From: Candidatus Woesearchaeota archaeon
Lineage (GTDB): Archaea; Nanobdellota; Nanobdellia; Woesearchaeales; JAGVZT01
Reading direction: 5' to 3'
Assembly: GCA_018263355.1 (NCBI GenBank)
Contig: JAANXH010000051.1
Coordinates: 10,897 to 74,896, forward strand
DNA length: 64,000 nucleotides
In this document: positions 1 through 64,000 of the stretch, in pieces
Position numbering within the stretch: position 1 is the stretch's first letter
Layout of the letters: each line of letters starts with the position of its first letter
Program-made: the position numbers and the translations under genes
The notes under the pieces: generated by a model
Databases searched by the model: none
What the model was told of the DNA's origin: nothing
What the model saw: only the letters and a program-made list of their open reading frames with translations

Positions 1-413
1 TCAAATCCTGTTTCTACAACCCTGTGGATCAAAACTCCCTTTGCATACTTTGATTTATAACTTACAATATCTCCTTCGCAAATCTCTTTTGGATCTTTTG
101 GAACATATTCTAGGGCATTTGCCCCAATATCTATTACTGGGTCCATAGAATTTGTGTCTGTAAATGTTGCCCATTCTGCATCTTTGTAATTAATAATAAT
201 TCTATCTTTATAAACAAGAATCTGCTTTTCAGATACTCTATCACACGGACTAGGTCTGTCTGTTAAATTTGCCTTAAAAAAAGAAGATATGGTATCTGTT
301 GCCTGGCCTCTTTCTAAAAAAGAATTTGTCCGGGCAGAGCTTACAAAACCTACTAGAATTAAAGCTATAAGTAAGCCAAAAACTAATTTAAATTTATGTT
401 GACCAACCCCCAT
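1..413 (-). CDS. Signal peptidase I (archaeal/Sec11-type, S26 family), C-terminal part outside window
   Basis: Manual reverse-complement translation from ATG at 413-411: MGVGQHKFKLVFGLLIALILVGFVSSART...TDTNSMDPVIDIGANALEYVPKDP...EGDIVSYKS. Has an N-terminal TM anchor, an SMDP (SGSMEP-like) catalytic Ser box and a GDIV box. Confidence 0.55.
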   Translation of the reverse strand, partial: MGVGQHKFKLVFGLLIALILVGFVSSARTNSFLERGQATDTISSFFKANLTDRPSPCDRVSEKQILVYKDRIIINYKDAEWATFTDTNSMDPVIDIGANALEYVPKDPKEICEGDIVSYKSKYAKGVLIHRVVETGF

Positions 414-529
414 AATAAAGTGGTACTTTAATGTATTTATAAATCTTTTGGTTTTTTACTATTTTACAGTAACTACAAAATAAAATCAATACCAAAATAT
501 ATAAATAGTTTTTGCACTAATCCAAAATC

Positions 530-1042
530 ATGGATGTAATAAAGGGTGAGCAGTGTCCAGTATGTTCAAAAAAAACATTAGAATTAAGAGAGGATTGTCA
601 AAAAATACCTCATTTTGGTCAAGTTTATATTTTTTCTATGACATGCTCAAATTGTAAATTTCATAAAGCAGATGTTGATTGTGAAGAAACAAAAGATCCA
701 TGCAAACACACAATTGAAATTGACTGTGAAGAAGATTTGAAAATAAGAGTAATTAAGTCTTCAGAGGCAACTATTAAGATTCCCAGAATTGTTACAATCA
801 CTCCAGGTGCTGCATCTAACGGGTATATTACAAATATAGAAGGAATAATAAATAGAGTCAAAAAACAAATAGAAATTGCTAGAGACAATGCAGAAGATAA
901 ATCCGCGAGAAAAAAAGCCAAGAGGCATTTGAAAAAAATAATCAAGGTTTTATGGGGCAGAGAAAAACTAAAAATAATAATTGAAGATCCTTCTGGAAAT
1001 TCTGCAATAATTTCTGATAAAACAAAGAAAACTAAATTATGA
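530..1042 (+). CDS. ZPR1-type zinc-finger protein (archaeal ZPR1 homolog)
   Basis: CPVC...CSNC C4 zinc ribbon, followed by a ZPR1-like segment KIPHFGQVYIFSMTC ... ITPGAASNGYITNIEG. Confidence 0.75.
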   Translation: MDVIKGEQCPVCSKKTLELREDCQKIPHFGQVYIFSMTCSNCKFHKADVDCEETKDPCKHTIEIDCEEDLKIRVIKSSEATIKIPRIVTITPGAASNGYITNIEGIINRVKKQIEIARDNAEDKSARKKAKRHLKKIIKVLWGREKLKIIIEDPSGNSAIISDKTKKTKL

Positions 1043-1699
1043 AAATATTTCAACACTTACACTTCTAAATTTATCTATTTCACATATTGTTTTTCTATAT
1101 GCCTCTTCTGTGCAGACCACAATTACATCAATATCATTGCCTTGGTTAGGTTTATATCTAAAACGATTGTACACCTGATTTTCATATCCAAATTCATTTA
1201 ATGTAGATTCAAAAATATATGCCACATATTGCTCTAGCATTAAACCTCTTAAATGTGGTATATGTTTTCTATAATCTTTTTTACTAACAATTCCACTTTT
1301 ATCTAGTTCAGTTTCAGAAATAGTTCTATTCATAATATCAGCATAAGATATACCTTCATCTCTTAGAGACCCCACTACTTTTTTTGGAGCTCCATTATGT
1401 CCATTTTTCAAAAATTCATCTATTAATTTTTCTAAATAGCTTTCCTTAAAAGAATCAACCTCAATATGAAATCCAATTTTATTATGCTGAAAAAACTCTG
1501 GAAGATATTTATGAAAACCCAACCCATACATAATATTAGAACAGCCTAATTTTTGAAGATACAATCTTGCCTGTTTAGCTTGCTCTGCTTTTGCACTATA
1601 TTCACTTCCAAGCCTAAAAACAACCTCGATTGCAGCACCAAAGCAAAAATAATCTAATTGGTTTCTTAATTTTTGCTCTGTATCGATGCGTATCCCCAC
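1037..1699 (-). CDS. Hypothetical protein (possible nuclease-like C-terminus, speculative)
   Basis: 220-aa ORF with no recognisable conserved motifs. The C-terminal NDIDVIVVC...EIDK is only vaguely PD-(D/E)xK-like. Confidence 0.3.
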   Translation of the reverse strand: MGIRIDTEQKLRNQLDYFCFGAAIEVVFRLGSEYSAKAEQAKQARLYLQKLGCSNIMYGLGFHKYLPEFFQHNKIGFHIEVDSFKESYLEKLIDEFLKNGHNGAPKKVVGSLRDEGISYADIMNRTISETELDKSGIVSKKDYRKHIPHLRGLMLEQYVAYIFESTLNEFGYENQVYNRFRYKPNQGNDIDVIVVCTEEAYRKTICEIDKFRSVSVEIFS

Positions 1700-1819
1700 T
1701 ATATATTTAATAAAATTATTTTGTATAATATAAAATTTACTAATACAATTTTAGTAGTAAATCCAAAAAATATATATTTAATCAAGTTTTTATTTTAACA
1801 AGGAGGAAATTGTTTACAG

Positions 1820-2605
1820 ATGAAAATTGGCATAATTGGGGGGTCAGGTTTAGATGATCCAAAAATACTTAGTAATCCTGTAACTATTGAAGTAGATACT
1901 CCATATGGTAAACCCTCTAGTCATATAACCTCTGGAAAGATAGCAGGAACAAAAGTTGTGGTTTTAGCAAGACATGGTAAGAACCATTCATTAATGCCAA
2001 CAAATGTTCCATTTCAGGCAAATATTTGGGCATTAAAAGAACTTGGCTGCACCCATATTCTTGCAACTACTGCTTGTGGATCTCTAAGAGAAAAAATATG
2101 TCCTGGACATTTTGTTCTTTTAGATCAATTTATAGATAGAACAACAAAAAGAAAATCTACTTTTTATGAAAAAGACAAGGTGTGTCATATTCCTATGGCA
2201 GAACCATTTTGCAAACAACTAAGAGATTTACTTGCAAAAACTTGTAAAGATCTAAATCTAGATTTTCATAAAAATGGGACTGTTGTCACAATTGAAGGAC
2301 CCAGATTTTCAACAAAAGCTGAATCTCACATGTTTCGCCAATGGGGAGCAGATGTAATTAACATGTCAACTGTTCCTGAAGTTGTATTGGCAAGAGAAGC
2401 CGGGATCTGTTATCAGGCAATTGCTATGAGTACAGATTATGACTGCTGGCACGAGTCAGAAGAGGAAGTTTCTATAAATCTTGTGCTAAAAACAATGGCT
2501 AAAAATGCAGAAAATGTTAAAAAACTTATTGTTAACACAATTGCGAAAATAAATTACAATGATTGTGCTTGCAAAGAATTTATTAAAACAGCTGTACTAA
2601 GGTGA
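1820..2605 (+). CDS. mtnP: 5'-methylthioadenosine phosphorylase (purine nucleoside phosphorylase family)
   Basis: [13 protein letters not shown]...[10 protein letters not shown]...[26 protein letters not shown]...DQFIDRTT matches MTAP nearly collinearly. GGAGG SD lies 8 nt upstream of the ATG. Confidence 0.9.
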
Positions 2606-2611
2606 TTAAAA

Positions 2612-3127
2612 GTGGATTTAAGTAAAAAAACTAGAATTATTCCAGATTTTCCAAAAAAAGGAATCATGTTTGAAGATATTAGCCCAATACTACAAGACCC
2701 AGATTCATTTGAACATGTAATTTTTAAAATGGTTGATTATTATAAGGATAAGAAAGTAGATGTTATTGCTAGTGCTGAAAGTAGAGGTTTTATTTTTGGA
2801 GCACCTCTAGCTTTAAAGCTTGGAGCAAGTTTTGTACTTCTAAGAAAACCAGGTAAACTACCATATAAGACAATTAGACATGATTTTGAAAAAGAATATG
2901 GGACAGATGGTTTTGAGATTCACACAGACGCAATTAAACAAGGAGATAGTGTTTTAATAGTTGATGATCTACTTGCAACGGGTGGCACTAGTCAAGCAGC
3001 AATAAAACTTGTTGAAAAACTTGGAGGAAATGTTTTAAGCTTAGCTTTCTTGATTGAACTAGGCTACCTAAATGGAAAAGAAAAGCTAAAAGGATATGAT
3101 ATATTTAGGCTAATTAATAGAGAATAA
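2612..3127 (+). CDS. apt: Adenine phosphoribosyltransferase
   Basis: PRTase motif VLIVDDLLATGGT and APRT N-terminal region IPDFPKKGIMFEDISPIL. Immediately downstream of mtnP, giving a purine/MTA salvage pair. Confidence 0.9.
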   Translation: MDLSKKTRIIPDFPKKGIMFEDISPILQDPDSFEHVIFKMVDYYKDKKVDVIASAESRGFIFGAPLALKLGASFVLLRKPGKLPYKTIRHDFEKEYGTDGFEIHTDAIKQGDSVLIVDDLLATGGTSQAAIKLVEKLGGNVLSLAFLIELGYLNGKEKLKGYDIFRLINRE

Positions 3128-3177
3128 TCAAAAAACAAATAAATTTATATATTACTTGTTTATAAATATACATACGC

Positions 3178-3666
3178 ATGATCAAGAATAAAAGAGGTTT
3201 TCAACTTTCAATTAATATGATTATTATTGTAGTAATTGCTTTGGTTTTTCTTGGTGTTGTTATTGGATTGATCATGAAATCAGGAAAGATAATTGAAGAT
3301 AAGATCCCTGAACTTTTTGGTCCCGATGATGCTTTATGGAAACCTGATGCAAACAATCCTGTTTACTTAAGTCCTCCTAATTTAGAATTAGACAGGGGGG
3401 AAAATAAAAAAATTGATCTTCAGATCTTTAACTATGCTGCAAGCAATGTAACATGTAGTATTAATTTTGACTTGGATGCTGAAGAAGAATTTGTGGAATT
3501 TAGGTATTCCAAAGCGAATAGACCAATCCCTGTTGGCATGGTAGGAGGATGGACTATTGGTGTAGTTGCCCCAAAAACAACACCTTCTGATTTGTATATA
3601 TATACTGTGAATATTGAATGTGAAGAGTTTTCAAAACAATCTGATATCTTGGTTACAATAAACTAA
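3178..3666 (+). CDS. Secreted protein with class III (prepilin-like) signal peptide
   Basis: N-terminus MIKNKRGFQLSINMIIIVVIALVFLGVVIGLI: a basic KRG followed by a hydrophobic helix, the archaeal type IV pilin-like pattern. Confidence 0.45.
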   Translation: MIKNKRGFQLSINMIIIVVIALVFLGVVIGLIMKSGKIIEDKIPELFGPDDALWKPDANNPVYLSPPNLELDRGENKKIDLQIFNYAASNVTCSINFDLDAEEEFVEFRYSKANRPIPVGMVGGWTIGVVAPKTTPSDLYIYTVNIECEEFSKQSDILVTIN

Positions 3667-3710
3667 ACATCAATTTTTTATTTTAGTTAGCAGATTATAT
3701 TCTCCAAGGT

Positions 3711-4043
3711 TCATTCCAGAACTTCGATTTGGTGCGCTACTACTTGATCGTCTTGGAGCTCTCCTTTTACCTGAATATATTCACCCAGGCTAACATTTAA
3801 GATTCCATCTTCAAAAACCAAAACTTTTGTTGTTTTTGGATTAATTAAGTTTACCATAGATATTTTTCCATAGTTGTTTACACTTTCCACAGATCCTGTT
3901 AGCTTCACATCTACAATCTGAGAAGAGGGCTTATCTACTGGATTATACACAGGATAATCTCTTAAAAATAAAATAAGAGTAAGAATTATTAATCCTATAA
4001 GTGCAGTTGATATTGAAATTTTAAGTAAAAAATTATCATCCAT
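3711..4043 (-). CDS. Hypothetical membrane-anchored protein
   Basis: 110-aa ORF with one N-terminal TM helix (LLKISISTALIGLIILTLILFL) then a small soluble domain. Confidence 0.3.
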   Translation of the reverse strand: MDDNFLLKISISTALIGLIILTLILFLRDYPVYNPVDKPSSQIVDVKLTGSVESVNNYGKISMVNLINPKTTKVLVFEDGILNVSLGEYIQVKGELQDDQVVAHQIEVLE

Positions 4044-4117
4044 ACTAAAAAAATCTAAATATCAATTATTAACTATATCTCATTAAAAACCAAAATATTT
4101 CCGACATCTGTGAATTA

Positions 4118-4567
4118 TTATGTTTTAGTCATATTATGGTATTTCATAACTGTTTTTGCTATTGCCTGATTGCATTGTGCAATTCTTGCCTGTAAATCTT
4201 GTGCATGTATTTCAAATCTTTTTCTTCTAGCTCTAACACCAAAACCTTCATAAAGAGAACCATTCTCTAGCTCCCAGTCTTTTTGTCCTTTTGCTGAAGA
4301 TAAATAACTGTATTCTTGATAAGCATAATCTAACAAATCAACTACATGACCAATTGTAAATAGGTCTTTTTCAACTGTCACTGTTTCTTTTAATGGTACT
4401 AAAACATTAGCATCAGTTTCAGCTGCACAAAAATAATCTATTGATAAATACTCTCCTCTCTGTCTGATTTCTCCTATCCCAAGTTCCTTGACTTTTTCAA
4501 TTTTATTTGAAATTTTAATCACCTTTATTATAACAAAAACCGTTGTGGGGAGCCAGACTCGCGCCAT
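4118..4567 (-). CDS. Hypothetical protein
   Basis: 149-aa ORF. The GC-rich 5' end makes the annotated start uncertain; an internal GTG start is possible. No motif recognised. Confidence 0.3.
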   Translation of the reverse strand: MARVWLPTTVFVIIKVIKISNKIEKVKELGIGEIRQRGEYLSIDYFCAAETDANVLVPLKETVTVEKDLFTIGHVVDLLDYAYQEYSYLSSAKGQKDWELENGSLYEGFGVRARRKRFEIHAQDLQARIAQCNQAIAKTVMKYHNMTKT

Positions 4568-4762
4568 TATATTGCGTTCCTAGCTTGACAAGTTAAGTAT
4601 CAATGTACTTTGAGGCTTGTCCTCAACCTCTTTAACATGTGTGATTTTCAATAATTATTACAAGATAGAAAGATTTAAAGTTAATGTTTAAAGCTTATAA
4701 GTAATTACATATATTTAAACAAATCATAGAGGATTAAATTTAACAATATATTGGAGAAACTC

Positions 4763-5077
4763 TTACTTAAACTCAACTTTTTTAGCTCTTATACCTTTCT
4801 TTTGTGTGTGACCAGTATTACAAACCCTGCAAAAGAATCTTAAATCTGTTTTTTTGGTTGATTTTTTTCCATATCTCTTCCATTTAGTCAAAGCACCTTT
4901 AGAAAGCTTACCTTGGTTTCCAAAACCAGTACCTTCTCCTCTTTTTTTCATTCTGTGCTTCGATCCTTTTTTAAGAGTGCTAGGTCTACCCTTTTTTGAC
5001 TGCAATACTTTGTGCTCTGTGTGTTTTTTGCACTTTGGGCAGTATTTCTTTCTAATTTTTGGAATTTTCATAAGCAA
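4763..5077 (-). CDS. rpl44e: 50S ribosomal protein L44e (eL42)
   Basis: KYCPKCKKHTEHKV ... FFCRVCNTGHTQKKG C4 zinc ribbon; lysine-rich, 104 aa. Confidence 0.85.
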   Translation of the reverse strand: MLMKIPKIRKKYCPKCKKHTEHKVLQSKKGRPSTLKKGSKHRMKKRGEGTGFGNQGKLSKGALTKWKRYGKKSTKKTDLRFFCRVCNTGHTQKKGIRAKKVEFK

Positions 5078-5089
5078 AAGTAATTAGAG

Positions 5090-5757
5090 TATATTTAAAT
5101 AACTTTTGATATAACGAAAATCTACTGTGAGGAGCAATCCCCATAATAAATTATGGGGTTTTTAACACTCCTCACTTTTACTTAGAATGCGTTGGGTCTA
5201 AATGTCAGGACTATTCGTCCTGATCATGCTCAGGAAGCTACGCTTCCCATCGGCCCCTGGCTTATCTCACTAGCGTTCCTAACACATAAATCATAGATTT
5301 CTGACATTTAACCAGTAGCATTATGATGCAGTCACTCCACACATTCGTGTTTTGTTCGGCATCCATAAGCCTCGCTTCTGGAGTCTGAAAAGCTATCGTA
5401 AGATAGCTGCCGAGTGAACAAAGTGAACGAATGCATCTGCTTGTCAAAGGGAAGAGTGCAAAAGCCCCCGCCTTTAGGCGGTGGGATTACTTTGAAGGTT
5501 AAGCCTTTTAAGTTAGGAACTGAGCAAAGCGGAGTGAGATTAGTTGCCAGAGCAACTCAGGAACAAAGCGAAGCGAAGTGAGATTAACTCTTCAAAGCAG
5601 ATTTTCTTTACATGCAGATTTTCTGACTGAAAATCACGCACTAAAGCTTTCAGCTACGCTGAAAGTTAGGAACGTAAGTGATATTATGCTGGGTATTCCC
5701 TATCCCCATCAGAAAATACCGCTTCTTGCGTGATTTTCAATAAATTCAAGAAAAAAA
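5090..5757. ncRNA. Candidate structured non-coding RNA(s); identity and strand unresolved
   Basis: About 670 bp between rpl44e and GINS with no credible ORF. GC is clearly above the flanks and hairpins are numerous (gtgaggag...ctcctcac enclosing ccccat...atgggg; ggaagcTACgcttcc; cagcTACgctg; ccgcctttaggcgg; ctgag...ctcag). A long-range 13-nt inverted repeat ctgaaaatcacgc/gcgtgattttcag spans 5628-5743. Confidence 0.3.
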
Positions 5758-6417
5758 TCAGCTTTTTATCTCTTCTGCCCGAGATTTACTAATAAGCACA
5801 TCTGCAAGCTCCACAGGAAGGTTTGCCACATCTTCTTCTTCAAATGGTCCATATACTTCAAGCTGTTTTCCAACAAATTTTGGGACTGGTTTTAAAAACC
5901 TGATCAATTTTTGAGAATTTTTAGATTTTTGTGATTTTTTAGGCTTACTTGGTTTATTTGATTGATTTTTTGGAGTTTCTGTATTTTGATTTGGTTGTAA
6001 TTTTATTTTGGGCTGTTTTGTGTTTAGTACTTTTTTTAAGATCCCTTCTCTTCCACTCTTAAGCTGCTCTACTAAACTATCAAAGAGCAATTTTTCTTGT
6101 TTAAGAAGTGCTCTTCTATCAAGCATTTCACCTGTTTTCACACTAATGATTGCCATATTCACTATTTTTTTCTCACGCTGATCATAAAGCTGCTTTACTA
6201 ATTTGAATATACTCTCAAGTTGATTTTTCGCTTTACGCTGTTCTGCATCTGCAAAAACACTTGAATCAGATTTATTAATCAATTTTTTCTTTTCAGAAAT
6301 ATATTTCACTAAGTCCTCAAAAAAAGTTTCTTCTAATCTTTGCAGCTCATTTCTGTTTTTTTCATTTCTGAGAATATCAAATAGTGTCTCATAGGTTATC
6401 TTAATTTTCTCCCCCAT
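5758..6417 (-). CDS. Probable GINS subunit (Gins51/Psf1-Sld5-like)
   Basis: N-terminal helical segment ITYETLFDILRNEKNRNELQRLEETFFEDLVKYI fits the Gins51 A-domain pattern. C-terminal KQLEVYGPFEEEDVANLPVELADVLISKSRAE resembles the B-domain. A K/Q/N-rich linker separates them. Confidence 0.4.
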   Translation of the reverse strand: MGEKIKITYETLFDILRNEKNRNELQRLEETFFEDLVKYISEKKKLINKSDSSVFADAEQRKAKNQLESIFKLVKQLYDQREKKIVNMAIISVKTGEMLDRRALLKQEKLLFDSLVEQLKSGREGILKKVLNTKQPKIKLQPNQNTETPKNQSNKPSKPKKSQKSKNSQKLIRFLKPVPKFVGKQLEVYGPFEEEDVANLPVELADVLISKSRAEEIKS

Positions 6418-6537
6418 AAAATAAAAGGGTTTTGAAGAGTTTATATAATTTTCTGTTAACTTTATTTCTAAGAATTAACACTACAAAAGTCAATTAATTA
6501 GACAAGATTTAAATAAATTCACCAGCCCCCATTTATT

Positions 6538-7725
6538 ATGAACAGATTAGAATTCACAGACATTAGTTTTGAAGATAAACAAGACAAAGTACGGGTTTTT
6601 TTCCAGGAAAACTATTATTTTGATATAGATAAATCAGATTTAGAAAGTATTGCCAGATTTAGTTTCGGAAAAGAATATATTGAATTTGATTGTTCTGAAA
6701 AAAAAGCTACTAATAAACTAAATCGATTAATAAGAAATAATCTTGTTCATCTTACTAACAAAATTACCAAAAGAAAAACAATTTATATCACCAGAAACTT
6801 AGGGGTTCCTCTTATTGGGAATAATGCTTTTGGTATTGTGGATAGAAATACTTCTCTAATTGAAGTAAAGCCAGTTACTGGCTGCAATCTTAATTGTGTT
6901 TTTTGTTCTGTTGATGAAGGTCCAAAAGGAAAATGGGAAAGAGATTTTTTAGTTGAACCAAATTATCTTGCACAAGAGTTTAAGAAACTTGCTGAATATA
7001 AAAACTGTAATGTTGAAGCACATATTGGAGTACATGGCGAGCCTTTATTGTATCCAAAACTTGTGCAATTAATTGAATTACTAAGCTCTATTGAAAATGT
7101 TAAAGAAATTACAATGGATACAAATGGCACATTATTATCAAAAAAGTTAATTGATGATCTAAAAAAAGCAGGCTTAACCAGAATTCAACTCTCACTTAAT
7201 GCTCTTGATAAAAATGTTGCTTGCAAACTTGCAGGCTCAGCATATAATTTGGATAAAGTTCTAGACATAGTCAAATACTGCAAAGAAAAAATAGAAGTAT
7301 TAATAGCTCCAATTTGGGTTCCGGGTTATAATGATAAAGAACTAGAAAAACTGATTAAATTAAGTAAAAAATTAGGCTTAAACATAGCTATTCAAAACTT
7401 TTTGAGCTATAAACAAGGAAGAAACCCAGTCAAGCAAAAATCTTGGAAAGAATTTAATAATAAGTTAAAACAGCTTGAAAATAAACACAATGTAAAACTA
7501 TTATATGATGCAGAAGATTTTGAAATACACAAAACAAAAAAACTATCAAAACCTTTTAAAAAAGGAGATTTTGTTAAAGCAAAGGTTGTTTGTGATGGCA
7601 GGCTTGCTAACCAAAAAATCGCAGTAGCTAATAATAGAAATATTACAGTTAATAATTGTAATAAAAAAGGAATTGTTAAAGTTAAGATAATCAGAGATAA
7701 ACACAATATTTTTTTTGGTGTTTAA
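6538..7725 (+). CDS. Radical SAM domain protein (archaeal COG2100-like)
   Basis: CNLNCVFC (CX3CX2C) motif followed by a GEPLLYP glycine-rich motif; 395 aa. Confidence 0.7.
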   Translation: MNRLEFTDISFEDKQDKVRVFFQENYYFDIDKSDLESIARFSFGKEYIEFDCSEKKATNKLNRLIRNNLVHLTNKITKRKTIYITRNLGVPLIGNNAFGIVDRNTSLIEVKPVTGCNLNCVFCSVDEGPKGKWERDFLVEPNYLAQEFKKLAEYKNCNVEAHIGVHGEPLLYPKLVQLIELLSSIENVKEITMDTNGTLLSKKLIDDLKKAGLTRIQLSLNALDKNVACKLAGSAYNLDKVLDIVKYCKEKIEVLIAPIWVPGYNDKELEKLIKLSKKLGLNIAIQNFLSYKQGRNPVKQKSWKEFNNKLKQLENKHNVKLLYDAEDFEIHKTKKLSKPFKKGDFVKAKVVCDGRLANQKIAVANNRNITVNNCNKKGIVKVKIIRDKHNIFFGV

Positions 7726-7726
7726 A

Positions 7727-7758
7727 GAAAAAAGAAAAAAAAAGAAAAAAATTTAGGT
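7727..7758 (-). terminator. Oligo-T terminator candidate downstream of the S-layer gene
   Basis: The plus strand reads aaagaaaaaagaaaaaaaaagaaaaaaattt, which is a T-rich tract on the minus strand immediately after the S-layer stop. Archaeal terminators are typically oligo-T. Confidence 0.3.
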
Positions 7759-10272
7759 TTACTCTGCAGGTTCTTCAGCAACTTCTTCAGCAACTTCTTC
7801 AGCAACTTCTTCTACAGCTTCTTCTTCTGGAGTTGGTACTCCAACCTGAATATCTGTTAAGCTTGTTCCTGTAACCTCTAATTCAACTCCTTCAAAGTTG
7901 TCATATTGGTCATAGTTACCTACTACTCTTGCTGCTCTTCTGGAATCCATTGCGCTGTAACCTGCAACAAGTAATGCCATGTTTCCGTTGTCATGTTCAA
8001 ACAACTTAACCATTGCTTTACCCATCTCAAAGTCAGCTGCACAATCTGTTGGATTACCCATTAGCTCTGCTGCTAAAGTGTTGACACAAGGTCCACCAAC
8101 CACTATTGCGTTCTGTGCGGTTAGGCTTTCAACTTCTATGTCCAGAACTGCTGCTCCAACTTCGATTCTTTGGACTTCCTCATATGAGGATCCTGAACCT
8201 CCTTCACTGACAACAGCTGCGTTTGACTTAACAAACACATTTGCATGAGCTTCTTCTCCTTGATAAGTAATTTCTACTTCATACTCATCTCCGGATTTGT
8301 CCCATTCAACCAAGGTACCTTTTTCAGTATAGTGCCCATAACTATCTGAGTCACCAATTTCATGGTACCTGTCAGTCTCGTCTTCTGCAAGAACAAAGTC
8401 TGTATCAGTCTGGTCATTTAGATAGACTGTTGCTTTATTTTGTGCAGTTGCTCGTAAGCCCACTTCAAAGCTTCCTCCTCCTTCCAAAACACCATTCTGG
8501 TCTTCTTCAGACAAAGTGATATTATGGGTTGGGGTTCCACTGACTGAACTCTGTAAGTCAATAGTAAAACCTTCTGCAGTGTAGATTTTGTTACCTACAT
8601 CAGCTGATGCGCTTACAGTTGCAGTTTCAGTAGTTGAATTAACTGCACTAAATACTGCACTTACATCTCCTACATTCACAGTACAAGGCACTGATGAACA
8701 AGATCCAGTGTACTTTGTACCACTAGAGATATCCTGCAAAGTGACTACCTTGTCACTATCGATATTGTCATACTCAACAATACGGGTTTCTCTTTCATCT
8801 GAACTTGTCAAAAGCAGATAATCTCCTCTTGTCATTTGTCCAGTAGCTACAAATAGCCTTCCGCTTCCAGCAGTTGTTGTCTCTCCAAATTGTGTGTAAT
8901 TACCATCAAAGTACAAAATGTCAAGATCCACTTCACCAGATTCCAATGGAGCTATCAATCGGATGTTATCGTCACCGTGAGGCTCAACTACAATAGTTTC
9001 TTCTTCTCCACCACTGGTCATTCCAGCAAATTCGACTTGGTATGAGTCAAATCCTGGGAAGGATAGTGACTCACCTTCAGCTGCAAATAACTCATTATCT
9101 GGTACCCAGGTAAGCTCTAGCTTATCCATTGTAAAAGTTGATCCACTTATACTCATGGATCCAGTCCAGTCAACATAGAGGTCATCTACGTCCTCTCCAC
9201 CGACTTGTACTTTAGAATCCAATGCTGTTGGAGTTGTTCCGTCTGCATCTGTAAGTACAACTTTTTGTGCACCTAGATAAAACTGTACAAGATCTTTTCC
9301 TGCGCCAGCTTCTCCAGCTTCGTTACCCATTACTTGTTTAATTCCTACTTCAATACCAGCAAGTGTTTGTGTTTGGTCTTTTGAAAGTTCTTTAGAACTT
9401 ACTCCATTCACACTCAAGATTACTGTTTCAGCAGAACTACCTGTATCTGAGATAATATCTACAGTTACCTCATAATCTTCACCAGCTACTGTAAAGGTTT
9501 TTGTTTCACCTTCATACATAGTGTTAAGGGTAACTCCTCCCATCATCTCCCAAGCAATTTGAGTACCGTCTCTTTCTGCCTTGGTTACATCATATTCAAC
9601 ACCCATTATTTCAATGGTTGTATCCTCAAAATCACAAAGTTCATCTTGTGAACCACAATTAGTTCCTGAATACCAGTCACTTTCTGCGTTCTTTGTGAAA
9701 TCTAGTGTGTACCTCATAAACCAGGTCTGCGAAGCTCCGCTTCTTGGTTCATATAGCATCACATATGGATTATCTTCATCTTTGTAGTCTCTGTGTTTCA
9801 AGTAAGTAACACTTGAATTGTCGAATTCTAGTTTCTGCTCGTACTCATAAGAAGTACTTTCGTCGTCTCCGTCATTAACAAAGGTTCCTTTTACCAACAA
9901 TTCTGGCAAGTCTTCTTCATCTAATTTTGACTTTACAGTTGCAAGGTTTTCTCCTGCTGTCAGTTTATTACTGTCAGTAGCAATCTTTACACCTTCCCCA
10001 GAAACAGTCACTTCTGTTGAAGATCCTTCTACTTCTGTGGTTACTGTATTTGCATACTGTAGACTTGTTGCAATATCTATGGCGCCTAGCACATCTTCTG
10101 TTGCTGCTTCTGCTCCTACCACTAACAATGCATTAAATGCACCGTCCTCCACAAAGGGAGCTGGGTAATTATCCAGATCAGCTGCTGCCATGGCTCCAAG
10201 GATTGTTGCTCCAACCATTGTTGCTCCAGTTCCTAAGGCCACAATTCGTTTTATGGCCTTTTTCAGCTTCAT
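7759..10272 (-). CDS. S-layer protein (S_layer_N / S_layer_C type) with acidic (EEVA)n C-terminal tail
   Basis: Signal peptide MKLKKAIKRIVALGTGATMVGATILGAMAAA. N-terminal LVVGAEAATEDVLGAIDIATSLQY resembles the Methanococcus S-layer N-domain. C-terminal NAIVVGGPCVNTLAAEL...ALLVAGYSAMDSRRAARVV resembles the S-layer C-domain. Start moved to the second Met (10272), which is preceded by GGAGGTG. Confidence 0.65.
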   Translation of the reverse strand: MKLKKAIKRIVALGTGATMVGATILGAMAAADLDNYPAPFVEDGAFNALLVVGAEAATEDVLGAIDIATSLQYANTVTTEVEGSSTEVTVSGEGVKIATDSNKLTAGENLATVKSKLDEEDLPELLVKGTFVNDGDDESTSYEYEQKLEFDNSSVTYLKHRDYKDEDNPYVMLYEPRSGASQTWFMRYTLDFTKNAESDWYSGTNCGSQDELCDFEDTTIEIMGVEYDVTKAERDGTQIAWEMMGGVTLNTMYEGETKTFTVAGEDYEVTVDIISDTGSSAETVILSVNGVSSKELSKDQTQTLAGIEVGIKQVMGNEAGEAGAGKDLVQFYLGAQKVVLTDADGTTPTALDSKVQVGGEDVDDLYVDWTGSMSISGSTFTMDKLELTWVPDNELFAAEGESLSFPGFDSYQVEFAGMTSGGEEETIVVEPHGDDNIRLIAPLESGEVDLDILYFDGNYTQFGETTTAGSGRLFVATGQMTRGDYLLLTSSDERETRIVEYDNIDSDKVVTLQDISSGTKYTGSCSSVPCTVNVGDVSAVFSAVNSTTETATVSASADVGNKIYTAEGFTIDLQSSVSGTPTHNITLSEEDQNGVLEGGGSFEVGLRATAQNKATVYLNDQTDTDFVLAEDETDRYHEIGDSDSYGHYTEKGTLVEWDKSGDEYEVEITYQGEEAHANVFVKSNAAVVSEGGSGSSYEEVQRIEVGAAVLDIEVESLTAQNAIVVGGPCVNTLAAELMGNPTDCAADFEMGKAMVKLFEHDNGNMALLVAGYSAMDSRRAARVVGNYDQYDNFEGVELEVTGTSLTDIQVGVPTPEEEAVEEVAEEVAEEVAEEPAE

Positions 10273-10333
10273 ATAAACACCTCCTAAATGTTTTTTGGCT
10301 ATCATATACTGTTAGCCCTGTTAGCATTAAACC

Positions 10334-10350
10334 ATATAAAGAAAATATAA
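10334..10350 (-). promoter_or_regulatory. Candidate TATA box for the S-layer gene
   Basis: On the minus strand, a tttatat-like AT box sits about 60-75 nt upstream of the start and ahead of the GGAGGTG SD. Confidence 0.25.
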
Positions 10351-10660
10351 TCTCTTTTTACGGCTAGCCATTTACTAACAGTTAACTTCGATTACCAAAT
10401 TTTGATTTATAAATATTTCGCCGGTAAAGAATATAGAATTATGTTGTTTTTAGTCTATACCCACTCTACTAGCAGAATTCTCCATTTTAGACTGGTTGTC
10501 ACTTCACGATAGAAAACCTTGTTTTTAGCTGTATTTTTCGTGTTATTTAAAAAGCCCCATTTAATGTATGATTTAGTGTGATATATAAATATAGGATTTT
10601 ATAGAAAATAAGAAATTATTCATACTAAAAATTTAGATAAATTAAAACACTACTTAACCC

Positions 10661-10728
10661 TATAATAATATAAAATATTCTCAATAATAATATAAAATAT
10701 TCTCAATAATAATATAAAATATCTATTT
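10661..10728. repeat. Tandem direct repeat (22-nt unit taataatataaaatattctcaa, about 2.7 copies)
   Basis: Read directly from the sequence at 10661-10728, just 3' of the tRNA-Leu gene. Confidence 0.6.
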
Positions 10729-10740
10729 TAGAAAAGATGA

Positions 10741-10893
10741 TGCGGAGAGCAGGACTCGAACCTGCGAAAGCACTAAGCTAACAGGTGTCCTCAAATCAAG
10801 TTGGAACCTGACTCACCTAAGCCTGTCCCGTATGACCTAAAACCATACTTTTTATCAAGGTTTGATTTTGTTTGGCCACTCCGGCATCTCCGC
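10741..10893 (-). tRNA. tRNA-Leu (anticodon UAG inferred) with two introns (D-loop and anticodon loop)
   Basis: The reverse complement reads GCGGAGAUGCCGGAGUGGCCAAAC[about 40-nt insert]GGGACAGG CUUAGG[insert]...CCUGU, then a long variable arm, GCAGGUUCGAGUCCUGC, UCUCCGC and A. Acceptor and T-arm are canonical, with a class II long variable arm and discriminator A. Exact intron boundaries are not resolved by eye. Confidence 0.65.
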
Positions 10894-11374
10894 TTAACAA
10901 AAAGGTAACAAGAATATAATATATAAATTATTCTATTGAGAATTTTGAATGCATTCATTCAACTTTTGTTTATGCTCAATACCAGTTTCATTCGGCAGTT
11001 AAATACTTGCCTGAAGTGCAATCTAACAAACCCAATAAAATTCTCAGAGAGAACTTTGAAATCATAGCTTACCAGTACTTCAAAACACGATTTTTAATAA
11101 AAAGAAGGTATTTCAAAGTTCTCTATTACACAATTGATTTTAATTGTTTATTTAGAATGGGCAAAATCAACTACTCTGTGTTAGCTCCATAAATGCCAGA
11201 TTTGTGTGAAGGAGACAACCATTGTAAAGGTCATTGGGGAAACAGTTTGCCGTCTATTAATAGGACTTAATGCAATATCAAGGAGAGTTTAGCAAACTGG
11301 CGACTGAACCGGCAATGTGGAGCTAACCGCAATTAACTTGACTTTACCTTTAGAATGAAAGATTATCTAACATC

Positions 11375-12652
11375 TTATTCAACTGAAAAAGAGTAATCTA
11401 CTTCTAGTTTGTCTTTTACTGACTCTAGTTTTTTGATAACTTCTTGTAGATCTGCTTTGAAACTTGGCTCAAGCTCAACTGCTTTCTTAAAATGATTGTA
11501 AGCTGAAGCATATTTTTTTGCACCTAAACTTATTGCCCCAATGTTTCTATGAATTATTGCATTCTTAGGATCTAATTTTAAAGCTTTGTTAAAATTCTTA
11601 ATTGCTAAATTGAGCTTGCCAAGATTTGCATATACATTTGCAAGATTATTAAAAGTCTCTGGATCTGATGGATCTAGTCTGGCAGCTTTTTCATAGACCA
11701 CAGCAGCTTTTTTTAGATTACCCAGCTTTGTCTGGGCTTGTCCAAGAAAAAAATAAGAAAGTGGTGCTTTTGGAACAAGACTAATTACTTTTTCAAAGCA
11801 ATCAACTGCCTTAGAAAACTGCTCTGTCTTCATATAACTCTTACCAAGATTAAAATAAACATAAACATATGTTGAATAATATTCAACATTGTCAGCATCT
11901 CCAATAAGTGCTGCTGACTTTTCAAAGTATTTTATGGCTTTTGTATAATTTTCTTCTCCAAAATAAATTGACCCAACCTCAAAATAAGGTTTTGGATTTT
12001 CTGGAGTTTGTTTAATCTGCTCAATTCCCATTCTTAGATATTTTTTGCTTTTTGCCTTATCAAACTCTTCACTTTTCTCAACCCTAAAATGATGCAAGGG
12101 GATTTTTGATTTACCAATTTTTCCCTCTTGTTCTTTTATTGAAGGTTCAATCAGTTCATGAATCATGCCAGAGAATCTGTATTGTTTTTCATTTCTAAAT
12201 AATCTTACCAGCTCGGATGGAAACCATCCTTTATAGTTTTTACTTTCTTTGTAATCATCTCCTTTAGAAGTTACCTCAAAAGTAAGTGGCTTGTATTTAT
12301 TAAAATAATTTCTTTGTATTAGTGTATATGCGTCAAAATCCTTTGACAATTGATTAATTAGTTTTTCATGGTCTTTTTCTGAAATGGTTTCATCTGCATC
12401 TAAAACTAATATCCAATCTTTTGTTGCATTTTGCAGTGAAATGTTTCTTGCCTTGCTAAAATTATCATCCCATTCATGTTTTATTACTTTAGCTCCAAAC
12501 TCTTTAGCAATCTTTACAGTATTATCTTTAGAACCTGTATCTACAATAATAATTTCATCAACTATCTGCTTAACACTTTCAAGACAATCTGTTAAAAAAT
12601 CCTGTTCATCCTTTGTTATCATACAAAGACTGAGTGTCGGCTTATTGGGCAT
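11375..12652 (-). CDS. Family 2 glycosyltransferase with C-terminal TPR repeats
   Basis: N-terminal GT2 signature LSLCMITKDEQDFL...VDTGSKDNT...LVLDADE. The C-terminal half is repeated TPR-like units (YFNLGKSY, AVDCFEKV, KAAVVYEKAARLDP, LAIKNFNKALKLDP). Confidence 0.75.
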   Translation of the reverse strand: MPNKPTLSLCMITKDEQDFLTDCLESVKQIVDEIIIVDTGSKDNTVKIAKEFGAKVIKHEWDDNFSKARNISLQNATKDWILVLDADETISEKDHEKLINQLSKDFDAYTLIQRNYFNKYKPLTFEVTSKGDDYKESKNYKGWFPSELVRLFRNEKQYRFSGMIHELIEPSIKEQEGKIGKSKIPLHHFRVEKSEEFDKAKSKKYLRMGIEQIKQTPENPKPYFEVGSIYFGEENYTKAIKYFEKSAALIGDADNVEYYSTYVYVYFNLGKSYMKTEQFSKAVDCFEKVISLVPKAPLSYFFLGQAQTKLGNLKKAAVVYEKAARLDPSDPETFNNLANVYANLGKLNLAIKNFNKALKLDPKNAIIHRNIGAISLGAKKYASAYNHFKKAVELEPSFKADLQEVIKKLESVKDKLEVDYSFSVE

Positions 12653-12661
12653 CTTATCACT

Positions 12662-12829
12662 TTATTTTTTTTTGTTCCAATTATAGGATCTTAATCTTTT
12701 ACTTTTTCCATATCCACAAGATGCACAAACCTTTCTGGACTTGTGGTAAGTTCTTTTCCCACATCTTCTGCAGACTATGTGAGTCTTACCCTTACTCATC
12801 TTTCCTTTAGAAGGAGTACCTTTAGTCAT
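12662..12829 (-). CDS. rpl37e: 50S ribosomal protein L37e
   Basis: Not in the ORF track (<60 aa). Manual translation gives [55 protein letters not shown] with the L37e C4 zinc ribbon. It sits directly downstream of the Sm gene, the conserved archaeal arrangement. Confidence 0.85.
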
Positions 12830-12830
12830 T

Positions 12831-13058
12831 TTAAGCTGGTGATATAATTGTTATTGTATCCCCTCTAATGAATACAACACCTAATTTTCTTTTTGTTTTA
12901 CCATCTTCTCTTTCTTCTGCATCTTCTAACACTGCATTGATATGAATATCAAAAGAGATTAAGTTACCAACATACTGGCGTCCGTTCTTTTGTTCTACTA
13001 TTACTCTTTTATTTCTTGCTTGGTTTAAAGCATCTAATGGTCTTTTATTTTGTGCCAT
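12831..13058 (-). CDS. Sm-like archaeal protein (SmAP/LSm)
   Basis: Sm1/Sm2 motifs [31 protein letters not shown] ... VFIRGDTI; 75 aa. Confidence 0.85.
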
Positions 13059-13195
13059 ATTATTTACACCCCGTAAAATCTAATATTTAATGGTATTTAA
13101 CCATGGTTTATAAAGTTTGTGGATATATTCCTGATAATTCGAATATTAATCAAAGCAAAACCTATTTAAATGACCAAACATTCCTTATGTATAGA

Positions 13196-13573
13196 ATGTT
13201 AACCCAATATAGATCAAAAAGAAAGATTACCGGCGGCAGATATAAAAAATATAGGGGGAAGAGACTCTATGAGACTGCTAGAATCGCATCTTTGACTAAA
13301 TTAGGAAAAACAAGATTATCAAAAATTCAAACTCTTGGTGGAAATTCAAAAAACAGATTACTAAGAGAAGAGTTTGCAAATGTTGTAGATCCTAAAACAA
13401 ACAAGGCAAAGAAAACTAAGATCAAAACAATTCTTGAAAACCCAGCAAACAGACATTATGTCAGAAGAAATATCATGACCAAGGGAACTGTTATTGATAC
13501 TGAGCTTGGAAAAGCAAAGATCACATCAAGACCTGGTCAAGATGGAACTGTTAATGCTGTACTTATTTCTTAG
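13196..13573 (+). CDS. rps8e: 30S ribosomal protein S8e
   Basis: MLTQYRSKRKITGGRYKKYRGKR ... ENPANRHYVRRNIMTKGTVIDTELGKAKITSRPGQDGTVNAVLI matches S8e. The longer upstream ORF (from 13103) is probably an over-extension. Confidence 0.85.
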   Translation: MLTQYRSKRKITGGRYKKYRGKRLYETARIASLTKLGKTRLSKIQTLGGNSKNRLLREEFANVVDPKTNKAKKTKIKTILENPANRHYVRRNIMTKGTVIDTELGKAKITSRPGQDGTVNAVLIS

Positions 13574-13575
13574 AT

Positions 13576-14058
13576 TTAATCTTCTAAATATGAATCTAGA
13601 ACATTAAGGAATAAATGTCCAACCTTTACTGGTGTATAATCAGAGATATCCTGAGCCCCATCAGGTCTAAATTTTGGAAAACTTTTCACTAATAGAGTTC
13701 TTTTAGAATCAGTTTGTTCAAATTGATTTCTGTTATACCCTCCCCCAATATTTACAAAATTAAGTATTCTTGCATGTTTAATATCTTCCTCCAAATATTC
13801 TTCTAATAAATAATCATAATAACCATGTTCTCTGCCTTCATTATATAATGCTGTCCCTTCTTCTCCAAATTTCATTCCAGGTTCAACATCACATAAATCA
13901 CAAAGAACAGCGTATCCTAGTGCCTCTCCATTATGAAAAGCAGATTCTCTTTGTTCTAAACGCCCATGAAATTTTTCTTCTAAAGATTTCATACAGATAA
14001 AATATACTTCTTTATTTATAAATCTATCGGTTTTTATTAACTTATCAGTAGTAATCAA
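13576..14058 (-). CDS. Hypothetical protein
   Basis: 160-aa ORF with Cys/His-containing segments (FHNGEALGYAVLCDLCD) and no confident family assignment. Confidence 0.3.
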   Translation of the reverse strand: MITTDKLIKTDRFINKEVYFICMKSLEEKFHGRLEQRESAFHNGEALGYAVLCDLCDVEPGMKFGEEGTALYNEGREHGYYDYLLEEYLEEDIKHARILNFVNIGGGYNRNQFEQTDSKRTLLVKSFPKFRPDGAQDISDYTPVKVGHLFLNVLDSYLED

Positions 14059-17000
14059 TCCTTTCCAACTAACTTTTTGTATTTTTGTTTTTGCTCAATA
14101 AATTCTTTTTGGGCATTTTTAGCTGATTTTTTTTCTCGACTTATTAAAAAATAAGTTCCTATACCAACTCCAGGTACAATTACAAAAAGCACAAGTAAAA
14201 AAATCAACCAAGGAAATTTATTTTCTGTTTGTGGATTTTCCTGATTAGGTTTGACCTCAGGCTCAACAATATTAATTTTGGCTTCTGCTTCTGAATCCAC
14301 AACAGTATTTACTCTTTGACCAGATATAACAAAATAACTAAAACCTGGAGAGTTTGCTAAGTAAAATAAATGAGTATTGTTTGACCCTGTTTGCTTTGTA
14401 TCAAGCTTAGACCATTCATTCTCCCATCTATACATACTTACTGTACTTGAATTTACACTATATGCACTAATCCAATCCCTGCCAACTTCAAATTCTATTT
14501 TAACACTAGATATCACACTATCATTAATATTATCACTAGTTTTTATCTCTATGTATTGATATACTGGTCCTCCAATATTCTCAACAGAGTCTGGCTGCTC
14601 CACTAAATTGCCAATTGTGATTTCCGCTCCCCTTACTTTTTTTGCAGCACTAAACATGATTTTATTTACGGCAATTTTTGCTTCTGAAATTTGCATTATG
14701 TTTTTATCTAAACTTAAAACATCCCATAATTTTGATTTACTTGTCTCTTTCTCTTCCCCTACTGTTGGAACAAAACCGCCCCCTCCTCCACCTCCAGAAG
14801 AAGAAGAAACTGTTGTACTAATTATATCTTGGAAAACACCTATGTTTTCAGGGCCAACCCCAGAAAAATGGGGAATCTTAAACCAAAGCATATTATTATC
14901 TGCATCTTTATAACAAAGTTCTGTCAAATTCTCATCTGATTCATTGCAAGCAACAGATGAATTAAGGTATAATTCATATTCAGTACCAACATAATCCTGA
15001 TAATCTGATAAATCACTATTAGAAGTTATATTTGTTGTATTATCTCCAGCAGAACTGTTCCAAACTGCATTCCAATCATCATCATATAAAACTGGAATTG
15101 AAATGTTTATTTGTAAGTCCTCATTGATCCCTGCTTGACTTGAGGTTGCTGGTACATATGGGGCCCCGATTATAACATAATCATAGATTTCTGGTCCTGA
15201 ACTTCCAAATCTCCATGCCTGTGAATAAGCAGATGTGCCCTGAGTGTCAGAAGAGTTAGAATCAAATAATGCATCAGGAGGACCAGATGCAAGCATATCT
15301 ACATTAACAAAATGTACTGTTATATTATTTGAATTTCTCATCCTAAAACTAATTGGTACTCCACTCATTACAATGGACAAAGGATTTACATTGCTTCTAT
15401 TAGCTTCACCTCCAAACAGGCTGCAGCTTCCATCATAATTTGGAACATCGCAAGTGCTTCTATATGAGATCATATCAACAAATAAATCTCCAAGTGAGTC
15501 TCCGTCTGGATCTTCTACATTAAAAGGTTCATTTAAACTTATGTTAAGTTCAGATGAAAGCTCGGCAAGATTAAATGATTTTTTTGCTGGTGCTCCACTA
15601 GAAGAATAAACATTAATTCTATCAATTCCTGAAATGTTTAATATTGGAACATAAAAACTTCCATTAGAATTCTGGCTAACATCTGTTGTTAATGTGAAAT
15701 TTACCTGCTCGTAATTTAATTTAACTTCTACAGACGCAAATCCACTTATTGATGCGCCAGTGCTGTTGTAAATATTAATCTGTTTTAGTTTCAAAGGTAT
15801 ATTCTTCTGACCACTAAATCCTTTTACTGTCAAATTTGACTGGTTGCCAAGCAGTTTGTACAAAGAAAAGTTAACAGGCCCAGGACTTGTTTGGTAACTT
15901 AAGGAAACTTGCTGGAAACCACCATAATAACTAGAATTCTTTTGAGCTATTGCAAAAACAAGTACTGTTGAATTTTCTACCTGAGCTGCAACAGAAATAT
16001 TATACTCTCCAGAGGAATGATTGTAAAAGTCATCTCCTGTAGAGTTAAACATAACTTGAGCATTATCTCCATAATATACATTTCTTCCTGGTTCTAAAAG
16101 ATATGAAACTACAAGCAATGAATCTAAATTTGCTGAATCATTAATTGTTGCATATCCAGTTAGCCTTTCATTAGATTCTGTACAATTGAAAGTTTTTTCA
16201 TAATAAGATGAAAGGTTAGTCACATCAACACTTACTGGAAAACTGTTGTTAGGATAAATCATTATTGAGTAATTCCTGTTATTTGGCACAGGAACTTGCT
16301 CATTTAAGGAAAATGAATCAAAATCTTCCTCAACAGAATATCCCAATTTTTTGTCTTTAACCTGGTATTTGAAAGGTATTTGTGAACCGGTTGAATTTAT
16401 TGCAGAAAAATTTAGGATTGCTGCGGGCTGTAGATAAAAGTCTATAGGAGATATATTTTGAATCTCTGTGTATGGAAACTCTGGCAGAGAGGCTCCAATA
16501 TAATCAACTTGATCTTCATCAGAATGTTTAATTGTAGGCTTGTAAAATCTGTTTTGATAAATTCTTATATCTGTAATATTAAAAAAACCAGCATTATCAC
16601 TTCGAGTAAAATGGACTTTTTGAAGATCCATTCCTTCATTATATGTGTATATGTTCATTCTTACTGCAGTTTCGTTGATAATTGAACCATTAGTGTATTT
16701 GGTATATCCATAGAAATCAAAGTATTCAATTAATGTTCCATCTACCACCAAACTTCTATTTTCACTCCAAATCTTCTGACCAATATTATCATATGCAAGA
16801 CAGCCCCAAGTATATGTTCCGTTCCCCATACTCATTGTCCAAGTCTTATTTATTGACTTTCCAATATTTGACTGAGAAACATTCAGTGAAAAAGACTGAT
16901 TAGTTTTGTTAGTCATATACAAACTTATGTTAACTATCCCTTGATCGTCTGAAGCATAACAATTAAAAGAAACATCTACTGGATCAGTTGAATTCTTTAA

Positions 17001-18242
17001 AGAATTATCTGTTGGGCTTCCAAGTAAATTGATTGGATTTTCATCTTCTCCTGCTCTAAATGCATACAAATTCTGGTCCGAACTCCCAATATAAATTGTA
17101 TTGTTAGCAATAATGGGTGATGCAAAAGTTGACAGTGACATAGAATAATTCCATAGGTGATCTCCATTACTTGTATTTAAAATTATTAATCCTATAATTG
17201 TTCCAACAAACAATTTATCCGAAGATACAACAGGAGATGAAGTCACATCATATGTTGAAGTATAATTCCAAAGCTGAGTGCCTGTTGAGGCATTTAATGC
17301 ATAAACTACATCTTCATCAGTTCCAAAATAAACAACACCTGATGAGTATGCAGGAGAAGATTCAATATAATCCATTGCTGAATAATTCCATATATGCTGT
17401 CCAGTGGAAGAGTTTAAAGCATAAATAGAGTTTAAAAAACCAAACCACGAGTCTATGCTTCCAAAAAACACTTTTCCCTCAGCAACTAATGCAGAAGTAG
17501 TTATATCTCCTCCTGCAGAAAAATTCCAAAGCAAAGAACCATTAAATGCATCCAGTGCATAAATACTATTGTCTGACCAACCACTCCCAAAATAAACACT
17601 ATTATTTGCAACAGCTGGGGCAGAGGTGATTGCACCAATAGTTGAAAAATTCCAAAGTTGGGTTCCAGTTGTTTTATTTAAAGCATACAGACTATAATCA
17701 CTGCTTCCAACATACACTGCCTGTTGCCAGACAGCGGGAGAAGAATAGGAGATGATTCCATTTGTGGTATAATTCCACATCTGTTCTCCTGTAGTCGCAT
17801 TCAATGAATACACCTTATTGTCATCACTTCCAAAATATATTTTACCTTCTGAGATTGCTGGAGATGAATCTATTTTATCTAAAGTTGTAAAATTCCATAT
17901 ATGCTGACCTGTTGATGCATTCAGTGCATATATTTTTTTATCTCTACTGCCAACATATACAAAATCACCTGCAACAGCAGGAGATAGTGAATTAATACTC
18001 CCATTTGTGGTATAATTCCACAATATTCCCATCTTAGTTATATTTACAGTTCCAGGATAAAATCTGGAATTATTAAGATTACGACCAAACATTTTCCATT
18101 CATTAACTGTATTAGAATTAGAATCTGCAGTTATCAAACTAATTAGCAATAAAAATAAAAGCAAAAGTACTAACCCCTTTTTCATACAAGAATGATTACT
18201 TGACAAGTATATAAATTTTATCTGTTTATTAAATATGACCAA
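14055..18242 (-). CDS. Giant secreted surface protein: N-terminal PQQ-like beta-propeller repeats, sequon-rich middle, C-terminal TM anchor
   Basis: Signal peptide MKKGLVLLLLFLLLISLITA. About ten repeats of the form KIYALNASTGQHIWNF...SSPA (PQQ/BamB-like propeller blades). The middle region contains dozens of N-x-S/T sequons. A poly-Gly run SSSSGGGGGGGF precedes a C-terminal hydrophobic helix WLIFLLVLFVIVPGVGIGTYFLI and a basic tail. Confidence 0.6.
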   Translation of the reverse strand: MVIFNKQIKFIYLSSNHSCMKKGLVLLLLFLLLISLITADSNSNTVNEWKMFGRNLNNSRFYPGTVNITKMGILWNYTTNGSINSLSPAVAGDFVYVGSRDKKIYALNASTGQHIWNFTTLDKIDSSPAISEGKIYFGSDDNKVYSLNATTGEQMWNYTTNGIISYSSPAVWQQAVYVGSSDYSLYALNKTTGTQLWNFSTIGAITSAPAVANNSVYFGSGWSDNSIYALDAFNGSLLWNFSAGGDITTSALVAEGKVFFGSIDSWFGFLNSIYALNSSTGQHIWNYSAMDYIESSPAYSSGVVYFGTDEDVVYALNASTGTQLWNYTSTYDVTSSPVVSSDKLFVGTIIGLIILNTSNGDHLWNYSMSLSTFASPIIANNTIYIGSSDQNLYAFRAGEDENPINLLGSPTDNSLKNSTDPVDVSFNCYASDDQGIVNISLYMTNKTNQSFSLNVSQSNIGKSINKTWTMSMGNGTYTWGCLAYDNIGQKIWSENRSLVVDGTLIEYFDFYGYTKYTNGSIINETAVRMNIYTYNEGMDLQKVHFTRSDNAGFFNITDIRIYQNRFYKPTIKHSDEDQVDYIGASLPEFPYTEIQNISPIDFYLQPAAILNFSAINSTGSQIPFKYQVKDKKLGYSVEEDFDSFSLNEQVPVPNNRNYSIMIYPNNSFPVSVDVTNLSSYYEKTFNCTESNERLTGYATINDSANLDSLLVVSYLLEPGRNVYYGDNAQVMFNSTGDDFYNHSSGEYNISVAAQVENSTVLVFAIAQKNSSYYGGFQQVSLSYQTSPGPVNFSLYKLLGNQSNLTVKGFSGQKNIPLKLKQINIYNSTGASISGFASVEVKLNYEQVNFTLTTDVSQNSNGSFYVPILNISGIDRINVYSSSGAPAKKSFNLAELSSELNISLNEPFNVEDPDGDSLGDLFVDMISYRSTCDVPNYDGSCSLFGGEANRSNVNPLSIVMSGVPISFRMRNSNNITVHFVNVDMLASGPPDALFDSNSSDTQGTSAYSQAWRFGSSGPEIYDYVIIGAPYVPATSSQAGINEDLQINISIPVLYDDDWNAVWNSSAGDNTTNITSNSDLSDYQDYVGTEYELYLNSSVACNESDENLTELCYKDADNNMLWFKIPHFSGVGPENIGVFQDIISTTVSSSSGGGGGGGFVPTVGEEKETSKSKLWDVLSLDKNIMQISEAKIAVNKIMFSAAKKVRGAEITIGNLVEQPDSVENIGGPVYQYIEIKTSDNINDSVISSVKIEFEVGRDWISAYSVNSSTVSMYRWENEWSKLDTKQTGSNNTHLFYLANSPGFSYFVISGQRVNTVVDSEAEAKINIVEPEVKPNQENPQTENKFPWLIFLLVLFVIVPGVGIGTYFLISREKKSAKNAQKEFIEQKQKYKKLVGKD

Positions 18243-18293
18243 TTAAATTAGAAAAATATAAAAACTAGATAAATAATTTACATAACACCTCAA

Positions 18294-18749
18294 ATGAATT
18301 GTGAGATGTGTGGTTCTAAAAAAGCTATTAACAAAACAAACATAGAGGGTGCTGTATTAAGTTTATGCTCTGGTTGTAGTTCATATGGAGAAGTTATAGA
18401 GCGGATTAAGCCTAAACCAAAGAAAAAAGAGAAAACCTTTACACAATCTCCAGTAAAACAAGAAACAATCCTACTAATTTCTAAAGACTACTCTAAAAAA
18501 ATAAAGAATAAAAGAGAAAAATTAGGATTAAAACAAGAGGAATTTGCAAAAAAGATAAATGAAAAAGAATCTCTTATTAGAAAAATCGAATCTGGCACAA
18601 CAGAACCAAACTTGGACTTAGCAAGAAGAATAGAAAAATTTCTAAAAATCAAAATAGTAAAAGCACATAAAGAACAAACAGAATATAAATCAAAAACCAA
18701 AGCTGGGCCCGTAACAATCGGAGATTTAATAACAATAAAAAAGAATTAA
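18294..18749 (+). CDS. Multiprotein bridging factor 1 (MBF1)-like HTH transcriptional cofactor
   Basis: N-terminal zinc ribbon CEMCGS...CSGC plus a C-terminal XRE-type HTH (KREKLGLKQEEFAKKINEKESLIRKIESGTTEPNLDLARRIEKFL). Confidence 0.6.
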   Translation: MNCEMCGSKKAINKTNIEGAVLSLCSGCSSYGEVIERIKPKPKKKEKTFTQSPVKQETILLISKDYSKKIKNKREKLGLKQEEFAKKINEKESLIRKIESGTTEPNLDLARRIEKFLKIKIVKAHKEQTEYKSKTKAGPVTIGDLITIKKN

Positions 18750-18780
18750 AATATAAATGTGAAGTTTTTTCTAATAGATA

Positions 18781-20076
18781 ATGAAAGTACAAATCTTTTC
18801 AAATGATCCAATTATGAATATATCCATAGTCTTTTTTTTTATTTTGTTTTTGTTTATCCTGTTTTTGTTTATAAGTTATTTTTTATCCTTATTTAAGAAA
18901 AAGCAGTTTAAACAGCTTAAAGAACCAGTGAGCATAATCATACCTATGTTTAATGAAGAAAAACGAATCAAAAACTGCCTTAATTCAATAATCCATTCTG
19001 GCTTTCCAGTAAAATTAATGCAGATAATGCTTATTGATGATGGTTCTACAGACTCTTCTCAGAAGATAGTTAATGAATTTATAAAATCTAGAAAAGATAT
19101 TAATGTTAGTCTAATAAAACAAGAACATAAAGGCAAAGTCCAGGCTTTAAATAAAGGTGTTTCAAATGCAAAACATGATCTAATTGTTACAATTGATGCT
19201 GATACAATTATAAAACCAGGAGCTATTAGCAGTATGATCTCTCCACTTTCAAGAAAAGATATTGGTGCAACAAATGGAGTGAGTTTAGTACTGAATCCTA
19301 AAACAATTCTTGAAATTTTTCAAAGTGTAGAATATAAACTAAACAGCTTGATAAGAATAAGTTTGACAAGATTATTTGACAATGGAATTTGGTTTTTTGG
19401 TGCTGCTGCTGCCTATAAAAAAAAAGTATTACAACAAATAGGGGGGTTTAGCAGCCAAACATTAACTGAAGATATGGATATTAGTCTAAAACTATATAAT
19501 GCAGGTTATAAAATTTATACTGCAGAAAATGCAATATGCTTTTCAGATAGCCCTAGAACGCTCAAAAAACTCTTTGCCCAAAGAACAAGATGGTGGTTTG
19601 GAGTTTTATCTGCTCTGGTTAAAAACAGAAACTCTTTAAAAAAAGCAAACCCATCAATTTGGTTTTTGTATGTCAATCAGTTTTGGTGGACTTTTTATTC
19701 TTTTTTTAGTATTCCTTTATTTATTTATCAAATAGCTTACTGGTGGCCAGGAAGTGTTTGGTCAAGCACAATTTATTTGTTTAGATGGTTTAGTTTGCTT
19801 GGTCCAATATATGTCATATACAAGATTCCTGTTTGGGGATTATCTTTTTTAAACATATTTGGAGTAGTTTCTGGATTAATGTCAACCACATTAATTCTGA
19901 TTTCAATATATAATTTTTCAGAAAAAGTTAAGTTTAATGAATTGGTTGCAATATTTTTTTATTTTCCTTATACCATTATTGGCAATTGTATTATTGCATC
20001 ATCTATGTTTAAATACAATCTAGAATCAAAGTTTATAGATAAAATAGTAAATCCCCGTAATAACTCCAAGAAGTAA
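18781..20076 (+). CDS. Processive family 2 glycosyltransferase (membrane-integrated, QxxRW type)
   Basis: N-terminal TM, then DDGSTD, TIDADT and the QRTRWWFG (QxxRW) motif, with multiple C-terminal TM helices. Confidence 0.7.
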   Translation: MKVQIFSNDPIMNISIVFFFILFLFILFLFISYFLSLFKKKQFKQLKEPVSIIIPMFNEEKRIKNCLNSIIHSGFPVKLMQIMLIDDGSTDSSQKIVNEFIKSRKDINVSLIKQEHKGKVQALNKGVSNAKHDLIVTIDADTIIKPGAISSMISPLSRKDIGATNGVSLVLNPKTILEIFQSVEYKLNSLIRISLTRLFDNGIWFFGAAAAYKKKVLQQIGGFSSQTLTEDMDISLKLYNAGYKIYTAENAICFSDSPRTLKKLFAQRTRWWFGVLSALVKNRNSLKKANPSIWFLYVNQFWWTFYSFFSIPLFIYQIAYWWPGSVWSSTIYLFRWFSLLGPIYVIYKIPVWGLSFLNIFGVVSGLMSTTLILISIYNFSEKVKFNELVAIFFYFPYTIIGNCIIASSMFKYNLESKFIDKIVNPRNNSKK

Positions 20077-20283
20077 AGATATACTACTTAGGATTATGGC
20101 TATTACTGCAAGTTTTCTTCCACCATATCTGTCTTGATCTTTATGTGCAAGTTTTAAAGCAGTAATTCCAAAACAGATTGAAACAATAGTTAATGGAAAG
20201 TTAATCAATGGAATAAAAAAACATAAACTCAGAACAAAAGCAACAATTGCATAGAATCTATCTTTTTCATTCTTGTTTCCCAT
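20026..20283 (-). CDS. Small membrane protein (hypothetical)
   Basis: 85-aa ORF with two predicted TM helices. Overlaps the 3' end of the preceding gene, so it may be spurious. Confidence 0.2.
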   Translation of the reverse strand: MGNKNEKDRFYAIVAFVLSLCFFIPLINFPLTIVSICFGITALKLAHKDQDRYGGRKLAVIAIILSSISLLLGVITGIYYFIYKL

Positions 20284-20284
20284 T

Positions 20285-21637
20285 TTAAATCTTGTTTCCT
20301 GCTTTTTCTATCATAAACCAATTCATAGACCTGTTAAATATAGCTTTAAAAATACCAACATTAACATAATAAGTAACAACCATACCTATACTTAAAGATG
20401 CAATTATCAAGTGAAATATATATTTGGTGTGATTGCTTTTTATCAGTGCAATAATTGATGTTAAAGTAAATCCAAAGGTAAAAAATGTAGTTTTACTAAA
20501 TTCTGATATCAATTTTGTCCATTGGATCGGACCTGGTGTGCCGGTCATAAAACTAAGTATTCCTAAAACAAACAAGCACATTAAAAGGAAAGAAAAGGAG
20601 TATCCTGATAGCATTATCATAACTCCTATTTTTGATTTAATATTTATTTTTGAAGATAAAAGAGAGCTTACAAGGTGCTCTTTAAAAGCACTTATTACTC
20701 CATATGCCCATCTCATCTGTTGTTTATATAGATCTTTAGGTCTAAATGGAGTTTCACAGTCACAAGATAAATCTTCCAGATATTTTATTTTATATCCCTT
20801 TTTTAAAATTCTAAATGAACACTCAATATCTTCTGTCAGCGCACCATTTTTCCAGCCACCAACTTCTTCTAATGCCTTTTTCCGAATAACCTCAGCTGAA
20901 CCACAAAGAAAAGAGGTTCCTTGTTTTCTAACCATAGAAGGCATTACAATAAAATGAAATGTGGCACTAACTGCTCCTCCAAGTATTGAAACAAGATTTT
21001 GGCTGAAATTTTTTATATTCCATCTTGCTTGAACTACACCTAAAGAATCATTGTTTTTAAATGGTGCAATAATCCTTTTTAAAAAATCTTTTTTTGGTAG
21101 AAAGTCTGAATCAAATATAACAATAAACTCTCCTTTTGTGAATTTTAACATGTGATTTAGATTACCTGGTTTAAAACCTATGTTGCTTCCTCTCCTTGTT
21201 ACCTTAATTAATTCTGGATGTTTAGATGCGAATCCATCAATCTTTTCAGATACTCTTTTTTTACTACTATCATCTCCAATTATTATTTCATATTTGTCTT
21301 TAGGATAATCAAATTTTAAACATTTTTTTGCACATTTAATTGCTGCAAGCTCATTATATGTTGGGATTTGAATAGTTACAAAAGGAGTATATTTTGTCTT
21401 AAGTGATTTTTCTTCTTGCTTTTTTGTAATATAAGAATATATTAATAACAGCAAATAAAAAACAGATACAATCATTATTACTCCAAGAACAATATCAAAA
21501 AGTACATTAAAAACTAAATGTAGGATATCTAAAATTGGTCGACTAAGTGAAAAATAGAATTCAGAGAACTTCTTAGGGAATTCAAGGTAATACTTAACCC
21601 ACAATTGTATAAATCTTGCTATTAAATCAGTCGCCAT
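20285..21637 (-). CDS. Processive family 2 glycosyltransferase (membrane-integrated, QxxRW type)
   Basis: GDDSS, FDSDF and QQMRWAYG motifs flanked by N- and C-terminal TM helices. Confidence 0.7.
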   Translation of the reverse strand: MATDLIARFIQLWVKYYLEFPKKFSEFYFSLSRPILDILHLVFNVLFDIVLGVIMIVSVFYLLLLIYSYITKKQEEKSLKTKYTPFVTIQIPTYNELAAIKCAKKCLKFDYPKDKYEIIIGDDSSKKRVSEKIDGFASKHPELIKVTRRGSNIGFKPGNLNHMLKFTKGEFIVIFDSDFLPKKDFLKRIIAPFKNNDSLGVVQARWNIKNFSQNLVSILGGAVSATFHFIVMPSMVRKQGTSFLCGSAEVIRKKALEEVGGWKNGALTEDIECSFRILKKGYKIKYLEDLSCDCETPFRPKDLYKQQMRWAYGVISAFKEHLVSSLLSSKINIKSKIGVMIMLSGYSFSFLLMCLFVLGILSFMTGTPGPIQWTKLISEFSKTTFFTFGFTLTSIIALIKSNHTKYIFHLIIASLSIGMVVTYYVNVGIFKAIFNRSMNWFMIEKAGNKI

Positions 21638-21704
21638 GTAAACACACTTTATTTAAAAAAGACCTTTAATATACTTATTAAATATTTCGGTTGTTACATA
21701 TAAT

Positions 21705-23060
21705 TTATACTTCTATAGATATATTTAGTGGGATAAACTCCCATACTTGTACTGCTTGCATATCAATAATCTTGTGAAAAGTTTGGTTATTTCTGAATAA
21801 AAACAATAATCCTTGTTCTTCTTTATTCCAAACCAGGTTCTGCTTCATTCGATTATCAACTAAAATATAAGTAATATTGCTAGAATTAAGCATTTGTGTT
21901 GTTTTATAATAATCCCTAGACTGAAATATTTGTTCAGATATGTCTTTTTGCTCAAAAACTGAAAATCCTGTATAATATTTAATTAATGGATAGTTTGAGT
22001 CATGAGATAACACAATTCCTTTCTCAAAATCATTTAATTTTTTTAGTGCTTTTATTGTGTCCTGATCAGGATATTTGCTAGAAACTCTTTTAATATATGA
22101 AAAAGAAGAAAAGAGCAAACCACATATTACAAGCAAAACTGTAAGTTCTTTTAGTATTTTCAATTGCCATTTCTTTTTAACAAAATTAATCAATCCTTTT
22201 GCAGCAAAAAAGGAAAAAATCAGGTTAAGATAAACTGAGAGATTGATCTTATATAAAATCATTACTAAGATTAAAACAAGAACAAATCCATGCAATAGCC
22301 CATATTTTTTTTTGTTTTTCCATGTTGAGAAAATACCAAGCAAAGCAAGGAATATATTAAACACTCCTAAACCTAAAAGAGCTCCAAAATCAGTAACAGA
22401 ATCTGTAAAAATGTCCTGTAATAAAATCCTAGGTTCTGGCTCAATATAATAGTTTGACACTACACCTAAAAATAAAACTATTGCAAGCAAAAATGCATAT
22501 CCTCTCTTATTTTCAGACTTAATAAGATAATAAACTAAAATCAAAGATATTAGTAGAAGTAATATTAATCCCTGAAGACTTAAAAACATTAAAATTACTC
22601 CTGCAGCTATTTTAGCTTTTTTATTACAACTCAAAAGGTATCCTGCCAGTAGTATTAAAAATATGTAAAGACTATAAGCTGATGAAAAAACAAACATGAA
22701 AATGAATGCTGGAGAACTAATAAAAATTAAACTAATTATCCATGCTTCATATGTGTTGGTTAACTTTTCACAGAAAGCAAATAATAAGGCTGCACTTCCT
22801 AAACAGAATATTAAAGCAACAACAATTGATGCAGCATACAATCCGATTATCCTTCCTAAATTACTAATTAAGAAAACATATGGCTCATTTATCTGAGGGC
22901 CCAAGCTCTGAGCTTGAATAAGATTTGAATAAGCTTGCTCTCCAATTAAAATGGGTTGTGATTGAATCATCCTAATAATAAAAGTAAGAGACAACATAGA
23001 TAAAGCTAAAATTATTAAAACCAGATAGTTTTTTTCCTCTAAAAAATTTTTAATTTTCAT
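21705..23060 (-). CDS. Polytopic membrane protein, probable GT-C fold glycosyltransferase
   Basis: About ten TM helices followed by a roughly 130-aa soluble C-terminal domain. Overlaps the next gene by 11 nt, so an operon is likely. Confidence 0.4.
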   Translation of the reverse strand: MKIKNFLEEKNYLVLIILALSMLSLTFIIRMIQSQPILIGEQAYSNLIQAQSLGPQINEPYVFLISNLGRIIGLYAASIVVALIFCLGSAALLFAFCEKLTNTYEAWIISLIFISSPAFIFMFVFSSAYSLYIFLILLAGYLLSCNKKAKIAAGVILMFLSLQGLILLLLISLILVYYLIKSENKRGYAFLLAIVLFLGVVSNYYIEPEPRILLQDIFTDSVTDFGALLGLGVFNIFLALLGIFSTWKNKKKYGLLHGFVLVLILVMILYKINLSVYLNLIFSFFAAKGLINFVKKKWQLKILKELTVLLVICGLLFSSFSYIKRVSSKYPDQDTIKALKKLNDFEKGIVLSHDSNYPLIKYYTGFSVFEQKDISEQIFQSRDYYKTTQMLNSSNITYILVDNRMKQNLVWNKEEQGLLFLFRNNQTFHKIIDMQAVQVWEFIPLNISIEV

Positions 23061-24546
23061 TTGCTTCTTTGATTGTACAATCTACACTATAGATTATTAT
23101 TGTTTTATTGTATCTCTGCGTAAAACATCTTTCACCAAGGTATTGAATCTTATTAATGTCATATTGGGCTTTTGCTCTTTGTGAAAACAAAATATAATCA
23201 ACTTCATATTTATTAAGTAATCTTATTGCTTCTGTTTGAAATATTGTTGTATACATTGAATTTGTATCAGAATATATTTGATTAATATCTGGTTGTAGCA
23301 AAAAATTCTCATCAATTACATTTTTTCTTTTAGCTATCCCTGTAATCAGATGACCTTCTTTTGGTGTAGCTAGAACTACTGAATCTTGAGGAGTATTGTT
23401 TTTTATCCAGTTAAATGCTTCAATTTCTTCTTGTGTAAAAGAATCTGATACATTAGATGCTGCATATAGAATTGAAGGAACAAATGCAGTTATAATAAAA
23501 ACCAAGATTAAAACAAGATTAATCCATTTTTTATACTTAGTAAACTTGGTTTTATTAAAATATACTGAAAGTTGCTCAAAAGCCTTTGCAGAAAGTAAAG
23601 TTAGAATAATACTAAAATATACTAAACCTATCTGCATACGTATTAGTCTTAACCAAATCAAAGAAAATATTGTGATTGCAAAGGAGATTATCAGATATAT
23701 GTCTCGATTCTTCTCTCTTAAAAGGTGACGGTAGATTACATAGATTCCAGCACAAAAAGGAACTATTCCAATTGTGAATATTGAATCTAAAAGATTAAAT
23801 TCAAGAAAATATTTACTGATAAGAACAGACGGGATATTTTGATGAATTAAATTAGGACCATATGCTAAAAAAGCATTTTTAAATATAATAAAAATTAACC
23901 AGAGAATAAAGAAACATGAGAATGTTATTAACTCTAACTCAATTCTACGGTATCTTAATCCTTCTAACCAAACAAAGAAAAGATAAACAAGAAAAGATAA
24001 TAATGGAAGAATAATTAATTGGTGACTTGCTGCAAGAATAATAAGTAAAATTAGAAAATTTAGAATGTACTTCTTATCTTGAGTAATTTTCATAAAATAA
24101 TAAAGCAAAGCAAAAGTCAGTGGGACAACTAAAGAGTATACTGAAAGTGTATTGAGATCCTTGTATAGTACTGGAAGAAAAGCTGAGATTAATGCAACAA
24201 CTAAACTTATGTTATGTTTTTTTGTTATTTTTTGTGCTATTTTATAATTAATTAAAATAAGAGCGCAAAATAGAATATTAGGCACTAACTTAACAGCTAA
24301 CCCTAGAGGTAAAATTAATGCAAAAAATGCTACCAAATAATGAAAAAATGGCAGAAATATATAAAAACGACCAGAATAGCTTAGTGGATCACTATAAATT
24401 GGAATACCCGTAGATTTGATGCTCTCAATTTGTCTTTGGTTAAAATAAGAAGTTCCATCACTAAAATGTGGTGTCTGAAAACAAAGGTAAAGTCTTATAA
24501 AAAGAGCAAATGCAAATATAATCCACACCTTAGTTTGCTTTCTCAT
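23050..24546 (-). CDS. Polytopic membrane protein, GT-C fold glycosyltransferase (PMT/ArnT-like)
   Basis: N-terminal VWIIFAFALFIRLYLCFQTP, typical of ArnT/PMT-family GT-C enzymes; many TM helices; C-terminal soluble domain. Confidence 0.45.
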   Translation of the reverse strand: MRKQTKVWIIFAFALFIRLYLCFQTPHFSDGTSYFNQRQIESIKSTGIPIYSDPLSYSGRFYIFLPFFHYLVAFFALILPLGLAVKLVPNILFCALILINYKIAQKITKKHNISLVVALISAFLPVLYKDLNTLSVYSLVVPLTFALLYYFMKITQDKKYILNFLILLIILAASHQLIILPLLSFLVYLFFVWLEGLRYRRIELELITFSCFFILWLIFIIFKNAFLAYGPNLIHQNIPSVLISKYFLEFNLLDSIFTIGIVPFCAGIYVIYRHLLREKNRDIYLIISFAITIFSLIWLRLIRMQIGLVYFSIILTLLSAKAFEQLSVYFNKTKFTKYKKWINLVLILVFIITAFVPSILYAASNVSDSFTQEEIEAFNWIKNNTPQDSVVLATPKEGHLITGIAKRKNVIDENFLLQPDINQIYSDTNSMYTTIFQTEAIRLLNKYEVDYILFSQRAKAQYDINKIQYLGERCFTQRYNKTIIIYSVDCTIKEANEN

Positions 24547-24677
24547 CTGTGTAAAGCATGATTATATCTTATATATATGTTTTCCCAAGAGCATTTAATC
24601 CAACATAAAATAACCGAAATCTTTATTAGTCAGATAATATCTTTAATTATGATAATGTTAGTATTGAGGAGGGGAAA

Positions 24678-25721
24678 ATGGCTTCTAAAAAAAGTAAGAA
24701 AATAGCAATTAGAAAAAAATCAATTAGTAAAAAAGGTAAGAAGAAAAAATCTAAAGATGTTGACTTGATTGTAATCCCATTGTCTAAATTAATAACTTGG
24801 GTGATTATAATTGCAGTAATTGGAGTAGCATTGGTTGGTTTAAGATATACTCAAGACACACAAGGTACACCAGATGTATCTACTGATATCCCAGAGGGAA
24901 CTGCAGCAATGGTAAATGGAAAAGCAATATCTTGGAATGAAGTTGACGCAAGATACAATGCATTGTCTGATGAGGCGAAAGAAAGTATCTCAAAAGAGAC
25001 GATACTAAACCAAACTATAGAAGCTACTATTGTAGCACAAGAGGTTGAAAAGTTGAACATTCCTGTAAATCAAGAGGAATTAAATGCTCTTTTTGAAAGA
25101 GTTAAATCTCAATATAGTGAAGAAGGTTTTGAACGAAGACTGCAACAACAACAGATTACTGTTGATCAGTTCAAAGAACAATTAGCTCAAAACTTGGTGA
25201 CAAATGAGTTATTTACTAGAAATGTTCCTGAACTTAAGGTGTCTGATGAAGAAATTCAGCAGTTTTTTGAGAATAACAAAGCACAGTTAAACACACCAGA
25301 AATGACAAGAGCATCACATATCTTGCTAAATTCAAGTGTAAAAGCACAGCAAGTTATAACTCAAGTTAAATCTGGTGCTGATTTTGCACAAATGGCAGCT
25401 GAGCATTCAATTGGACCATCAGCACAGGTTGGAGGAGATCTTGATTTTTTCAGCAGAGGTATGCTACTTCCAGAGTTTGAAGGTGCTGCATTTAACTTAA
25501 GTGTTGGAGATGTATCAGACATTGTACAAACTGATGCAGGATATCACATAATTAAAATTACAGACAGAAAGCCTGCAAAAGAAGCAACATTACAAGAAGT
25601 AAAACCAATTATCCGGTTAAATCTTTTTGATGCAAAACTCAGATCAAACCAAGGTAAGGTTGGAGACTACATTAATACTTTGATCAATCAAGCTGATGTA
25701 CAAAGGTTTGAAAGAAAATAA
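24678..25721 (+). CDS. Membrane-anchored parvulin-type peptidyl-prolyl cis-trans isomerase (PpiC/PrsA/SurA-like)
   Basis: N-terminal TM, a chaperone-like middle region, and a PpiC domain: ASHILL...GGDLDFFSRGMLLPEFEGAAFNLSVGDVSDIVQTDAGYHIIKIT. GGAGG SD upstream. Confidence 0.75.
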   Translation: MASKKSKKIAIRKKSISKKGKKKKSKDVDLIVIPLSKLITWVIIIAVIGVALVGLRYTQDTQGTPDVSTDIPEGTAAMVNGKAISWNEVDARYNALSDEAKESISKETILNQTIEATIVAQEVEKLNIPVNQEELNALFERVKSQYSEEGFERRLQQQQITVDQFKEQLAQNLVTNELFTRNVPELKVSDEEIQQFFENNKAQLNTPEMTRASHILLNSSVKAQQVITQVKSGADFAQMAAEHSIGPSAQVGGDLDFFSRGMLLPEFEGAAFNLSVGDVSDIVQTDAGYHIIKITDRKPAKEATLQEVKPIIRLNLFDAKLRSNQGKVGDYINTLINQADVQRFERK

Positions 25722-25791
25722 AAATTATTTCTTTTTTTCTTTTTATTATATCTTAATATAGAAGATTATATCTTAAATAAAAGAAAAAAAA

Positions 25792-27012
25792 TTAAATATC
25801 TTCTTCTGTCAATATCTTGACCTTACTGGCACCTTTGAATTTTGAGTCCATTGCAACTAAAAAGTTAATGTTTGCTCTTTGTGCAATACTTACCAAATCT
25901 TTTTCTACTACTCCATCAAAGATAACTGCATACATTCCTTTTTTCAAGCTTTTTATTGTTGTTTGAAGCTCACTTAAAGGAACTTTACCTAAGATTTCAA
26001 GCTTATCATCAAGAATATATGCCCCTCTAGTTCCAATCAGATCTTCAAGCATTGATTTAAATTTTGTTTTTTGATCAGAAGTCAGTTTAATTTTTTTTGA
26101 ACTTCTAGATTTGCTCTTAGAACGTCGGGAAGATTTGCTAGACTTACTAGATTTTTTTGAACTTGCAGGAAAATCACTTTTTTTCATTTCAAGTTTTGCC
26201 TGCTCCATTGCAATTTTTGACCTCAGTGCTTTGTGTAATTCCTTTTTTGTCATCTCCTCAACTTCTTTTCCATCTGGTGCTGTAGCAACATAATCAATCT
26301 CTGCCACACTTAACAAACCTTTAACAATCAGTTTACCACCTCTGTCTCCATCAACAAATACTGTGGTAATTTTTTCATTACATAATTTAACAATAGTATC
26401 TGGTACTGAAGTTCCATTCATTGCAATAGAGTTTTTAATTCCATGTTTAAGCAGGTTCAAAACATCTGCTCTTCCTTCAACAACAAGAATTTCATCTGAT
26501 TCATCAATATTTGGGCCTGCAGGCAATCTTTCTTTTCCATATTCTCTAACTGCCATCACCCTAACTGAATAAGCTACTTCATCTGAGATTTCCTGAGAAT
26601 CAGGAAGCACTCCATCCATAAGCTCTTTTAAAAGCTCTTTTGCACGACTAACTACAAAATTTCTTTTTGAAACTCTTACATCTTCTATTTTAGTAACTTT
26701 AATTTTAGCATTACATGGACCAATTCTTTGAATAACTTCCATTGCAGCACCGATTATTGCTGTCTCTGCCTTATCCATGCTAGAAGGTATTAAAATTGAA
26801 CCTGTTGTTTTACCTGATCTAGTTTCACATGTAACTTCTATTCTTCCAATTCTTCCACTTCTCTGGAGTTCTCTTAATTCTAACTCTGACCCAAGTAGAC
26901 CTTCTGTTTGCCCAAATATAGCTCCAATAACATCTGGTCTGTCTACTATCCCATCAATTTTTATTGATGCATGAATTATATATTTAGCTGAAACTGGACT
27001 AATCTTTCCCAT
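25792..27012 (-). CDS. dnaG: Archaeal DnaG-type primase / exosome-associated TOPRIM protein
   Basis: N-terminal KYIIHASIKIDGIVDRPDVIGAIFGQTEGLLGSELELRELQRSGRIGRIEV is the archaeal DnaG signature. TOPRIM region VVEGRADVLNLLKHGIKNSIAMNGT...VDGDRGG. Confidence 0.85.
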   Translation of the reverse strand: MGKISPVSAKYIIHASIKIDGIVDRPDVIGAIFGQTEGLLGSELELRELQRSGRIGRIEVTCETRSGKTTGSILIPSSMDKAETAIIGAAMEVIQRIGPCNAKIKVTKIEDVRVSKRNFVVSRAKELLKELMDGVLPDSQEISDEVAYSVRVMAVREYGKERLPAGPNIDESDEILVVEGRADVLNLLKHGIKNSIAMNGTSVPDTIVKLCNEKITTVFVDGDRGGKLIVKGLLSVAEIDYVATAPDGKEVEEMTKKELHKALRSKIAMEQAKLEMKKSDFPASSKKSSKSSKSSRRSKSKSRSSKKIKLTSDQKTKFKSMLEDLIGTRGAYILDDKLEILGKVPLSELQTTIKSLKKGMYAVIFDGVVEKDLVSIAQRANINFLVAMDSKFKGASKVKILTEEDI

Positions 27013-27362
27013 TTTACCTCACCCTCGGTTTACAAGAAGAAGTATAAATTATGCCTTTTTCCCAAAAAAATTAATGAATTGACAATCATGAAATACTCCT
27101 TCTTTTCTTATTAGAACAAGCAACACTTAATTTTTGGTTAAAAAATAACCATCATTTTTAGTTGAATTGAATAATGATTGAACGTAATATGCCTGTTCTA
27201 TTGAATTAATTATGAATTTAATGTGGCCCGAAACACTAACTCCCAAATTCATGGCTTGGCTTAGCCGTGAGCTCCTCTGAGTACTCTCGTGACGGGCCTA
27301 TTTATAAGATAATGAATAGATATATAAAAAGGTTATGTTTTATTTTCAATCTAGCGGGAATT

Positions 27363-28151
27363 ATGAAAAAAATTGGATTGGCTTTAAGTAGTGGAGGAGC
27401 AAGAGGATTTGCACAAATTGGTGTGCTTAAGGTTTTGGAAAAAGAATCAATCCCTATTAGCTATATTGCTGGTACAAGTATGGGAGCACTAATTGCTGCT
27501 CATTATGCACTTTATAAAAACATTTCAGAACTAGAGGATTTTGCACTTTCTTTCACCAGAAAAGATGTTTTAAAATCATTTGATTTAAATGACCCTCGAA
27601 AATCTTTAATTAAAGGAAAAAAAGCCAAAAAAATCCTAAAAGATTTATTTGGAGAAAAACGCTTTAAACATACTAAAATTCCTTTAAACATCAATGCCAC
27701 TGCTCTAGAAGATGGATCAGAAATAATCTTTAGATCTGGAAAAATAAGAAGAGCAGTACTTGCATCTGGTACAATTCCTGGATTACTTCCTCCTGTAAAG
27801 TATAAAGGCAAACACCTTGTAGATGGAGGACTTGTGGATGCTATTCCTGTTAATATAGTTAAAAAAATGGGTGCAGAAGCAATATTGGCTGTTGATCTAT
27901 ATACACTTGAAAAAACAGCTTTAAAAAGTACAAACCTAAAACCAATTATAAAGAGAACTAGGGAAATTCTAATGTCAAAACTTGCAGAGTATGGAGAAAA
28001 GCAATATGGAAAAGATATTATTGTTATTAAACCAGATTTAGGCAGAAAACCTGATACTTTTGCTTTTCACAAAGCTAAGCAGAAGATAAGAGCAGGAGAA
28101 GAAGCTACAAAAAATGCACTGGATAAAATCAAGAACCTAACAGATGAATGA
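27363..28151 (+). CDS. Patatin-like phospholipase
   Basis: GLALSSGGARG oxyanion hole, GTSMG nucleophile elbow (GxSxG) and DGG catalytic Asp motif. Start moved from the GTG at 27267 to the ATG at 27363 (MKKIGLAL). Confidence 0.85.
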   Translation: MKKIGLALSSGGARGFAQIGVLKVLEKESIPISYIAGTSMGALIAAHYALYKNISELEDFALSFTRKDVLKSFDLNDPRKSLIKGKKAKKILKDLFGEKRFKHTKIPLNINATALEDGSEIIFRSGKIRRAVLASGTIPGLLPPVKYKGKHLVDGGLVDAIPVNIVKKMGAEAILAVDLYTLEKTALKSTNLKPIIKRTREILMSKLAEYGEKQYGKDIIVIKPDLGRKPDTFAFHKAKQKIRAGEEATKNALDKIKNLTDE

Positions 28152-28556
28152 GAACAAGCATAGTTTGATTACTTTCACCACCAAACAGTAAAACTTATAA
28201 ATACAAACATCATATTATTCTACATTATGGTAAAATGTGATTGTCCCTGGCAATTGTAAACTATTTTTCTACTTTTATTTAGCTTTAAATCCTTTATTTA
28301 AGGATTTGTTATTTGGATGCTGGCACTAGATTTCTTTATTTTATATTTAAGAGTATATTTGGGCTTATTTTTTAATTTAGCGAAAGCTTTAGGGTTTATT
28401 TACTTCTTAGAAACGAAAGATTTAAATACAAGTTATATCTTCCACTAATTGTTGTCAAAATGACAAAAGAAAAATATCAAACAGGATTTTGGCGTTAAAA
28501 CTAGTTCTTTGTAGTTATAATTAGATTTTTTTTAGATCAAATTAAGATTAGAATCA

Positions 28557-28922
28557 ATGGAGGTAAGCAGAATGTTTGAAGAATTAAAAGATAAATTAGC
28601 AAAAGGTTTTGAGATCTTTTATGTTGGACGCGAAAATCATCAACTAAGAGAAGAGCTCAGAAAGTTAGGCTTTACTGAAGAAGCAAGAAAGGCTAAATAC
28701 TACTCATTAGATTTACCAGGTTTACAATTTGAGGAAAATGTTTTATTAATTGACAAAAAGTTGTACACTTTTGCAGATAGAGAACTTGAGTACACTGGAA
28801 TTGAAAGAACAGTAAATCACTCAGACTTTGCTGGTGCAATCACAATCACTTACACAAAAAAGGGAGAAGTATTGCATGAAGATAAAAGATATACAACAGG
28901 TTGGTATCATTCAACATGGTAA
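28557..28922 (+). CDS. Hypothetical protein
   Basis: 121-aa ORF with no recognisable motif. Confidence 0.3.
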   Translation: MEVSRMFEELKDKLAKGFEIFYVGRENHQLREELRKLGFTEEARKAKYYSLDLPGLQFEENVLLIDKKLYTFADRELEYTGIERTVNHSDFAGAITITYTKKGEVLHEDKRYTTGWYHSTW

Positions 28923-28938
28923 ATACAACAATACACAG

Positions 28939-29010
28939 GGGACATGGCTTAACTGGCTAGAGTAGCTGGCTCCAGACCAGCAGGTCCCGGTTCAAGTCCG
29001 GGTGTTCCCA
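28939..29010 (+). tRNA. tRNA-Trp (anticodon CCA)
   Basis: GGGGACA / UG / D-arm / GCUGG-CUCCAGA-CCAGC anticodon arm (loop CU-CCA-GA) / AGGUC / CCGGG-UUCAAGU-CCCGG T-arm / UGUUCCC acceptor / discriminator A. 72 nt, no intron, CCA not encoded. Confidence 0.85.
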
Positions 29011-29025
29011 TCCAACAAAGATTGG

Positions 29026-29193
29026 ATGAGGAAAAAAATGAAAGAAAAAATTAGAAAAATTAGGACAAAGAGTGAGTTAAAACAGGTACATACAGCATTA
29101 CTACTCATCACCACATGTGTGATGGAACAAGCCCAGATTACGCTACAAAATTCACATACTTCAGAACTGGAGATGTCAACAAGTCTCTGTTAG
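29026..29193 (+). CDS. Small ORF, candidate precursor peptide (speculative)
   Basis: MRKKMKEKIRKIRTKSELKQVHTALLLITTCVMEQAQITLQNSHTSELEMSTSLC: a basic leader-like N-terminus and a Cys/Thr/Ser-containing C-terminus ending in Cys. It lies 33 nt upstream of the radical-SAM/SPASM-like gene. The track ORF start at 29002 overlaps the tRNA-Trp 3' end and was trimmed. Confidence 0.2.
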   Translation: MRKKMKEKIRKIRTKSELKQVHTALLLITTCVMEQAQITLQNSHTSELEMSTSLC

Positions 29194-29226
29194 AATTAGT
29201 GTGTCCCAGTCAGATGGAGAATTTAA

Positions 29227-30084
29227 ATGAAACCGAAAGTCGTTTTGATGGTAAATGATAGGAAATCGTGCAATATTAGATGTAATCATTGCTATGTTCC
29301 TGACTATGGAAAAAGAACATCTAAATCCACACTTGAGGAAACAATAAGGCTTCAAGAACAGGGTTATGATGTAATTATTGCAGGTACAGAGACTTTGGCT
29401 GACCCAATGTATTTACACGCATACAAACAAGCAGGACAGGATTATCTGCTGACAAATGGCTTAATCTTACTCCAAGACCCAGATATTTTTGACAAACTAC
29501 TTAAAGCAGAAATCAAAACACTGCAAATGAGTGCTCATTTTGAAGTCCAGGAAGAGTTAAATAGTATTCCAATTGATGTTGTAAAAAAAGCTGTTGGACT
29601 CTCAAAAAATAACGGATTCAGAGTAAGACTTGCAACCACAATTACCTCTGTTAATTATGAAGAAGTTCATCTAATGAGTACCTTAGCATATTACATGGGT
29701 GCAGATGAGATAAAGTTTATTAACTATCTTCCGATTGGTAGTGCATCAGCTAATAATGATTTAACATTAGATGAAGTACAGAGATCAAAATTCTTTGATC
29801 AAATAAATCAAGTTAGAGATTTTATAGATATAGACCAACTGAGAATACTATTACACGGTAACTTTGGTCCAAAACCAGGATCAAAAGGAGAAGTATTAGC
29901 AAATGAAAATTGCTATTGCCCTGCAGGAGATGAAATCATTGCTATTAATCCAAAAGGTGAGATCTACGGTTGTCCATTTCTTATGGAAAGTCAAAATATT
30001 GGGACATATCAAAATGGAGATCTATTGATTCATAACACTTTAACAAAAGATAAAAGACAAACATGTATTGCTAATTTACTATGA
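29227..30084 (+). CDS. Radical SAM protein with C-terminal SPASM/twitch-like Cys cluster
   Basis: CNIRCNHC (CX3CX2C) at the N-terminus. C-terminal ENCYCPAG...GEIYGCPF...TC, consistent with an auxiliary Fe-S (twitch/SPASM-like) domain. 285 aa. Confidence 0.65.
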   Translation: MKPKVVLMVNDRKSCNIRCNHCYVPDYGKRTSKSTLEETIRLQEQGYDVIIAGTETLADPMYLHAYKQAGQDYLLTNGLILLQDPDIFDKLLKAEIKTLQMSAHFEVQEELNSIPIDVVKKAVGLSKNNGFRVRLATTITSVNYEEVHLMSTLAYYMGADEIKFINYLPIGSASANNDLTLDEVQRSKFFDQINQVRDFIDIDQLRILLHGNFGPKPGSKGEVLANENCYCPAGDEIIAINPKGEIYGCPFLMESQNIGTYQNGDLLIHNTLTKDKRQTCIANLL

Positions 30085-30113
30085 ATATACAAAAATTTTA
30101 AATAAGAACTAAA

Positions 30114-31226
30114 ATGAAAGAAGATAATATGAAAAACACAATTGATACATATGGATCAGAATTAGTTGAGGATTATAGTAGAGTTATGAAGAATTTTGGA
30201 TTAGAATTGTTCAACCCAAAGTTATTTCCTAATCCAAACAGAATTATGAGAAGAGGTATTGAATATGGTGGAAGAGATTTGAAAAAGATAGCTAATGCAA
30301 TTAAGAAAAAAAAGCCTTTTTATGTGCTTTCTGGAATTATGCCTACTGCAGACAAAATACATCTTGGAACAAAGATGGTTGTAGAAAACATTGCCTATTT
30401 TCAAAAACAAGGAGCTATTACCTACATTCTTGTTGCTGATTTAGAGGCTGCAGCTGCAAGGGGAGTTCCCCTAAAAGAAGGCAGAAAAAGAGCAATGCAG
30501 TTTCATATTCCTGCATACATAGCATTAGGATTAGATCCAAAAAAAACTTTTTTTTATTTTCAGTCTGAAAACAAGACAGTTGTACATCTTGCATATGAAT
30601 TTGCAAAAAAGATAACCCTTAATGAATTTAAGGGAATATATGGTAGTGCTGACCCAGGCAGAATTATGTCAGCAGTAACACAGGTTGCAGATATTTTGTT
30701 CCCACAAATACATAAACAGAGAATGCCAGGAATAATTCCAACTGGAACAGATCAAGACCCACACATAAGATTAACTAGAGATATTGTTTCCAGAACAAAA
30801 TCTAAATATAAATTTCAAACTGTTTCATCTTGTTATCATAAATATATGCCCTCTCTTGATGGTTCACTAAAAATGTCTAAGTCCAAACCAAACTCTTGTA
30901 TTAGTCTACCTGAAGAACCAAAATTAGTTTGCAAAAAACTTAAGAGTGCTTTAACTGGGGGAAAAGACACAATTGAAGAACAGAAAAAACAAGGAGGAGA
31001 TCCTGAGAAATGTATGATTTTTGAATTGTACAAACAACATCTTATTGAAGATGACAATGAACTTGAGAGCATTTATAAAAGATGCAAAGCAGGCACTCTT
31101 CTTTGTGGTGAGGATAAAAAATATGCTTGTCAGAAAATGACAGAATTCATGGAAAAGTTTCAAAAAGATCTTAAGAATGCCAGAAAAAATATTAATAAAC
31201 TTAATTTTATTAATTTCAATGATTAA
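30114..31226 (+). CDS. trpS: Tryptophanyl-tRNA synthetase (archaeal/eukaryal type)
   Basis: ADKIHLGT (HIGH-like) and KMSKS. C-terminal GGKDTIEEQKKQGGDPEKCMIFELYKQHLIEDDNELESIYKRCKAGTLLCGEDKK aligns with the eukaryal/archaeal TrpRS region GGRDTIEEHRQFGGN...[26 protein letters not shown]. Confidence 0.85.
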   Translation: MKEDNMKNTIDTYGSELVEDYSRVMKNFGLELFNPKLFPNPNRIMRRGIEYGGRDLKKIANAIKKKKPFYVLSGIMPTADKIHLGTKMVVENIAYFQKQGAITYILVADLEAAAARGVPLKEGRKRAMQFHIPAYIALGLDPKKTFFYFQSENKTVVHLAYEFAKKITLNEFKGIYGSADPGRIMSAVTQVADILFPQIHKQRMPGIIPTGTDQDPHIRLTRDIVSRTKSKYKFQTVSSCYHKYMPSLDGSLKMSKSKPNSCISLPEEPKLVCKKLKSALTGGKDTIEEQKKQGGDPEKCMIFELYKQHLIEDDNELESIYKRCKAGTLLCGEDKKYACQKMTEFMEKFQKDLKNARKNINKLNFINFND

Positions 31227-31283
31227 TTTTATCAGTAAACTATATAAATTAGATTCATAATAAAAAACTAAAGAGGTGTTTAA

Positions 31284-31475
31284 ATGGAAAAATACGCTCC
31301 CTTACCAGGAGGATTTATGGCTGCTGCAATAATTGGATTATTTGTATCTGGTTTTTATGTTATTAAACATAGCAAGACTTGGGGATTTACATTCCTTCTT
31401 TTCTTTGGAATCCTATTCATAGCTTCACTTATTACAATGACATATGGACCAGAAGAAGCAATGCTAAAAAAATAA
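31284..31475 (+). CDS. Small membrane protein (hypothetical)
   Basis: 63-aa ORF with two hydrophobic helices. Confidence 0.3.
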   Translation: MEKYAPLPGGFMAAAIIGLFVSGFYVIKHSKTWGFTFLLFFGILFIASLITMTYGPEEAMLKK

Positions 31476-31781
31476 TTATTTGCCACCAAATAATTTATCA
31501 AATTTTTCTTTAGCTCTGCTTTCTTTCCAATAAACAGTGTGAGAAGCTCTTTTTTCAAAAAGTGCAATTGCTACATTTATCAGATCTGTTTGATACTGTT
31601 TAAGTTCTTTTTTTCCAAATAGCTCTTTAGAGTCATCAATACACTCTTTCATTATTCGAATATTATCTTTTCTTGCCTTTTTCTCCTCTTTTTCTTCTTC
31701 CTCTTGTGTTAGATATACTTCTTCCCATACTGGATATGTTGTTCCTTTTACAGTCCTTGGAAAACTTTTACTAAATCCCAT
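31476..31781 (-). CDS. Hypothetical protein
   Basis: 101-aa ORF, charged and helical. Confidence 0.3.
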   Translation of the reverse strand: MGFSKSFPRTVKGTTYPVWEEVYLTQEEEEKEEKKARKDNIRIMKECIDDSKELFGKKELKQYQTDLINVAIALFEKRASHTVYWKESRAKEKFDKLFGGK

Positions 31782-32207
31782 ATTTATATTAAGAATTTTA
31801 AGCTATTTAAAGGTTTCTGGTACTAATCCGAAATCTGTTATCCCGAAAGTGGGGCACATCCCGAAACAACTGAGTAATACCAACTAAACAACTAGTGAAG
31901 TTAGAGCACTTTAAACCTCCACAAGTGTGACTTTCAACAATTCTGAACATTAAAAACAGAATATTTGTTTCTGGTTGAGTCAAGTATGAAATGTTAGCCA
32001 AAATATACCGCTCACTTACCAGTTTGTGAAATTATTAGCAATTAAATTTACAATACTAATTTAGAGAAGACAAACTGTTTTGCATAGCTTCTTACGATTG
32101 TTGAGGTCTCGCTCACCAATCAGGTATTGCTTTTGGCTCTCCTCATCAAACTTGACTTCATCTTTGTTTCGATAAATTTATAAACCTTATATTATTTGCT
32201 AAATTAG

Positions 32208-32642
32208 GTGATTTTAATGACTGTTGTAGGCATGAGTTTTACAAAAATAAACATTGAAAAGAAGAAACCAGCCAAAGGTAAACTTAATATTAAAAATAAT
32301 ATCGCAATTAGAGATGTAAAGCAAACTGATCTTTCATTAGGTAATGTTAAAGAACAAGGCTTAAAATTTATATTTGAATATACTTCTAATTATTCTCCAG
32401 ATGTTGCAGAAATCAATATTGTTGGTGAAGTATTATTCTTAACTGATGAAAAAACAGCTAAGGAAACTGAAAAAAACTGGAAAGATGAAAAAAAGATTGC
32501 AAAAAAGCTAGTAAGGCCTGTTTTAAATTCTGCCTTAACTAAAAGCAATATTCAGGCAATTATGCTAAGTAAGGAGATTAATTTACCTCCTCCAATCCCT
32601 CTTCCAAAAGTTGAGTCTAAAAACCAAAACTATATTCGTTAA
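32208..32642 (+). CDS. Hypothetical protein
   Basis: 144-aa ORF immediately upstream of cdc48. No motif recognised; the start may be the internal MSFTK. Confidence 0.3.
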   Translation: MILMTVVGMSFTKINIEKKKPAKGKLNIKNNIAIRDVKQTDLSLGNVKEQGLKFIFEYTSNYSPDVAEINIVGEVLFLTDEKTAKETEKNWKDEKKIAKKLVRPVLNSALTKSNIQAIMLSKEINLPPPIPLPKVESKNQNYIR

Positions 32643-32688
32643 ATTATTCAACAAAAGATTTATTTATTAAAAGGTATTACAGGTAGCT

Positions 32689-34956
32689 ATGGCAAGTAAA
32701 AAATTAAAAGTTGCAGAAGCAATTCAGGATGATGTAAATAAGGGAATAGTCAGAATTGATACTTCTAACATGCACGCAATAGGTGTCAGACCAGGAGACA
32801 TTGTTGAAATTTCTGGTGAAAGAAAAACTGTTGCTATTGTTGATAGAGCATATCCCGGAGATATTGGACTTGATATTATAAGAATGGATGGAATTATCAG
32901 GAGAAACTCTAAAGCAGGCATTGGAGAGGTTGTCCAAATAAATAAAGCTGAAGTAAAAGAAGCTAAAAAAGTTATTATTGCACCTGATAGAAAAGGTATT
33001 TTGGTCAGAGCATCATCAGAGATTTTTAAAAGAGGACTGATGGGTAGAGCTGTTGCAAAAGGAGATATTGTAAGTTTAGGTGGCTCAAAAAGCAGAAGAA
33101 ACACATTATCTGAAAGTTCTATGTTTGAAGATGTTTTTAATATTCCAAACGAATTACTTGGATTTGGATTTGGAGACTTAAAATTCAGAGTTGTAGACAC
33201 TCAGCCAAAAAAAGCAGTTATTATTTCTGATTTGACAAAAGTTGTTTTTAATCCTGAAGCTGTTGAAGTAGCTGAAGACAGAGTGCTTGAGGTTACTTAT
33301 GAAGATATTGGTGGACTGGATGAAGAAATCAAAAAAGTCAGAGAAATGGTTGAATTACCCCTAAAACATCCAGAAATATTTGAAAGACTGGGAATTGAAC
33401 CACCAAAAGGTGTCCTGCTTCAAGGCCCACCAGGAACTGGAAAAACTCTGCTAGCTAAAGCTGTAGCTTCTGAAACAAATTCTCATTTTATACTAATAAA
33501 TGGACCAGAAATAATGAGTAAATATTATGGTCAAAGTGAACAAAATCTTAGGAAAAAATTTGATGACGCTGAGAAAAATGCACCGTCAATAATATTTATT
33601 GATGAGATTGATGCTATTGCAAGCAAAAGAGAGGATGCACAAGGAGAAGTAGAGAGAAGAGTTGTAGCACAGCTGCTTGCTTTAATGGACGGGCTAAAAT
33701 CTCGTGGAAAGGTTATTGTTATTGCTGCTACAAATGTTCCTAATTTACTTGATCCTGCCCTAAGAAGACCAGGAAGATTTGATAGAGAACTTGAGATAGG
33801 TGTTCCAAGCAAAGAAGGAAGACTAAATATTTTAAAAATTCACACTAGAGGCATGCCTTTAGCTGAAGATGTTAATCTTAAGTATTTTGCTGATGTCACT
33901 CATGGTTTTGTTGGCGCAGATCTTGCATCACTTGCAAAAGAAGCAGCCATGATTGTTCTAAGAAGATTACTACCAAAATTACAATTTAAGGAAGAAGAAC
34001 CTATTCCAACAGAAGTTTTAGAAAAACTTAGAGTTACTAGAGAGGATTTTAAAGAAGCACTCAAAGTTGTCAGACCAAGTGCAATGAGAGAAGTACTTGT
34101 TGAAGTTCCAAATATTAAGTGGACTGATGTTGGGGGATTAGAACATGTACAACAAGAATTAGTTGAAGCTGTTGAATGGCCTTTAAAAAATCCTGAAGCG
34201 TTTAAAAGACTCGGAGTTAAACCGCCTAAAGGTATATTATTATATGGTGCTCCAGGAACTGGAAAAACCCTATTAGCTAAAGCTGTTGCATCTGAATCTG
34301 AGGCAAACTTCATTCTTGTCAAAGGTCCGGAATTATTAAGTAAGTGGGTTGGAGAAAGTGAAAAAGCTGTAAGAAAAGTATTTGAAAAAGCACGCCAAAC
34401 TGCACCAACAATAATCTTTTTTGATGAACTTGATGCTATAGTTCCAAGAAGAGGAACAAAGTCAGATAGTCAAGTTACTGAAAGAGTTGTAAACCAAATC
34501 TTAACAGAAATGGATGGACTGGTTGATTTAAATGATGTTGTTGTAATTGCTGCAACAAATAGACCAGATATTATTGACACTGCACTACTTAGACCTGGAA
34601 GATTTGATAGATTAATTTTAACACCTGTACCAGACAAAAAGGCCAGAGAAGAGATACTTAAGGTTCACACAAAGAATATGCCATTAAAAGATGTTGACAT
34701 CAGTAAGCTTGCTGAAAAGACTAAAGGATATGTCGGAGCAGATATTGAAGCAATTTGCAGAGAAGCTGCAATCTTAGCATTAAGAAAAGATATTAAAACA
34801 AAAAAAGTACTAGAAAAACACTTCAAAGCAGCTATGGAAAAAGTAAGACCTTCAATAACAAAAGAAATACAAAAAGCTTATGAAAAGTTTGGAAAAGTAT
34901 ATAGGTCTGCAGCTGGAAAAGAAATGAAGGAAGAAAAACCTTCATATTATGGTTAA
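32689..34956 (+). CDS. cdc48: CDC48/VCP-like AAA+ ATPase (two AAA domains)
   Basis: Two Walker A GPPGTGKT / GAPGTGKT motifs, two Walker B (IIFIDEID / IIFFDELD), second-region-of-homology arginines, and a CDC48 N-domain at the start. 755 aa. Confidence 0.9.
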
Positions 34957-35266
34957 CAATATGAAAAACTTTCATAGAAACTTAAACAAGATAATAAAAA
35001 GCTATAGGAGAATTAAATCTAAGCAAAGAAGCATTAAACATGATGTTGATAAACTCCATGATATGGAAAAAAGAACAAAACATCTTGAAAAAAAATTAAC
35101 TCATCTTAAAAGATTAGAAGATACAGAAGAAATTGCAAAAGAAGCCAAAAAGATAATTCGTGAAGAAAAAAATTATCTGGCTGACATGGAACAAAGAGTT
35201 AAAAGAACCATTAAATGGGCAAAAAATCAACGCAGGTCAATTAGAAGAATAAAAAAGAAGATTTAG
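34949..35266 (+). CDS. Small basic coiled-coil protein (hypothetical)
   Basis: 105-aa K/R/E-rich heptad-like sequence. Overlaps the cdc48 stop by 8 nt, so it is probably co-translated. Confidence 0.35.
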
Positions 35267-35302
35267 CAAAGTTTTTTATTCTATTTCTGTATTCCTTTAG
35301 AT

Positions 35303-36346
35303 ATGAAAGAAGGAAAAGCTGATTTAAAAATATATAAAGGTAAAATATCAAAAAAACTAAAAGTTTTTTACAATCCAGCTATGAAGTTAAACAGAGACAT
35401 TTCTATTTTGCTTTTAAATTGCCTTGGTAACAAATATATGCAAATTGCACTTCCACTTACAGGCTCAGGAGTAAGAGGAATAAGATTTTTGCTTGAACTA
35501 GATAAAAATGTTTATAAAAAAATAGTGTTCAATGATTACAGCAATAAATCAATTGAATTAATAAAACACAATATTAAGATCAATGAACTAGAAAAGGATT
35601 ATGAAATAAGTAACAAAGATGCAAATCTATTTTTACTTGAAAGCAAAGGTTTTGACTACATAGATATTGACCCTTTTGGAACACCTAACCCGTTTTTGGA
35701 AAGTTCAATTTTAAGGTTAGCAAGAGGAGGGATCTTGGCAGTTACAGCAACTGACACAAGTGCTTTGTCTGGGTCTTCTCCAAAAGCCTGCAAAAGAAAA
35801 TATTGGGCAAAACCTCTCAAAAACGAATTTATGCATGAGACAGGAATAAGAATATTAATAAGAAAAGTACAGCTTATTGGTGCAGCCTTTGAAAAAGCAT
35901 TAACTCCTATATTCTCTTATACTGATCAACACTATTATCGTGTTTTTTTTAAATGTAAGAAAGGAAAAAAGAAAGCAGATAAAATCCTGCAAAAGCACAA
36001 ATATCTTTTATACAATCCAAAAACTCTAGAAAGGGAGGTATCTGATTTTAATAACAAAAAAGGTTATGATTATGCTGGTCTTTTGTGGACAGGGAATTTG
36101 TGGGATACTAAACTTGCTGAGAAAATGTATTCTAAACATCAAATAAGTAACACACAGTTTCATAATCTTATTTCTTTAATAAAAGATGAATGTAAGATTA
36201 ACTCTGTTGGATATTGGGATTTACATAAATTGGCTAAAACAAAGGATAAACCTATTCCCAAAATTGAATCATTATTAAACAAGGATGCTACAAGGACTCA
36301 TTTTCTGGGATGGGGGATAAAGAGCAAGAATTCCCCAAAATTTTAA
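35303..36346 (+). CDS. trm1: tRNA (guanine26-N2)-dimethyltransferase Trm1
   Basis: VFYNPAMKLNRDISIL, LTGSGVRGIRF, DIDPFGTPNPFLESS are Trm1 signature segments. Confidence 0.8.
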   Translation: MKEGKADLKIYKGKISKKLKVFYNPAMKLNRDISILLLNCLGNKYMQIALPLTGSGVRGIRFLLELDKNVYKKIVFNDYSNKSIELIKHNIKINELEKDYEISNKDANLFLLESKGFDYIDIDPFGTPNPFLESSILRLARGGILAVTATDTSALSGSSPKACKRKYWAKPLKNEFMHETGIRILIRKVQLIGAAFEKALTPIFSYTDQHYYRVFFKCKKGKKKADKILQKHKYLLYNPKTLEREVSDFNNKKGYDYAGLLWTGNLWDTKLAEKMYSKHQISNTQFHNLISLIKDECKINSVGYWDLHKLAKTKDKPIPKIESLLNKDATRTHFLGWGIKSKNSPKF

Positions 36347-37500
36347 TCTTTATTGTATCCAAGTACAAATACGGCGTTTTCTTTTTCTGGATGATACATC
36401 TGTAAAGTATCTGGATAAAAACCTATTCCTTCATTAAAAGGGACTGCGTATAGTTCATTAATCTCAGCAAGATTCTTATTTATATGAGGATATCTAAATG
36501 CCCCAGGCAGGTGAAATCCCCTCTGGACACCGACTACTTGTTCTCTCTCAATTCTAACATTTGGTATTGATGTTGCAAAACAATATAATGGATTTTCATC
36601 TGGATGTTGAGGAGCTACTTTTTCACCATATATTCTCTCAAGTGCATTTGCAATATCTAACTGTGAAGTTTTACTATCTGCTGCACAATAATTGTAAATA
36701 AAACCTAACCCATATGTACGCATTTTACCATCGTGAGAGATGCTACCAAAATCTGAAGTTAATACATTACGTGTCCTAGCCAATTCTTTAACACGTCTCA
36801 TAAGTGTAAGCTCTGGCGAGTGTAGGTTTGCTGCAACTCTTTTATATTCCTGTTCTTGAAAAACACCTATGGAAACCACAAATAATACATTAGGAAATCT
36901 GCTCCACACTTCATAAAGGCGAGACTTTCTTATCATTTCATCATCCAAATTATGATTTTCAACATCTAATCCTTCATGAATCAGCCAGGGAAACAAAAGT
37001 GCATTTGTAGGAGCTCTTACAAACCTTTCCCTTTTAGAATATGCATATATCGGATATTGTCTGTTTATTGCACCATAATCTTGTACTAATTTGTCTACTT
37101 GCTTAGAAACAAGCTTTTCTAGAAAATCTACTCCTCTTAGTTCTCTTAGCTGACTTTGAGAAAGAAGTTGGTTTTGATATGCAATCTGTCTAATCTGTTC
37201 ATCGAGCAATAATACTTCTCCACCGCTATCAGTAAATTGAAGTGCTGGGCTGATTAAATCAGTTAATGCCAATGCAGCTTGATCATCAATAATTTCTGTA
37301 CTATTATTTTCAGAAAATAATGGAAAATTAACAGCACAATGTTTACAGCCAAAGAGATTACACTTTGATGTTAGAAATAAACTCAATGTATTTATGCCTT
37401 GAAACAAAGCAGGGATATTTCCTTCAGCAAAGGAATCACCTAACCGAAAATACTTGTAATTTTCTGACAAATCTAATAATTCAAAGGACATTTTTCTCAC
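36343..37500 (-). CDS. Radical-SAM-like protein with non-canonical CX4CX2C cluster motif
   Basis: TSKCNLFGCKHCAV (C-x4-C-x2-C) is followed by FTDSGGEVLLLDEQ (a GGEP-like SAM motif). The gene looks Q/L/R-richer and higher in GC than its neighbours. Confidence 0.45.
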   Translation of the reverse strand: MRKMSFELLDLSENYKYFRLGDSFAEGNIPALFQGINTLSLFLTSKCNLFGCKHCAVNFPLFSENNSTEIIDDQAALALTDLISPALQFTDSGGEVLLLDEQIRQIAYQNQLLSQSQLRELRGVDFLEKLVSKQVDKLVQDYGAINRQYPIYAYSKRERFVRAPTNALLFPWLIHEGLDVENHNLDDEMIRKSRLYEVWSRFPNVLFVVSIGVFQEQEYKRVAANLHSPELTLMRRVKELARTRNVLTSDFGSISHDGKMRTYGLGFIYNYCAADSKTSQLDIANALERIYGEKVAPQHPDENPLYCFATSIPNVRIEREQVVGVQRGFHLPGAFRYPHINKNLAEINELYAVPFNEGIGFYPDTLQMYHPEKENAVFVLGYNKD

Positions 37501-37599
37501 GTTATAAGATTGATGAATTCTATCTTGTATTGATTTTGTATGTCACACTATTGTGTTATCACCAATTTTTTAGATATAAAATAAATTCAAAGCAAAACT

Positions 37600-37875
37600 T
37601 TATCCAATAGCACGTCTAACATCTGTTACTTCTGCTGATGCAACATTCTCCATTGCTTCAACTTCCTGCTCTAAATCATCAACTGAACCTTTTGACTCCT
37701 CTCTTACAAAGAAAATACTTAGTGATTTTAAACCAAAAGCAACTGGTTGGATATCTACTTTTCCAACTTCGCCATCTGCTGCAGATATTTTTTCTTTTAT
37801 CTGTGATTGCAGCTTATCCAAATCTATTTCAGGAGATGCTGGCATTACTTTTAATGTTATAATTACGTCTGCCAT
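37600..37875 (-). CDS. Translation elongation factor aEF-1 beta
   Basis: MADVIITLKVMPASPEIDLDKL... is the canonical aEF-1beta N-terminus; 91 aa. Confidence 0.9.
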   Translation of the reverse strand: MADVIITLKVMPASPEIDLDKLQSQIKEKISAADGEVGKVDIQPVAFGLKSLSIFFVREESKGSVDDLEQEVEAMENVASAEVTDVRRAIG

Positions 37876-37877
37876 TT

Positions 37878-38054
37878 TTAGTTAGGTCCTTCAAATCCAC
37901 ATTCAGTACACTTGTATCTTGAAGCTTTTTCTCTACAGTGCTTACACCTTGTTACAGTTGTTTTTCCACACTTTGGGCATGGAAAGCTTACTGTTGCGGG
38001 ATCATTTGTAACTCTTTTACCACATGAAGTGCATTTTAATTCTTTCTTAGTCAT
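37878..38054 (-). CDS. Zn-ribbon RNA-binding protein (COG2888-like)
   Basis: Not in the ORF track. Manual translation gives MTKKELKCTSCGKRVTNDPATVSFPCPKCGKTTVTRCKHCREKASRYKCTECGFEGPN with three CxxC pairs. It sits 2 nt upstream of aEF-1beta, a conserved archaeal pairing. Confidence 0.7.
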   Translation of the reverse strand: MTKKELKCTSCGKRVTNDPATVSFPCPKCGKTTVTRCKHCREKASRYKCTECGFEGPN

Positions 38055-38311
38055 GTATATTAGGAGTTTTGTTTTGCTTTTAAAGCTTATGGTTTTCTTT
38101 TACTAATTACCTTAACTTATATAAGCCAATACACAGATATATTAGAAAAACTTATATATTCAAGATTTAGGATTAAACTTATGGAAAAAAAAGGTACTTT
38201 TAATTGGGCAAATCAAAAGTTAATTGTATTAGCTATTGTAATTATTGGGATTATACTTTTATTATTTTTCTTTAGAACTAAATTAAAAAGTTTATTACAC
38301 TTATAGTAAAA

Positions 38312-38941
38312 ATGAAAAAAAGAGGAGAGTTTACCCCCACAAAGGTCTTAGCAGTAATTATTCTCACATTAATTGCTGGACTTGCAATATGGCAAACTAC
38401 CAAGGCAGCTGGAACAGATACTTCAATATATGTTGATGATCGTATTTGCGCTGGTTCTATTGCTGTTGCAACAAAAGAAAAAATCCCTGATTTTAACTGT
38501 GAAGCACAAAGATTAACAATAATTAAAGAGGATTTTGATAAAGGTGATAATGTTACAAGAGAGCTTGCTAATAAGATGATAGAATTTTGGTACACAGTAG
38601 GTGCAGGCGAAAATCAACCTTACCCATTAAAAAGCACATTTAATGAAGTATGTTTGATAGGCTACATAATTGAATTTAAAGATATTAATAATATTAAAGG
38701 GATGGATTTATTTATGACACAGAATGAGGTACGTGGTAAAAAATATCACGAACACTTATATTCCAGAGCTGCAACAGATGAAGAGATTCAAGAGTTTGAA
38801 AAACAGGAAGACATTATTGATACTTCTGTTTCCCAAGCAATAGTTTGGAGGGTTAACAGGATAGGATCTCACGACTATCAATCAATGGAAATTATTCCCT
38901 ATCAACAGTTAGATAAAAAATGCAGTATTGTGATGAATTAA
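38312..38941 (+). CDS. Secreted protein with class III (prepilin-like) signal peptide
   Basis: MKKRGEFTPTKVLAVIILTLIAGLAIW N-terminus. Two Cys in the soluble domain. Confidence 0.45.
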   Translation: MKKRGEFTPTKVLAVIILTLIAGLAIWQTTKAAGTDTSIYVDDRICAGSIAVATKEKIPDFNCEAQRLTIIKEDFDKGDNVTRELANKMIEFWYTVGAGENQPYPLKSTFNEVCLIGYIIEFKDINNIKGMDLFMTQNEVRGKKYHEHLYSRAATDEEIQEFEKQEDIIDTSVSQAIVWRVNRIGSHDYQSMEIIPYQQLDKKCSIVMN

Positions 38942-38942
38942 A

Positions 38943-39806
38943 ATGATACCTTGGTATGTATATGCAATAGGAGGTGTTTGTTTTTCAGCAGCTTTTGTAG
39001 TTTTGCGGAAAAAAGCCTTGGGTTCAGAACACTCTCTAAATTTTGAATCAACCAGATTACTAATTAATGCTCTTTTATGCTTAATATTATTCCCTTTACT
39101 TGATTTTAATTTTGACTTAAAGTTTATTTTATTAATGTATCTAAACTCTATTTTTGGTACAATAGGGATTTTGCTTGCTTCCAGAGCACTCAGACATGGT
39201 CAGATATCATTAATTACTCCTTTAGGAAATATTAAACCTGTATTTGTATCCTTGCTGGCTTTTCTTTTTTTGGGAGAATCCATAACTTTAATTCAGGGAA
39301 TGGGAATTTTGATTATACTTATTTCAATGTATCTGCTTGAATCAGACCACCATGTTTCAAATCTTGTGCATCCAATCAAAAATTTGACAAAGGATCACTA
39401 CAGCATACTGTTTATCTTGGCCTATGTGTTGTTTAGTATTGGAAATATTTTTGACAAATTTTTTGTCAGTGAAGTTAATATTTACACTTACGGAACCATA
39501 TTATGGTTCTTCTTGGCACTTAATATGAATCTATACCATGGGATAGTGCATGGATTCAAAGAAGTAATAACCTGCATGAAAAATAATAAATTGGTTTTTC
39601 TGGTTTCATTGTTTTCAATAATAAGCTGGTTTTTGGGACTTAAGGCAGTTTCAATGGCATATGTTTCATTAGTAGCACCAGTCTTGACTCTATCTTCATT
39701 ATTTGTAATAATTTTTGGGGGTAAGTTTTTTGAAGAAAAATACCTCTATTTTAGATTAGGTATGGCTTGTTTAATGATAATTGGATCATATCTGGTGATC
39801 GCATGA
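38943..39806 (+). CDS. EamA/DMT-family transporter
   Basis: 287 aa with about ten TM helices in two similar halves, typical of the DMT superfamily. Confidence 0.55.
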   Translation: MIPWYVYAIGGVCFSAAFVVLRKKALGSEHSLNFESTRLLINALLCLILFPLLDFNFDLKFILLMYLNSIFGTIGILLASRALRHGQISLITPLGNIKPVFVSLLAFLFLGESITLIQGMGILIILISMYLLESDHHVSNLVHPIKNLTKDHYSILFILAYVLFSIGNIFDKFFVSEVNIYTYGTILWFFLALNMNLYHGIVHGFKEVITCMKNNKLVFLVSLFSIISWFLGLKAVSMAYVSLVAPVLTLSSLFVIIFGGKFFEEKYLYFRLGMACLMIIGSYLVIA

Positions 39807-40729
39807 ATAAAAAAGCAATGGCTATGAGTACAATTGCATTGGCAATACTTGTTTTTATTATAGGTTTACTAATTATATTTTTTATTTCAAATTCTATGAA
39901 TGATGGAGAACAATATACAGACAGAAAATTATGCGAAAAAAGCATTGATGCAAGTTCCAATAAATTAAGAGAAGAAATGAATGGACTATTTGATCCACAT
40001 GGAAATTCAGTTAAACTGGAATGTTCTACAGAATATATTAACTACAAAGAAAAAGATCCTGAAAAGATTAAAAGAATTATTGCAAATAAAATGTATGATT
40101 GCTGGGATATGTATGGGGAAGGGGAGAAGGAAATTTTTGAAACTAAGGATGGAGCGTTTTGTGCAGTATGTTCTAGATTAACTTTTAAAAAAGAGGTTGA
40201 GGTTAATGATTTTTTATTGTATTTGAGAGATACAGATATCCCAAACAAACCAATCAAATATTGGGAGTATTTTATGGGATCAGAAGTAAAAAAATTTAGG
40301 ACAGAGTATTATGAGAATACAGAACTTGAAAAATATGATAAGTTCAGCACTTCTGAACCTATTGCTATTGTGTATTATATGAACAAAGATGCATTTCCAG
40401 GAATAACTGGGGATTTACTCGAAAATTTCCAGAGCACAAAAAAAGTTCAGGCAATTAAGGGAGGGGGAGTAGGTATAGCAACTGGGTTAGTAGGAGGTGT
40501 AATTGCTTGCGTGGCCGGTGCCCCGGTTTGTGGAGCCGCAGGTATTTTTATTGCTGCCACTACTGTGGGGGGGTTTTTAATAGGAACTGGTGGGGGCTAC
40601 ACTATAGGTTCTGACCGGAGTGCAGATTGGGATGCAAGAATTTTATTAACAGGATATGAAAATTTAGATAAGTTAGAATGCACAAGATTAGAATCTAAAT
40701 CAACACCCTTAGACGTTATCCAAAAATAA
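39803..40729 (+). CDS. Pilin-like protein with C-terminal glycine-zipper TM segment
   Basis: Start moved to MNKKAMAMSTIALAILVFIIGLLIIFFI (ATGA overlap with the EamA stop). The C-terminal GGGVGIATGLVGGVIACVAGAPVCGAAGIFIAATTVGGFLIGTGGG is a Gly-zipper. Confidence 0.4.
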   Translation: MNKKAMAMSTIALAILVFIIGLLIIFFISNSMNDGEQYTDRKLCEKSIDASSNKLREEMNGLFDPHGNSVKLECSTEYINYKEKDPEKIKRIIANKMYDCWDMYGEGEKEIFETKDGAFCAVCSRLTFKKEVEVNDFLLYLRDTDIPNKPIKYWEYFMGSEVKKFRTEYYENTELEKYDKFSTSEPIAIVYYMNKDAFPGITGDLLENFQSTKKVQAIKGGGVGIATGLVGGVIACVAGAPVCGAAGIFIAATTVGGFLIGTGGGYTIGSDRSADWDARILLTGYENLDKLECTRLESKSTPLDVIQK

Positions 40730-40913
40730 TATAAACAAAAGAATTATTGTGTATCAAAATGAGGAAAAAAGCAGAATTAAGTTTTGTTTGGTCAAAGTTA
40801 ATAAACATTGCATTAGTTTTAGCATTATTAATTATATTAATATTAGCGGTTTATTTTCTAAATGACAATTCAAAGGATATCTGGAAGTCTATTAGTAATA
40901 TTTTGAGGTTCAC

Positions 40914-41954
40914 ATGAATAAAAAAGCTATTGCCACTTTTTCAATAATAATTGTTGCTGCTATTTCTTTAATAGTACTAATTGCTGTAGGTAGTCAAATT
41001 AGGAAAGTGAATGAAGGTATGGGTTTTTTTGGTAATTTAAAGTCTTGGGTATTTGGTGAGAGTGAAAAAAGTGATTTAATTGAAGAATTTAAAGTAGAAA
41101 AAAAACTAGGGAAGAGAGTGATGATTCAATGGAGGTTAGATCCCGTAGTGGAGAAGGACGCAGACTTCTACCCAGAATTATATTATTGGGATTCTCCAAG
41201 CAATAAAAAACCAATTGAATTAAAAGGTGTTACATCAAAAGATAGAATACACACTCTTTACTATGAATTACCTAATTATAAGGATCACACAATCTCCTTG
41301 CAAATATTTAGAGAGTCAGAAGAATCTTTAGAGTCAGAAGGATTTATAGATTTAGAAAAAGTAGAAGAGGATACAGAAGAACTAGCTGATGAGGATGAAA
41401 TAACAGTTAGTTTTAGACAGGAGATGGACCATACAACATTTACAGATTTTACAGGTTTAATTGATAATTATATTGGTTATAATCTTTTAGAAAAAGGAGA
41501 ATCAGAAATAGTATTTCCACATTATTGGCTAGAAAAAGATTACATGGTTGTAGGATTTTCAGACGCAAATGCTCAAAGAAAAAAATGTGGGTTTGGTTCT
41601 ACAACAATATTAAGACCTCCTGAGTGCGCAGGTAAATCCTGTTTATGCTTGTGTAAAGGACATTCATTTAATTCATGCCAAAAAACTTACTTGTGTGAAT
41701 CTTTTGATGGTATAGATATTGTTGCAAAAGAACCAATAGAAAAGAGTTCAAAGAAAGTTTCAAGAGGAAAAAAAATTGAAAGATGGAGAGATCAGAAAGA
41801 TATTCACATAGTGTTTATGGGAAAATGTGGAGTAGGTAAAAAATGGAATAATCATAATAGAGACTTGAAATTAGTTTTCAGTAAGGAGATTAGAAAATTG
41901 GAAAATTTCGACACGCCAATCAATGCAAAAGTGATTTATATTGATATACAATAG
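40914..41954 (+). CDS. Pilin-like secreted protein, Cys-rich (CLCLC motif)
   Basis: MNKKAIATFSIIIVAAISLIVLIAV N-terminus. The motif ECAGKSCLCLCKGHSFNSCQKTYLC is shared with the 42214 gene. Confidence 0.45.
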   Translation: MNKKAIATFSIIIVAAISLIVLIAVGSQIRKVNEGMGFFGNLKSWVFGESEKSDLIEEFKVEKKLGKRVMIQWRLDPVVEKDADFYPELYYWDSPSNKKPIELKGVTSKDRIHTLYYELPNYKDHTISLQIFRESEESLESEGFIDLEKVEEDTEELADEDEITVSFRQEMDHTTFTDFTGLIDNYIGYNLLEKGESEIVFPHYWLEKDYMVVGFSDANAQRKKCGFGSTTILRPPECAGKSCLCLCKGHSFNSCQKTYLCESFDGIDIVAKEPIEKSSKKVSRGKKIERWRDQKDIHIVFMGKCGVGKKWNNHNRDLKLVFSKEIRKLENFDTPINAKVIYIDIQ

Positions 41955-41962
41955 GTGATAAA

Positions 41963-42217
41963 ATGAAAAAGAAAGGAGTAGAACTGACTTTAAATACAAT
42001 AATTATTGCAGCAATATGCATAATAGTATTAATAGTTGTGCTGGCAATTTTCACAAATTTATTTTCAGGAATAGGTAAGGATATTGATAAACTCGCAAAA
42101 TGCAAAGCAATGGGTAAAAACACAGGATCTTGTGTTGCAGAAAATGATGAAAATAAGAATTGTATGCCTGGGTTTGGAGGTTGTAAACCAAACCAATTTT
42201 GTTGTTGGTCAGGATGA
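41963..42217 (+). CDS. Small pilin-like protein, Cys-rich C-terminus
   Basis: MKKKGVELTLNTIIIAAICIIVLIVVLAIF is a strongly type IV pilin-like N-terminus. C-terminal CKAMGKNTGSCVAENDENKNCMPGFGGCKPNQFCCWSG. Confidence 0.5.
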   Translation: MKKKGVELTLNTIIIAAICIIVLIVVLAIFTNLFSGIGKDIDKLAKCKAMGKNTGSCVAENDENKNCMPGFGGCKPNQFCCWSG

Positions 42218-42882
42218 AAAAGAAAGGAGGGATAGAATTATCATTAGTCCAAATATTTGGCCTAGTAATCTTAGCTTCTATTCTAATTATAATGCTCCCA
42301 AAAATATTTGGGGTACAGAATTGGCTTATACAAACTATCAAAAATATGGTTGCTAAACCAAATGTATTTAATCTTGCATCAGAACATAATTTTAACCGAT
42401 TAAATAAAGATATCTCTAGCTTTATTGATTCTAAAAAACAAAAAGACAGTATATCAATACCTTATACATTGGGTAAAAAATACTCTTTAATAGGTTTTAA
42501 TGAAAATGATATTACAAATGAATGTTTCAAAAAATACAGTAAACCCTATATTTGCAAAAATGACGCTTGTTTATGCTTGTGTGAAAATAATAAAGAAAAA
42601 ACGTGTATTAACTGTAAAAAATATGATATCCGAAGAAGAAAAGTTTATTTTATTGGTGGAGAGGATAAGATAAATAATTGTTTTGAAGGTGATGCAATGA
42701 ACAAGATTGACCCAGTTACAAGAGACACAGCTTATTGCATGCAAATAGATGGAGGAAAATGGATAGATATCAATTGGAAAACTAGTAACCTCTATATTGA
42801 AAAAATCACAGATAATGAAAATTATGAAGTATTTATTTATATAGGAAGAGAAGATGATTCTAAAAACCGCATATCTGGCTAG
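42214..42882 (+). CDS. Pilin-like secreted protein, Cys-rich (CLCLC motif) paralog
   Basis: MKKKGGIELSLVQIFGLVILASILIIMLP N-terminus (ATGA overlap with the upstream stop). Motif KNDACLCLCENNKEKTCINC. Confidence 0.45.
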   Translation: MKKKGGIELSLVQIFGLVILASILIIMLPKIFGVQNWLIQTIKNMVAKPNVFNLASEHNFNRLNKDISSFIDSKKQKDSISIPYTLGKKYSLIGFNENDITNECFKKYSKPYICKNDACLCLCENNKEKTCINCKKYDIRRRKVYFIGGEDKINNCFEGDAMNKIDPVTRDTAYCMQIDGGKWIDINWKTSNLYIEKITDNENYEVFIYIGREDDSKNRISG

Positions 42883-42924
42883 TTTTCAAAAATAATATAA
42901 ATACCTAATTCTAAGATTCCATTA

Positions 42925-43338
42925 ATGATACAAAAGAGGTTGAATAAAAGAGCTATGACTACTGAAATAATGTATCTAATTTTGGATTTACTAATCGCAA
43001 GTATATTTCTTTTATTTTTGACTGGATTTATTTATTCAAGTGTCAAAGGAAACACAATTTTTGTAAAAAACTATATTACTAGAGATATTGCTCTAATGAT
43101 TGAAACAGGCGTTGCAAGTCCACATTATCTTAAGTATATTTATCAGGAAAATGTTACAGATTTCTCGATTAGTGTATCTAATAATAAAGTCAATATATGG
43201 GATGGAGGTAAAGAGAATAATGTTCCAAATACTTACTCTTATGCATATATTAAAGATCATGAATTTAACTATGGTCCTGAAAACAATAATCTGCTTGTTT
43301 TCTTAAATAAAGAGGTGTTTATTGTAGATGGAGAGTAA
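42925..43338 (+). CDS. Pilin-like protein
   Basis: MIQKRLNKRAMTTEIMYLILDLLIASIFLLFL N-terminus. Confidence 0.4.
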   Translation: MIQKRLNKRAMTTEIMYLILDLLIASIFLLFLTGFIYSSVKGNTIFVKNYITRDIALMIETGVASPHYLKYIYQENVTDFSISVSNNKVNIWDGGKENNVPNTYSYAYIKDHEFNYGPENNNLLVFLNKEVFIVDGE

Positions 43339-43840
43339 ATCTGGAGAGATTACTTTTAATCAAATATCGCGAATGATTAGATATATCCTTACATTATTTA
43401 TAGCATTGAGCATAGTCTTGCTAATAAGAAATACACTTATTGTTAACATAAATATACAGGAAATACAAAGCCAAGTTATTTTCAATAATATTTTCTATTC
43501 AAAAAAATGCTTTTCTTATCAGGACCCAGAGCTTAATAGAATTGTTCCTGGAACTATTGATTTAAACAAATTTACTGAAGATACAATAAACAACTGTTTA
43601 TATTTTGGAGAACCAAATAATATGGCTGCTGCTTTAGTTACATTAGTATCAATTAAAGATGGTACTGAAACAGATTTGTATTACAATAAAGAGGGCTATG
43701 AGATACTTGAACCAAGAACTAGTTTTGATGGAACTGGAGCAGCAAAATCATTCTCACATACAAAGTATGTATTTATTAAATCAGAAGATTCAATCAGTCC
43801 AGGAGTGTTATATATAAAATTAATTTTACCAGAACAATGA
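43328..43840 (+). CDS. Pilin-like protein
   Basis: MESKSGEITFNQISRMIRYILTLFIALSIVLLI N-terminus. Overlaps the upstream gene. Confidence 0.4.
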   Translation: MESKSGEITFNQISRMIRYILTLFIALSIVLLIRNTLIVNINIQEIQSQVIFNNIFYSKKCFSYQDPELNRIVPGTIDLNKFTEDTINNCLYFGEPNNMAAALVTLVSIKDGTETDLYYNKEGYEILEPRTSFDGTGAAKSFSHTKYVFIKSEDSISPGVLYIKLILPEQ

Positions 43841-44379
43841 ACAAAAAAGGATTTTACACAGATTACATACCAGATATTATATCCTGGGCAGCATATGTAT
43901 TAATTTTTATACTTTTTGTTATATTGTTTACTATTAGATTTTCAGGATGTAAAAATCTGGGAGACACAAGATCAGAACACGAACTAATTGGAAAATTTGA
44001 GGGTTCACTAAACAAGAACCAGATTTTATTAAGTTTTCTGAAGACTAAAGTTCAAATTAATGAAAGAGACAAAACCATAGCTGAACTAATTATAATCTCA
44101 ATGCAAGAAGATAATTTTGATGTGTTTGAATCAGTATTCAAAGAAACAATCGGTGAATATGATAGTCTGGCAAATAGCAAATGTTCTCAAATAACAATAA
44201 TATACCAAAATAAAATTATAAAAACTGTAACAACAGAATCCTGTAAAGAAAAAGCACTCAATACTGGGGATATCAAAAAAGGTAATTTAGGCAAAGTAAT
44301 TATTCCAAGATATTATGCAGATTCTTTAGATGGTGTTTTAGTAGCACTTGTACAAGGTGAGGAAGAAGATGAAGAATAA
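43837..44379 (+). CDS. Pilin-like protein
   Basis: MNKKGFYTDYIPDIISWAAYVLIFILFVILF N-terminus. Its start overlaps the previous stop. Confidence 0.4.
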   Translation: MNKKGFYTDYIPDIISWAAYVLIFILFVILFTIRFSGCKNLGDTRSEHELIGKFEGSLNKNQILLSFLKTKVQINERDKTIAELIIISMQEDNFDVFESVFKETIGEYDSLANSKCSQITIIYQNKIIKTVTTESCKEKALNTGDIKKGNLGKVIIPRYYADSLDGVLVALVQGEEEDEE

Positions 44380-45829
44380 AAAAGGTTCTTTCTATCCTTT
44401 CATTATAGTATTTATTTCTCTAGCAATCCTAATAACTACATATATTTTTCTCACACAAGTAACTCTTAATCAAGAAATTGGCGATGAACAACTAGAAATA
44501 TTTAACTCATATCATAAAGGAGAAGAATTTATTTTTTATATGGAGCTTGCAGGAAAATATTCTTCTAATCAGGCGGTTCATGAGCTTGCACAAAGGGGGG
44601 GTTTTGCAGCTGAATCTGAATGTGGTCAATTCAAAGGCCATAATATGTGGAACTATTTGGGAAAAGAATGCATTCCAGACCCTACAGTCTCATATGAATT
44701 TATTTTTAATGAAAAAATAATAAAATACTCTTCGAATTTCCAAGAAGAATTAAAATTAAAGTATAATCTAGATTTTACTGACTCTGGATTTATTGCAAGT
44801 CCAAAAAACATGGTAGATATAATTATTCAAGATGATGAAGATAATCCCTTTATGTTTAGACTAGGCAATGAAATTGATTATACTGAGGTAGAACCAGAAA
44901 AAGATATCTGCAGAGATGTTGCAGATGGTGCTATCAAATCTGTAGAGATGAATTGTAAGTTTGCTGTTGATGGAAACCCAGATATTCCTAATTGTGATCA
45001 AGGATTAAATTCTGTAGACTTTAATAACTTTGCACTAACTCAAATAGACAATCCACAACCAAAGATTTCTGGTCCAGGCATGGATTTTTGTAAAAATGGA
45101 GAAGTTTATGACCTTACTGTTGAAATTGAGAAAAAACAATTAAAACCAGGAGATTTTGTTTCAGTAAACTATCCTGGAATAGACGGGCAAACAAAAGGAC
45201 ATACTGCAGTATATGTTGGTAAAGGTAAAGTTTCTGATCCTGCTGATTTTTGGGTTGCAAGATGTTTTAAAGAGTTTATTGCTGATGAGTCTGGAGAGCA
45301 TATTTTTGCTAGTTCAATTGGATGGTTGGACTATGACCCACCTCCTCCACACGAACTCGTAGGAAGATCATGCTTTACTCCAGACAGTATGTTTTTTAGT
45401 TTTTATAATAGCCCTCATTTCTGTAGGCTTACTACTTGCAACAAAAACAATTTAATCAGACAAGCAGGACCTAAAAGCATAGGAGAGATTCCAAAACAGG
45501 CCAAAGGAGTTTACTCAATTTATCCGAGCATAAACATTAAACAGGAATATGATTTTGAAGAATATAATATTATTACGGATCAATTTGAAGAGTACATTAC
45601 AAATGTTGAGAATTGCAGGAACCTGGTTGGTGATCCAGGAGAACCACCTACTTTTTTTGCATGTATTATTTCAAGAAAGCCAGACAACTGGCAACTAGTC
45701 GACTCAGAAGATGAAAAATACTTGTTTAGTGTTGAAAGTGAACATGAGTCAGATTATTCAGACCCCTCAGGCATTTTAGTTAACAATAAAAAAGTAGAGT
45801 ATATGTTTGCACTTCATTTTCCTAACTGA
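44369..45829 (+). CDS. Large pilin-like / adhesin-like secreted protein
   Basis: MKNKKGSFYPFIIVFISLAILITTYIFL N-terminus, then a roughly 450-aa Cys-containing globular region. The alternative upstream start at 44348 was not used. Confidence 0.4.
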   Translation: MKNKKGSFYPFIIVFISLAILITTYIFLTQVTLNQEIGDEQLEIFNSYHKGEEFIFYMELAGKYSSNQAVHELAQRGGFAAESECGQFKGHNMWNYLGKECIPDPTVSYEFIFNEKIIKYSSNFQEELKLKYNLDFTDSGFIASPKNMVDIIIQDDEDNPFMFRLGNEIDYTEVEPEKDICRDVADGAIKSVEMNCKFAVDGNPDIPNCDQGLNSVDFNNFALTQIDNPQPKISGPGMDFCKNGEVYDLTVEIEKKQLKPGDFVSVNYPGIDGQTKGHTAVYVGKGKVSDPADFWVARCFKEFIADESGEHIFASSIGWLDYDPPPPHELVGRSCFTPDSMFFSFYNSPHFCRLTTCNKNNLIRQAGPKSIGEIPKQAKGVYSIYPSINIKQEYDFEEYNIITDQFEEYITNVENCRNLVGDPGEPPTFFACIISRKPDNWQLVDSEDEKYLFSVESEHESDYSDPSGILVNNKKVEYMFALHFPN

Positions 45830-45897
45830 AAATTTTTCAGCTGCAAAATCTAAAAATATATAAACCATGATTTATTTCTTTTAATTGAGGGGATTTA

Positions 45898-46974
45898 ATG
45901 ATAAAACTTGGGTATGATCAAATAATAGAAAAAATAACTGAAAAATCTGACTTAGAAGAAGTAGAGATTGAACAGAAAATATCAACAAAGTTAAAACAAC
46001 TTTCTGGATTAATTAGCAAAGAAGGTGCAGCACATATTGTGGCCAATCAACTCGGAATTAAACTGGTAGAACAAGTATCAGGAAAATTACAAATAAAAAA
46101 CATTGTTACAGGTATGAGAGATGTTGAAACTGCTGCCAAAGTTCTCAGGGTATTTCCACTGCGAGAATTTGAAGTTAATGGTAGATCAGGAAAAGTAGCA
46201 AATTTAGTCATTGCAGATGAAACCGGTAGTACTAGACTTGTTCTCTGGGGAGATCATGCTGAAAAAGTAAACAACATTAAACAAGGATCTATTGTAAAAA
46301 TTATGGGAAGTTATGTTAAAGAAAATAATAATCAAAAAGAATTGCACCTAGGTAATAAAGGCAGCATTGCTATTAATCCAAAAGGGATTTCTATTAAGGG
46401 AGTTAAACAAACTTCTAACAGGAAAAAGATTAATGAACTTAAGGAAAACATGAATAATGTTGAGCTATTGGCTACAATTGTTCAGATTTTTGAGCCTAGA
46501 TATTATGAAACTTGTCCTGAATGTAACCGAAAAGTGCAGCTTAACGAAGGTACTTTTTCTTGTAATACCCATGGTACTGTTAACCCAAAGCTAGGTTATG
46601 TAATAAATGCTTTTTTGGATGATGGCACAGACAATATCCGAGCTGTGTTTTTTAGAAACCAAGCAAGAGACCTGCTTGGAGCAGATGAAGAATTAATGCT
46701 AAAATTTAAAGATAATCCAGAAGAGTTTGAGGATGCAAAAATGGAGATTCTTGGAAACATTGTGAAGATTAATGGTAGAATTGCTAAAAATCAAATGTTT
46801 GACAGACTTGAAATAATCTCAAGGCACATTGATCCAAATCCTGACCCAAAAGAAGAATTAAAGAAATTAGATCAGGAAAAAGAATCCAAAGAATCTAATA
46901 AAACACAAGACAAGAATATAAAAAAGGAATCTAACCCAGATTCCTCAGATCCTAAACAAGAAGATTCTGAATAA
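45898..46974 (+). CDS. Replication protein A-like ssDNA-binding protein (OB folds + zinc ribbon)
   Basis: OB-fold-like repeats (GKVANLVIADETGSTRLVLWGD) and CPECNRKV...C..H zinc ribbon, with a K/E/D-rich acidic tail. Confidence 0.65.
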   Translation: MIKLGYDQIIEKITEKSDLEEVEIEQKISTKLKQLSGLISKEGAAHIVANQLGIKLVEQVSGKLQIKNIVTGMRDVETAAKVLRVFPLREFEVNGRSGKVANLVIADETGSTRLVLWGDHAEKVNNIKQGSIVKIMGSYVKENNNQKELHLGNKGSIAINPKGISIKGVKQTSNRKKINELKENMNNVELLATIVQIFEPRYYETCPECNRKVQLNEGTFSCNTHGTVNPKLGYVINAFLDDGTDNIRAVFFRNQARDLLGADEELMLKFKDNPEEFEDAKMEILGNIVKINGRIAKNQMFDRLEIISRHIDPNPDPKEELKKLDQEKESKESNKTQDKNIKKESNPDSSDPKQEDSE

Positions 46975-47126
46975 AAATCTCACTGGACATTTGCACGTAA
47001 GCTATTTAAATCAGTTAGAGATTATATTCCTTAAGGCAAAAAGCCTAACCAATCTGTCCCTGGGGCTCAGACACCTGATGCCCATAATATAAGGGGATTG
47101 AAATAAAAAGCGATAAGCAAGGAGGG

Positions 47127-47393
47127 TTGGTAAATATGGAAGAAAAAAACATACCTGAAAAAAGGTTTTCAACAGGTGTAATAAATGCAACTGTTTGGAA
47201 AAATACAGCAACAAAAAAATCTGGAGAAACTGCTGAATATAATACAGTTTCTTTGCAAAGACGTTACCAGGACAAAGAGGGGAATTGGCAGTCCACTAAT
47301 TCTTTGAGAATTAATGACTTACCTAAGGCAGCACTAGTGTTAAATAAAGCCTATGAGTACATTGTTCTTAGAGATACTGAAAGTAAGGACTAA
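47127..47393 (+). CDS. PC4-like ssDNA-binding protein (tentative)
   Basis: VSLQRRYQDKEGNWQSTNSLRINDLPKAALVLNKAYEYI resembles the PC4/YdbC fold pattern; 88 aa; GGAGG SD upstream. Confidence 0.4.
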   Translation: MVNMEEKNIPEKRFSTGVINATVWKNTATKKSGETAEYNTVSLQRRYQDKEGNWQSTNSLRINDLPKAALVLNKAYEYIVLRDTESKD

Positions 47394-47484
47394 AAGCCCA
47401 ATTTTTTTTATTTTTTTATTTTTCCGGTAAATTATGAGTAAAGATAATAAATAGATAAATAAAAATAACATAAAAGGTGATTAA

Positions 47485-48426
47485 ATGTCAGAAAAAAAAG
47501 TCAAATCAATACAAGATTTACCAGGAGTAGGTGCAGCCACATCTGAAAAATTAAGAAATACGGGATATGCAACTATTATGAGTATTGCTGTTGCTAGTTC
47601 TGGAGAGTTAGTGGAAGCTACAGGCATGGGTGAAAGTGTTTCAAGAAAAGCAATTAACGCTGCAAGAGATTCATTAGAAATGGGTTTTGAAACAGGAGAC
47701 CAATTACTCAAAAAAAGGAAAGACGTGCAAAAAATAAGCACAGGTTCAAAATCATTTGATAAGCTGCTTGGAGGAGGAGTTGAATCAGGAGCAATTACTG
47801 AATGTTATGGAGAGTTTGGATCTGGAAAAACTCAGATGGCACATATTTTAGCAGTTAACTTACAAAAACAATATCCTGGCTGTGAAGTTGTGTATATTGA
47901 TACTGAACATACATTTAGACCTGAAAGAATTGTTGACCTTGCTAAAGGAGTTAAACTTGACCCAAATAAAGTGTTAAAAAATATCAAGGTTGCTAGAGCA
48001 TTTAATTCTGATCACCAAATGCTACTTGCAGAAAAAGCACAAGAACTAATAATAAATGGTGCAAATATCAGACTAGTTATAGTAGATTCTCTTACAGGCC
48101 ATTTTAGAGCAGAATTTGTTGGGAGAGGTCAGCTTGCGGAAAGACAGCAAAAACTAAACAGACACATGAGAACCCTATTAAATATGTCTGGAAACTACAA
48201 TGTTTGTGTTTATGTAACTAACCAAGTATTGTCCAGACCAGATATGTTTTTTGGAGACCCAACAAAAGCCATAGGTGGACACATTGTTGCTCATGCATCT
48301 ACATTTAGAATTTATCTTAGAAAAGGTAAAAAAGGCAGCAGAGTTGGAAAACTTGTTGACAGTCCAAATTTACCTGAGGGAGAATGTTCATTTATGATTG
48401 TGCAAAAGGGATTAGCAGATCTTTAA
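47485..48426 (+). CDS. radA: DNA repair and recombination protein RadA
   Basis: N-terminal HhH domain (IQDLPGVGAATSEKLRNTGYATI), Walker A GEFGSGKTQ and Walker B LVIVDSL. 313 aa. Confidence 0.95.
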   Translation: MSEKKVKSIQDLPGVGAATSEKLRNTGYATIMSIAVASSGELVEATGMGESVSRKAINAARDSLEMGFETGDQLLKKRKDVQKISTGSKSFDKLLGGGVESGAITECYGEFGSGKTQMAHILAVNLQKQYPGCEVVYIDTEHTFRPERIVDLAKGVKLDPNKVLKNIKVARAFNSDHQMLLAEKAQELIINGANIRLVIVDSLTGHFRAEFVGRGQLAERQQKLNRHMRTLLNMSGNYNVCVYVTNQVLSRPDMFFGDPTKAIGGHIVAHASTFRIYLRKGKKGSRVGKLVDSPNLPEGECSFMIVQKGLADL

Positions 48427-48514
48427 TTTTGCATTAAATTTATAAATGTATAATATTTTCAATATATACAAGTTAGATTAGCTAGTAGCTATTTCTAATT
48501 AAAATATATATAAG

Positions 48515-48850
48515 GTGGAAAAATATATGTACGGAAATGAATTTGGAAGAATGGCTCCTGTTAAAGAGGGCCAAGAACTAGATGTAAAAATAGAAGGTGT
48601 TGGAGAAAAAGGAGATGGTATTGCTAAAGTTGACGGATTTGTCTTATTTGTGCCTGGCACCAAAGAAGGAGATGAGTTAAGAATCAAAGTAACCAGGGTA
48701 CTACGAAGAGTAGGCTTTGCAGAAGCTATTGAAGGTACTCAAAAACAAGTGTCAGAGGAATCTGCAAGCGAAGAATCTCAAACAGATTCCCAAGAAGATC
48801 AAGAACCTATTGAAGATACAGAAGATTTTGGACAGGATCTAGAAGAGTAA
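48515..48850 (+). CDS. TRAM domain protein with acidic tail
   Basis: GQELDVKIEGVGEKGDGIAKVDGFVLFVPGTKEGDELRIKVTRVLRRVGFAEAI is the archaeal stand-alone TRAM pattern. The start may be the internal Met at 48551. Confidence 0.7.
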   Translation: MEKYMYGNEFGRMAPVKEGQELDVKIEGVGEKGDGIAKVDGFVLFVPGTKEGDELRIKVTRVLRRVGFAEAIEGTQKQVSEESASEESQTDSQEDQEPIEDTEDFGQDLEE

Positions 48851-48882
48851 CTCTTAAATATTAGTTTTTTTTATTTTATTAT

Positions 48883-49407
48883 ATGAGACTATTTATAGCA
48901 GTGCAAACTCCATTTAAGGAGAGATTAAGAAGTTTACAGAATAAATTAGAAGGAGCAAAATTTAAACTTGTCTCCAAATTTCATATTACACTAAAATTCT
49001 TAGGAAACATTACAATCAATCAAAAAAGCAAGCTAGTAAATTCTCTTAAACACGTGAGATATGACAGTTTCCAAATTACATTAACCCAGATAGGCACATT
49101 TCCAAAAAAAGGAAAACCCAGAGTTATCTGGCTCGGAGTTCAATCTAGAGATATTTATTCTTTACAACAAAAAATTGAGGCTGCCTGCAAATTTCTAAAT
49201 CTCAAAAAACAAAGACCCTTTCATCCACATATTACTCTTGCAAGAGTAAAGAACATTACAGACTCAAAAATGCTGAAAAATTCCTTAAACATAAAATTTG
49301 ATCCTATAAAATATACAGTTGAAGATTTTCAATTAATAAAAAGCAGATTATCCCAAAAAGGTGCTATTTACAATACATTAAAAAGATTCCAAAGCAAAAC
49401 TTTATAA
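48883..49407 (+). CDS. RNA 2',3'-cyclic phosphodiesterase / 2'-5' RNA ligase (LigT/ThpR family)
   Basis: Two H-x-T-x motifs: FHITLKFLG and HPHITLARV. Confidence 0.8.
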   Translation: MRLFIAVQTPFKERLRSLQNKLEGAKFKLVSKFHITLKFLGNITINQKSKLVNSLKHVRYDSFQITLTQIGTFPKKGKPRVIWLGVQSRDIYSLQQKIEAACKFLNLKKQRPFHPHITLARVKNITDSKMLKNSLNIKFDPIKYTVEDFQLIKSRLSQKGAIYNTLKRFQSKTL

Positions 49408-49533
49408 ATATGGATAAACTCCTTTACTGTATTGCCTATGTACAAGGTTTTTGTACAGCACTGCTGGGCGATAATAAAGCAGTCATTTCTACTGCTTATT
49501 ATTAATAGCTATAAAATCAGAGAAGAAAATAAA

Positions 49534-50136
49534 ATGGGAGAAAAAGGAAAATTATTAGTTGCACAAAATCAATACTTAAAAGTGGGAATACACATCGGTA
49601 CTAAATTTAAAACTAATTATATGGATAGATTTATTTACAAAACTAGACCTGATGGACTTTCTGTTCTTAACTTACAAAAAATAGATGAAAGATTGAAAAT
49701 CTTAGCTAATTTCTTAGCAAATTATGAACCAGAAGATATTATGGTAGTATGTAGAAGAGAAAATGGATGGAAAGCAGTAAAAAAATTAGGAGAACTTACT
49801 GGGATGAATGTTATCCCAGGTAGATATCCCCCAGGTATTTTAACAAATCCTAAATTAGATAAATATACTGAAGCTAAAGTTATTTTAATTACAGATGCTT
49901 GGCCAGATAGAAATGCTGTTAATGATGGAATTACAGCAGGAATCCCTATTGTTGCTCTTTGTGATACAAATAACCAAGCAAATAATATTGATTTGGTAAT
50001 TCCGTGTAATAATAAAGGAAAAAAGAGTTTGGGACTAATATTTTGGATTCTTACTAACCAATATTTGAAAAATAAGGGATTAATCCCTGATAACGAAGAT
50101 ATTGATACTCCTTTGTCAGATTTTACTGAGGAATAA
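49534..50136 (+). CDS. rps2: 30S ribosomal protein S2
   Basis: Matches uS2 from LKVGIHIGTKFKTNYMDRFIYKTRPDGLSVLNLQKIDERL onward. Start moved to the internal ATG (MGEKGKLLVAQNQY); the upstream extension is hydrophobic junk. Confidence 0.9.
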   Translation: MGEKGKLLVAQNQYLKVGIHIGTKFKTNYMDRFIYKTRPDGLSVLNLQKIDERLKILANFLANYEPEDIMVVCRRENGWKAVKKLGELTGMNVIPGRYPPGILTNPKLDKYTEAKVILITDAWPDRNAVNDGITAGIPIVALCDTNNQANNIDLVIPCNNKGKKSLGLIFWILTNQYLKNKGLIPDNEDIDTPLSDFTEE

Positions 50137-50141
50137 TTTGT

Positions 50142-50819
50142 TCAAATATTTTCAAATCCGTTATTAGTTATTATGAAATCCACAGAGGTTTTTTTAATAT
50201 CTGGGTGTTTTCTCAGATAGATTGTTCTTTTTCCGTCTTGATAATCTAACTGAATCATGCATTTACTTCTATTTACCAATGACTTGCCTCCCACAGGTTT
50301 AACCTTATTTTGTTCTAAACTTGAATATACTGGATTGGTCAGCAGGATTATACAATTATTTACCTTATATATACCTCTTAATATATCAAGCTGCCTGCCA
50401 AATAACCTATTCTTCAGCTTAAGATCCTGTTTTCCAGTTCTATAATTTGAACCTATTGTATCTACTATTAACAATCCCACTCTTTGATTTGATGCTAAGT
50501 CTTTTAACCTTGAAAATATTTTTGATTGCTCTTTAAAGGAATTAGCTTTGATCAAAAATATCTTATCTAAAACTTTTTCATAATCTTTTGTTAATTGTTT
50601 TAATCTATCAACAGGAAAACCACTCTCTGTATCTACATAGATTACTTTTTTTCCTTTTTTGGCACATTCTATTGCAGCCAACAAACATGCGGTTGTTTTA
50701 CCTGATGCAGCAACACCATATATTGTGTTTATCATTTGTGTCTGATATCCTCCATTAAGAATAGAGTCAATCACTTTTGAACCTGAAGATAATTTCATTA
50801 TTAAAGCTAAGTCTTTCAA
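50142..50819 (-). CDS. radB: RadB-like RecA-superfamily ATPase
   Basis: GVAASGKTT Walker A, VIYVDTE, LLIVDTIG Walker B. 225 aa with no N-terminal HhH domain, as in the RadA paralog RadB. Confidence 0.65.
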   Translation of the reverse strand: MKDLALIMKLSSGSKVIDSILNGGYQTQMINTIYGVAASGKTTACLLAAIECAKKGKKVIYVDTESGFPVDRLKQLTKDYEKVLDKIFLIKANSFKEQSKIFSRLKDLASNQRVGLLIVDTIGSNYRTGKQDLKLKNRLFGRQLDILRGIYKVNNCIILLTNPVYSSLEQNKVKPVGGKSLVNRSKCMIQLDYQDGKRTIYLRKHPDIKKTSVDFIITNNGFENI

Positions 50820-50920
50820 ATATAAAAAGCTTTTTAGATTGCAAAAAGATTCTGTGATTAACCATAGATATTCAATAAATTACCAAAACCTTTTTAAAAC
50901 CAACTTACCTCCTATTAGTT

Positions 50921-51225
50921 AATAGAGTGGCACTCAACTTTCGCAAACAGTTAAATTGTTTGTGAGGAAAGTCCACCCACTATAAAGGTCACTCCTTTTA
51001 GGAGTTTTGTAATGGAAGGCAACCACTCAGAAACGATACAGCCTTAATTCAGAATGACGCAGCAAACAGATTTGGTGACAAAGCTGGAATCTGCAGACAG
51101 TTTTTAAGGAATTGGTGAAACGGTGAGCCCTGACCAGTGCAAGCATATGCGCTAAGTTGAATGTTGAGGAAAACCTTTCCTTTAAATAGGAGGTTTTACA
51201 AAAGGTGGCTTATAGCCACTCTATT
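50921..51225 (+). ncRNA. rnpB: RNase P RNA
   Basis: CR-I motif GAGGAAAGUCCACCC at about 50975. GGUGAAACGGUGAGCCC and ACAGAAACGAUACAGCC conserved-region-like segments. Terminal P1 pairing UAGAGUGGC (50923-) with GCCACUCUA (-51223). About 305 nt, ORF-free and GC-elevated. Confidence 0.75.
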
Positions 51226-51241
51226 TTATTAAGGTGAAAAA

Positions 51242-51412
51242 ATGGCAAAACAAAAAATAAGCATGCCGTCTTCAATGGGCGGACTGACAAGATATTTTGA
51301 TGAGTACAAAAGCAAGATTAAAATCTCTCCAGGATTAGTAATTATTGCTAGTGTGATTGTTATAATTCTTGTTATAATTCTTCAAATATTTGGTAAAAGG
51401 TGGTTAGGTTGA
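51242..51412 (+). CDS. secG: Preprotein translocase subunit Sec61beta (SecG)
   Basis: Not in the ORF track. Manual translation gives MAKQKISMPSSMGGLTRYFDEYKSKIKISPGLVIIASVIVIILVIILQIFGKRWLG, a tail-anchored TM protein with the GLxRYFDE motif. Its stop overlaps the NAC start (TGATG). Confidence 0.75.
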   Translation: MAKQKISMPSSMGGLTRYFDEYKSKIKISPGLVIIASVIVIILVIILQIFGKRWLG

Positions 51413-51750
51413 TGCCTGGAATGAATTCAAGACAGATGAAAAAGATGATGAAACAAATGGGCATTAAGCAAGTAGATATTCCTTGTGAGAAAGTTGTGAT
51501 TAGTTCTAATGAAAAAGATATTGTGATTACTAATCCCAAAGTTATCAAAGTCAAAATGCAGGGGCAGGAAACATTTCAGATAACAGGAACTGTATCAGAA
51601 CAAGAAAAAGCGCTAGAGATTAGCCAAGATGATGTTAAAACAGTTATGGAAAAGGCAAATGTTGACAAAGAAACTGCCCAGGAAACACTTAGAAATAATG
51701 AGGGAGATCTTGCTAAATCAATAATCCAGCTCACAGATAGCAAGATTTAA
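51412..51750 (+). CDS. nac: Nascent polypeptide-associated complex protein (aNAC, alpha subunit)
   Basis: MPGMNSRQMKKMMKQMGIKQVDI... NAC domain and a C-terminal UBA-like segment ETAQETLRNNEGDLAKSIIQL. Confidence 0.9.
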   Translation: MPGMNSRQMKKMMKQMGIKQVDIPCEKVVISSNEKDIVITNPKVIKVKMQGQETFQITGTVSEQEKALEISQDDVKTVMEKANVDKETAQETLRNNEGDLAKSIIQLTDSKI

Positions 51751-51775
51751 ATATAATTTTTTAAATATATACATT

Positions 51776-52261
51776 ATGGAGAAGTTCCAGGCTGCTAGAA
51801 ATAAGGCTAGTAAGCGACTAAAGATAGCAGACCACATGATGGTTATGACCTATCCTTTAGTTAAAGATAGCAAGTTATTACTAGCTGTTTTAGAAAATCT
51901 GTTTTTAGCATTGACAAATTCTGTTGCATCAGTACTATACTATGAAAGATTATTTAAAAGAATTCCTCCTTTCCATGATACATTTGAGTCTAAGTTCAAT
52001 CGATTTAGGTCAAAGATTGTACCAAAATACAATATTGATATGAAGTACGTAAAAATGATCAAAGAAATAAAGGATATAATTGTTATGCACAAAAAAAGCC
52101 CGGTTGAATTTACTAGAAAAGATAAGTTTGTGATTGCTTCAAAAAATTATAAAATCAAAACAATTTCTGTTGAACAAATCAAAGAATATATCAAAGATAC
52201 CAAAAGCTTTGTTGCACAGATGGAGGAGATAGTGAGTAAAAATGAACAAATATTTAAGTAA
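51776..52261 (+). CDS. Hypothetical protein (paralog of the next gene)
   Basis: 161 aa. Collinear similarity to the 52242 ORF (ADHMMV..LLLAVLENLFLAL vs VYHLIHV..VLKNVLMRIINCF; HKKSPVEFTRKDKFVIA vs HHLRKLSRAEFKRSREFRRHV). Confidence 0.3.
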   Translation: MEKFQAARNKASKRLKIADHMMVMTYPLVKDSKLLLAVLENLFLALTNSVASVLYYERLFKRIPPFHDTFESKFNRFRSKIVPKYNIDMKYVKMIKEIKDIIVMHKKSPVEFTRKDKFVIASKNYKIKTISVEQIKEYIKDTKSFVAQMEEIVSKNEQIFK

Positions 52262-52748
52262 TGCAGAAGATGAATTAAAAAGAGTTTACCATTTAATCCA
52301 TGTGAGTCTGAAATATACTCGAACAGTGGACGTGTTAAAAAATGTATTAATGCGGATTATTAATTGTTTTGACTCTTGCTTTTTAGCTCTTTTAACCCAA
52401 GAAAAAGATCCAGAAAATATGCCTAAAAGTCCTGGTCTTAGAACCAAAATGTTAAGAGACCAATACAAAGAGGATATAGAAATCTTAGAATTTATTGACT
52501 TTTATCACCATCTAAGAAAGTTGAGCAGAGCAGAATTTAAAAGAAGCAGAGAATTTAGAAGACATGTCACTATGACTGCTCAATTAGAAGAAGGGCCTGT
52601 TGAAATAACTATAGATGTTGTAACTTCTTTTTACAGAACATTAAGGATATTTTTCAAATTAGTAAGTAAAATTATTGGAGAAGATGATAGAACAATCAGA
52701 GAAATGTTAACTTCTGCTGAAGCAGAAGTAGATTTTGAGGGGAAGTAA
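52242..52748 (+). CDS. Hypothetical protein with R-x4-H (HEPN-like) motif, paralog of the previous gene
   Basis: 168 aa. REFRRH matches the Rx4-6H HEPN pattern. Overlaps the previous gene by 20 nt. Confidence 0.3.
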   Translation: MNKYLSNAEDELKRVYHLIHVSLKYTRTVDVLKNVLMRIINCFDSCFLALLTQEKDPENMPKSPGLRTKMLRDQYKEDIEILEFIDFYHHLRKLSRAEFKRSREFRRHVTMTAQLEEGPVEITIDVVTSFYRTLRIFFKLVSKIIGEDDRTIREMLTSAEAEVDFEGK

Positions 52749-53220
52749 ATTGGCAGAACAATTCAAGATAGATACTAAGTATGATAAAGAAAAATATACT
52801 AAATATTCTAAACAATCTAAACGTGTGGTTTACTGGCTTGCACTTTTAGTCATGGTTGTGTGTAATTTTTTAATATTCTTGGTATTAATTCCTTTAATAA
52901 GAATTATTAATTATATTCAATTATTTGTTATTGTAGGAGCAATAGGTCTAATTTTTGGATTTATTTTTAATTTTCTAATTAGAGATATAGAACACTTAGA
53001 ACCTAAACACCATTTGTTTGCAGGAATATTTATCCCAGTAATCTCTATTATTAATATTTATCTTCTAATTTCAATCTTTAACTCAGTACATACTACTCCA
53101 GGTTCTAATACAGGTCAAAGAACTCTTATTACCAGTATAATCTATGTATTGATGTTTGCTGGGCCCTATATCTTCTCTTTTATAAAGAAAAAGAAATATT
53201 TTTTAAATAGTAACCTTTAA
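52735..53220 (+). CDS. Polytopic membrane protein (hypothetical)
   Basis: 161 aa with four predicted TM helices. Confidence 0.3.
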   Translation: MRGSKLAEQFKIDTKYDKEKYTKYSKQSKRVVYWLALLVMVVCNFLIFLVLIPLIRIINYIQLFVIVGAIGLIFGFIFNFLIRDIEHLEPKHHLFAGIFIPVISIINIYLLISIFNSVHTTPGSNTGQRTLITSIIYVLMFAGPYIFSFIKKKKYFLNSNL

Positions 53221-53327
53221 ATACACGCCTATGTTCCCTTATATAATAAGCCCGAGTTCATGTGAGCGAGTATAGGGTTTTTGCAAGTTCTCGCTATATG
53301 TAACTCAAAAAATTAGCCTAAAAGAAT

Positions 53328-53807
53328 ATGAGCAAAGAAGATTTCAAACACATTGTAAGGATTGCTAATGCTGATCTAAAAGGAGATTGGCTAATAGAAA
53401 TAGCTTTAAGTAAAATTAAAGGCATTAGTTATTCTTTAGCTAAGATTATCTGTCAAAAAGCTAAAATAAGTGAAACTACAAAAACAGGAGATTTAACTAA
53501 AGCTCAAATAGAAAAATTAAGTGAGATTATTAAAAAACCTAAAAAATACAAAATTCCTTCTTGGACACTAAACCAAAGAAAAGACTTTGAAACAGGAGAG
53601 GATATTCATCTAGTTGGAACTAATTTAACTTTAAATAAAAATACTAATATTAAAAGATTACAAAAAATCAGATCCTACAGAGGATTTAGGCATGCTTGGG
53701 GCCTGCCAGTTAGAGGTCAAAGGACAAGATCAAACTTTAGAAAAAATAAAGGAAAAGTTGTAGGAGTTAAACGTAAGAAACCAAGTAAAAAATCAGGAAG
53801 AGTTTAA
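53328..53807 (+). CDS. rps13: 30S ribosomal protein S13
   Basis: IVRIANADLKGDWLIEIALSKIKGISYSLAKIIC... uS13 pattern with a basic C-terminus. Confidence 0.95.
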   Translation: MSKEDFKHIVRIANADLKGDWLIEIALSKIKGISYSLAKIICQKAKISETTKTGDLTKAQIEKLSEIIKKPKKYKIPSWTLNQRKDFETGEDIHLVGTNLTLNKNTNIKRLQKIRSYRGFRHAWGLPVRGQRTRSNFRKNKGKVVGVKRKKPSKKSGRV

Positions 53808-53860
53808 AAAAATGAAAAAATCACATTTTTTCAATTGTCAAATTCGAGGAATTTAACAAA

Positions 53861-54379
53861 ATGGGAGATCCAAGAAAACAAAGAAAAAAATACAGTACAC
53901 CGATTCATCCTTGGCAAAAAAACAGGATAGATGAAGAAAAAACACTTACTAGAATTTATGGTCTAAAAAATAAAAAAGAGATCTGGAAAATGGTCTCAAA
54001 ACTAAGAAGCTTTTCCAAACAAGCAAAAAATCTGATTGCAAGTACTACTCCCCAAGGTATTAAAGAAAAAAATCAGCTTTTATCAAAACTTTATTCTATT
54101 GGTCTGCTTCCAAAAGGCGCAGATTTAGATGATGTATTAAGTCTTTCAACCAGAGATATTATGGAGCGACGTCTTCAAACATTTGTTTATAGAAAAAATC
54201 TTGCTAAATCTGTAAAACAAGCAAGACAATTTATTGTTCATGGTCATATTATGGTAGATCAGAAAATGATTACCTGGCCATCATATTTAGTTAAAAGAGA
54301 AGAAGAAGATAAGATAAGAATTGTATCTACTTCAAAAGTAGCTAAATTGCTTAAAAAAGAAAAAGTTATTGGAAAATGA
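53861..54379 (+). CDS. rps4: 30S ribosomal protein S4
   Basis: [26 protein letters not shown]...[11 protein letters not shown] is the archaeal uS4 N-terminus, followed by an S4 domain. Confidence 0.95.
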
Positions 54380-54792
54380 CAAAAAGAAAATCAAGAAGAA
54401 AGAGAAGAATGAGATGGGGAGTTGCACATATTTACGCATCCTATAATAATACTATAGTTCATATTACTGATATAACTGGAACTCAAACAATTGCCAGATG
54501 TTCTGGTGGAATGGTTGTTAAAGCAGATAGACTACAAAGTTCTCCTACTGCAGCTATGGCAGCAGCAAAAAAGGCTGCAGAAATTGCTGTTGAAAGAGGC
54601 ATCAGAGGATTACATGTAAAGATTAAAGCACCTGGAGGACATAATGGCCCATATAATCCTGGTCCAGGAGCTCAAGCAGCAATAAAAGCTTTATCCAGAA
54701 TAGGTATGAGAATAGGTACAATCCAAGAAGTTACTCCTGTTGCACATGATGGTTGCAGAAAAAAAGGAGGAAGAAGAGGGAGGAGAGTATAA
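54376..54792 (+). CDS. rps11: 30S ribosomal protein S11
   Basis: [21 protein letters not shown]...[13 protein letters not shown] is the uS11 pattern. ATGA overlap with rps4. Confidence 0.95.
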
Positions 54793-55574
54793 TGCAAGTC
54801 AAACTCTTAGAAAAAAACAAAAACAAACTTTCTTTTACATTAAAAGGTGCAAAAGTATCTTTTGCAAATGCATTACGTAGAAGTGCAATTGAAGAAGTAC
54901 CAACCTTAGCAGTCAAAACTGTTGAATTTAGAAAAAATACATCTGTACTTTATGATGAAATGATCGCACACCGCCTTGGACTTGTTCCAATTAAAACAGA
55001 CTTAAAATCCTATAACCTACCAGAAAAATGCCCTTGTAAAGGAAAGGGTTGTGCTCAATGTCAACTAATATTAACTATTAAAGAAAAAGGACCTAAAACT
55101 GTTTATACTTCAGATATCAAAAGTAAAGATCCAAAAGCAAAGCCAGTTTATCCAAAAATGCCTATTGTTAAATTATTAAAAGGTCAGAACCTTGAAGCAG
55201 AGATGATTGCAGTTCTTGGTCAAGGAAAAGAGCATAGCAAATGGAATCCTGGCTCAATTTTTTATAAGTATGTTCCTGATATAAAGATATCAAAAAAAGG
55301 AGAATCTATGTTAGAGTGCATTGATGCATGTCCTAAAAAAGTATTTGTAGAAAAATCAAAAAAATTAGCAATAGATAAGAAAACTTTAATGGATTGTCAT
55401 CTTTGTGGAGCTTGTGAAGAGATTTCAAAGGGAGAAGTTAAATTAAACAAAGATGTAGATGAATTTGTGTTTTTTGTAGAATCCTGGGGACAATTAGAGC
55501 CAAAAGAAATCATGCTCAAGGCCTCAGAATATCTTGAGGAAAAAATAGGAGAATTCAACAAAGCTTTCAAATAA
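54792..55574 (+). CDS. rpoD: DNA-directed RNA polymerase subunit D (Rpo3)
   Basis: [41 protein letters not shown]...HRLGLVPIK, plus the archaeal Rpo3 Fe-S domain CPKKVF...CHLCGAC. Start moved to the internal Met (TAATG overlap with the rps11 stop). Confidence 0.9.
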   Translation: MQVKLLEKNKNKLSFTLKGAKVSFANALRRSAIEEVPTLAVKTVEFRKNTSVLYDEMIAHRLGLVPIKTDLKSYNLPEKCPCKGKGCAQCQLILTIKEKGPKTVYTSDIKSKDPKAKPVYPKMPIVKLLKGQNLEAEMIAVLGQGKEHSKWNPGSIFYKYVPDIKISKKGESMLECIDACPKKVFVEKSKKLAIDKKTLMDCHLCGACEEISKGEVKLNKDVDEFVFFVESWGQLEPKEIMLKASEYLEEKIGEFNKAFK

Positions 55575-55590
55575 TAGGGAGGATAAAATA

Positions 55591-55775
55591 GCGGGGGTGT
55601 CGGAGCCTGGTCAATTTAAAACAAAAAAATTGTTTTAAGATGAAACGACTACGGTTGAGGGCCGTAGGCCTTAGTGGCTGCGCGGGTTCAAAGTTTGCTG
55701 GCTATTGACTGTTAGTCTTTAGCTGTTGGCAACTAATAGCAAAGAGCCAATAAATAGAAAGTCCCGTCCTCCGCA
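55591..55775 (+). tRNA. tRNA-Leu (anticodon GAG inferred) with multiple introns (D-loop, T-loop; possibly more)
   Basis: Acceptor GCGGGGG / CCUCCGC with discriminator A. D-arm UCGG-AGCCUGGUCAA interrupted by a roughly 25-nt hairpin insert. Anticodon arm CUACGG-UUGAGGG-CCGUAG. Long variable arm GCCUUAGUGGC. T-stem GCGGG-UUCAAAG, then a roughly 65-nt insert before CCCGU. Total 185 nt. Confidence 0.6.
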
Positions 55776-55793
55776 TTGATTAAATTTAAAAAA

Positions 55794-56147
55794 ATGACAA
55801 CAACAAACGTTAACTTGCAAAAACTGATTCAAAAGTTAAAAACTGAATCAATAAAGAACAACCAATCTATTTGGAAAAGGATTGCTAGTGATCTAGAAAA
55901 ACCTAGCAGAAAAAGAAGGGTTGTTAATTTATCCAGAATAAACAGGTTTACTCAAGAAGGAGAGATAATTGTTGTACCTGGAAAAGTACTGGGATCTGGA
56001 GATTTAAATCATAAATTAACTATTGCAGCCTGGAGGTTTTCAGATACTGCAAAAGATAAAATTTCAAAAAACAAATCAAAAGCAATCTCTATCTTTCAGT
56101 TAATGAAATCAGACATAAAAGGTAAAAAGGTAAGAATAATTGGTTAA
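55794..56147 (+). CDS. rpl18e: 50S ribosomal protein L18e
   Basis: ...SIWKRIASDLEKPSRKRRVVNLSRINRFTQEGEIIVVPGKVLGSGDLNHKLTIAAWRFS is the L18e pattern. Start moved to the ATG at 55794 so it does not overlap the tRNA. Confidence 0.85.
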   Translation: MTTTNVNLQKLIQKLKTESIKNNQSIWKRIASDLEKPSRKRRVVNLSRINRFTQEGEIIVVPGKVLGSGDLNHKLTIAAWRFSDTAKDKISKNKSKAISIFQLMKSDIKGKKVRIIG

Positions 56148-56148
56148 A

Positions 56149-56568
56149 ATGGTAGTTATTGACGCTGAAAATATGATATTAGGAAGATTGGCAGGAAAAG
56201 CTGCTAAATTAGCCCTGCTAGGACAAAGAGTGGATATTGTTAATTGTGAAAAAGCAGTTGTAACTGGTAATAAGAACCAGATTCTAGCAAAGTATAAGCA
56301 AAGAAGAGCTAGAGGAATCCCAACAAGTGGGCCATTTTATCGCAGAAGCCCGGATAGGATTGTAAGAAGAACTATTAGAGGTATGCTTCCCCACAGAAGG
56401 AAGAGAGGAAAAAACGCTTACAAAAGAATAAGGTGTTATACTGGACTGCCTGAAGAACTAGAAAAAGAAAAATTTACAAAAATTCCAAACGCAGATATTT
56501 CAAAATTAACCAAATTAAAATACATTACTGTTGAACAAATAAGCAAATCAATAGGTGGAAAAGTATGA
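56149..56568 (+). CDS. rpl13: 50S ribosomal protein L13
   Basis: MVVIDAENMILGRLAGKAAKLALLGQRVDIVNCEKAVVTG is the uL13 N-terminus. Confidence 0.95.
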   Translation: MVVIDAENMILGRLAGKAAKLALLGQRVDIVNCEKAVVTGNKNQILAKYKQRRARGIPTSGPFYRRSPDRIVRRTIRGMLPHRRKRGKNAYKRIRCYTGLPEELEKEKFTKIPNADISKLTKLKYITVEQISKSIGGKV

Positions 56569-56963
56569 AACACACACATACATCAGGAAAAAGAAAAGAA
56601 GCTATTGCAAGAGCAACTATTAAAAAAGGATCAGGTAAGGTCAGAATTAATAAAAAATTACTTGAAACAATAAAACCAGAGCCAATTAGGCTTAAGATTA
56701 AAGAACCCTTAATGCTTGCATCAAAATTAGGATCAAAAATTGATGTAGATGTTACAGTTATTGGAGGAGGTCAAACTTCTCAAGCAGATGCTGCCAGATT
56801 AGCTATTGCACGGGGAATGGTAGAGTTTTCTAAAGATAAAAAAATTGAGAAAACATTTCTTTCATATGACAGGAACATGCTTGTTGCAGATGTGAGAAGA
56901 AAAGAAGTAAATAAACCAAACAGAAGTAAAGCTCGCGCAAAGCGCCAGAAGAGTTACCGTTAA
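56565..56963 (+). CDS. rps9: 30S ribosomal protein S9
   Basis: GKRKEAIARATIKKGSGKVRIN ... KRQKSYR is the uS9 pattern. ATGA overlap with rpl13. Confidence 0.95.
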   Translation: MKHTHTSGKRKEAIARATIKKGSGKVRINKKLLETIKPEPIRLKIKEPLMLASKLGSKIDVDVTVIGGGQTSQADAARLAIARGMVEFSKDKKIEKTFLSYDRNMLVADVRRKEVNKPNRSKARAKRQKSYR

Positions 56964-57008
56964 AGCTTCGAAATATTTATATAAACTAATGAGGATTTTA
57001 AATAAAAA

Positions 57009-57206
57009 ATGATTATACCAATAAGATGCTGGAGTTGTGGAAAACCTATTGCTCATCTTTGGGAAGAATTTAAGGAAAAAGTTGAGAATGGTCAAGATCG
57101 GAAAAAAGTTCTTGATGACCTAGATGTTGAGAGATACTGCTGTAGAGCAATGTTTTTAGGTCAAGTTGATTTAATTGATACAACTGCACATTTCAAAAAG
57201 GTCTAA
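57009..57206 (+). CDS. rpoN: DNA-directed RNA polymerase subunit N (Rpo10)
   Basis: MIIPIRCWSCGKPIAHLWEEF...RYCCRAMFLGQVDLID is the RpoN/Rpb10 zinc bundle. Confidence 0.9.
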   Translation: MIIPIRCWSCGKPIAHLWEEFKEKVENGQDRKKVLDDLDVERYCCRAMFLGQVDLIDTTAHFKKV

Positions 57207-57290
57207 AATGAATTTTGAAAGATTTAAACCTTTACTGAAGTAAATATTTAAGTAGTTCTACTTTTTTTCTTTATTTAATAATAATTTAAG

Positions 57291-60110
57291 GTGAATCTAA
57301 TGGAAAAAAAATGGATAAAAAAATGGGAAGAATCAAAAGTATTTGAACCTGAAATAGATAAGAATAAAAAGAAATTTTTTGCTACTTTTCCCTACCCATA
57401 CATAAATCTGTTTCCTCATATTGGTCATTTCTATTCTTTAATGCGAGACGAAGCATATGTTAGATACAAGAGAATGCAAGGATTTAATGTTTTATTTCCT
57501 CAAGCCTGGCACTGCACAGGTTCACCAATGGTTAATGCTGCTTTAAGAGTACAGGAGGGTGAGGAAAATCAAATTAATACTCTTAAAAAAATGGGTTTTT
57601 CTGATAAAGAAATCAAAAAATTTACAGAACCAAAACACTGGATAGATGTGTTTTCAAAAGGATGGCAAGAAGATCTTACAAAAGCAGGGATTTCTATTGA
57701 TTGGAGGAGGAATTTTATTACAACCAGCCTCAACCCACATTATAATAAATTTATTGAGTGGCAGTTTAGAAAACTAAAACAAAAAGGATGTGTTAAAAAA
57801 GGGAAAAAACCAGTTATATGGTGCGAGAGATGTAACCAGGCTATTGGAGATCACGCAAGAGTCAAAGGAGAAGGGGAAACTCCCCAAGAATATACAATTA
57901 TCAAGCTTAAAAAAGATGACTTGTATGTGTGTTGTGCTTCTCTTAGACCAGAAACAATTTATGGGCAAACAAATGTTTGGATTGACCCTGACACAGAATA
58001 TTCTGTAATTAAAGTAAATAATAAAGAAGAATGGATAGTAAGCAAACCTTGCGTGGAAAAACTCAAATTACAAGACTACAAAATAAAACAAGTTGGGAAA
58101 ACTCATGGTAAAGATTTAATTGGTGAATATTGTCGTGCTCCTGGTGTTGATAGAGAGGTAATTATCTTACCGTCTAATTTTTGTGATCCTAATGTTGGAA
58201 CTGGAATTGTAACAAGTGTTCCAAGCGATGCACCAGATGATTATATTGGATTAAAAGACCTTTGGGAAAATAAACAAGAATGTGCAAAATATGGTCTTGA
58301 TCCTGATGAAATTAGAAAAATCAATATTATTCCTATTATTAAAACCAAAGAGTGGGGAGATAAAGGAGCAGTAAAGATTGTTCAGCAGATGAAAATTGAA
58401 AATCAGAACCAAAGAAAAAAGCTTGAAAAAGCCAGAAAAATCATCTACAAAGCAGGTTATCATACAGGTGTTATGAATAATAATTGTGGACCATATGCTG
58501 GATTAAAAGTAGAAGAAGCTAAAGAAAAGATGAAACAAAGCCTGCTAGAATCCAATAATGCTAACTTAATGTATGAACCTACTGGGACAATCGTGTGTAG
58601 ATGTATGAATCAAGCTAAGGTTAAAATTGTATCTAATCAATGGTTTTTAACATATGGTGATGAAAAATGGAAAACCAAAGCTTATGATTGCCTTAACCAG
58701 ATGACTTTATATCCGGAAAAGAGCAGAACCCAGTTTAATTATGTGATTGACTGGTTAAATGATTGGGCATGCACACATGAATCCAAAACAGAACTTGGAA
58801 CTCCTCTTCCTTGGGATAAAAAATGGGTTGTTGAGTCTCTAAGTGATTCTACTATGTATATGGCATATTATACAATTGCCCACAAAATTAAAGATATTAA
58901 CCCTAAAAAAATAAATGATTCATTTTTTGACTACATTTTTCAAGGAAAGGATGTTGAATGTAAAATCAGTAAAAAGTTAATGCAGGAACTAAGACAAGAA
59001 TTTGAATACTGGTATCCACTAGACTTTAGGGGCTCTGGAAAGGATTTGATTCAGAATCACATGACTTTTCTTATTTTTATTCATACAGCAATGTTTCCAA
59101 AAAAACATTGGCCTAAATCTTTTGGTGTTAATGGATGGGTTACTGTTGATGGAAATAAAATGTCTAAGTCTTTAGGAAATGTTATTCCTGTCAGAAAGAT
59201 GGTTAATAAGTTTGGAGCAGACGCATCAAGGTTCACAGTATTAAATGGTGGAGAAGGACTAGATGATGCTAATTGGGATAGTGACCTTGCAAAGAGTATG
59301 AAAATTAAGATTCAGGCTTTACTAGAGTTTTGCACAAAACATTACAATAAAGGTACTGATCAACAGAGAGAAATAGATGAATGGATGGAATCTACTCTTA
59401 ATAGAATAATTAAACAAACTACTCAAGCAATGGAAAAAACCTTTTTTAGAAGTGCTCTTCAATTAAGTTACTTTGAACTGCAAAGATCTGTTAAATGGTA
59501 TTTGCAAAGATGTACCGCTCCAAATAAAAAAGTCATGAACCATGTAATTGAAACACAAATTTTATTGTTAGCACCAATTACTCCATTTTTTGCAGAAGAA
59601 GCATGGGAAAAGATTGGGAAAAAACCTTTTGTTTCAACTGCAAAATGGCCAGAGTTTGATAAATCTAAGATTAATAAAGATGTAGAGCTTGCTGAAGATA
59701 TAATAAAATCAACAAGAGAAGATATTTTTGCTGTATTAAAACTTGCACACATATCTAAACCAAAAAAAATCCAACTTTTTGTGGCTGAATCCTGGAAATT
59801 TAAGTTGTTTAGCCAATTAAAAACGATTTTGGAAAAAACAAGAGATATGAAAGAGATAATGAGCAAGGTTATGCAGGACAGTGAACTTAAAAAGCATGGA
59901 AAACATATTGCTAAACTTGTTTCACATACTTTAAGAAAAGGAGTGGATGATTTGCTAAGTCAAAAAGTTGAATTAAAAGCTATTAATGAAAGCTCAAAGT
60001 TTTTTGAAAATGAGTTTAAATGTGAAATTGAGATTATGTCTGCAGATGAATCGAAAGAAAACAAGGCAAGGAAAGCAATGCCTGGAAAACCTGCTATTTT
60101 AGTTGAATAA
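57291..60110 (+). CDS. leuS: Leucyl-tRNA synthetase (archaeal type)
   Basis: PYPYINLFPHIGH (HIGH), KMSKSLGN, CP1 editing domain region. 939 aa. Confidence 0.95.
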   Translation: MNLMEKKWIKKWEESKVFEPEIDKNKKKFFATFPYPYINLFPHIGHFYSLMRDEAYVRYKRMQGFNVLFPQAWHCTGSPMVNAALRVQEGEENQINTLKKMGFSDKEIKKFTEPKHWIDVFSKGWQEDLTKAGISIDWRRNFITTSLNPHYNKFIEWQFRKLKQKGCVKKGKKPVIWCERCNQAIGDHARVKGEGETPQEYTIIKLKKDDLYVCCASLRPETIYGQTNVWIDPDTEYSVIKVNNKEEWIVSKPCVEKLKLQDYKIKQVGKTHGKDLIGEYCRAPGVDREVIILPSNFCDPNVGTGIVTSVPSDAPDDYIGLKDLWENKQECAKYGLDPDEIRKINIIPIIKTKEWGDKGAVKIVQQMKIENQNQRKKLEKARKIIYKAGYHTGVMNNNCGPYAGLKVEEAKEKMKQSLLESNNANLMYEPTGTIVCRCMNQAKVKIVSNQWFLTYGDEKWKTKAYDCLNQMTLYPEKSRTQFNYVIDWLNDWACTHESKTELGTPLPWDKKWVVESLSDSTMYMAYYTIAHKIKDINPKKINDSFFDYIFQGKDVECKISKKLMQELRQEFEYWYPLDFRGSGKDLIQNHMTFLIFIHTAMFPKKHWPKSFGVNGWVTVDGNKMSKSLGNVIPVRKMVNKFGADASRFTVLNGGEGLDDANWDSDLAKSMKIKIQALLEFCTKHYNKGTDQQREIDEWMESTLNRIIKQTTQAMEKTFFRSALQLSYFELQRSVKWYLQRCTAPNKKVMNHVIETQILLLAPITPFFAEEAWEKIGKKPFVSTAKWPEFDKSKINKDVELAEDIIKSTREDIFAVLKLAHISKPKKIQLFVAESWKFKLFSQLKTILEKTRDMKEIMSKVMQDSELKKHGKHIAKLVSHTLRKGVDDLLSQKVELKAINESSKFFENEFKCEIEIMSADESKENKARKAMPGKPAILVE

Positions 60111-60835
60111 ATTAGCTAAAAAAATGTAGAATAAAGAGTAAGCACGCTTGAGAATGGAAAACCAATCAAAAAGTTGGCTACCTTAGTTCTTTCTTGGTTC
60201 TGCAACCCCATTAGCACCTGTGAATATAATTAATGCTGCTTCATTCCTGACCTGACATGGTTCTTACAAACAAAAGTCCAACAGGACAGAACTTCATTGT
60301 CCAAACCAAGACCAACAACTTGAAAAGATACCTCTTCTCAAGCTTCGGTTCCATCGTGAAGCCGATTTATGGTAACAAGAGACGGCTAACCCCCCAACCT
60401 AGCTTACAATAGTACATTAATCAAAATATTCTTTTAAATCTTTCTAAAAAGCGGCAATGTCAAGTTAACAAACTGGTCAGGTTACATGGGGCACCCCCTC
60501 CATGTTACCGTCGACAAGATTTGCATACTCAAATGCTTGTCATTATGACGGGTGACACTTGTCCCCTTAACTTTACAATGTCAAAAAAAGGGTTAAGTCA
60601 ACTTAATAGTGGTTAGCCCCATAATACCGGTTCAGTCGTCAGTTTGCTAAACCATTATTCATATTGTATTGAGTCTTATTTGATACAATCATTCCATTGG
60701 TGTGCTTTGAATCACTTCACTCTGTTTCGCACAAAACTTGCAAGATCCTTGCAAGCACCAGAGGTTCACAGAGTAGTTGACTTTGCCCAAAAAAAGCAAA
60801 GTATATAAAGCATTCCAGACTAATTATTTAATAAT

Positions 60836-61429
60836 ATGGCAGGCAAAAACAAAGAAAAGAAAGAAAAAACAAAGAAAAAATCAAAAAATAAACGAAGAAG
60901 AAAGCAATTAGTTAAAGGTATTTTTTCTAAAGAAAGAGTTATCACAGAAGATAGTGATGCTGCCAGGGAATTTTATAATCAAAGTTGTTTTGGAAAAATT
61001 TTAGATAATGGTAAAGTTCAACTTTCTTTATGTGAAGGACTTTACTTAATGGAAAAAGGAAAACTTGACTTGCGTGGATATAGAAAAAAGAAAATTACTT
61101 CTAGAGGCTATATAATGCGGGCAAGAAAGGTTGAGCCAAATTTCTGGATAAGATATTGTGTTTACAAAAATATGAGAAACAGAGGTTATGTAGTTAAAAC
61201 TGCATTAAAATTTGGTGCTGATTTCAGAGTATATGACAGAGGGATCAAACCTGGTGAAGATCATGCAAGATGGATAATATATCCTGTTCATGAAGGAAAT
61301 ACTCTTACCTGGTATGAATTTGCAGCCAAAAACAGGGTTGCACACTCCACAAAAAAACGTTTATTAATAGGTGTTGTAGATGATGAAGGAGATGTAACCT
61401 ATTATGAAATAAGGTGGATGAGGCCATAG
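60836..61429 (+). CDS. endA: tRNA-splicing endonuclease
   Basis: Catalytic C-terminal domain GYVVKTALKFGADFRVYDRG...HARWIIYPV, with a Lys-rich N-terminal extension. Confidence 0.85.
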   Translation: MAGKNKEKKEKTKKKSKNKRRRKQLVKGIFSKERVITEDSDAAREFYNQSCFGKILDNGKVQLSLCEGLYLMEKGKLDLRGYRKKKITSRGYIMRARKVEPNFWIRYCVYKNMRNRGYVVKTALKFGADFRVYDRGIKPGEDHARWIIYPVHEGNTLTWYEFAAKNRVAHSTKKRLLIGVVDDEGDVTYYEIRWMRP

Positions 61430-61467
61430 CCCAAAAGTATTTAAACATTCTTAGCTTTTATTATTTT

Positions 61468-62451
61468 ATGGATAAAAGACAAAAGATTTTACATTTTATT
61501 CGTATGAGAGGTCCGTCTCTTCCTGTTCATGTTTCAAAGCAAATTGATACAAATATTCTAATGGCCTCTGCAATTATTTCTGAGATGGTTTCTAGAGGAG
61601 AATTAAAGGTTTCAAATTTAAAAGTGGGAGGCTCACCTCTTTACTATATTAAAGGTCAGGAAAAACAACTTGAAAAATTTAAAGATAAACTTAATCCTAA
61701 AGATAGAAGAACCTTAGAGATGTTAAAAGAAAAGAAAGTTGTACGAGATTCTGCTCTGCAACCTATTGAAAGGGTTTCTCTTAGACGTATAAAAGATTTT
61801 GCTAAACCATTAAATGTTAGGGTTGGTGAAAACAAAGAGATTTTTTGGAAATGGCATCTTATTTCACACAGCCAGGCCCAAGACATTATTCAGTCTATGT
61901 TTAAAAAAGCTCCACAAATAAAAAAACCTATAGCAAAAAAAGTCAATAAAGAACCTGAAACACAAGCCCAAGAGACAGCTAGAAAAGACGTGGAAGAAAA
62001 AAAGCCAGAACCTAAAAAAGAAGAACAAGAAAAAGCCGAAGAAGAACAACCAGAGGCAGAAAAAAAAGAACAGTCAGAAACCAAAAAAGACATCAAAAAA
62101 TCAAAAAAAGAACTAAAAAAACAAGATGATACTGAAAAAGACAGCTTTTTTGGACAAATCAGTAAATTCTTTGCTAAAAAAGATATTGAAATATTAAAGT
62201 CAGAAATAATCAGAAAAGGATCTGAGGTTGATCTGATTATTAAGATTCCTTCTAATCTGGGAGATCTAAAATATTATTGTAAAGCTAAAAGCAAGAAAAG
62301 AAACAATGGCACAGATTTAGCTGCTGCTCTTGTGCAGGGTCAGACCAGAAAACTCCCTGTTGTTTATTTAACAAAAGGAAGATTAACTAGAAAAGCAAAG
62401 GACAAACTGGAAGAAGAATTTAATGCTCTAAAATTAATAAAAATGGAGTAA
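61468..62451 (+). CDS. Hypothetical winged-helix-containing protein with K/E-rich low-complexity middle
   Basis: The N-terminal ILHFIRMRGPSLPVHVSKQIDTNILMASAIISEMVSRGELKVSNLKVGGSPLYYIKGQ looks like a winged helix, with a second WH-like segment after it. A long KKEEQEKAEEE linker and a conserved-looking C-terminal approx 100 aa follow. Start moved to the ATG at 61468 to avoid overlap with endA. Confidence 0.3.
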   Translation: MDKRQKILHFIRMRGPSLPVHVSKQIDTNILMASAIISEMVSRGELKVSNLKVGGSPLYYIKGQEKQLEKFKDKLNPKDRRTLEMLKEKKVVRDSALQPIERVSLRRIKDFAKPLNVRVGENKEIFWKWHLISHSQAQDIIQSMFKKAPQIKKPIAKKVNKEPETQAQETARKDVEEKKPEPKKEEQEKAEEEQPEAEKKEQSETKKDIKKSKKELKKQDDTEKDSFFGQISKFFAKKDIEILKSEIIRKGSEVDLIIKIPSNLGDLKYYCKAKSKKRNNGTDLAAALVQGQTRKLPVVYLTKGRLTRKAKDKLEEEFNALKLIKME

Positions 62452-62453
62452 AT

Positions 62454-63473
62454 ATGGGCACAAATCTTAAAGATCTTATAGAATTCAAAGAGATTTCTTT
62501 TCAAGAGCTTCAAAATAAAAAAGTAGTAATTGATACATATAACATGCTCTACCAATTTTTGAGCAATATTAGACAAAGAGATGGAAGCTTACTTCGAGAT
62601 TCTAAAGGAAATGTTACAAGCCATTTAACAGGATTATTGAGTAGAACAATCAAGTTTTTAGAACTTGGACTAAAACCTGCTTTTGTATTTGATGGAGAAC
62701 CTCCAGAATTAAAACAAAAAGAAAGAAATCGTAGAAAAAAATTAAAACTTCAAGCTAAAGCAGACTATGAAAATGCTAAAGCTAAAGGAGATATTAAAGC
62801 CATGAGAAAATATGCTTCAAGAACATCTAGATTAACTGCTGAGATGGTTGATGAATCTAAAGAATTGATTCGTGCCCTTGGCTGTCCAGTTATTCAAGCA
62901 CCATGCGAAGGAGAGGCTCAGGCAGCACACATTGTAAATAACAGGGATGCTTTTGCAGTAGTTAGTCAAGATTATGATACTTTGCTTTATGGTGCTAAAA
63001 AAATCATTAAAAACTTATCAATTTCAAAAAGAAAGAAACAAAGAAACAAATTAGTATATGATAAACAAGGAATTTTAATAATAGATTTTGAAGATAACTT
63101 AAGTAAACTTGGAATTAGTAGAGAGCAGTTAATTGTGCTTGCTATACTTATTGGTACTGATTTTAATATTGGTGGGGTGAAGGGAATTGGTCCAAAAAGA
63201 GGATTTAAACTAGTTAAAAAATCTAGCCCAGAGCAAATATTCAAACAAGTAGATTGGGAGTTTGAACCTAGTTGGAAAGAAATTTTTGAAATATTTACAA
63301 AAATGCCTGTAACAGATGATTATGACCTTATATGGCAAGAACTAGATTATGAAAACTTGAAAAAAATATTATCCAAACATGATTTTTCAAAACAAAGAAT
63401 AGATAAGACAATTAAAAGGTTGAATAAGATTTCAAAGAAAAAACAACAAACAGGGTTAGGAGAGTTTTTATGA
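62454..63473 (+). CDS. fen: Flap endonuclease FEN-1
   Basis: MGTNLKDLI...VVIDTYNMLYQFLS...GEPPELK and the H3TH region LIGTDFNIGGVKGIGPKRG. 339 aa. Confidence 0.95.
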   Translation: MGTNLKDLIEFKEISFQELQNKKVVIDTYNMLYQFLSNIRQRDGSLLRDSKGNVTSHLTGLLSRTIKFLELGLKPAFVFDGEPPELKQKERNRRKKLKLQAKADYENAKAKGDIKAMRKYASRTSRLTAEMVDESKELIRALGCPVIQAPCEGEAQAAHIVNNRDAFAVVSQDYDTLLYGAKKIIKNLSISKRKKQRNKLVYDKQGILIIDFEDNLSKLGISREQLIVLAILIGTDFNIGGVKGIGPKRGFKLVKKSSPEQIFKQVDWEFEPSWKEIFEIFTKMPVTDDYDLIWQELDYENLKKILSKHDFSKQRIDKTIKRLNKISKKKQQTGLGEFL

Positions 63474-64000
63474 AATGTGTTAAAGTCAAGAAAAAAAAAG
63501 CTCAAACAATGTTAAATATATTAAGGAAAAAAGATTTACTGAACAATAATTATAAAAATGAGTCTGATAAAAACTATGTGTATATTCCGGTTATAGAAGA
63601 TACTAAAAAAAAGTTTCCTGATCTTAATTTTATTGATAAAAACTTAGTTAAAGTTGAAACTAAGGATAACCTAAAACAAATGCTTGAAAATAAGTTATCC
63701 AAAAAAGAGCTAGATAAGCTAATTACTAGTTTTGATGTTATTGGAAATATTGCTATAATTCAGGTTCCAGATGAACTTATTAAAAAACAAAAAGTAATTG
63801 CACAATGTCTGCTTAAACTGAATAAAAATATTAAAACTGTTTTAAAAAGAGCAGGAATCCATAAGGGAGAGTTTAGAACACTTAATCTAGAACATATTGC
63901 AGGTATTGATACAAAACAGACTATTCATAAAGAAAATGGTGTGAAAATCAAGCTTGATGTTGAAAAAGTTTATTTTTCCCCTCGATCCTCTACTGAGCGA
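63470..64000 (+). CDS. trm5: tRNA (guanine37-N1)-methyltransferase Trm5/Taw2 family, 3' end outside window
   Basis: Manual translation from the ATG at 63470 (ATGA overlap with the fen stop): ...FDVIGNIAIIQVPDEL...KIKLDVEKVYFSPRSSTER. FDxIGxIAI and YFSPR..ER are Trm5-family signatures. Confidence 0.7.
   Translation, partial: MKCVKVKKKKAQTMLNILRKKDLLNNNYKNESDKNYVYIPVIEDTKKKFPDLNFIDKNLVKVETKDNLKQMLENKLSKKELDKLITSFDVIGNIAIIQVPDELIKKQKVIAQCLLKLNKNIKTVLKRAGIHKGEFRTLNLEHIAGIDTKQTIHKENGVKIKLDVEKVYFSPRSSTER

Follow-up and report, generated by a model that had tools for sequence, protein, structure and literature searches.

Among described systems, the closest to the locus analysed here are the Hgc RNAs. 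These are GC-rich RNAs of AT-rich archaea that are reportedly expressed, and several of them are said to be conserved between species. Our locus shares with them the character of an ORF-free island of raised GC content in an AT-rich archaeal genome, together with a stable predicted structure. However, it differs from the Hgc RNAs in having no homologue, in its greater length (~600 nt) and in showing no consistent strand signal, and it is known from sequence alone. Archaeal MITEs and IS200/IS605-derived PATEs offer another point of comparison, since they too are short, hairpin-rich, non-coding inserts that occur in one lineage and are absent at the syntenic site of relatives. The locus further resembles these elements in being apparently polymorphic or repeated in its community, although it has no clear terminal repeats, no target duplication and no second copy in 64 kb. 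No transposase or TnpB was seen nearby, and there is no match to a transposon-associated RNA family in Rfam.

Two further groups are similar in more limited respects. The OLE, GOLLD, ROOL and HEARO RNAs have the same size class (~0.6 kb) and many hairpins, but they are defined by wide conservation and covariation, whereas the insert described here is a single sequence and matches none of their Rfam models even at E ≤ 10. Archaeal oriC regions with ORB repeats likewise present a long spacer beside a replication gene and a composite repeat in both orientations. In contrast to such origins, our locus has no AT-rich unwinding element, no orc1/cdc6 neighbour, no skew switch and no positional conservation.

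Genomic context of the candidate region

The window, by which we mean the whole 64-kb stretch of DNA that was analysed, derives from a Candidatus Woesearchaeota MAG and has a GC content of 31.9%. The flagged region (5078-5757) is flanked by two genes on the − strand, which encode Gins51 and ribosomal protein L44e. The Gins51 protein is identical to NCBI MAG795_00969, which is encoded on a 140-kb contig. The main features of this setting are as follows.

4763-5071, − strand: gene for ribosomal protein L44e (PF00935)
5078-5113, − strand: native L44e promoter, outside the insert, with TATA box TTTAAATA at 5095-5102
5114-5745, limits approximate: lineage-specific non-coding insert of ~630 nt, delimited by the spacer of a relative, GC content and lack of periodicity
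5751-5757, − strand: T7 tract directly 3′ of the Gins51 stop codon
5758-6417, − strand: gene for Gins51 (Pfam PF22090, E 1.9e-16)

Oligo-T is a transcription termination signal in archaea, and the T7 tract is likely the terminator of Gins51. With a terminator at this position, the insert would be a separate unit. On the other side, the near-palindromic TATA box of L44e scores on both strands (11.2 on − and 9.7 on +) with a promoter PWM derived from 19 window genes. The signals on either side of the insert, namely the T7 tract of Gins51 and the ancestral TATA box of L44e, are both intact.

An insertion at a recurrent site

In the closest relative, whose Gins51 protein is 68% identical, the spacer between Gins51 and L44e measures only 56 nt. 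The gene order common to the two genomes comprises genes for an S-layer protein, a radical SAM protein, Gins51, L44e, a 110-aa protein and a phosphoribosyltransferase. Only the promoter-proximal part of the region (window 5113 to 5078, − strand) can be aligned to the relative's spacer, and over these positions the relative (L004) carries the same L44e promoter stretch, 'tatatcaaaagttatttaaatat'. Because the 56-nt spacer contains this same promoter, the ~630 nt at roughly 5114-5745 represent an insertion that kept the native promoter in place. The insert is also absent from two further close relatives.

More broadly, 47 of 80 Woesearchaeota loci have L44e after Gins51 in the same orientation, usually across a spacer of 35-130 nt. 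This broadly conserved adjacency, with its recurrent insertions, and a two-intron tRNA-Leu of the window (below) are by-products of the analysis that are more solid than the RNA reading itself. In 12 loci with wider Gins51-L44e gaps, every gap has stop-free frames (35-655 codons), and its GC content either lies below that of its own locus or differs from it by a few points. The extra ORFs at this junction in 12 other lineages indicate a recurrent insertion site. Among the Woesearchaeota loci compared, only the insert described here is both ORF-free and raised in GC content.

Sequence similar to the region was found by neither blastn nor nhmmer in the 80 Woesearchaeota Gins51 loci. Degenerate-seed searches with the ORF-like translations of three parts of the region yielded no confirmed match in GTDB genomes, JGI metagenomes or IMG/VR, and exact 20-21-mers of the region do not occur in IMG/VR. 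A pattern search for the repeated module described below gave 12 chance matches in IMG/VR, none of which could be extended by nhmmer or blastn. The region has no blastn match among phages, plasmids or E. coli genomes, vector sequence gave the same result, and there is no second copy within the 64-kb window. The original prediction had named conservation in relatives as a test of its proposal, and on this point it fared poorly: no homologue appeared in the syntenic relatives, the 80 loci or the collections searched. By these comparisons, the insert is lineage-specific and found in this one genome.

Coding potential and nucleotide composition

The longest ORFs in 5078-5757 encode 61, 55 and 51 aa and begin with TTG or GTG. 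GC content is flat over codon positions in all six frames of the region (0.40-0.45), compared with a GC3 of 0.17-0.29 for the real genes of the window. With no ORF above 61 aa and no codon periodicity, the original judgement that the region holds no credible ORF is borne out. The six-frame translations match nothing in Pfam at E ≤ 1, and a concatenated six-frame query gave no match at E ≤ 10 among 5.8 billion proteins. None of 10 possible ORF products is on record by exact look-up. Searches of the region for tRNA or tmRNA genes and for tandem repeats were likewise negative.

The GC content of the region reaches 0.45-0.465 in 200-nt windows, compared with 0.319 for the whole window, and amounts to 0.43 for 5125-5745 and 0.444 for 5155-5659. 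The elevated local GC content noted originally is therefore real (43-44% versus 32% for the genome). Known RNAs of the window have similar values, namely 0.415 for RNase P RNA, 0.423 for SRP RNA and 0.465 for an intron-bearing tRNA-Leu, and ordinary spacers range from 0.24 to 0.33. The other four GC-raised, ORF-free gaps of at least 180 nt in the window all contain RNA genes, such that an Hgc-like GC-island signature marks the RNase P RNA, the SRP RNA and two tRNAs. In all four known RNAs of the window, G exceeds C on the sense strand. In the insert, G outnumbers C on the − strand between 5128 and 5400, then on the + strand from 5400 to 5600, the skew flipping at ~5400, and local fold energies prefer the same strands. 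The stretch 5400-5600 read on the + strand has a purine fraction of 0.617 and a GC skew of +0.226.

Several other compositional features of the window were recorded. Its highest GC peak (0.515, at 40339-40709) is coding rather than RNA, and corresponds to a Gly/Ala-rich membrane segment of a 320-aa ORF (39767-40729, +). Further long stretches lacking ORFs of 90 aa or more (10306-11374, 46975-47484 and 60410-60835) have background GC content. The 425 nt adjoining the SRP RNA gene fold somewhat better than shuffled sequences (z −3.9 and −2.5). The cumulative GC-skew minimum near 26-28 kb could mark an origin or a terminus, or only a switch in gene orientation.

Predicted secondary structure

Folding of the region, a check proposed with the original prediction, gave structures far more stable than dinucleotide-shuffled sequences, with MFE z scores of −6.9 on the + strand and −8.4 on the − strand and none of 20 shuffles as stable. 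When folded separately, the halves of the region have z scores of −3.9 and −4.5, and the strongest local signal comes from 5060-5260 and 5620-5739. The energy of ~−0.325 kcal/nt falls among the values for the sense strands of RNase P RNA, SRP RNA and tRNA (−0.29 to −0.35 kcal/nt), compared with −0.16 to −0.28 kcal/nt for control gaps and coding DNA. The region thus combines a fold more stable than its composition accounts for with no coding potential, which together form one of the generic marks of a structured ncRNA.

Nearly all of the hairpins and repeats listed originally are present in the sequence. The structural elements found are as follows.

5128-5178: nested hairpin H1 (local z −5.0 to −5.8)
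5128-5135 and 5171-5178: outer stem of H1, GTGAGGAG/CTCCTCAC, 8 bp
within 5128-5178: inner stem of H1, CCCCATAAT/ATTATGGGG, 9 bp, then T5 on the + strand
5199-5208 and 5301-5310: perfect 10-bp inverted repeat closing a domain that contains hairpins at 5205-5223 and 5233-5247
5233-5247: hairpin GGAAGC-TAC-GCTTCC
5391-5408, + strand: 7-bp hairpin AGCTATC-GTAA-GATAGCT
5465-5485: GC-rich hairpin CCC-CCGCC-TTTA-GGCGG-t-GGG, with the core CCGCC-TTTA-GGCGG at 5468-5481
5520-5560: hairpin CTGAG...TTGC-CAGA-GCAA-CTCAG
5628-5640 and 5727-5739: perfect 13-bp inverted repeat closing the right-hand domain (local z −5.6 and −4.9)
5647-5665: 8-bp hairpin with arms at 5647-5654 and 5658-5665, containing CAGC-TAC-GCTG

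H1, a candidate terminator or insulator, adjoins the L44e promoter. The GTAA loop of the hairpin at 5391-5408 is a GNRA tetraloop only when read on the + strand. The right-hand domain (5628-5739) contains the hairpin at 5647-5665 and one copy of the repeated module (M3, below). Its 13-nt inverted repeat is real and perfect, and reads TGAAAATCACGCA (5628-5640) and TGCGTGATTTTCA (5727-5739); the version given originally is one base out of register, and its final letter is incorrect.

Comparison of the two strands gives a different picture from that of known RNAs. The MFE of the region is equal on both strands (−201.8 versus −202.4), whereas the sense strands of the RNase P RNA (−87.8 versus −77.0) and the SRP RNA (−85.5 versus −62.0) are favoured by 11-23 kcal/mol. 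Nearly all helices of the insert are Watson-Crick, as expected for inverted repeats that exist at the DNA level. For the region as a whole, there is no strand asymmetry of the kind given by G-U pairs and an excess of G over C on a sense strand.

Repeated sequence modules

The motif GTTAGGAAC was originally seen three times, once inverted, and indeed occurs exactly three times in 64 kb, always within the region. The repeats are larger than was first recognized, in that the motif belongs to a composite module, GTTAGGAAC-N(4-13)-GTGAGAT(T/A)A, present in four copies. At the RNA level, this module would read GUUAGGAAC...GUGAGAUUA, or GUUAGGAAC-N(4-13)-GUGAGAU(U/A)A. The repeats are located as follows.

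5259-5285, − strand: module M4, inverted, GTGTTAGGAAC-GCTA-GTGAGATAA as read on the − strand
5510-5542 and 5554-5586, + strand: modules M1 and M2, 33-nt units that are 82% alike and 44 nt apart
5597-5624: direct repeat GCAGATTTTCT, two copies 17 nt apart
5663-5690, + strand: module M3, in the right-hand domain

M1 and M2 flank the hairpin at 5520-5560 in a purine-rich stretch. The direct repeat GCAGATTTTCT belongs to a cluster of GAAAATC heptamers, of which five of the window's 31 fall in the region, although it makes up 1% of the window.

Comparison with known RNA families

The Rfam comparison suggested with the original prediction was carried out with Rfam 15, whose families include SRP, RNase P, group I and II introns, C/D and H/ACA sRNAs, OLE, GOLLD, ROOL and HEARO, and ribozymes. 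No family, including the group I and II introns, was assigned to the region: there is no gathering-level match in 4700-6100, and nothing relevant in the region at E ≤ 10 or in the window at E ≤ 0.5. The best sub-threshold matches overlapping the region score 13.6-17.5 bits against thresholds of 51-92.6 (E 2.8-8.9). The statements that the region is not the SRP RNA and that RNase P RNA lies elsewhere both proved correct, the two genes having been located outside the region.

50923-51223: RNase P RNA
60136-60409: SRP RNA

Genes for tRNA-Trp and tRNA-Leu are also found elsewhere in the window. The earlier idea of an intron-like element finds no support: no gene is split by the region, and none of the intron models matches it. 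Inspection by eye for a C/D-box sRNA, group II intron ends and 5S fragments revealed no convincing boxes.

Two unusual tRNA-related loci were observed in passing. The tRNA-Leu(GAG) gene at 55591-55775 (+) carries two non-canonical inserts, one in the D-loop (~25 nt) and one in the T-loop (~68 nt). It is missed by ARAGORN and Rfam, and ARAGORN calls a tRNA-Leu once both inserts are cut out (986 boundary combinations). The other is a 480-nt ORF-free spacer in assembly GCA_964419615.1 (locus L095, 6700-7190; CAYQPU010000013.1) with a repeated AATAGCCCTGCCAGG motif and tRNA-like fragments, which may be another intron-bearing or split tRNA locus.

Contig breaks in the source samples

Logan assemblies of the source runs (SRR10589499-SRR10589508) include contigs whose flanks are identical to the window. 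These contigs end at the same two points within the insert.

5154/5155: left break point, with L44e-bearing Logan contigs from five runs all stopping at 5154
5659/5660: right break point, with Gins51-bearing Logan contigs (L001 and L003) stopping at 5660

The L003 contig was found in 5 samples. Since the region has no internal repeat long enough to break a k=31 graph, the graph presumably branches because sequences in the community share the outer 30 nt and differ inside. This would mean that the core of the insert is variable or repeated in the source community. The breaks fit strain alleles that differ in, or lack, 5155-5659, and they also fit a ~565-nt unit (5125-5689, allowing for the k−1 = 30 nt overlap) that occurs in more than one context. 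An RNA gene accounts for the contig ends at 5154 and 5660 no better than a variable or repeated element does. Both break points lie inside hairpins (the outer stem of H1 and the hairpin at 5647-5665) whose partner arms are across the break, and these spanning arms argue that the MAG sequence is continuous rather than chimeric.

Alternative explanations

The insert could be a silent relic of mobile or foreign DNA, either a non-autonomous MITE-like or PATE-like element or a piece of the control region of a virus or plasmid, with hairpins and repeats that act as protein-binding or recombination sites in DNA and have no RNA function in the host. We regard this, the main rival of our preferred reading, as possible but somewhat doubtful. 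Such an origin agrees with insertion into a spacer of 35-130 nt in most Woesearchaeota, at a junction that has received extra ORFs in 12 other lineages, and with a composition foreign to the host. It also agrees with the equal fold energy of the two strands and their almost purely Watson-Crick stems, with motifs in both orientations (four copies of GTTAGGAAC...GTGAGATWA and five of GAAAATC), and with contigs of several runs that break at the same two points, as would be the case for a polymorphic or multi-copy core or 565-nt unit. Presence/absence polymorphism at a syntenic site, by which MITEs are recognized, is seen in the 56-nt spacer of the relative and the breaks at 5154 and 5660. However, no target-site duplication is seen, no transposase or integrase gene is among the neighbouring genes, and there is no second copy in the 64-kb window and no match in the phage, plasmid, IMG/VR, JGI metagenome or GTDB genome collections. 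The terminal inverted repeat that was found (ATATAACGAAAATC at 5109-5122 and GATTTTCAATAAAT at 5732-5745; 14 nt, 79%) would agree with such an element, but it is weak rather than clear, and positions 5109-5122 are partly ancestral promoter sequence. Drift in a genome of 32% GC should erode both the GC content and the hairpins of a silent relic, yet the stems are intact.

Other explanations leave more of the observations unaccounted for. The protein-coding ORFs of 12 other Woesearchaeota lineages at this junction raise the prospect of a decayed gene that once lay between Gins51 and L44e, but this is very improbable given that no frame retains codon periodicity and that the six frames match nothing in Pfam (E ≤ 1) or among 5.8 billion proteins (E ≤ 10). 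The GC content is above background, whereas the genes inserted in other lineages stay near that of their own locus, and this much secondary structure is not expected of a pseudogene. Both a closer relative with an intact ORF aligning at the site and a frameshift-tolerant alignment to a protein family were sought, and neither was found. We assign a slightly lower likelihood still to control DNA bound by protein, for example an origin of replication or a partition site, with the 23-33-bp modules as origin recognition boxes or iterons. The length of the intergenic region, its position beside the replication gene gins51, the four composite repeats (one inverted) containing GGAAC and the clustered GAAAATC motifs could be read in this way, and the modules bear a resemblance to ORB sequences that we take to be weak. 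Yet the region is GC-rich throughout, with no AT-rich unwinding stretch, the relatives lack it at this site, no orc1/cdc6 gene is adjacent, and the low point of the window's cumulative GC skew is at ~26-28 kb and not at 5.4 kb. The least probable explanation is an assembly chimera in which the MAG contig bridges two real contig ends via unrelated DNA. Independent Logan assemblies do stop at 5154 and 5660, and the core differs from its flanks in GC content, but each break point is within a hairpin with arms on either side, and the region does not match E. coli, plasmid/vector or phage DNA.

A proposed structured RNA model for the insert

Our preferred, though tentative, reading is that this accessory and probably mobile-element-derived insert encodes one or more structured RNAs and is not silent DNA, for which we estimate a probability of about 40%. 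It is favoured by the RNA-like GC content, by the finding that the other GC-raised gaps are RNA genes, by the stable fold, by the negative results for coding signal and protein relatives, by the strand signals and candidate promoters, and by the intact flanking signals. Against it stand the negative homologue searches, which leave no sign of selection on the structure, the equal fold energies of the two strands, the weakness of the promoters and the contig breaks. As regards the structured RNA originally proposed, the non-coding character, self-complementarity and RNA-like GC content and energy hold up, but conservation and strand asymmetry do not. On sequence evidence, a new RNA gene and a mobile-DNA relic are both plausible readings. 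The feature is real and unusual for this genome. Given that a single orphan sequence without a family cannot be called a new RNA class, we would place the locus with other unvalidated non-coding GC islands of AT-rich archaeal genomes.

One long RNA is disfavoured by the equal energy on both strands, the Watson-Crick helices and the split in skew and local energy. The original prediction had also raised the possibility of two adjacent small RNAs. The skew flip and the strand symmetry are more compatible with two or more units, or with a DNA-level element, than with one RNA of 670 nt. Two divergent units are the most economical model. The insert, which probably arrived with, or is a remnant of, a small mobile or foreign element, would be transcribed separately, as one unit or as several. 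Judging by composition and local fold energies, a left unit would be read on the − strand, from ~5400 or 5260 to H1 at 5128, and a middle/right unit on the + strand, from ~5400 to 5740. In this divergent arrangement, all four modules would be sense-oriented, and they might serve as repeated binding sites for one putative protein or RNA partner. The − strand RNA would terminate at H1, just short of the L44e promoter, and H1 might also block divergent transcripts from the symmetric TATA box.

Promoter signals within the insert were assessed with the same PWM from 19 window genes, which revealed no strong internal promoter. A weak promoter-like site is located on the − strand at 5290 (score 6.6), and the + strand TATA reading at 5094-5102 (9.7) would put a start at the base of H1. 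Because T5 runs also occur inside the RNase P and SRP RNAs, the T5 run in H1 is compatible with transcription of the + strand.

A further step would be to regard the insert as encoding a structured RNA of a type not seen before, either large (~0.6 kb) or made up of several parts, in a DPANN archaeon, carried by a polymorphic accessory element and using its four sense modules as binding sites; we consider this unlikely. Should transcription and function be borne out, the insert would provide a rare case of a large structured RNA confined to one lineage of the little-studied DPANN archaea, and the signature of a GC island in an AT-rich genome would still be finding unknown RNAs in this group. 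The practical value at present is that of a flagged locus for those who hold the reads or RNA of these samples.

Other lineage-specific features of the neighbourhood

The neighbourhood has gained several lineage-specific pieces besides the non-coding insert. Two small genes of unknown function, encoding 162 aa (window 3178-3666, +) and 220 aa (L008, 3456-4118), are absent from the syntenic block of the relative with 68% identity. A 149-aa orphan ORF (4118-4567, −) lies between L44e and the 110-aa gene in this genome only. This ORF was evaluated as a possible partner of the insert, and PADLOC returned nothing, Pfam gave no significant match and the PHROGs match was non-significant (E 0.18). Its single real homologue (P0121, 52% identity) is on a different contig of the related assembly GCA_964419615.1, and no similar DNA lies close to this homologue. 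Upstream of the 149-aa ORF, positions 4641-4654 share the 14-mer TTATTGAAAATCAC with 5730-5743, and a GCTAGGAAC motif is also present there; neither occurrence is beyond chance.

Follow-up and report, generated by a model that had tools for sequence, protein, structure and literature searches.

Among described archaeal systems, the Epd pili of Methanococcus maripaludis, which belong to archaeal TFF 'system 1' and are processed by EppA, are encoded by an 11-gene single transcription unit (bioRxiv 10.64898/2026.04.22.720090). A Gln at position +1 has been reported to be essential to EppA prepilin processing in Methanococcus pilins (PMC4390842). TFF system 1 has also been reported in DPANN, and the same preprint proposes to view TFF machineries as 'functionalised' by SPIII proteins (bioRxiv 10.64898/2026.04.22.720090). 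For Woesearchaeota, one study reported flaI, flaJ, and flaK in most MAGs (PMC11606122). A separate literature concerns archaeal peptidoglycan hydrolases, which are reported to be particularly common and varied in Nanoarchaeota (PMC12352652) and in Woesearchaeota MAGs (PMC9723730). Here, we describe a locus that appears to bring these two subjects together.

The window, a 64,000-nucleotide stretch of DNA from Candidatus Woesearchaeota, a DPANN archaeon with a small genome, contains at 38181-45829 a run of 11 genes (g0, g1, and g3 to g11) whose products have class III-like N-termini, the sole exception being an embedded 10-TM EamA transporter (38943-39806; PF00892, E=2.8e-21); all features given below lie on the + strand. 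The gene array proposed in the earlier note is thus real and a bit larger than claimed. It had been placed from 38312 with products of 84-487 aa, g0 and g4 having been overlooked; because g0 lies at 38181-38306 (41 aa; MEKKG/TFNWANQKLIVLAIVIIG..., with the slash following the N-terminal motif here and below), the cluster begins at 38181, and its products range from 41 to 486 aa. The gene g0 was called in a Logan contig, and its orthologue in a related locus, L002, begins MNKRG. An orthologous cluster in GCA_964419615.1, at 42-60% amino-acid identity (29% for g0, 75-78% for flanking housekeeping genes), indicates that the cluster genes are real, and their base composition agrees with the flanks. 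Neighboring genes share 4-nt ATGA overlaps in four cases and 11-nt overlaps in two, the remaining gaps are 1-42 nt, and internal genes are preceded by GGTGA-like Shine-Dalgarno motifs, all of which fits the single transcript suggested earlier. Two TATA-like boxes (CTTATATA; 38116-38123 and 38151-38158), read from the sequence 23-65 nt 5′ of the g0 start, are likely the archaeal promoter of this predicted operon. Among 111 related loci, the EamA gene is found within the cluster only in the window and L002, and from this distribution it appears to be a lineage-specific insertion outside the conserved system.

All 11 non-EamA products start with M-x(0-9)-[KR][KRS][GA] followed by a hydrophobic helix of ~20 residues, with a best 19-residue Kyte-Doolittle window of 2.1-3.5. 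A loose test for [KR][GAS] followed by a transmembrane segment was positive for 12/12 cluster ORFs versus 4/78 elsewhere in the window (Fisher p=7e-12); the EamA match lies in an internal loop, so that 11 of the 12 cluster matches are true. Among the four outside matches, only the product of 3178-3666 (162 aa; MIKNKRG/FQLSINMIIIVVIAL...) has a cluster-like N-terminus. This stand-alone protein has no Pfam family, and its N-terminus resembles g6 (E=3e-5 against the L002 g6), in agreement with the earlier note, which had assigned it the same pattern (KRG/FQLSINMIIIVVIAL). Across 29 genome loci, motif plus helix scored 268/295 versus 67/123, and the residue after the last K/R was G, A, or S in 80% of cases versus a background of 18.7%. 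Orthologues retain the basic-[G/A/S] dipeptide while the residues around it change, with A-to-G and G-to-A swaps at -1 in g4 and g8; g4, for example, is 60% identical to its L002 orthologue and has A at -1 in the window and G in L002. Over the 111 loci, G, A, and S occupy -1 in near-equal shares across families, and Gln occupies +1 in 83/103 g6, 65/65 u160a, 67/69 u160b, and 51/54 u155 family members, with Q+1, E+3, G+6, and L+7 invariant in u160b. By sequence criteria, the small -1 residue and frequent +1 Gln match an EppA-type prepilin signature, and the motif is under selection. The retained dipeptide, the -1 swaps, and the +1 Gln argue that these N-termini act as class III (prepilin-type) signals, as had been proposed, and not as generic anchors. 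A strict FlaFind-like pattern, in our own approximation, matched g3 only, and charged residues lie between motif and helix in g9 and g10.

Comparison with related genomes, a check suggested by the earlier note, revealed collinear copies of the cluster in 111 archaeal loci from genomes and metagenomes, in which all informative titles are DPANN. The recurring order is g6-like, g1/g3, g4, g6, g5/g7, g8, g9, g10, g11. RPA lies downstream in 22/43 of the g11-holding loci, and the window cluster likewise lies upstream of RPA/RadA; the recurrence of gene order and of this neighborhood indicates a conserved core system and not an island. Among the upstream neighbors examined, Pfam identified giant TSP3/Ig-like surface proteins, a Na+/H+ exchanger, and an AAA_14 protein, and in extended versions of the operon the TSP3/Ig-like proteins reach 1,700-2,000 aa and have C-terminal anchors. 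We assign a probability of about 0.5 to the reading that the cluster products are subunits of a type IV filament or pseudopilus displaying a cap that targets cell walls, with the machinery encoded elsewhere in the genome.

The best candidate for a major filament subunit is g6 (41963-42217; 84 aa; MKKKG/VELTLNTIIIAAICIIVL..., then a 6-Cys knot), whose family has 105 members, 103 with the motif, in 1-3 copies per locus and with a mature size of ~80 aa. It is flanked by g5 (40914-41954; 346 aa; MNKKA/IATFSIIIVAAISL...) and g7 (42214-42882; 222 aa; MKKKGG/IELSLVQIFGLVIL...), which are paralogous through a Cys-rich CLCLC domain (E=2e-7 between the L002 orthologues). The minor-pilin-like g8 (42925-43338; 137 aa; ...NKRA/MTTEIMYLILD...) belongs to a family with an acidic residue within +1 to +6 after the motif in 23/44 members. 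The most conserved small member is g9 (43328-43840; 170 aa; MESKSG/EITFNQISRMIRYILTLF...; E down to 5e-37), which has an atypical N-terminus with basic residues between motif and helix, and g10 (43837-44379; 180 aa; MNKKG/FYTDYIPDIISWAAYVLIF...) has conserved acidic residues at about +4 and +8. Neither the products nor other members of their families reached any curated Pfam or NCBIfam model for pilins or class III signals, the nearest being UpsA for three g6 relatives at E of at least 0.016. Family profiles searched against solved structures found no pilin; the best PDB match of the g6 profile was the 'Flagellin-like protein' 8rey_M at E=0.12, and the g8, g9, and u160b profiles found nothing relevant. 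The set of major and minor pilins envisaged earlier is partly supported by motif and operon conservation; the pilin fold is only suggested, no curated model matches, and g3 is unfit as an ordinary subunit.

The properties of g3 and several of its neighbors raise the question of whether a filament is extruded at all. The proteins could instead be N-terminally anchored, co-regulated envelope proteins, trimmed by a peptidase or not, that form a membrane or S-layer complex. Such a complex could keep wall hydrolases together with Cys-rich binding proteins on the cell surface, for feeding on bacterial walls or holding a partner, comparable to the Sulfolobus bindosome. We consider this account possible though unlikely. 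In its favor, two or three additional membrane spans occur in g3 (39803-40729; 308 aa counted from ATG; MNKKA/MAMSTIALAIL...) and in most g1/g3 relatives. The g3 protein shares its extracellular domain with g1 (38312-38941; 209 aa; MKKRG/EFTPTKVLAVIIL...; extracellular domain with Cys), to which it is paralogous (E=6e-19 between the L002 orthologues), and continues into a transmembrane hairpin rich in Gly and a tail (SDRSADWDARILL) that is conserved, with matches in other loci reaching E=8e-49. The Cys-rich modules noted earlier are real and, in g5/g7 as in g1/g3, paralogous, whereas the 'Gly-zipper' module of g3 is a predicted extra transmembrane hairpin and not soluble. With two further transmembrane segments, g3 cannot be an ordinary filament subunit and is probably a membrane-resident component. 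Also in keeping with an anchored complex, g0 and g4 (40759-40917; 52 aa; MRKKA/ELSFVWSKLINIALV...; a helix-only mini-protein) barely exceed one helix, the N-termini of g9 and g10 are non-canonical, neither a pilin model nor a fold match was obtained, and the extended operons carry the anchored TSP3/Ig-like proteins. Class III signals are moreover known in archaea on non-pilin binding proteins (bioRxiv 10.64898/2026.04.22.720090). Assembly machinery is missing nearby: all translations, and Pfam searches of the large unassigned proteins, revealed neither a T2SSE/FlaI ATPase nor a FlaJ/TadC platform nor an A24 peptidase in the window, confirming the absence of FlaI/FlaJ/PibD-type genes stated in the earlier note, and in none of the 111 loci does any protein encoded up to 10 kb from the anchor gene have a secretion-ATPase P-loop of the GxxGSGKTT type. 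However, the bindosome itself needs a dedicated ATPase and platform; the strict [KR][GAS], Gln+1, and acidic residues near the mature N-terminus are expected of cleaved, helix-packed subunits; and the small g6 family, at its size and copy number, resembles a polymerizing subunit.

The strongest functional clue comes from the last and largest protein, g11 (44369-45829; 486 aa). Its N-terminal domain (residues 1-170; 44369-44878) begins MKNKKG/SFYPFIIVFISL... and continues with IGxxQ..Y.xGE...Y.D.AAKY..Q...LA..GG...CG....WN....C.P, defining a family with 852 hits at E<=1e-3. An AlphaFold model of this domain (pLDDT 68.5) begins with a ~68-residue helix, which is kinked at G38, and also contains a second helix and, after the first, a 4-stranded antiparallel sheet, suggesting the general pilin layout; fold searches with the model gave no significant match. 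Members of the g11 family carry swappable C-terminal peptidoglycan hydrolases (VanY/M15, Amidase_2, SLT, M23, NlpC/P60). Fusions among 119 members include M23 (11) and SLT (9) as well as M15/VanY, NlpC/P60, Amidase_2, M74, glucosaminidase, and CHAP, and 33 complete operon-terminal proteins comprise VanY (14), M15 (9), Amidase_2 (4), M15_3 (4), and SLT (2). In the window, the middle module of g11 (residues 185-374; 44921-45490) is a divergent NlpC/P60/CHAP-like domain: Pfam NLPC_P60 scores E=0.0074, under the cut-off, and the module profile matches NlpC/P60 6biq_A in the PDB at E=8e-5, and CwlO and MepS as well. One His is retained (GHTAV, residue 278), the nucleophile Cys is replaced by Ser (GLNSV, residue 215), and the third His is also replaced by Ser (FASS, residue 315). 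Because of these two substitutions, the module is probably non-catalytic and more likely to bind peptidoglycan than to cut it. The C-terminal domain (residues 380-486; 45506-45826) is common to GH19-like and other family members (P0013, P0070) and in some genomes (L006, L027, L030) has a gene of its own further downstream. Since the terminal gene family carries peptidoglycan hydrolases, bacterial cell walls are the implied target, a clue that the 'host-attachment pilus' of the earlier note had missed, and the C-terminal fusions suggest that the structure, be it a filament or a display device on the cell surface, is directed at bacteria.

The gene structure, the conservation of motif and operon, and the domain fusions are shown directly; cleavage, filament assembly, subunit roles, and target are what we infer in the following scheme. 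A single Woesearchaeota operon would provide the building blocks, and not the motor, of a surface structure resembling a type IV filament. The N-terminal helix would insert each product into the membrane, and a FlaK/PibD/EppA-type prepilin (class III signal) peptidase would cut it after the basic-[G/A/S] motif; a FlaI-type ATPase and a FlaJ-type platform, like the peptidase encoded elsewhere, would then pull the helices out into a filament or short pseudopilus. The small g6 protein would likely form the bulk of this structure, g7 to g10 would be low-abundance, minor-pilin-like subunits, and g11, a modular pilin-like protein, would ride on it bearing a cell-wall-directed module, while g1/g3, with their extra spans in most genomes, would remain membrane-bound accessory parts. 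Relatives have active-looking peptidoglycan hydrolases at the g11 position, and the NlpC/P60-like module of the window lacks two catalytic residues; if the scheme is correct, its role would be contact with bacterial cell walls and, in relatives, their local breaching.

It is a doubtful but specific variant that the structure is a short type II secretion-like pseudopilus, with g6 as major pseudopilin and g7-g11 as a tip complex resembling GspH-I-J-K, that pushes separate or attached hydrolases through the S-layer without a long adhesive pilus. The cluster is ordered much like gspG-H-I-J-K in T2SS operons, in that a small subunit precedes four or five larger ones and the largest, which lacks an acidic residue close to the N-terminus, comes at the end; hydrolase cargo is encoded by the last gene or a neighbor, as in the 1,314-aa deacetylase/VanY/NAGPA protein of locus L028. 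The hydrolases are, however, fused to the pilin-like domain and not free, which fits display better than piston-driven release, machinery and fold evidence are missing as for the main reading, and we know of no description of a T2SS-like pseudopilus in archaea. An explanation of the N-termini by ordinary Sec signal peptides, or by chance features of AT-rich, Lys-rich genes, in a fast-evolving viral or mobile island without common function is highly improbable: the cluster does diverge faster than its neighbors and its proteins lack family annotation, but the hydrophobic stretches are at least ~20 residues with no A-x-A type site after them, the S-layer and PQQ-repeat proteins of the window have different-looking Sec-type signals, composition is that of the flanks, and the extreme motif enrichment, per-family motif counts, conserved order, and RPA/RadA position kept across many genomes contradict it.

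Returning to the preferred reading of a type IV filament-like structure, the locus resembles Epd in combining one small major pilin with several minor ones in a multi-gene operon, and in the short basic leader, small -1 residue, and, in most relatives of g6, u155, u160a, and u160b, the +1 Gln. It differs in that the Epd locus has its own ATPase, two platform genes, and a dedicated peptidase, none of which lies within 10 kb in the 111 loci; in that neither Epd pilins nor Pfam Class_IIIsignal/Pilin_N show detectable sequence similarity to the cluster proteins; in that +1 is V, M, F, S, or I and not Q in the window proteins; and in the cell-wall hydrolase modules of its terminal subunit. Bacterial modular pilins and minor-pilin tips (T4P FimU-PilVWX-PilY1, T2SS GspH-I-J-K, Streptococcus sanguinis PilB/PilC) likewise join a pilin-type N-terminal module to a functional C-terminal one and place differently sized pilin-like genes after the major subunit, the largest last. 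In contrast, the setting and leader here are archaeal, Glu is not conserved at +5, homology is undetectable, and we know of no peptidoglycan hydrolases grafted onto bacterial modular pilins. The Sulfolobus bindosome and SPIII-bearing substrate-binding proteins also combine class III signals with a functional part that is not a filament subunit; their cargo consists of solute-binding proteins for uptake and not of wall hydrolases or a degenerate hydrolase, and basEF (ATPase and platform) belong to the bindosome, whereas no such genes are linked to the cluster. Finally, archaeal Woldo/Danwoldo and the Woesearchaeota 'large lytic murein transglycosylases' are peptidoglycan hydrolases in murein-free archaea, and three g11-family members (P0006, P0030, and L008:9998-11677) are large SLT proteins like those of Woesearchaeota; the g11 of the window differs in that it is probably not an enzyme. 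The excerpts of PMC12352652 and PMC9723730 considered here deal with hydrolases bearing Sec/Tat signals or none and link them neither to a shared pilin-like N-domain nor to a conserved operon. The point beyond the earlier note is the link that g11-family sequences appear to provide, namely a pilin-like N-domain carrying peptidoglycan hydrolases.

The cluster spans positions 38181-45829 on the plus strand and comprises 12 co-directional genes: g0 (41 aa), g1 (209 aa), an embedded EamA transporter gene at 38943-39806 (287 aa), g3 (308 aa), g4 (52 aa), g5 (346 aa), g6 (84 aa), g7 (222 aa), g8 (137 aa), g9 (170 aa), g10 (180 aa), and g11 (486 aa). The array and the tight packing described in the earlier note are real, with four ATGA overlaps, two 11-nt overlaps, and remaining gaps of 1-42 nt. 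GGTGA-type ribosome-binding motifs stand ahead of internal starts, and g0 is preceded by two TATA-like boxes. That description did not include g0 and g4, the two smallest genes, and the cluster consequently starts 131 nt earlier than it had given. Two pairs of genes are paralogous, g1 and g3 through a common extracellular Cys-containing domain and g5 and g7 through a common Cys-rich "CLCLC" domain. Additional membrane spans in g3, and in g1 of other genomes, favor viewing g3 as an accessory protein that stays in the membrane.

The possibility that the cluster is a mobile or viral island is ruled out by composition and conserved synteny. G+C content is ~31% throughout the 64-kb window, whose housekeeping genes, read from translations and Pfam, include Trm1, EF-1beta, RPA, RadA, CDC48, and ribosomal proteins, alongside an S-layer protein and glycosyltransferases. 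The 848-aa S-layer-like protein at 7759-10305 on the minus strand (PF05124) has an acidic tail, and a nearby 1,395-aa surface protein at 14055-18242, also on the minus strand, is anchored at its C-terminus and has N-glycosylation sequons along with numerous PQQ-like beta-propeller repeats; both bear ordinary Sec-type signals, unlike the cluster proteins. A minus-strand region at 20285-24546 encodes a GT2 glycosyltransferase followed by two large polytopic membrane proteins of 451 and 498 aa that are almost without family assignment, and is possibly a glycan or envelope biosynthesis module. The 385-aa protein at 36343-37500 on the minus strand has a motif, CxxxxCxxC (SKCNLFGCKHC), that recalls radical-SAM enzymes, has no Pfam match, and is conserved beside EF-1beta in one orthologous locus only (L002, in GCA_964419615.1).

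The earlier note had suggested examining genomic context in relatives, and the gene order of the cluster does recur in other archaeal loci. L002 contains the same genes in the same order with the same flanking neighbours. Judged by identity between the window and L002, the cluster genes are conserved yet fast-evolving, their products being 42-60% identical (g0, 29%) versus 75-78% for Trm1, RPA, and RadA. The EamA gene was seen in the window and L002 only, among 111 loci from genomes and metagenomes, and is thus a lineage-specific insertion. With the g11 N-domain as query, 29 archaeal genome contigs were retrieved, of which 16 are titled Woesearchaeota, Pacearchaeota, Nanoarchaeota, or Nanoarchaeia, 2 "archaeon," and 11 "uncultured Methanosarcinales archaeon." The latter records (L013-L017, L019, L020, L022, L027, L031, and L033; TPA/binchicken assemblies) have the same operon and synteny, and their title looks at odds with their DPANN-like gene content. 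This is a conserved archaeal system, and it is DPANN wherever record labels are informative. HMMs built from the window and L002 genes place one to three g6-like genes first, followed by g1/g3, g4, g6, g5/g7, g8, g9, g10, and g11, with RPA downstream of the cluster in 22 of the 43 loci that have g11. About half of the loci contain four more conserved pilin-like genes upstream (u155, u330, u160a, and u160b), none of which has a counterpart in the window. Scanning metagenomes with u330 brought in 80 more loci, in which the operon reaches further upstream to an uncharacterized ~700-aa protein, a ~400-aa protein with a pilin-like N-terminus, and a protein of 1,700-2,000 aa with TSP3 and Ig-like repeats. 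Examples are L010:1638-4156 and L087:211-12010, and the extension lies upstream of the g6-like genes in many of the loci L006-L034 and L035-L114.

The most informative new result is that the terminal gene belongs to a family of hydrolase carriers. The g11 protein, whose identity to NCBI record MAG795_01012 [Candidatus Woesearchaeota archaeon] places the genome among DPANN archaea, begins with an N-terminal helix followed by the pattern IGxxQ..YQxGE..FYIDQSAKYS..LAxxGG..CG..LWN..CYP. This N-domain of ~130 residues, defined with g11 as seed, has near-invariant G38, C85, W94, C101, and P103 and is absent from Pfam and NCBIfam. A homologue search with g11 alone returned the protein itself and one 54% relative, and the 119-sequence and 34-sequence (domain) alignments gave 3 proteins each. 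A complete HMMER search seeded with g11 and its orthologue retrieved 852 proteins at E<=1e-3, most of which match residues 1 to ~150 alone and nearly all of which have an N-terminus of the form ...KK[G/A/S] ahead of a helix. Among 119 family members searched against Pfam, the N-domain is fused to Peptidase_M23 in 11 and to SLT in 9, and other members have M15/VanY, NlpC/P60, Amidase_2, M74, glucosaminidase, CHAP, phage lysozyme, or fn3 domains. Operon-terminal genes follow the same pattern, with SLT in L008 and L028, Amidase_2 in L006, and VanY/M15 in L009; the 33 complete operon-terminal proteins include VanY in 14, M15 in 9, Amidase_2 in 4, M15_3 in 4, and SLT in 2. These counts indicate that, in the last operon position, a pilin-like carrier domain is conserved and the peptidoglycan-hydrolase module joined to it is exchangeable. 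In L028 the g11-type gene is immediately followed by a plus-strand gene at 11275-15219, whose 1,314-aa product unites polysaccharide deacetylase, VanY, and NAGPA (phosphodiester glycosidase) domains in a multi-enzyme cell-wall toolkit.

In the window, g11 itself has a predicted, divergent NlpC/P60/CHAP-like module. On its own, g11, whose module spans residues 185-374, matches NLPC_P60 at E=0.0074 (16.7 bits, below the cut-off of 23); among homologues, CHAP is matched at 1.6e-5 (25.8 versus 26 bits) and NLPC_P60/CHAP at ~0.007. When a profile of the module was searched against PDB sequences, NlpC/P60 peptidases came out on top (6biq_A, E=8.3e-5; CwlO; MepS). NlpC/P60 enzymes use a Cys-His-His/polar catalytic triad, for example C68-H119-H131 in E. 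coli MepS. By motif correspondence this triad is lacking in the g11 module: homologues have GL[TS]CA, GHTGM, and F[IA]HS, and g11 and its orthologue have GLNSV (Ser215), GHTAV (His278), and FASS (Ser315). The replacement of both the nucleophilic Cys and the third His by Ser tentatively suggests a non-catalytic, possibly wall-binding module. The assignment of the nucleophile position is itself tentative, since in the HMMER alignment to 6biq it is residue 209, another invariant Cys (in PNC), that pairs with the catalytic Cys.

As the earlier note had observed, a short Lys/Arg-rich leader and a strongly hydrophobic segment are present in every cluster product but EamA (11/11 non-transporter proteins). 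The pattern sought was a short positive leader with a small residue (G/A/S) at position -1 of the putative prepilin cleavage site, followed directly by a ~20-residue hydrophobic helix. The leaders end in KKG (g0, g6, g10, and g11), KRG (g1), KKA (g3, g4, and g5), KKGG (g7), KRA (g8), and KSG (g9); in g1, g4, g9, and g10 the helix begins 6-12 residues past the motif, with charged residues between. A loose motif test matched 12/12 ORFs in the cluster versus 4/78 outside it (p=7e-12), the EamA match being in an internal loop. Of the four outside matches, the product of 3178-3666 alone resembles the cluster proteins, and the same leader and helix noted there earlier are indeed present. This plus-strand gene encodes a 162-aa protein that begins with MIKNKRG and continues, after the putative cleavage site, with FQLSINMIIIVVIAL. 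This N-terminus is more canonically class III-like than any other in the window and resembles that of g6 (E=3e-5 versus L002 g6); the protein belongs to no Pfam family and has a single relative among the fetched loci (L106).

The leader motif is conserved among relatives. L002 orthologues keep the basic-[G/A] dipeptide as surrounding residues vary, and A and G interchange at -1 in g4 and g8 between the window and L002. Across the 29 genome loci, [KR][GAS] lies within 12 residues of the helix in 268 of 295 N-terminally anchored cluster proteins versus 67 of 123 proteins outside the cluster, a set that still holds the u-genes, and the residue after the last K/R is G, A, or S in 80% versus a background of 18.7%. 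Over the 111 loci, -1 is split nearly evenly among G, A, and S (33/37/33 in g6), and Gln occupies +1 in 83/103 g6, 65/65 u160a, 67/69 u160b, 51/54 u155, and 21/44 g8 proteins; in u160b, Gln+1, Glu+3, Gly+6, and Leu+7 are invariant. EppA, a Methanococcus prepilin peptidase, requires that the -1 residue be small and that +1 be a conserved Gln (PMC4390842). At +1, the cluster proteins of the window carry V, M, F, S, or I, and they thus fit the general class III pattern, not the EppA subtype. None of the curated Pfam and NCBIfam class III, pilin, and archaellin models, including Class_IIIsignal (PF04021), Pilin_N (PF07790), archaellin, and the NCBIfam pilin/archaellin N-terminal models, matched the window cluster products at E<=1. 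No curated pilin match was found in 28 g6-family members, the best being UpsA in 3 members at E of at least 0.016, and a strict FlaFind-like regex, which may differ from the FlaFind pattern itself, matched g3 only. The class III assignment made in the earlier note is therefore supported by motif conservation across orthologues and loci, though curated models fail to recognize it.

A pilin fold would consist of an extended alpha-helix at the N-terminus packed on an antiparallel beta-sheet. The best PDB match of the g6 profile was 8rey_M, "Flagellin-like protein," at E=0.12 with the helix part alone aligned, and profiles of g9, g8, and u160b against PDB sequences returned no pilin and nothing relevant. 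An AlphaFold model of full-length g11 from a shallow alignment of 3 sequences had a pLDDT of 33.5, too low to be interpreted. In the family of g6 (41963-42217), the ~45-residue C-terminal head has 4-6 conserved Cys, ends in CC or CCC, and has a weak "Conotoxin" Pfam match (E=0.0012), suggesting that a knottin-like head rich in disulfides tops the pilin-like helix.

In agreement with the earlier note, translations and Pfam revealed neither a secretion ATPase nor a polytopic platform or an A24 peptidase in the 64-kb window. A GxxG[SAC]GK[ST][ST] P-loop is absent from all proteins longer than 250 aa in the 111 loci, searched within 10 kb of the anchor gene of each locus. Candidates for machinery were identified as other proteins: the upstream 10-TM protein of L008 as a Na+/H+ exchanger, the Walker-A protein of L015 as an AAA_14/DUF4143 protein, and the large proteins lying upstream as TSP3/Ig-like surface proteins. 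With no machinery linked to it, the cluster is an unlinked subunit operon. If the products form a type IV filament, a FlaI/PilB-type ATPase, a FlaJ/TadC-type platform, and a FlaK/PibD/EppA-type peptidase must come from elsewhere in the genome. At the lineage level, one study reported flaI, flaJ, and flaK in the majority of its Woesearchaeota MAGs (PMC11606122), and type IV filament system 1 has been reported in DPANN (bioRxiv 10.64898/2026.04.22.720090). The pilus reading is plausible but unproven.

DPANN constitute a large share of archaeal diversity. The locus provides a concrete link, with hydrolases placed on a conserved pilin-like N-domain in the last gene of a pilin-like operon. We speculate, with a probability of roughly 0.3, that Woesearchaeales-type DPANN use the operon and its extended form in relatives to build a dedicated organelle for breaching cell walls, a type IV filament in which the terminal subunit is a peptidoglycan hydrolase that can be exchanged. 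Under this interpretation, the cells that these archaea attach to or hunt would be bacteria and not archaea, and class III-dependent display would be the route used by Nanoarchaeota for peptidoglycan hydrolases, most of which have no recognized Sec/Tat signal. The structure might then be assembled by unlinked machinery or even by machinery of an unrecognized type, given that none was found near the cluster in 111 loci. Should the products not be cleaved, they would represent a new conserved envelope complex. If they are instead cleaved and assembled in the manner of pilins, they would form an enzyme-tipped type IV filament, functionally a new class, and would strongly hint at bacteria as hosts or prey. 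Either way, about 15 uncharacterized protein families gain a shared context.

Peptidoglycan hydrolases have already been reported in archaea, above all in Nanoarchaeota, in a study that considered only Sec/Tat signals and found them in about one third of archaeal enzymes (PMC12352652), and "large lytic murein transglycosylases" have been reported in Woesearchaeota (PMC9723730). Makarova et al. described "dark-matter" pilin islands in DPANN, but with adjoining FlaI/TadC genes (PMC6393860). The literature searched contains no description of a shared pilin-like N-domain of the g11 type or of this operon. By leader type and operon logic, the closest system is the Methanococcus Epd pilus, whose locus, in contrast to the cluster, holds its own machinery and whose sequence similarity to the cluster is undetectable. 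Conceptual parallels to the g11 family are found in bacterial modular pilins and tip minor pilins and in the archaeal bindosome idea, in which class III signals are placed on proteins that do not form filaments (bioRxiv 10.64898/2026.04.22.720090).
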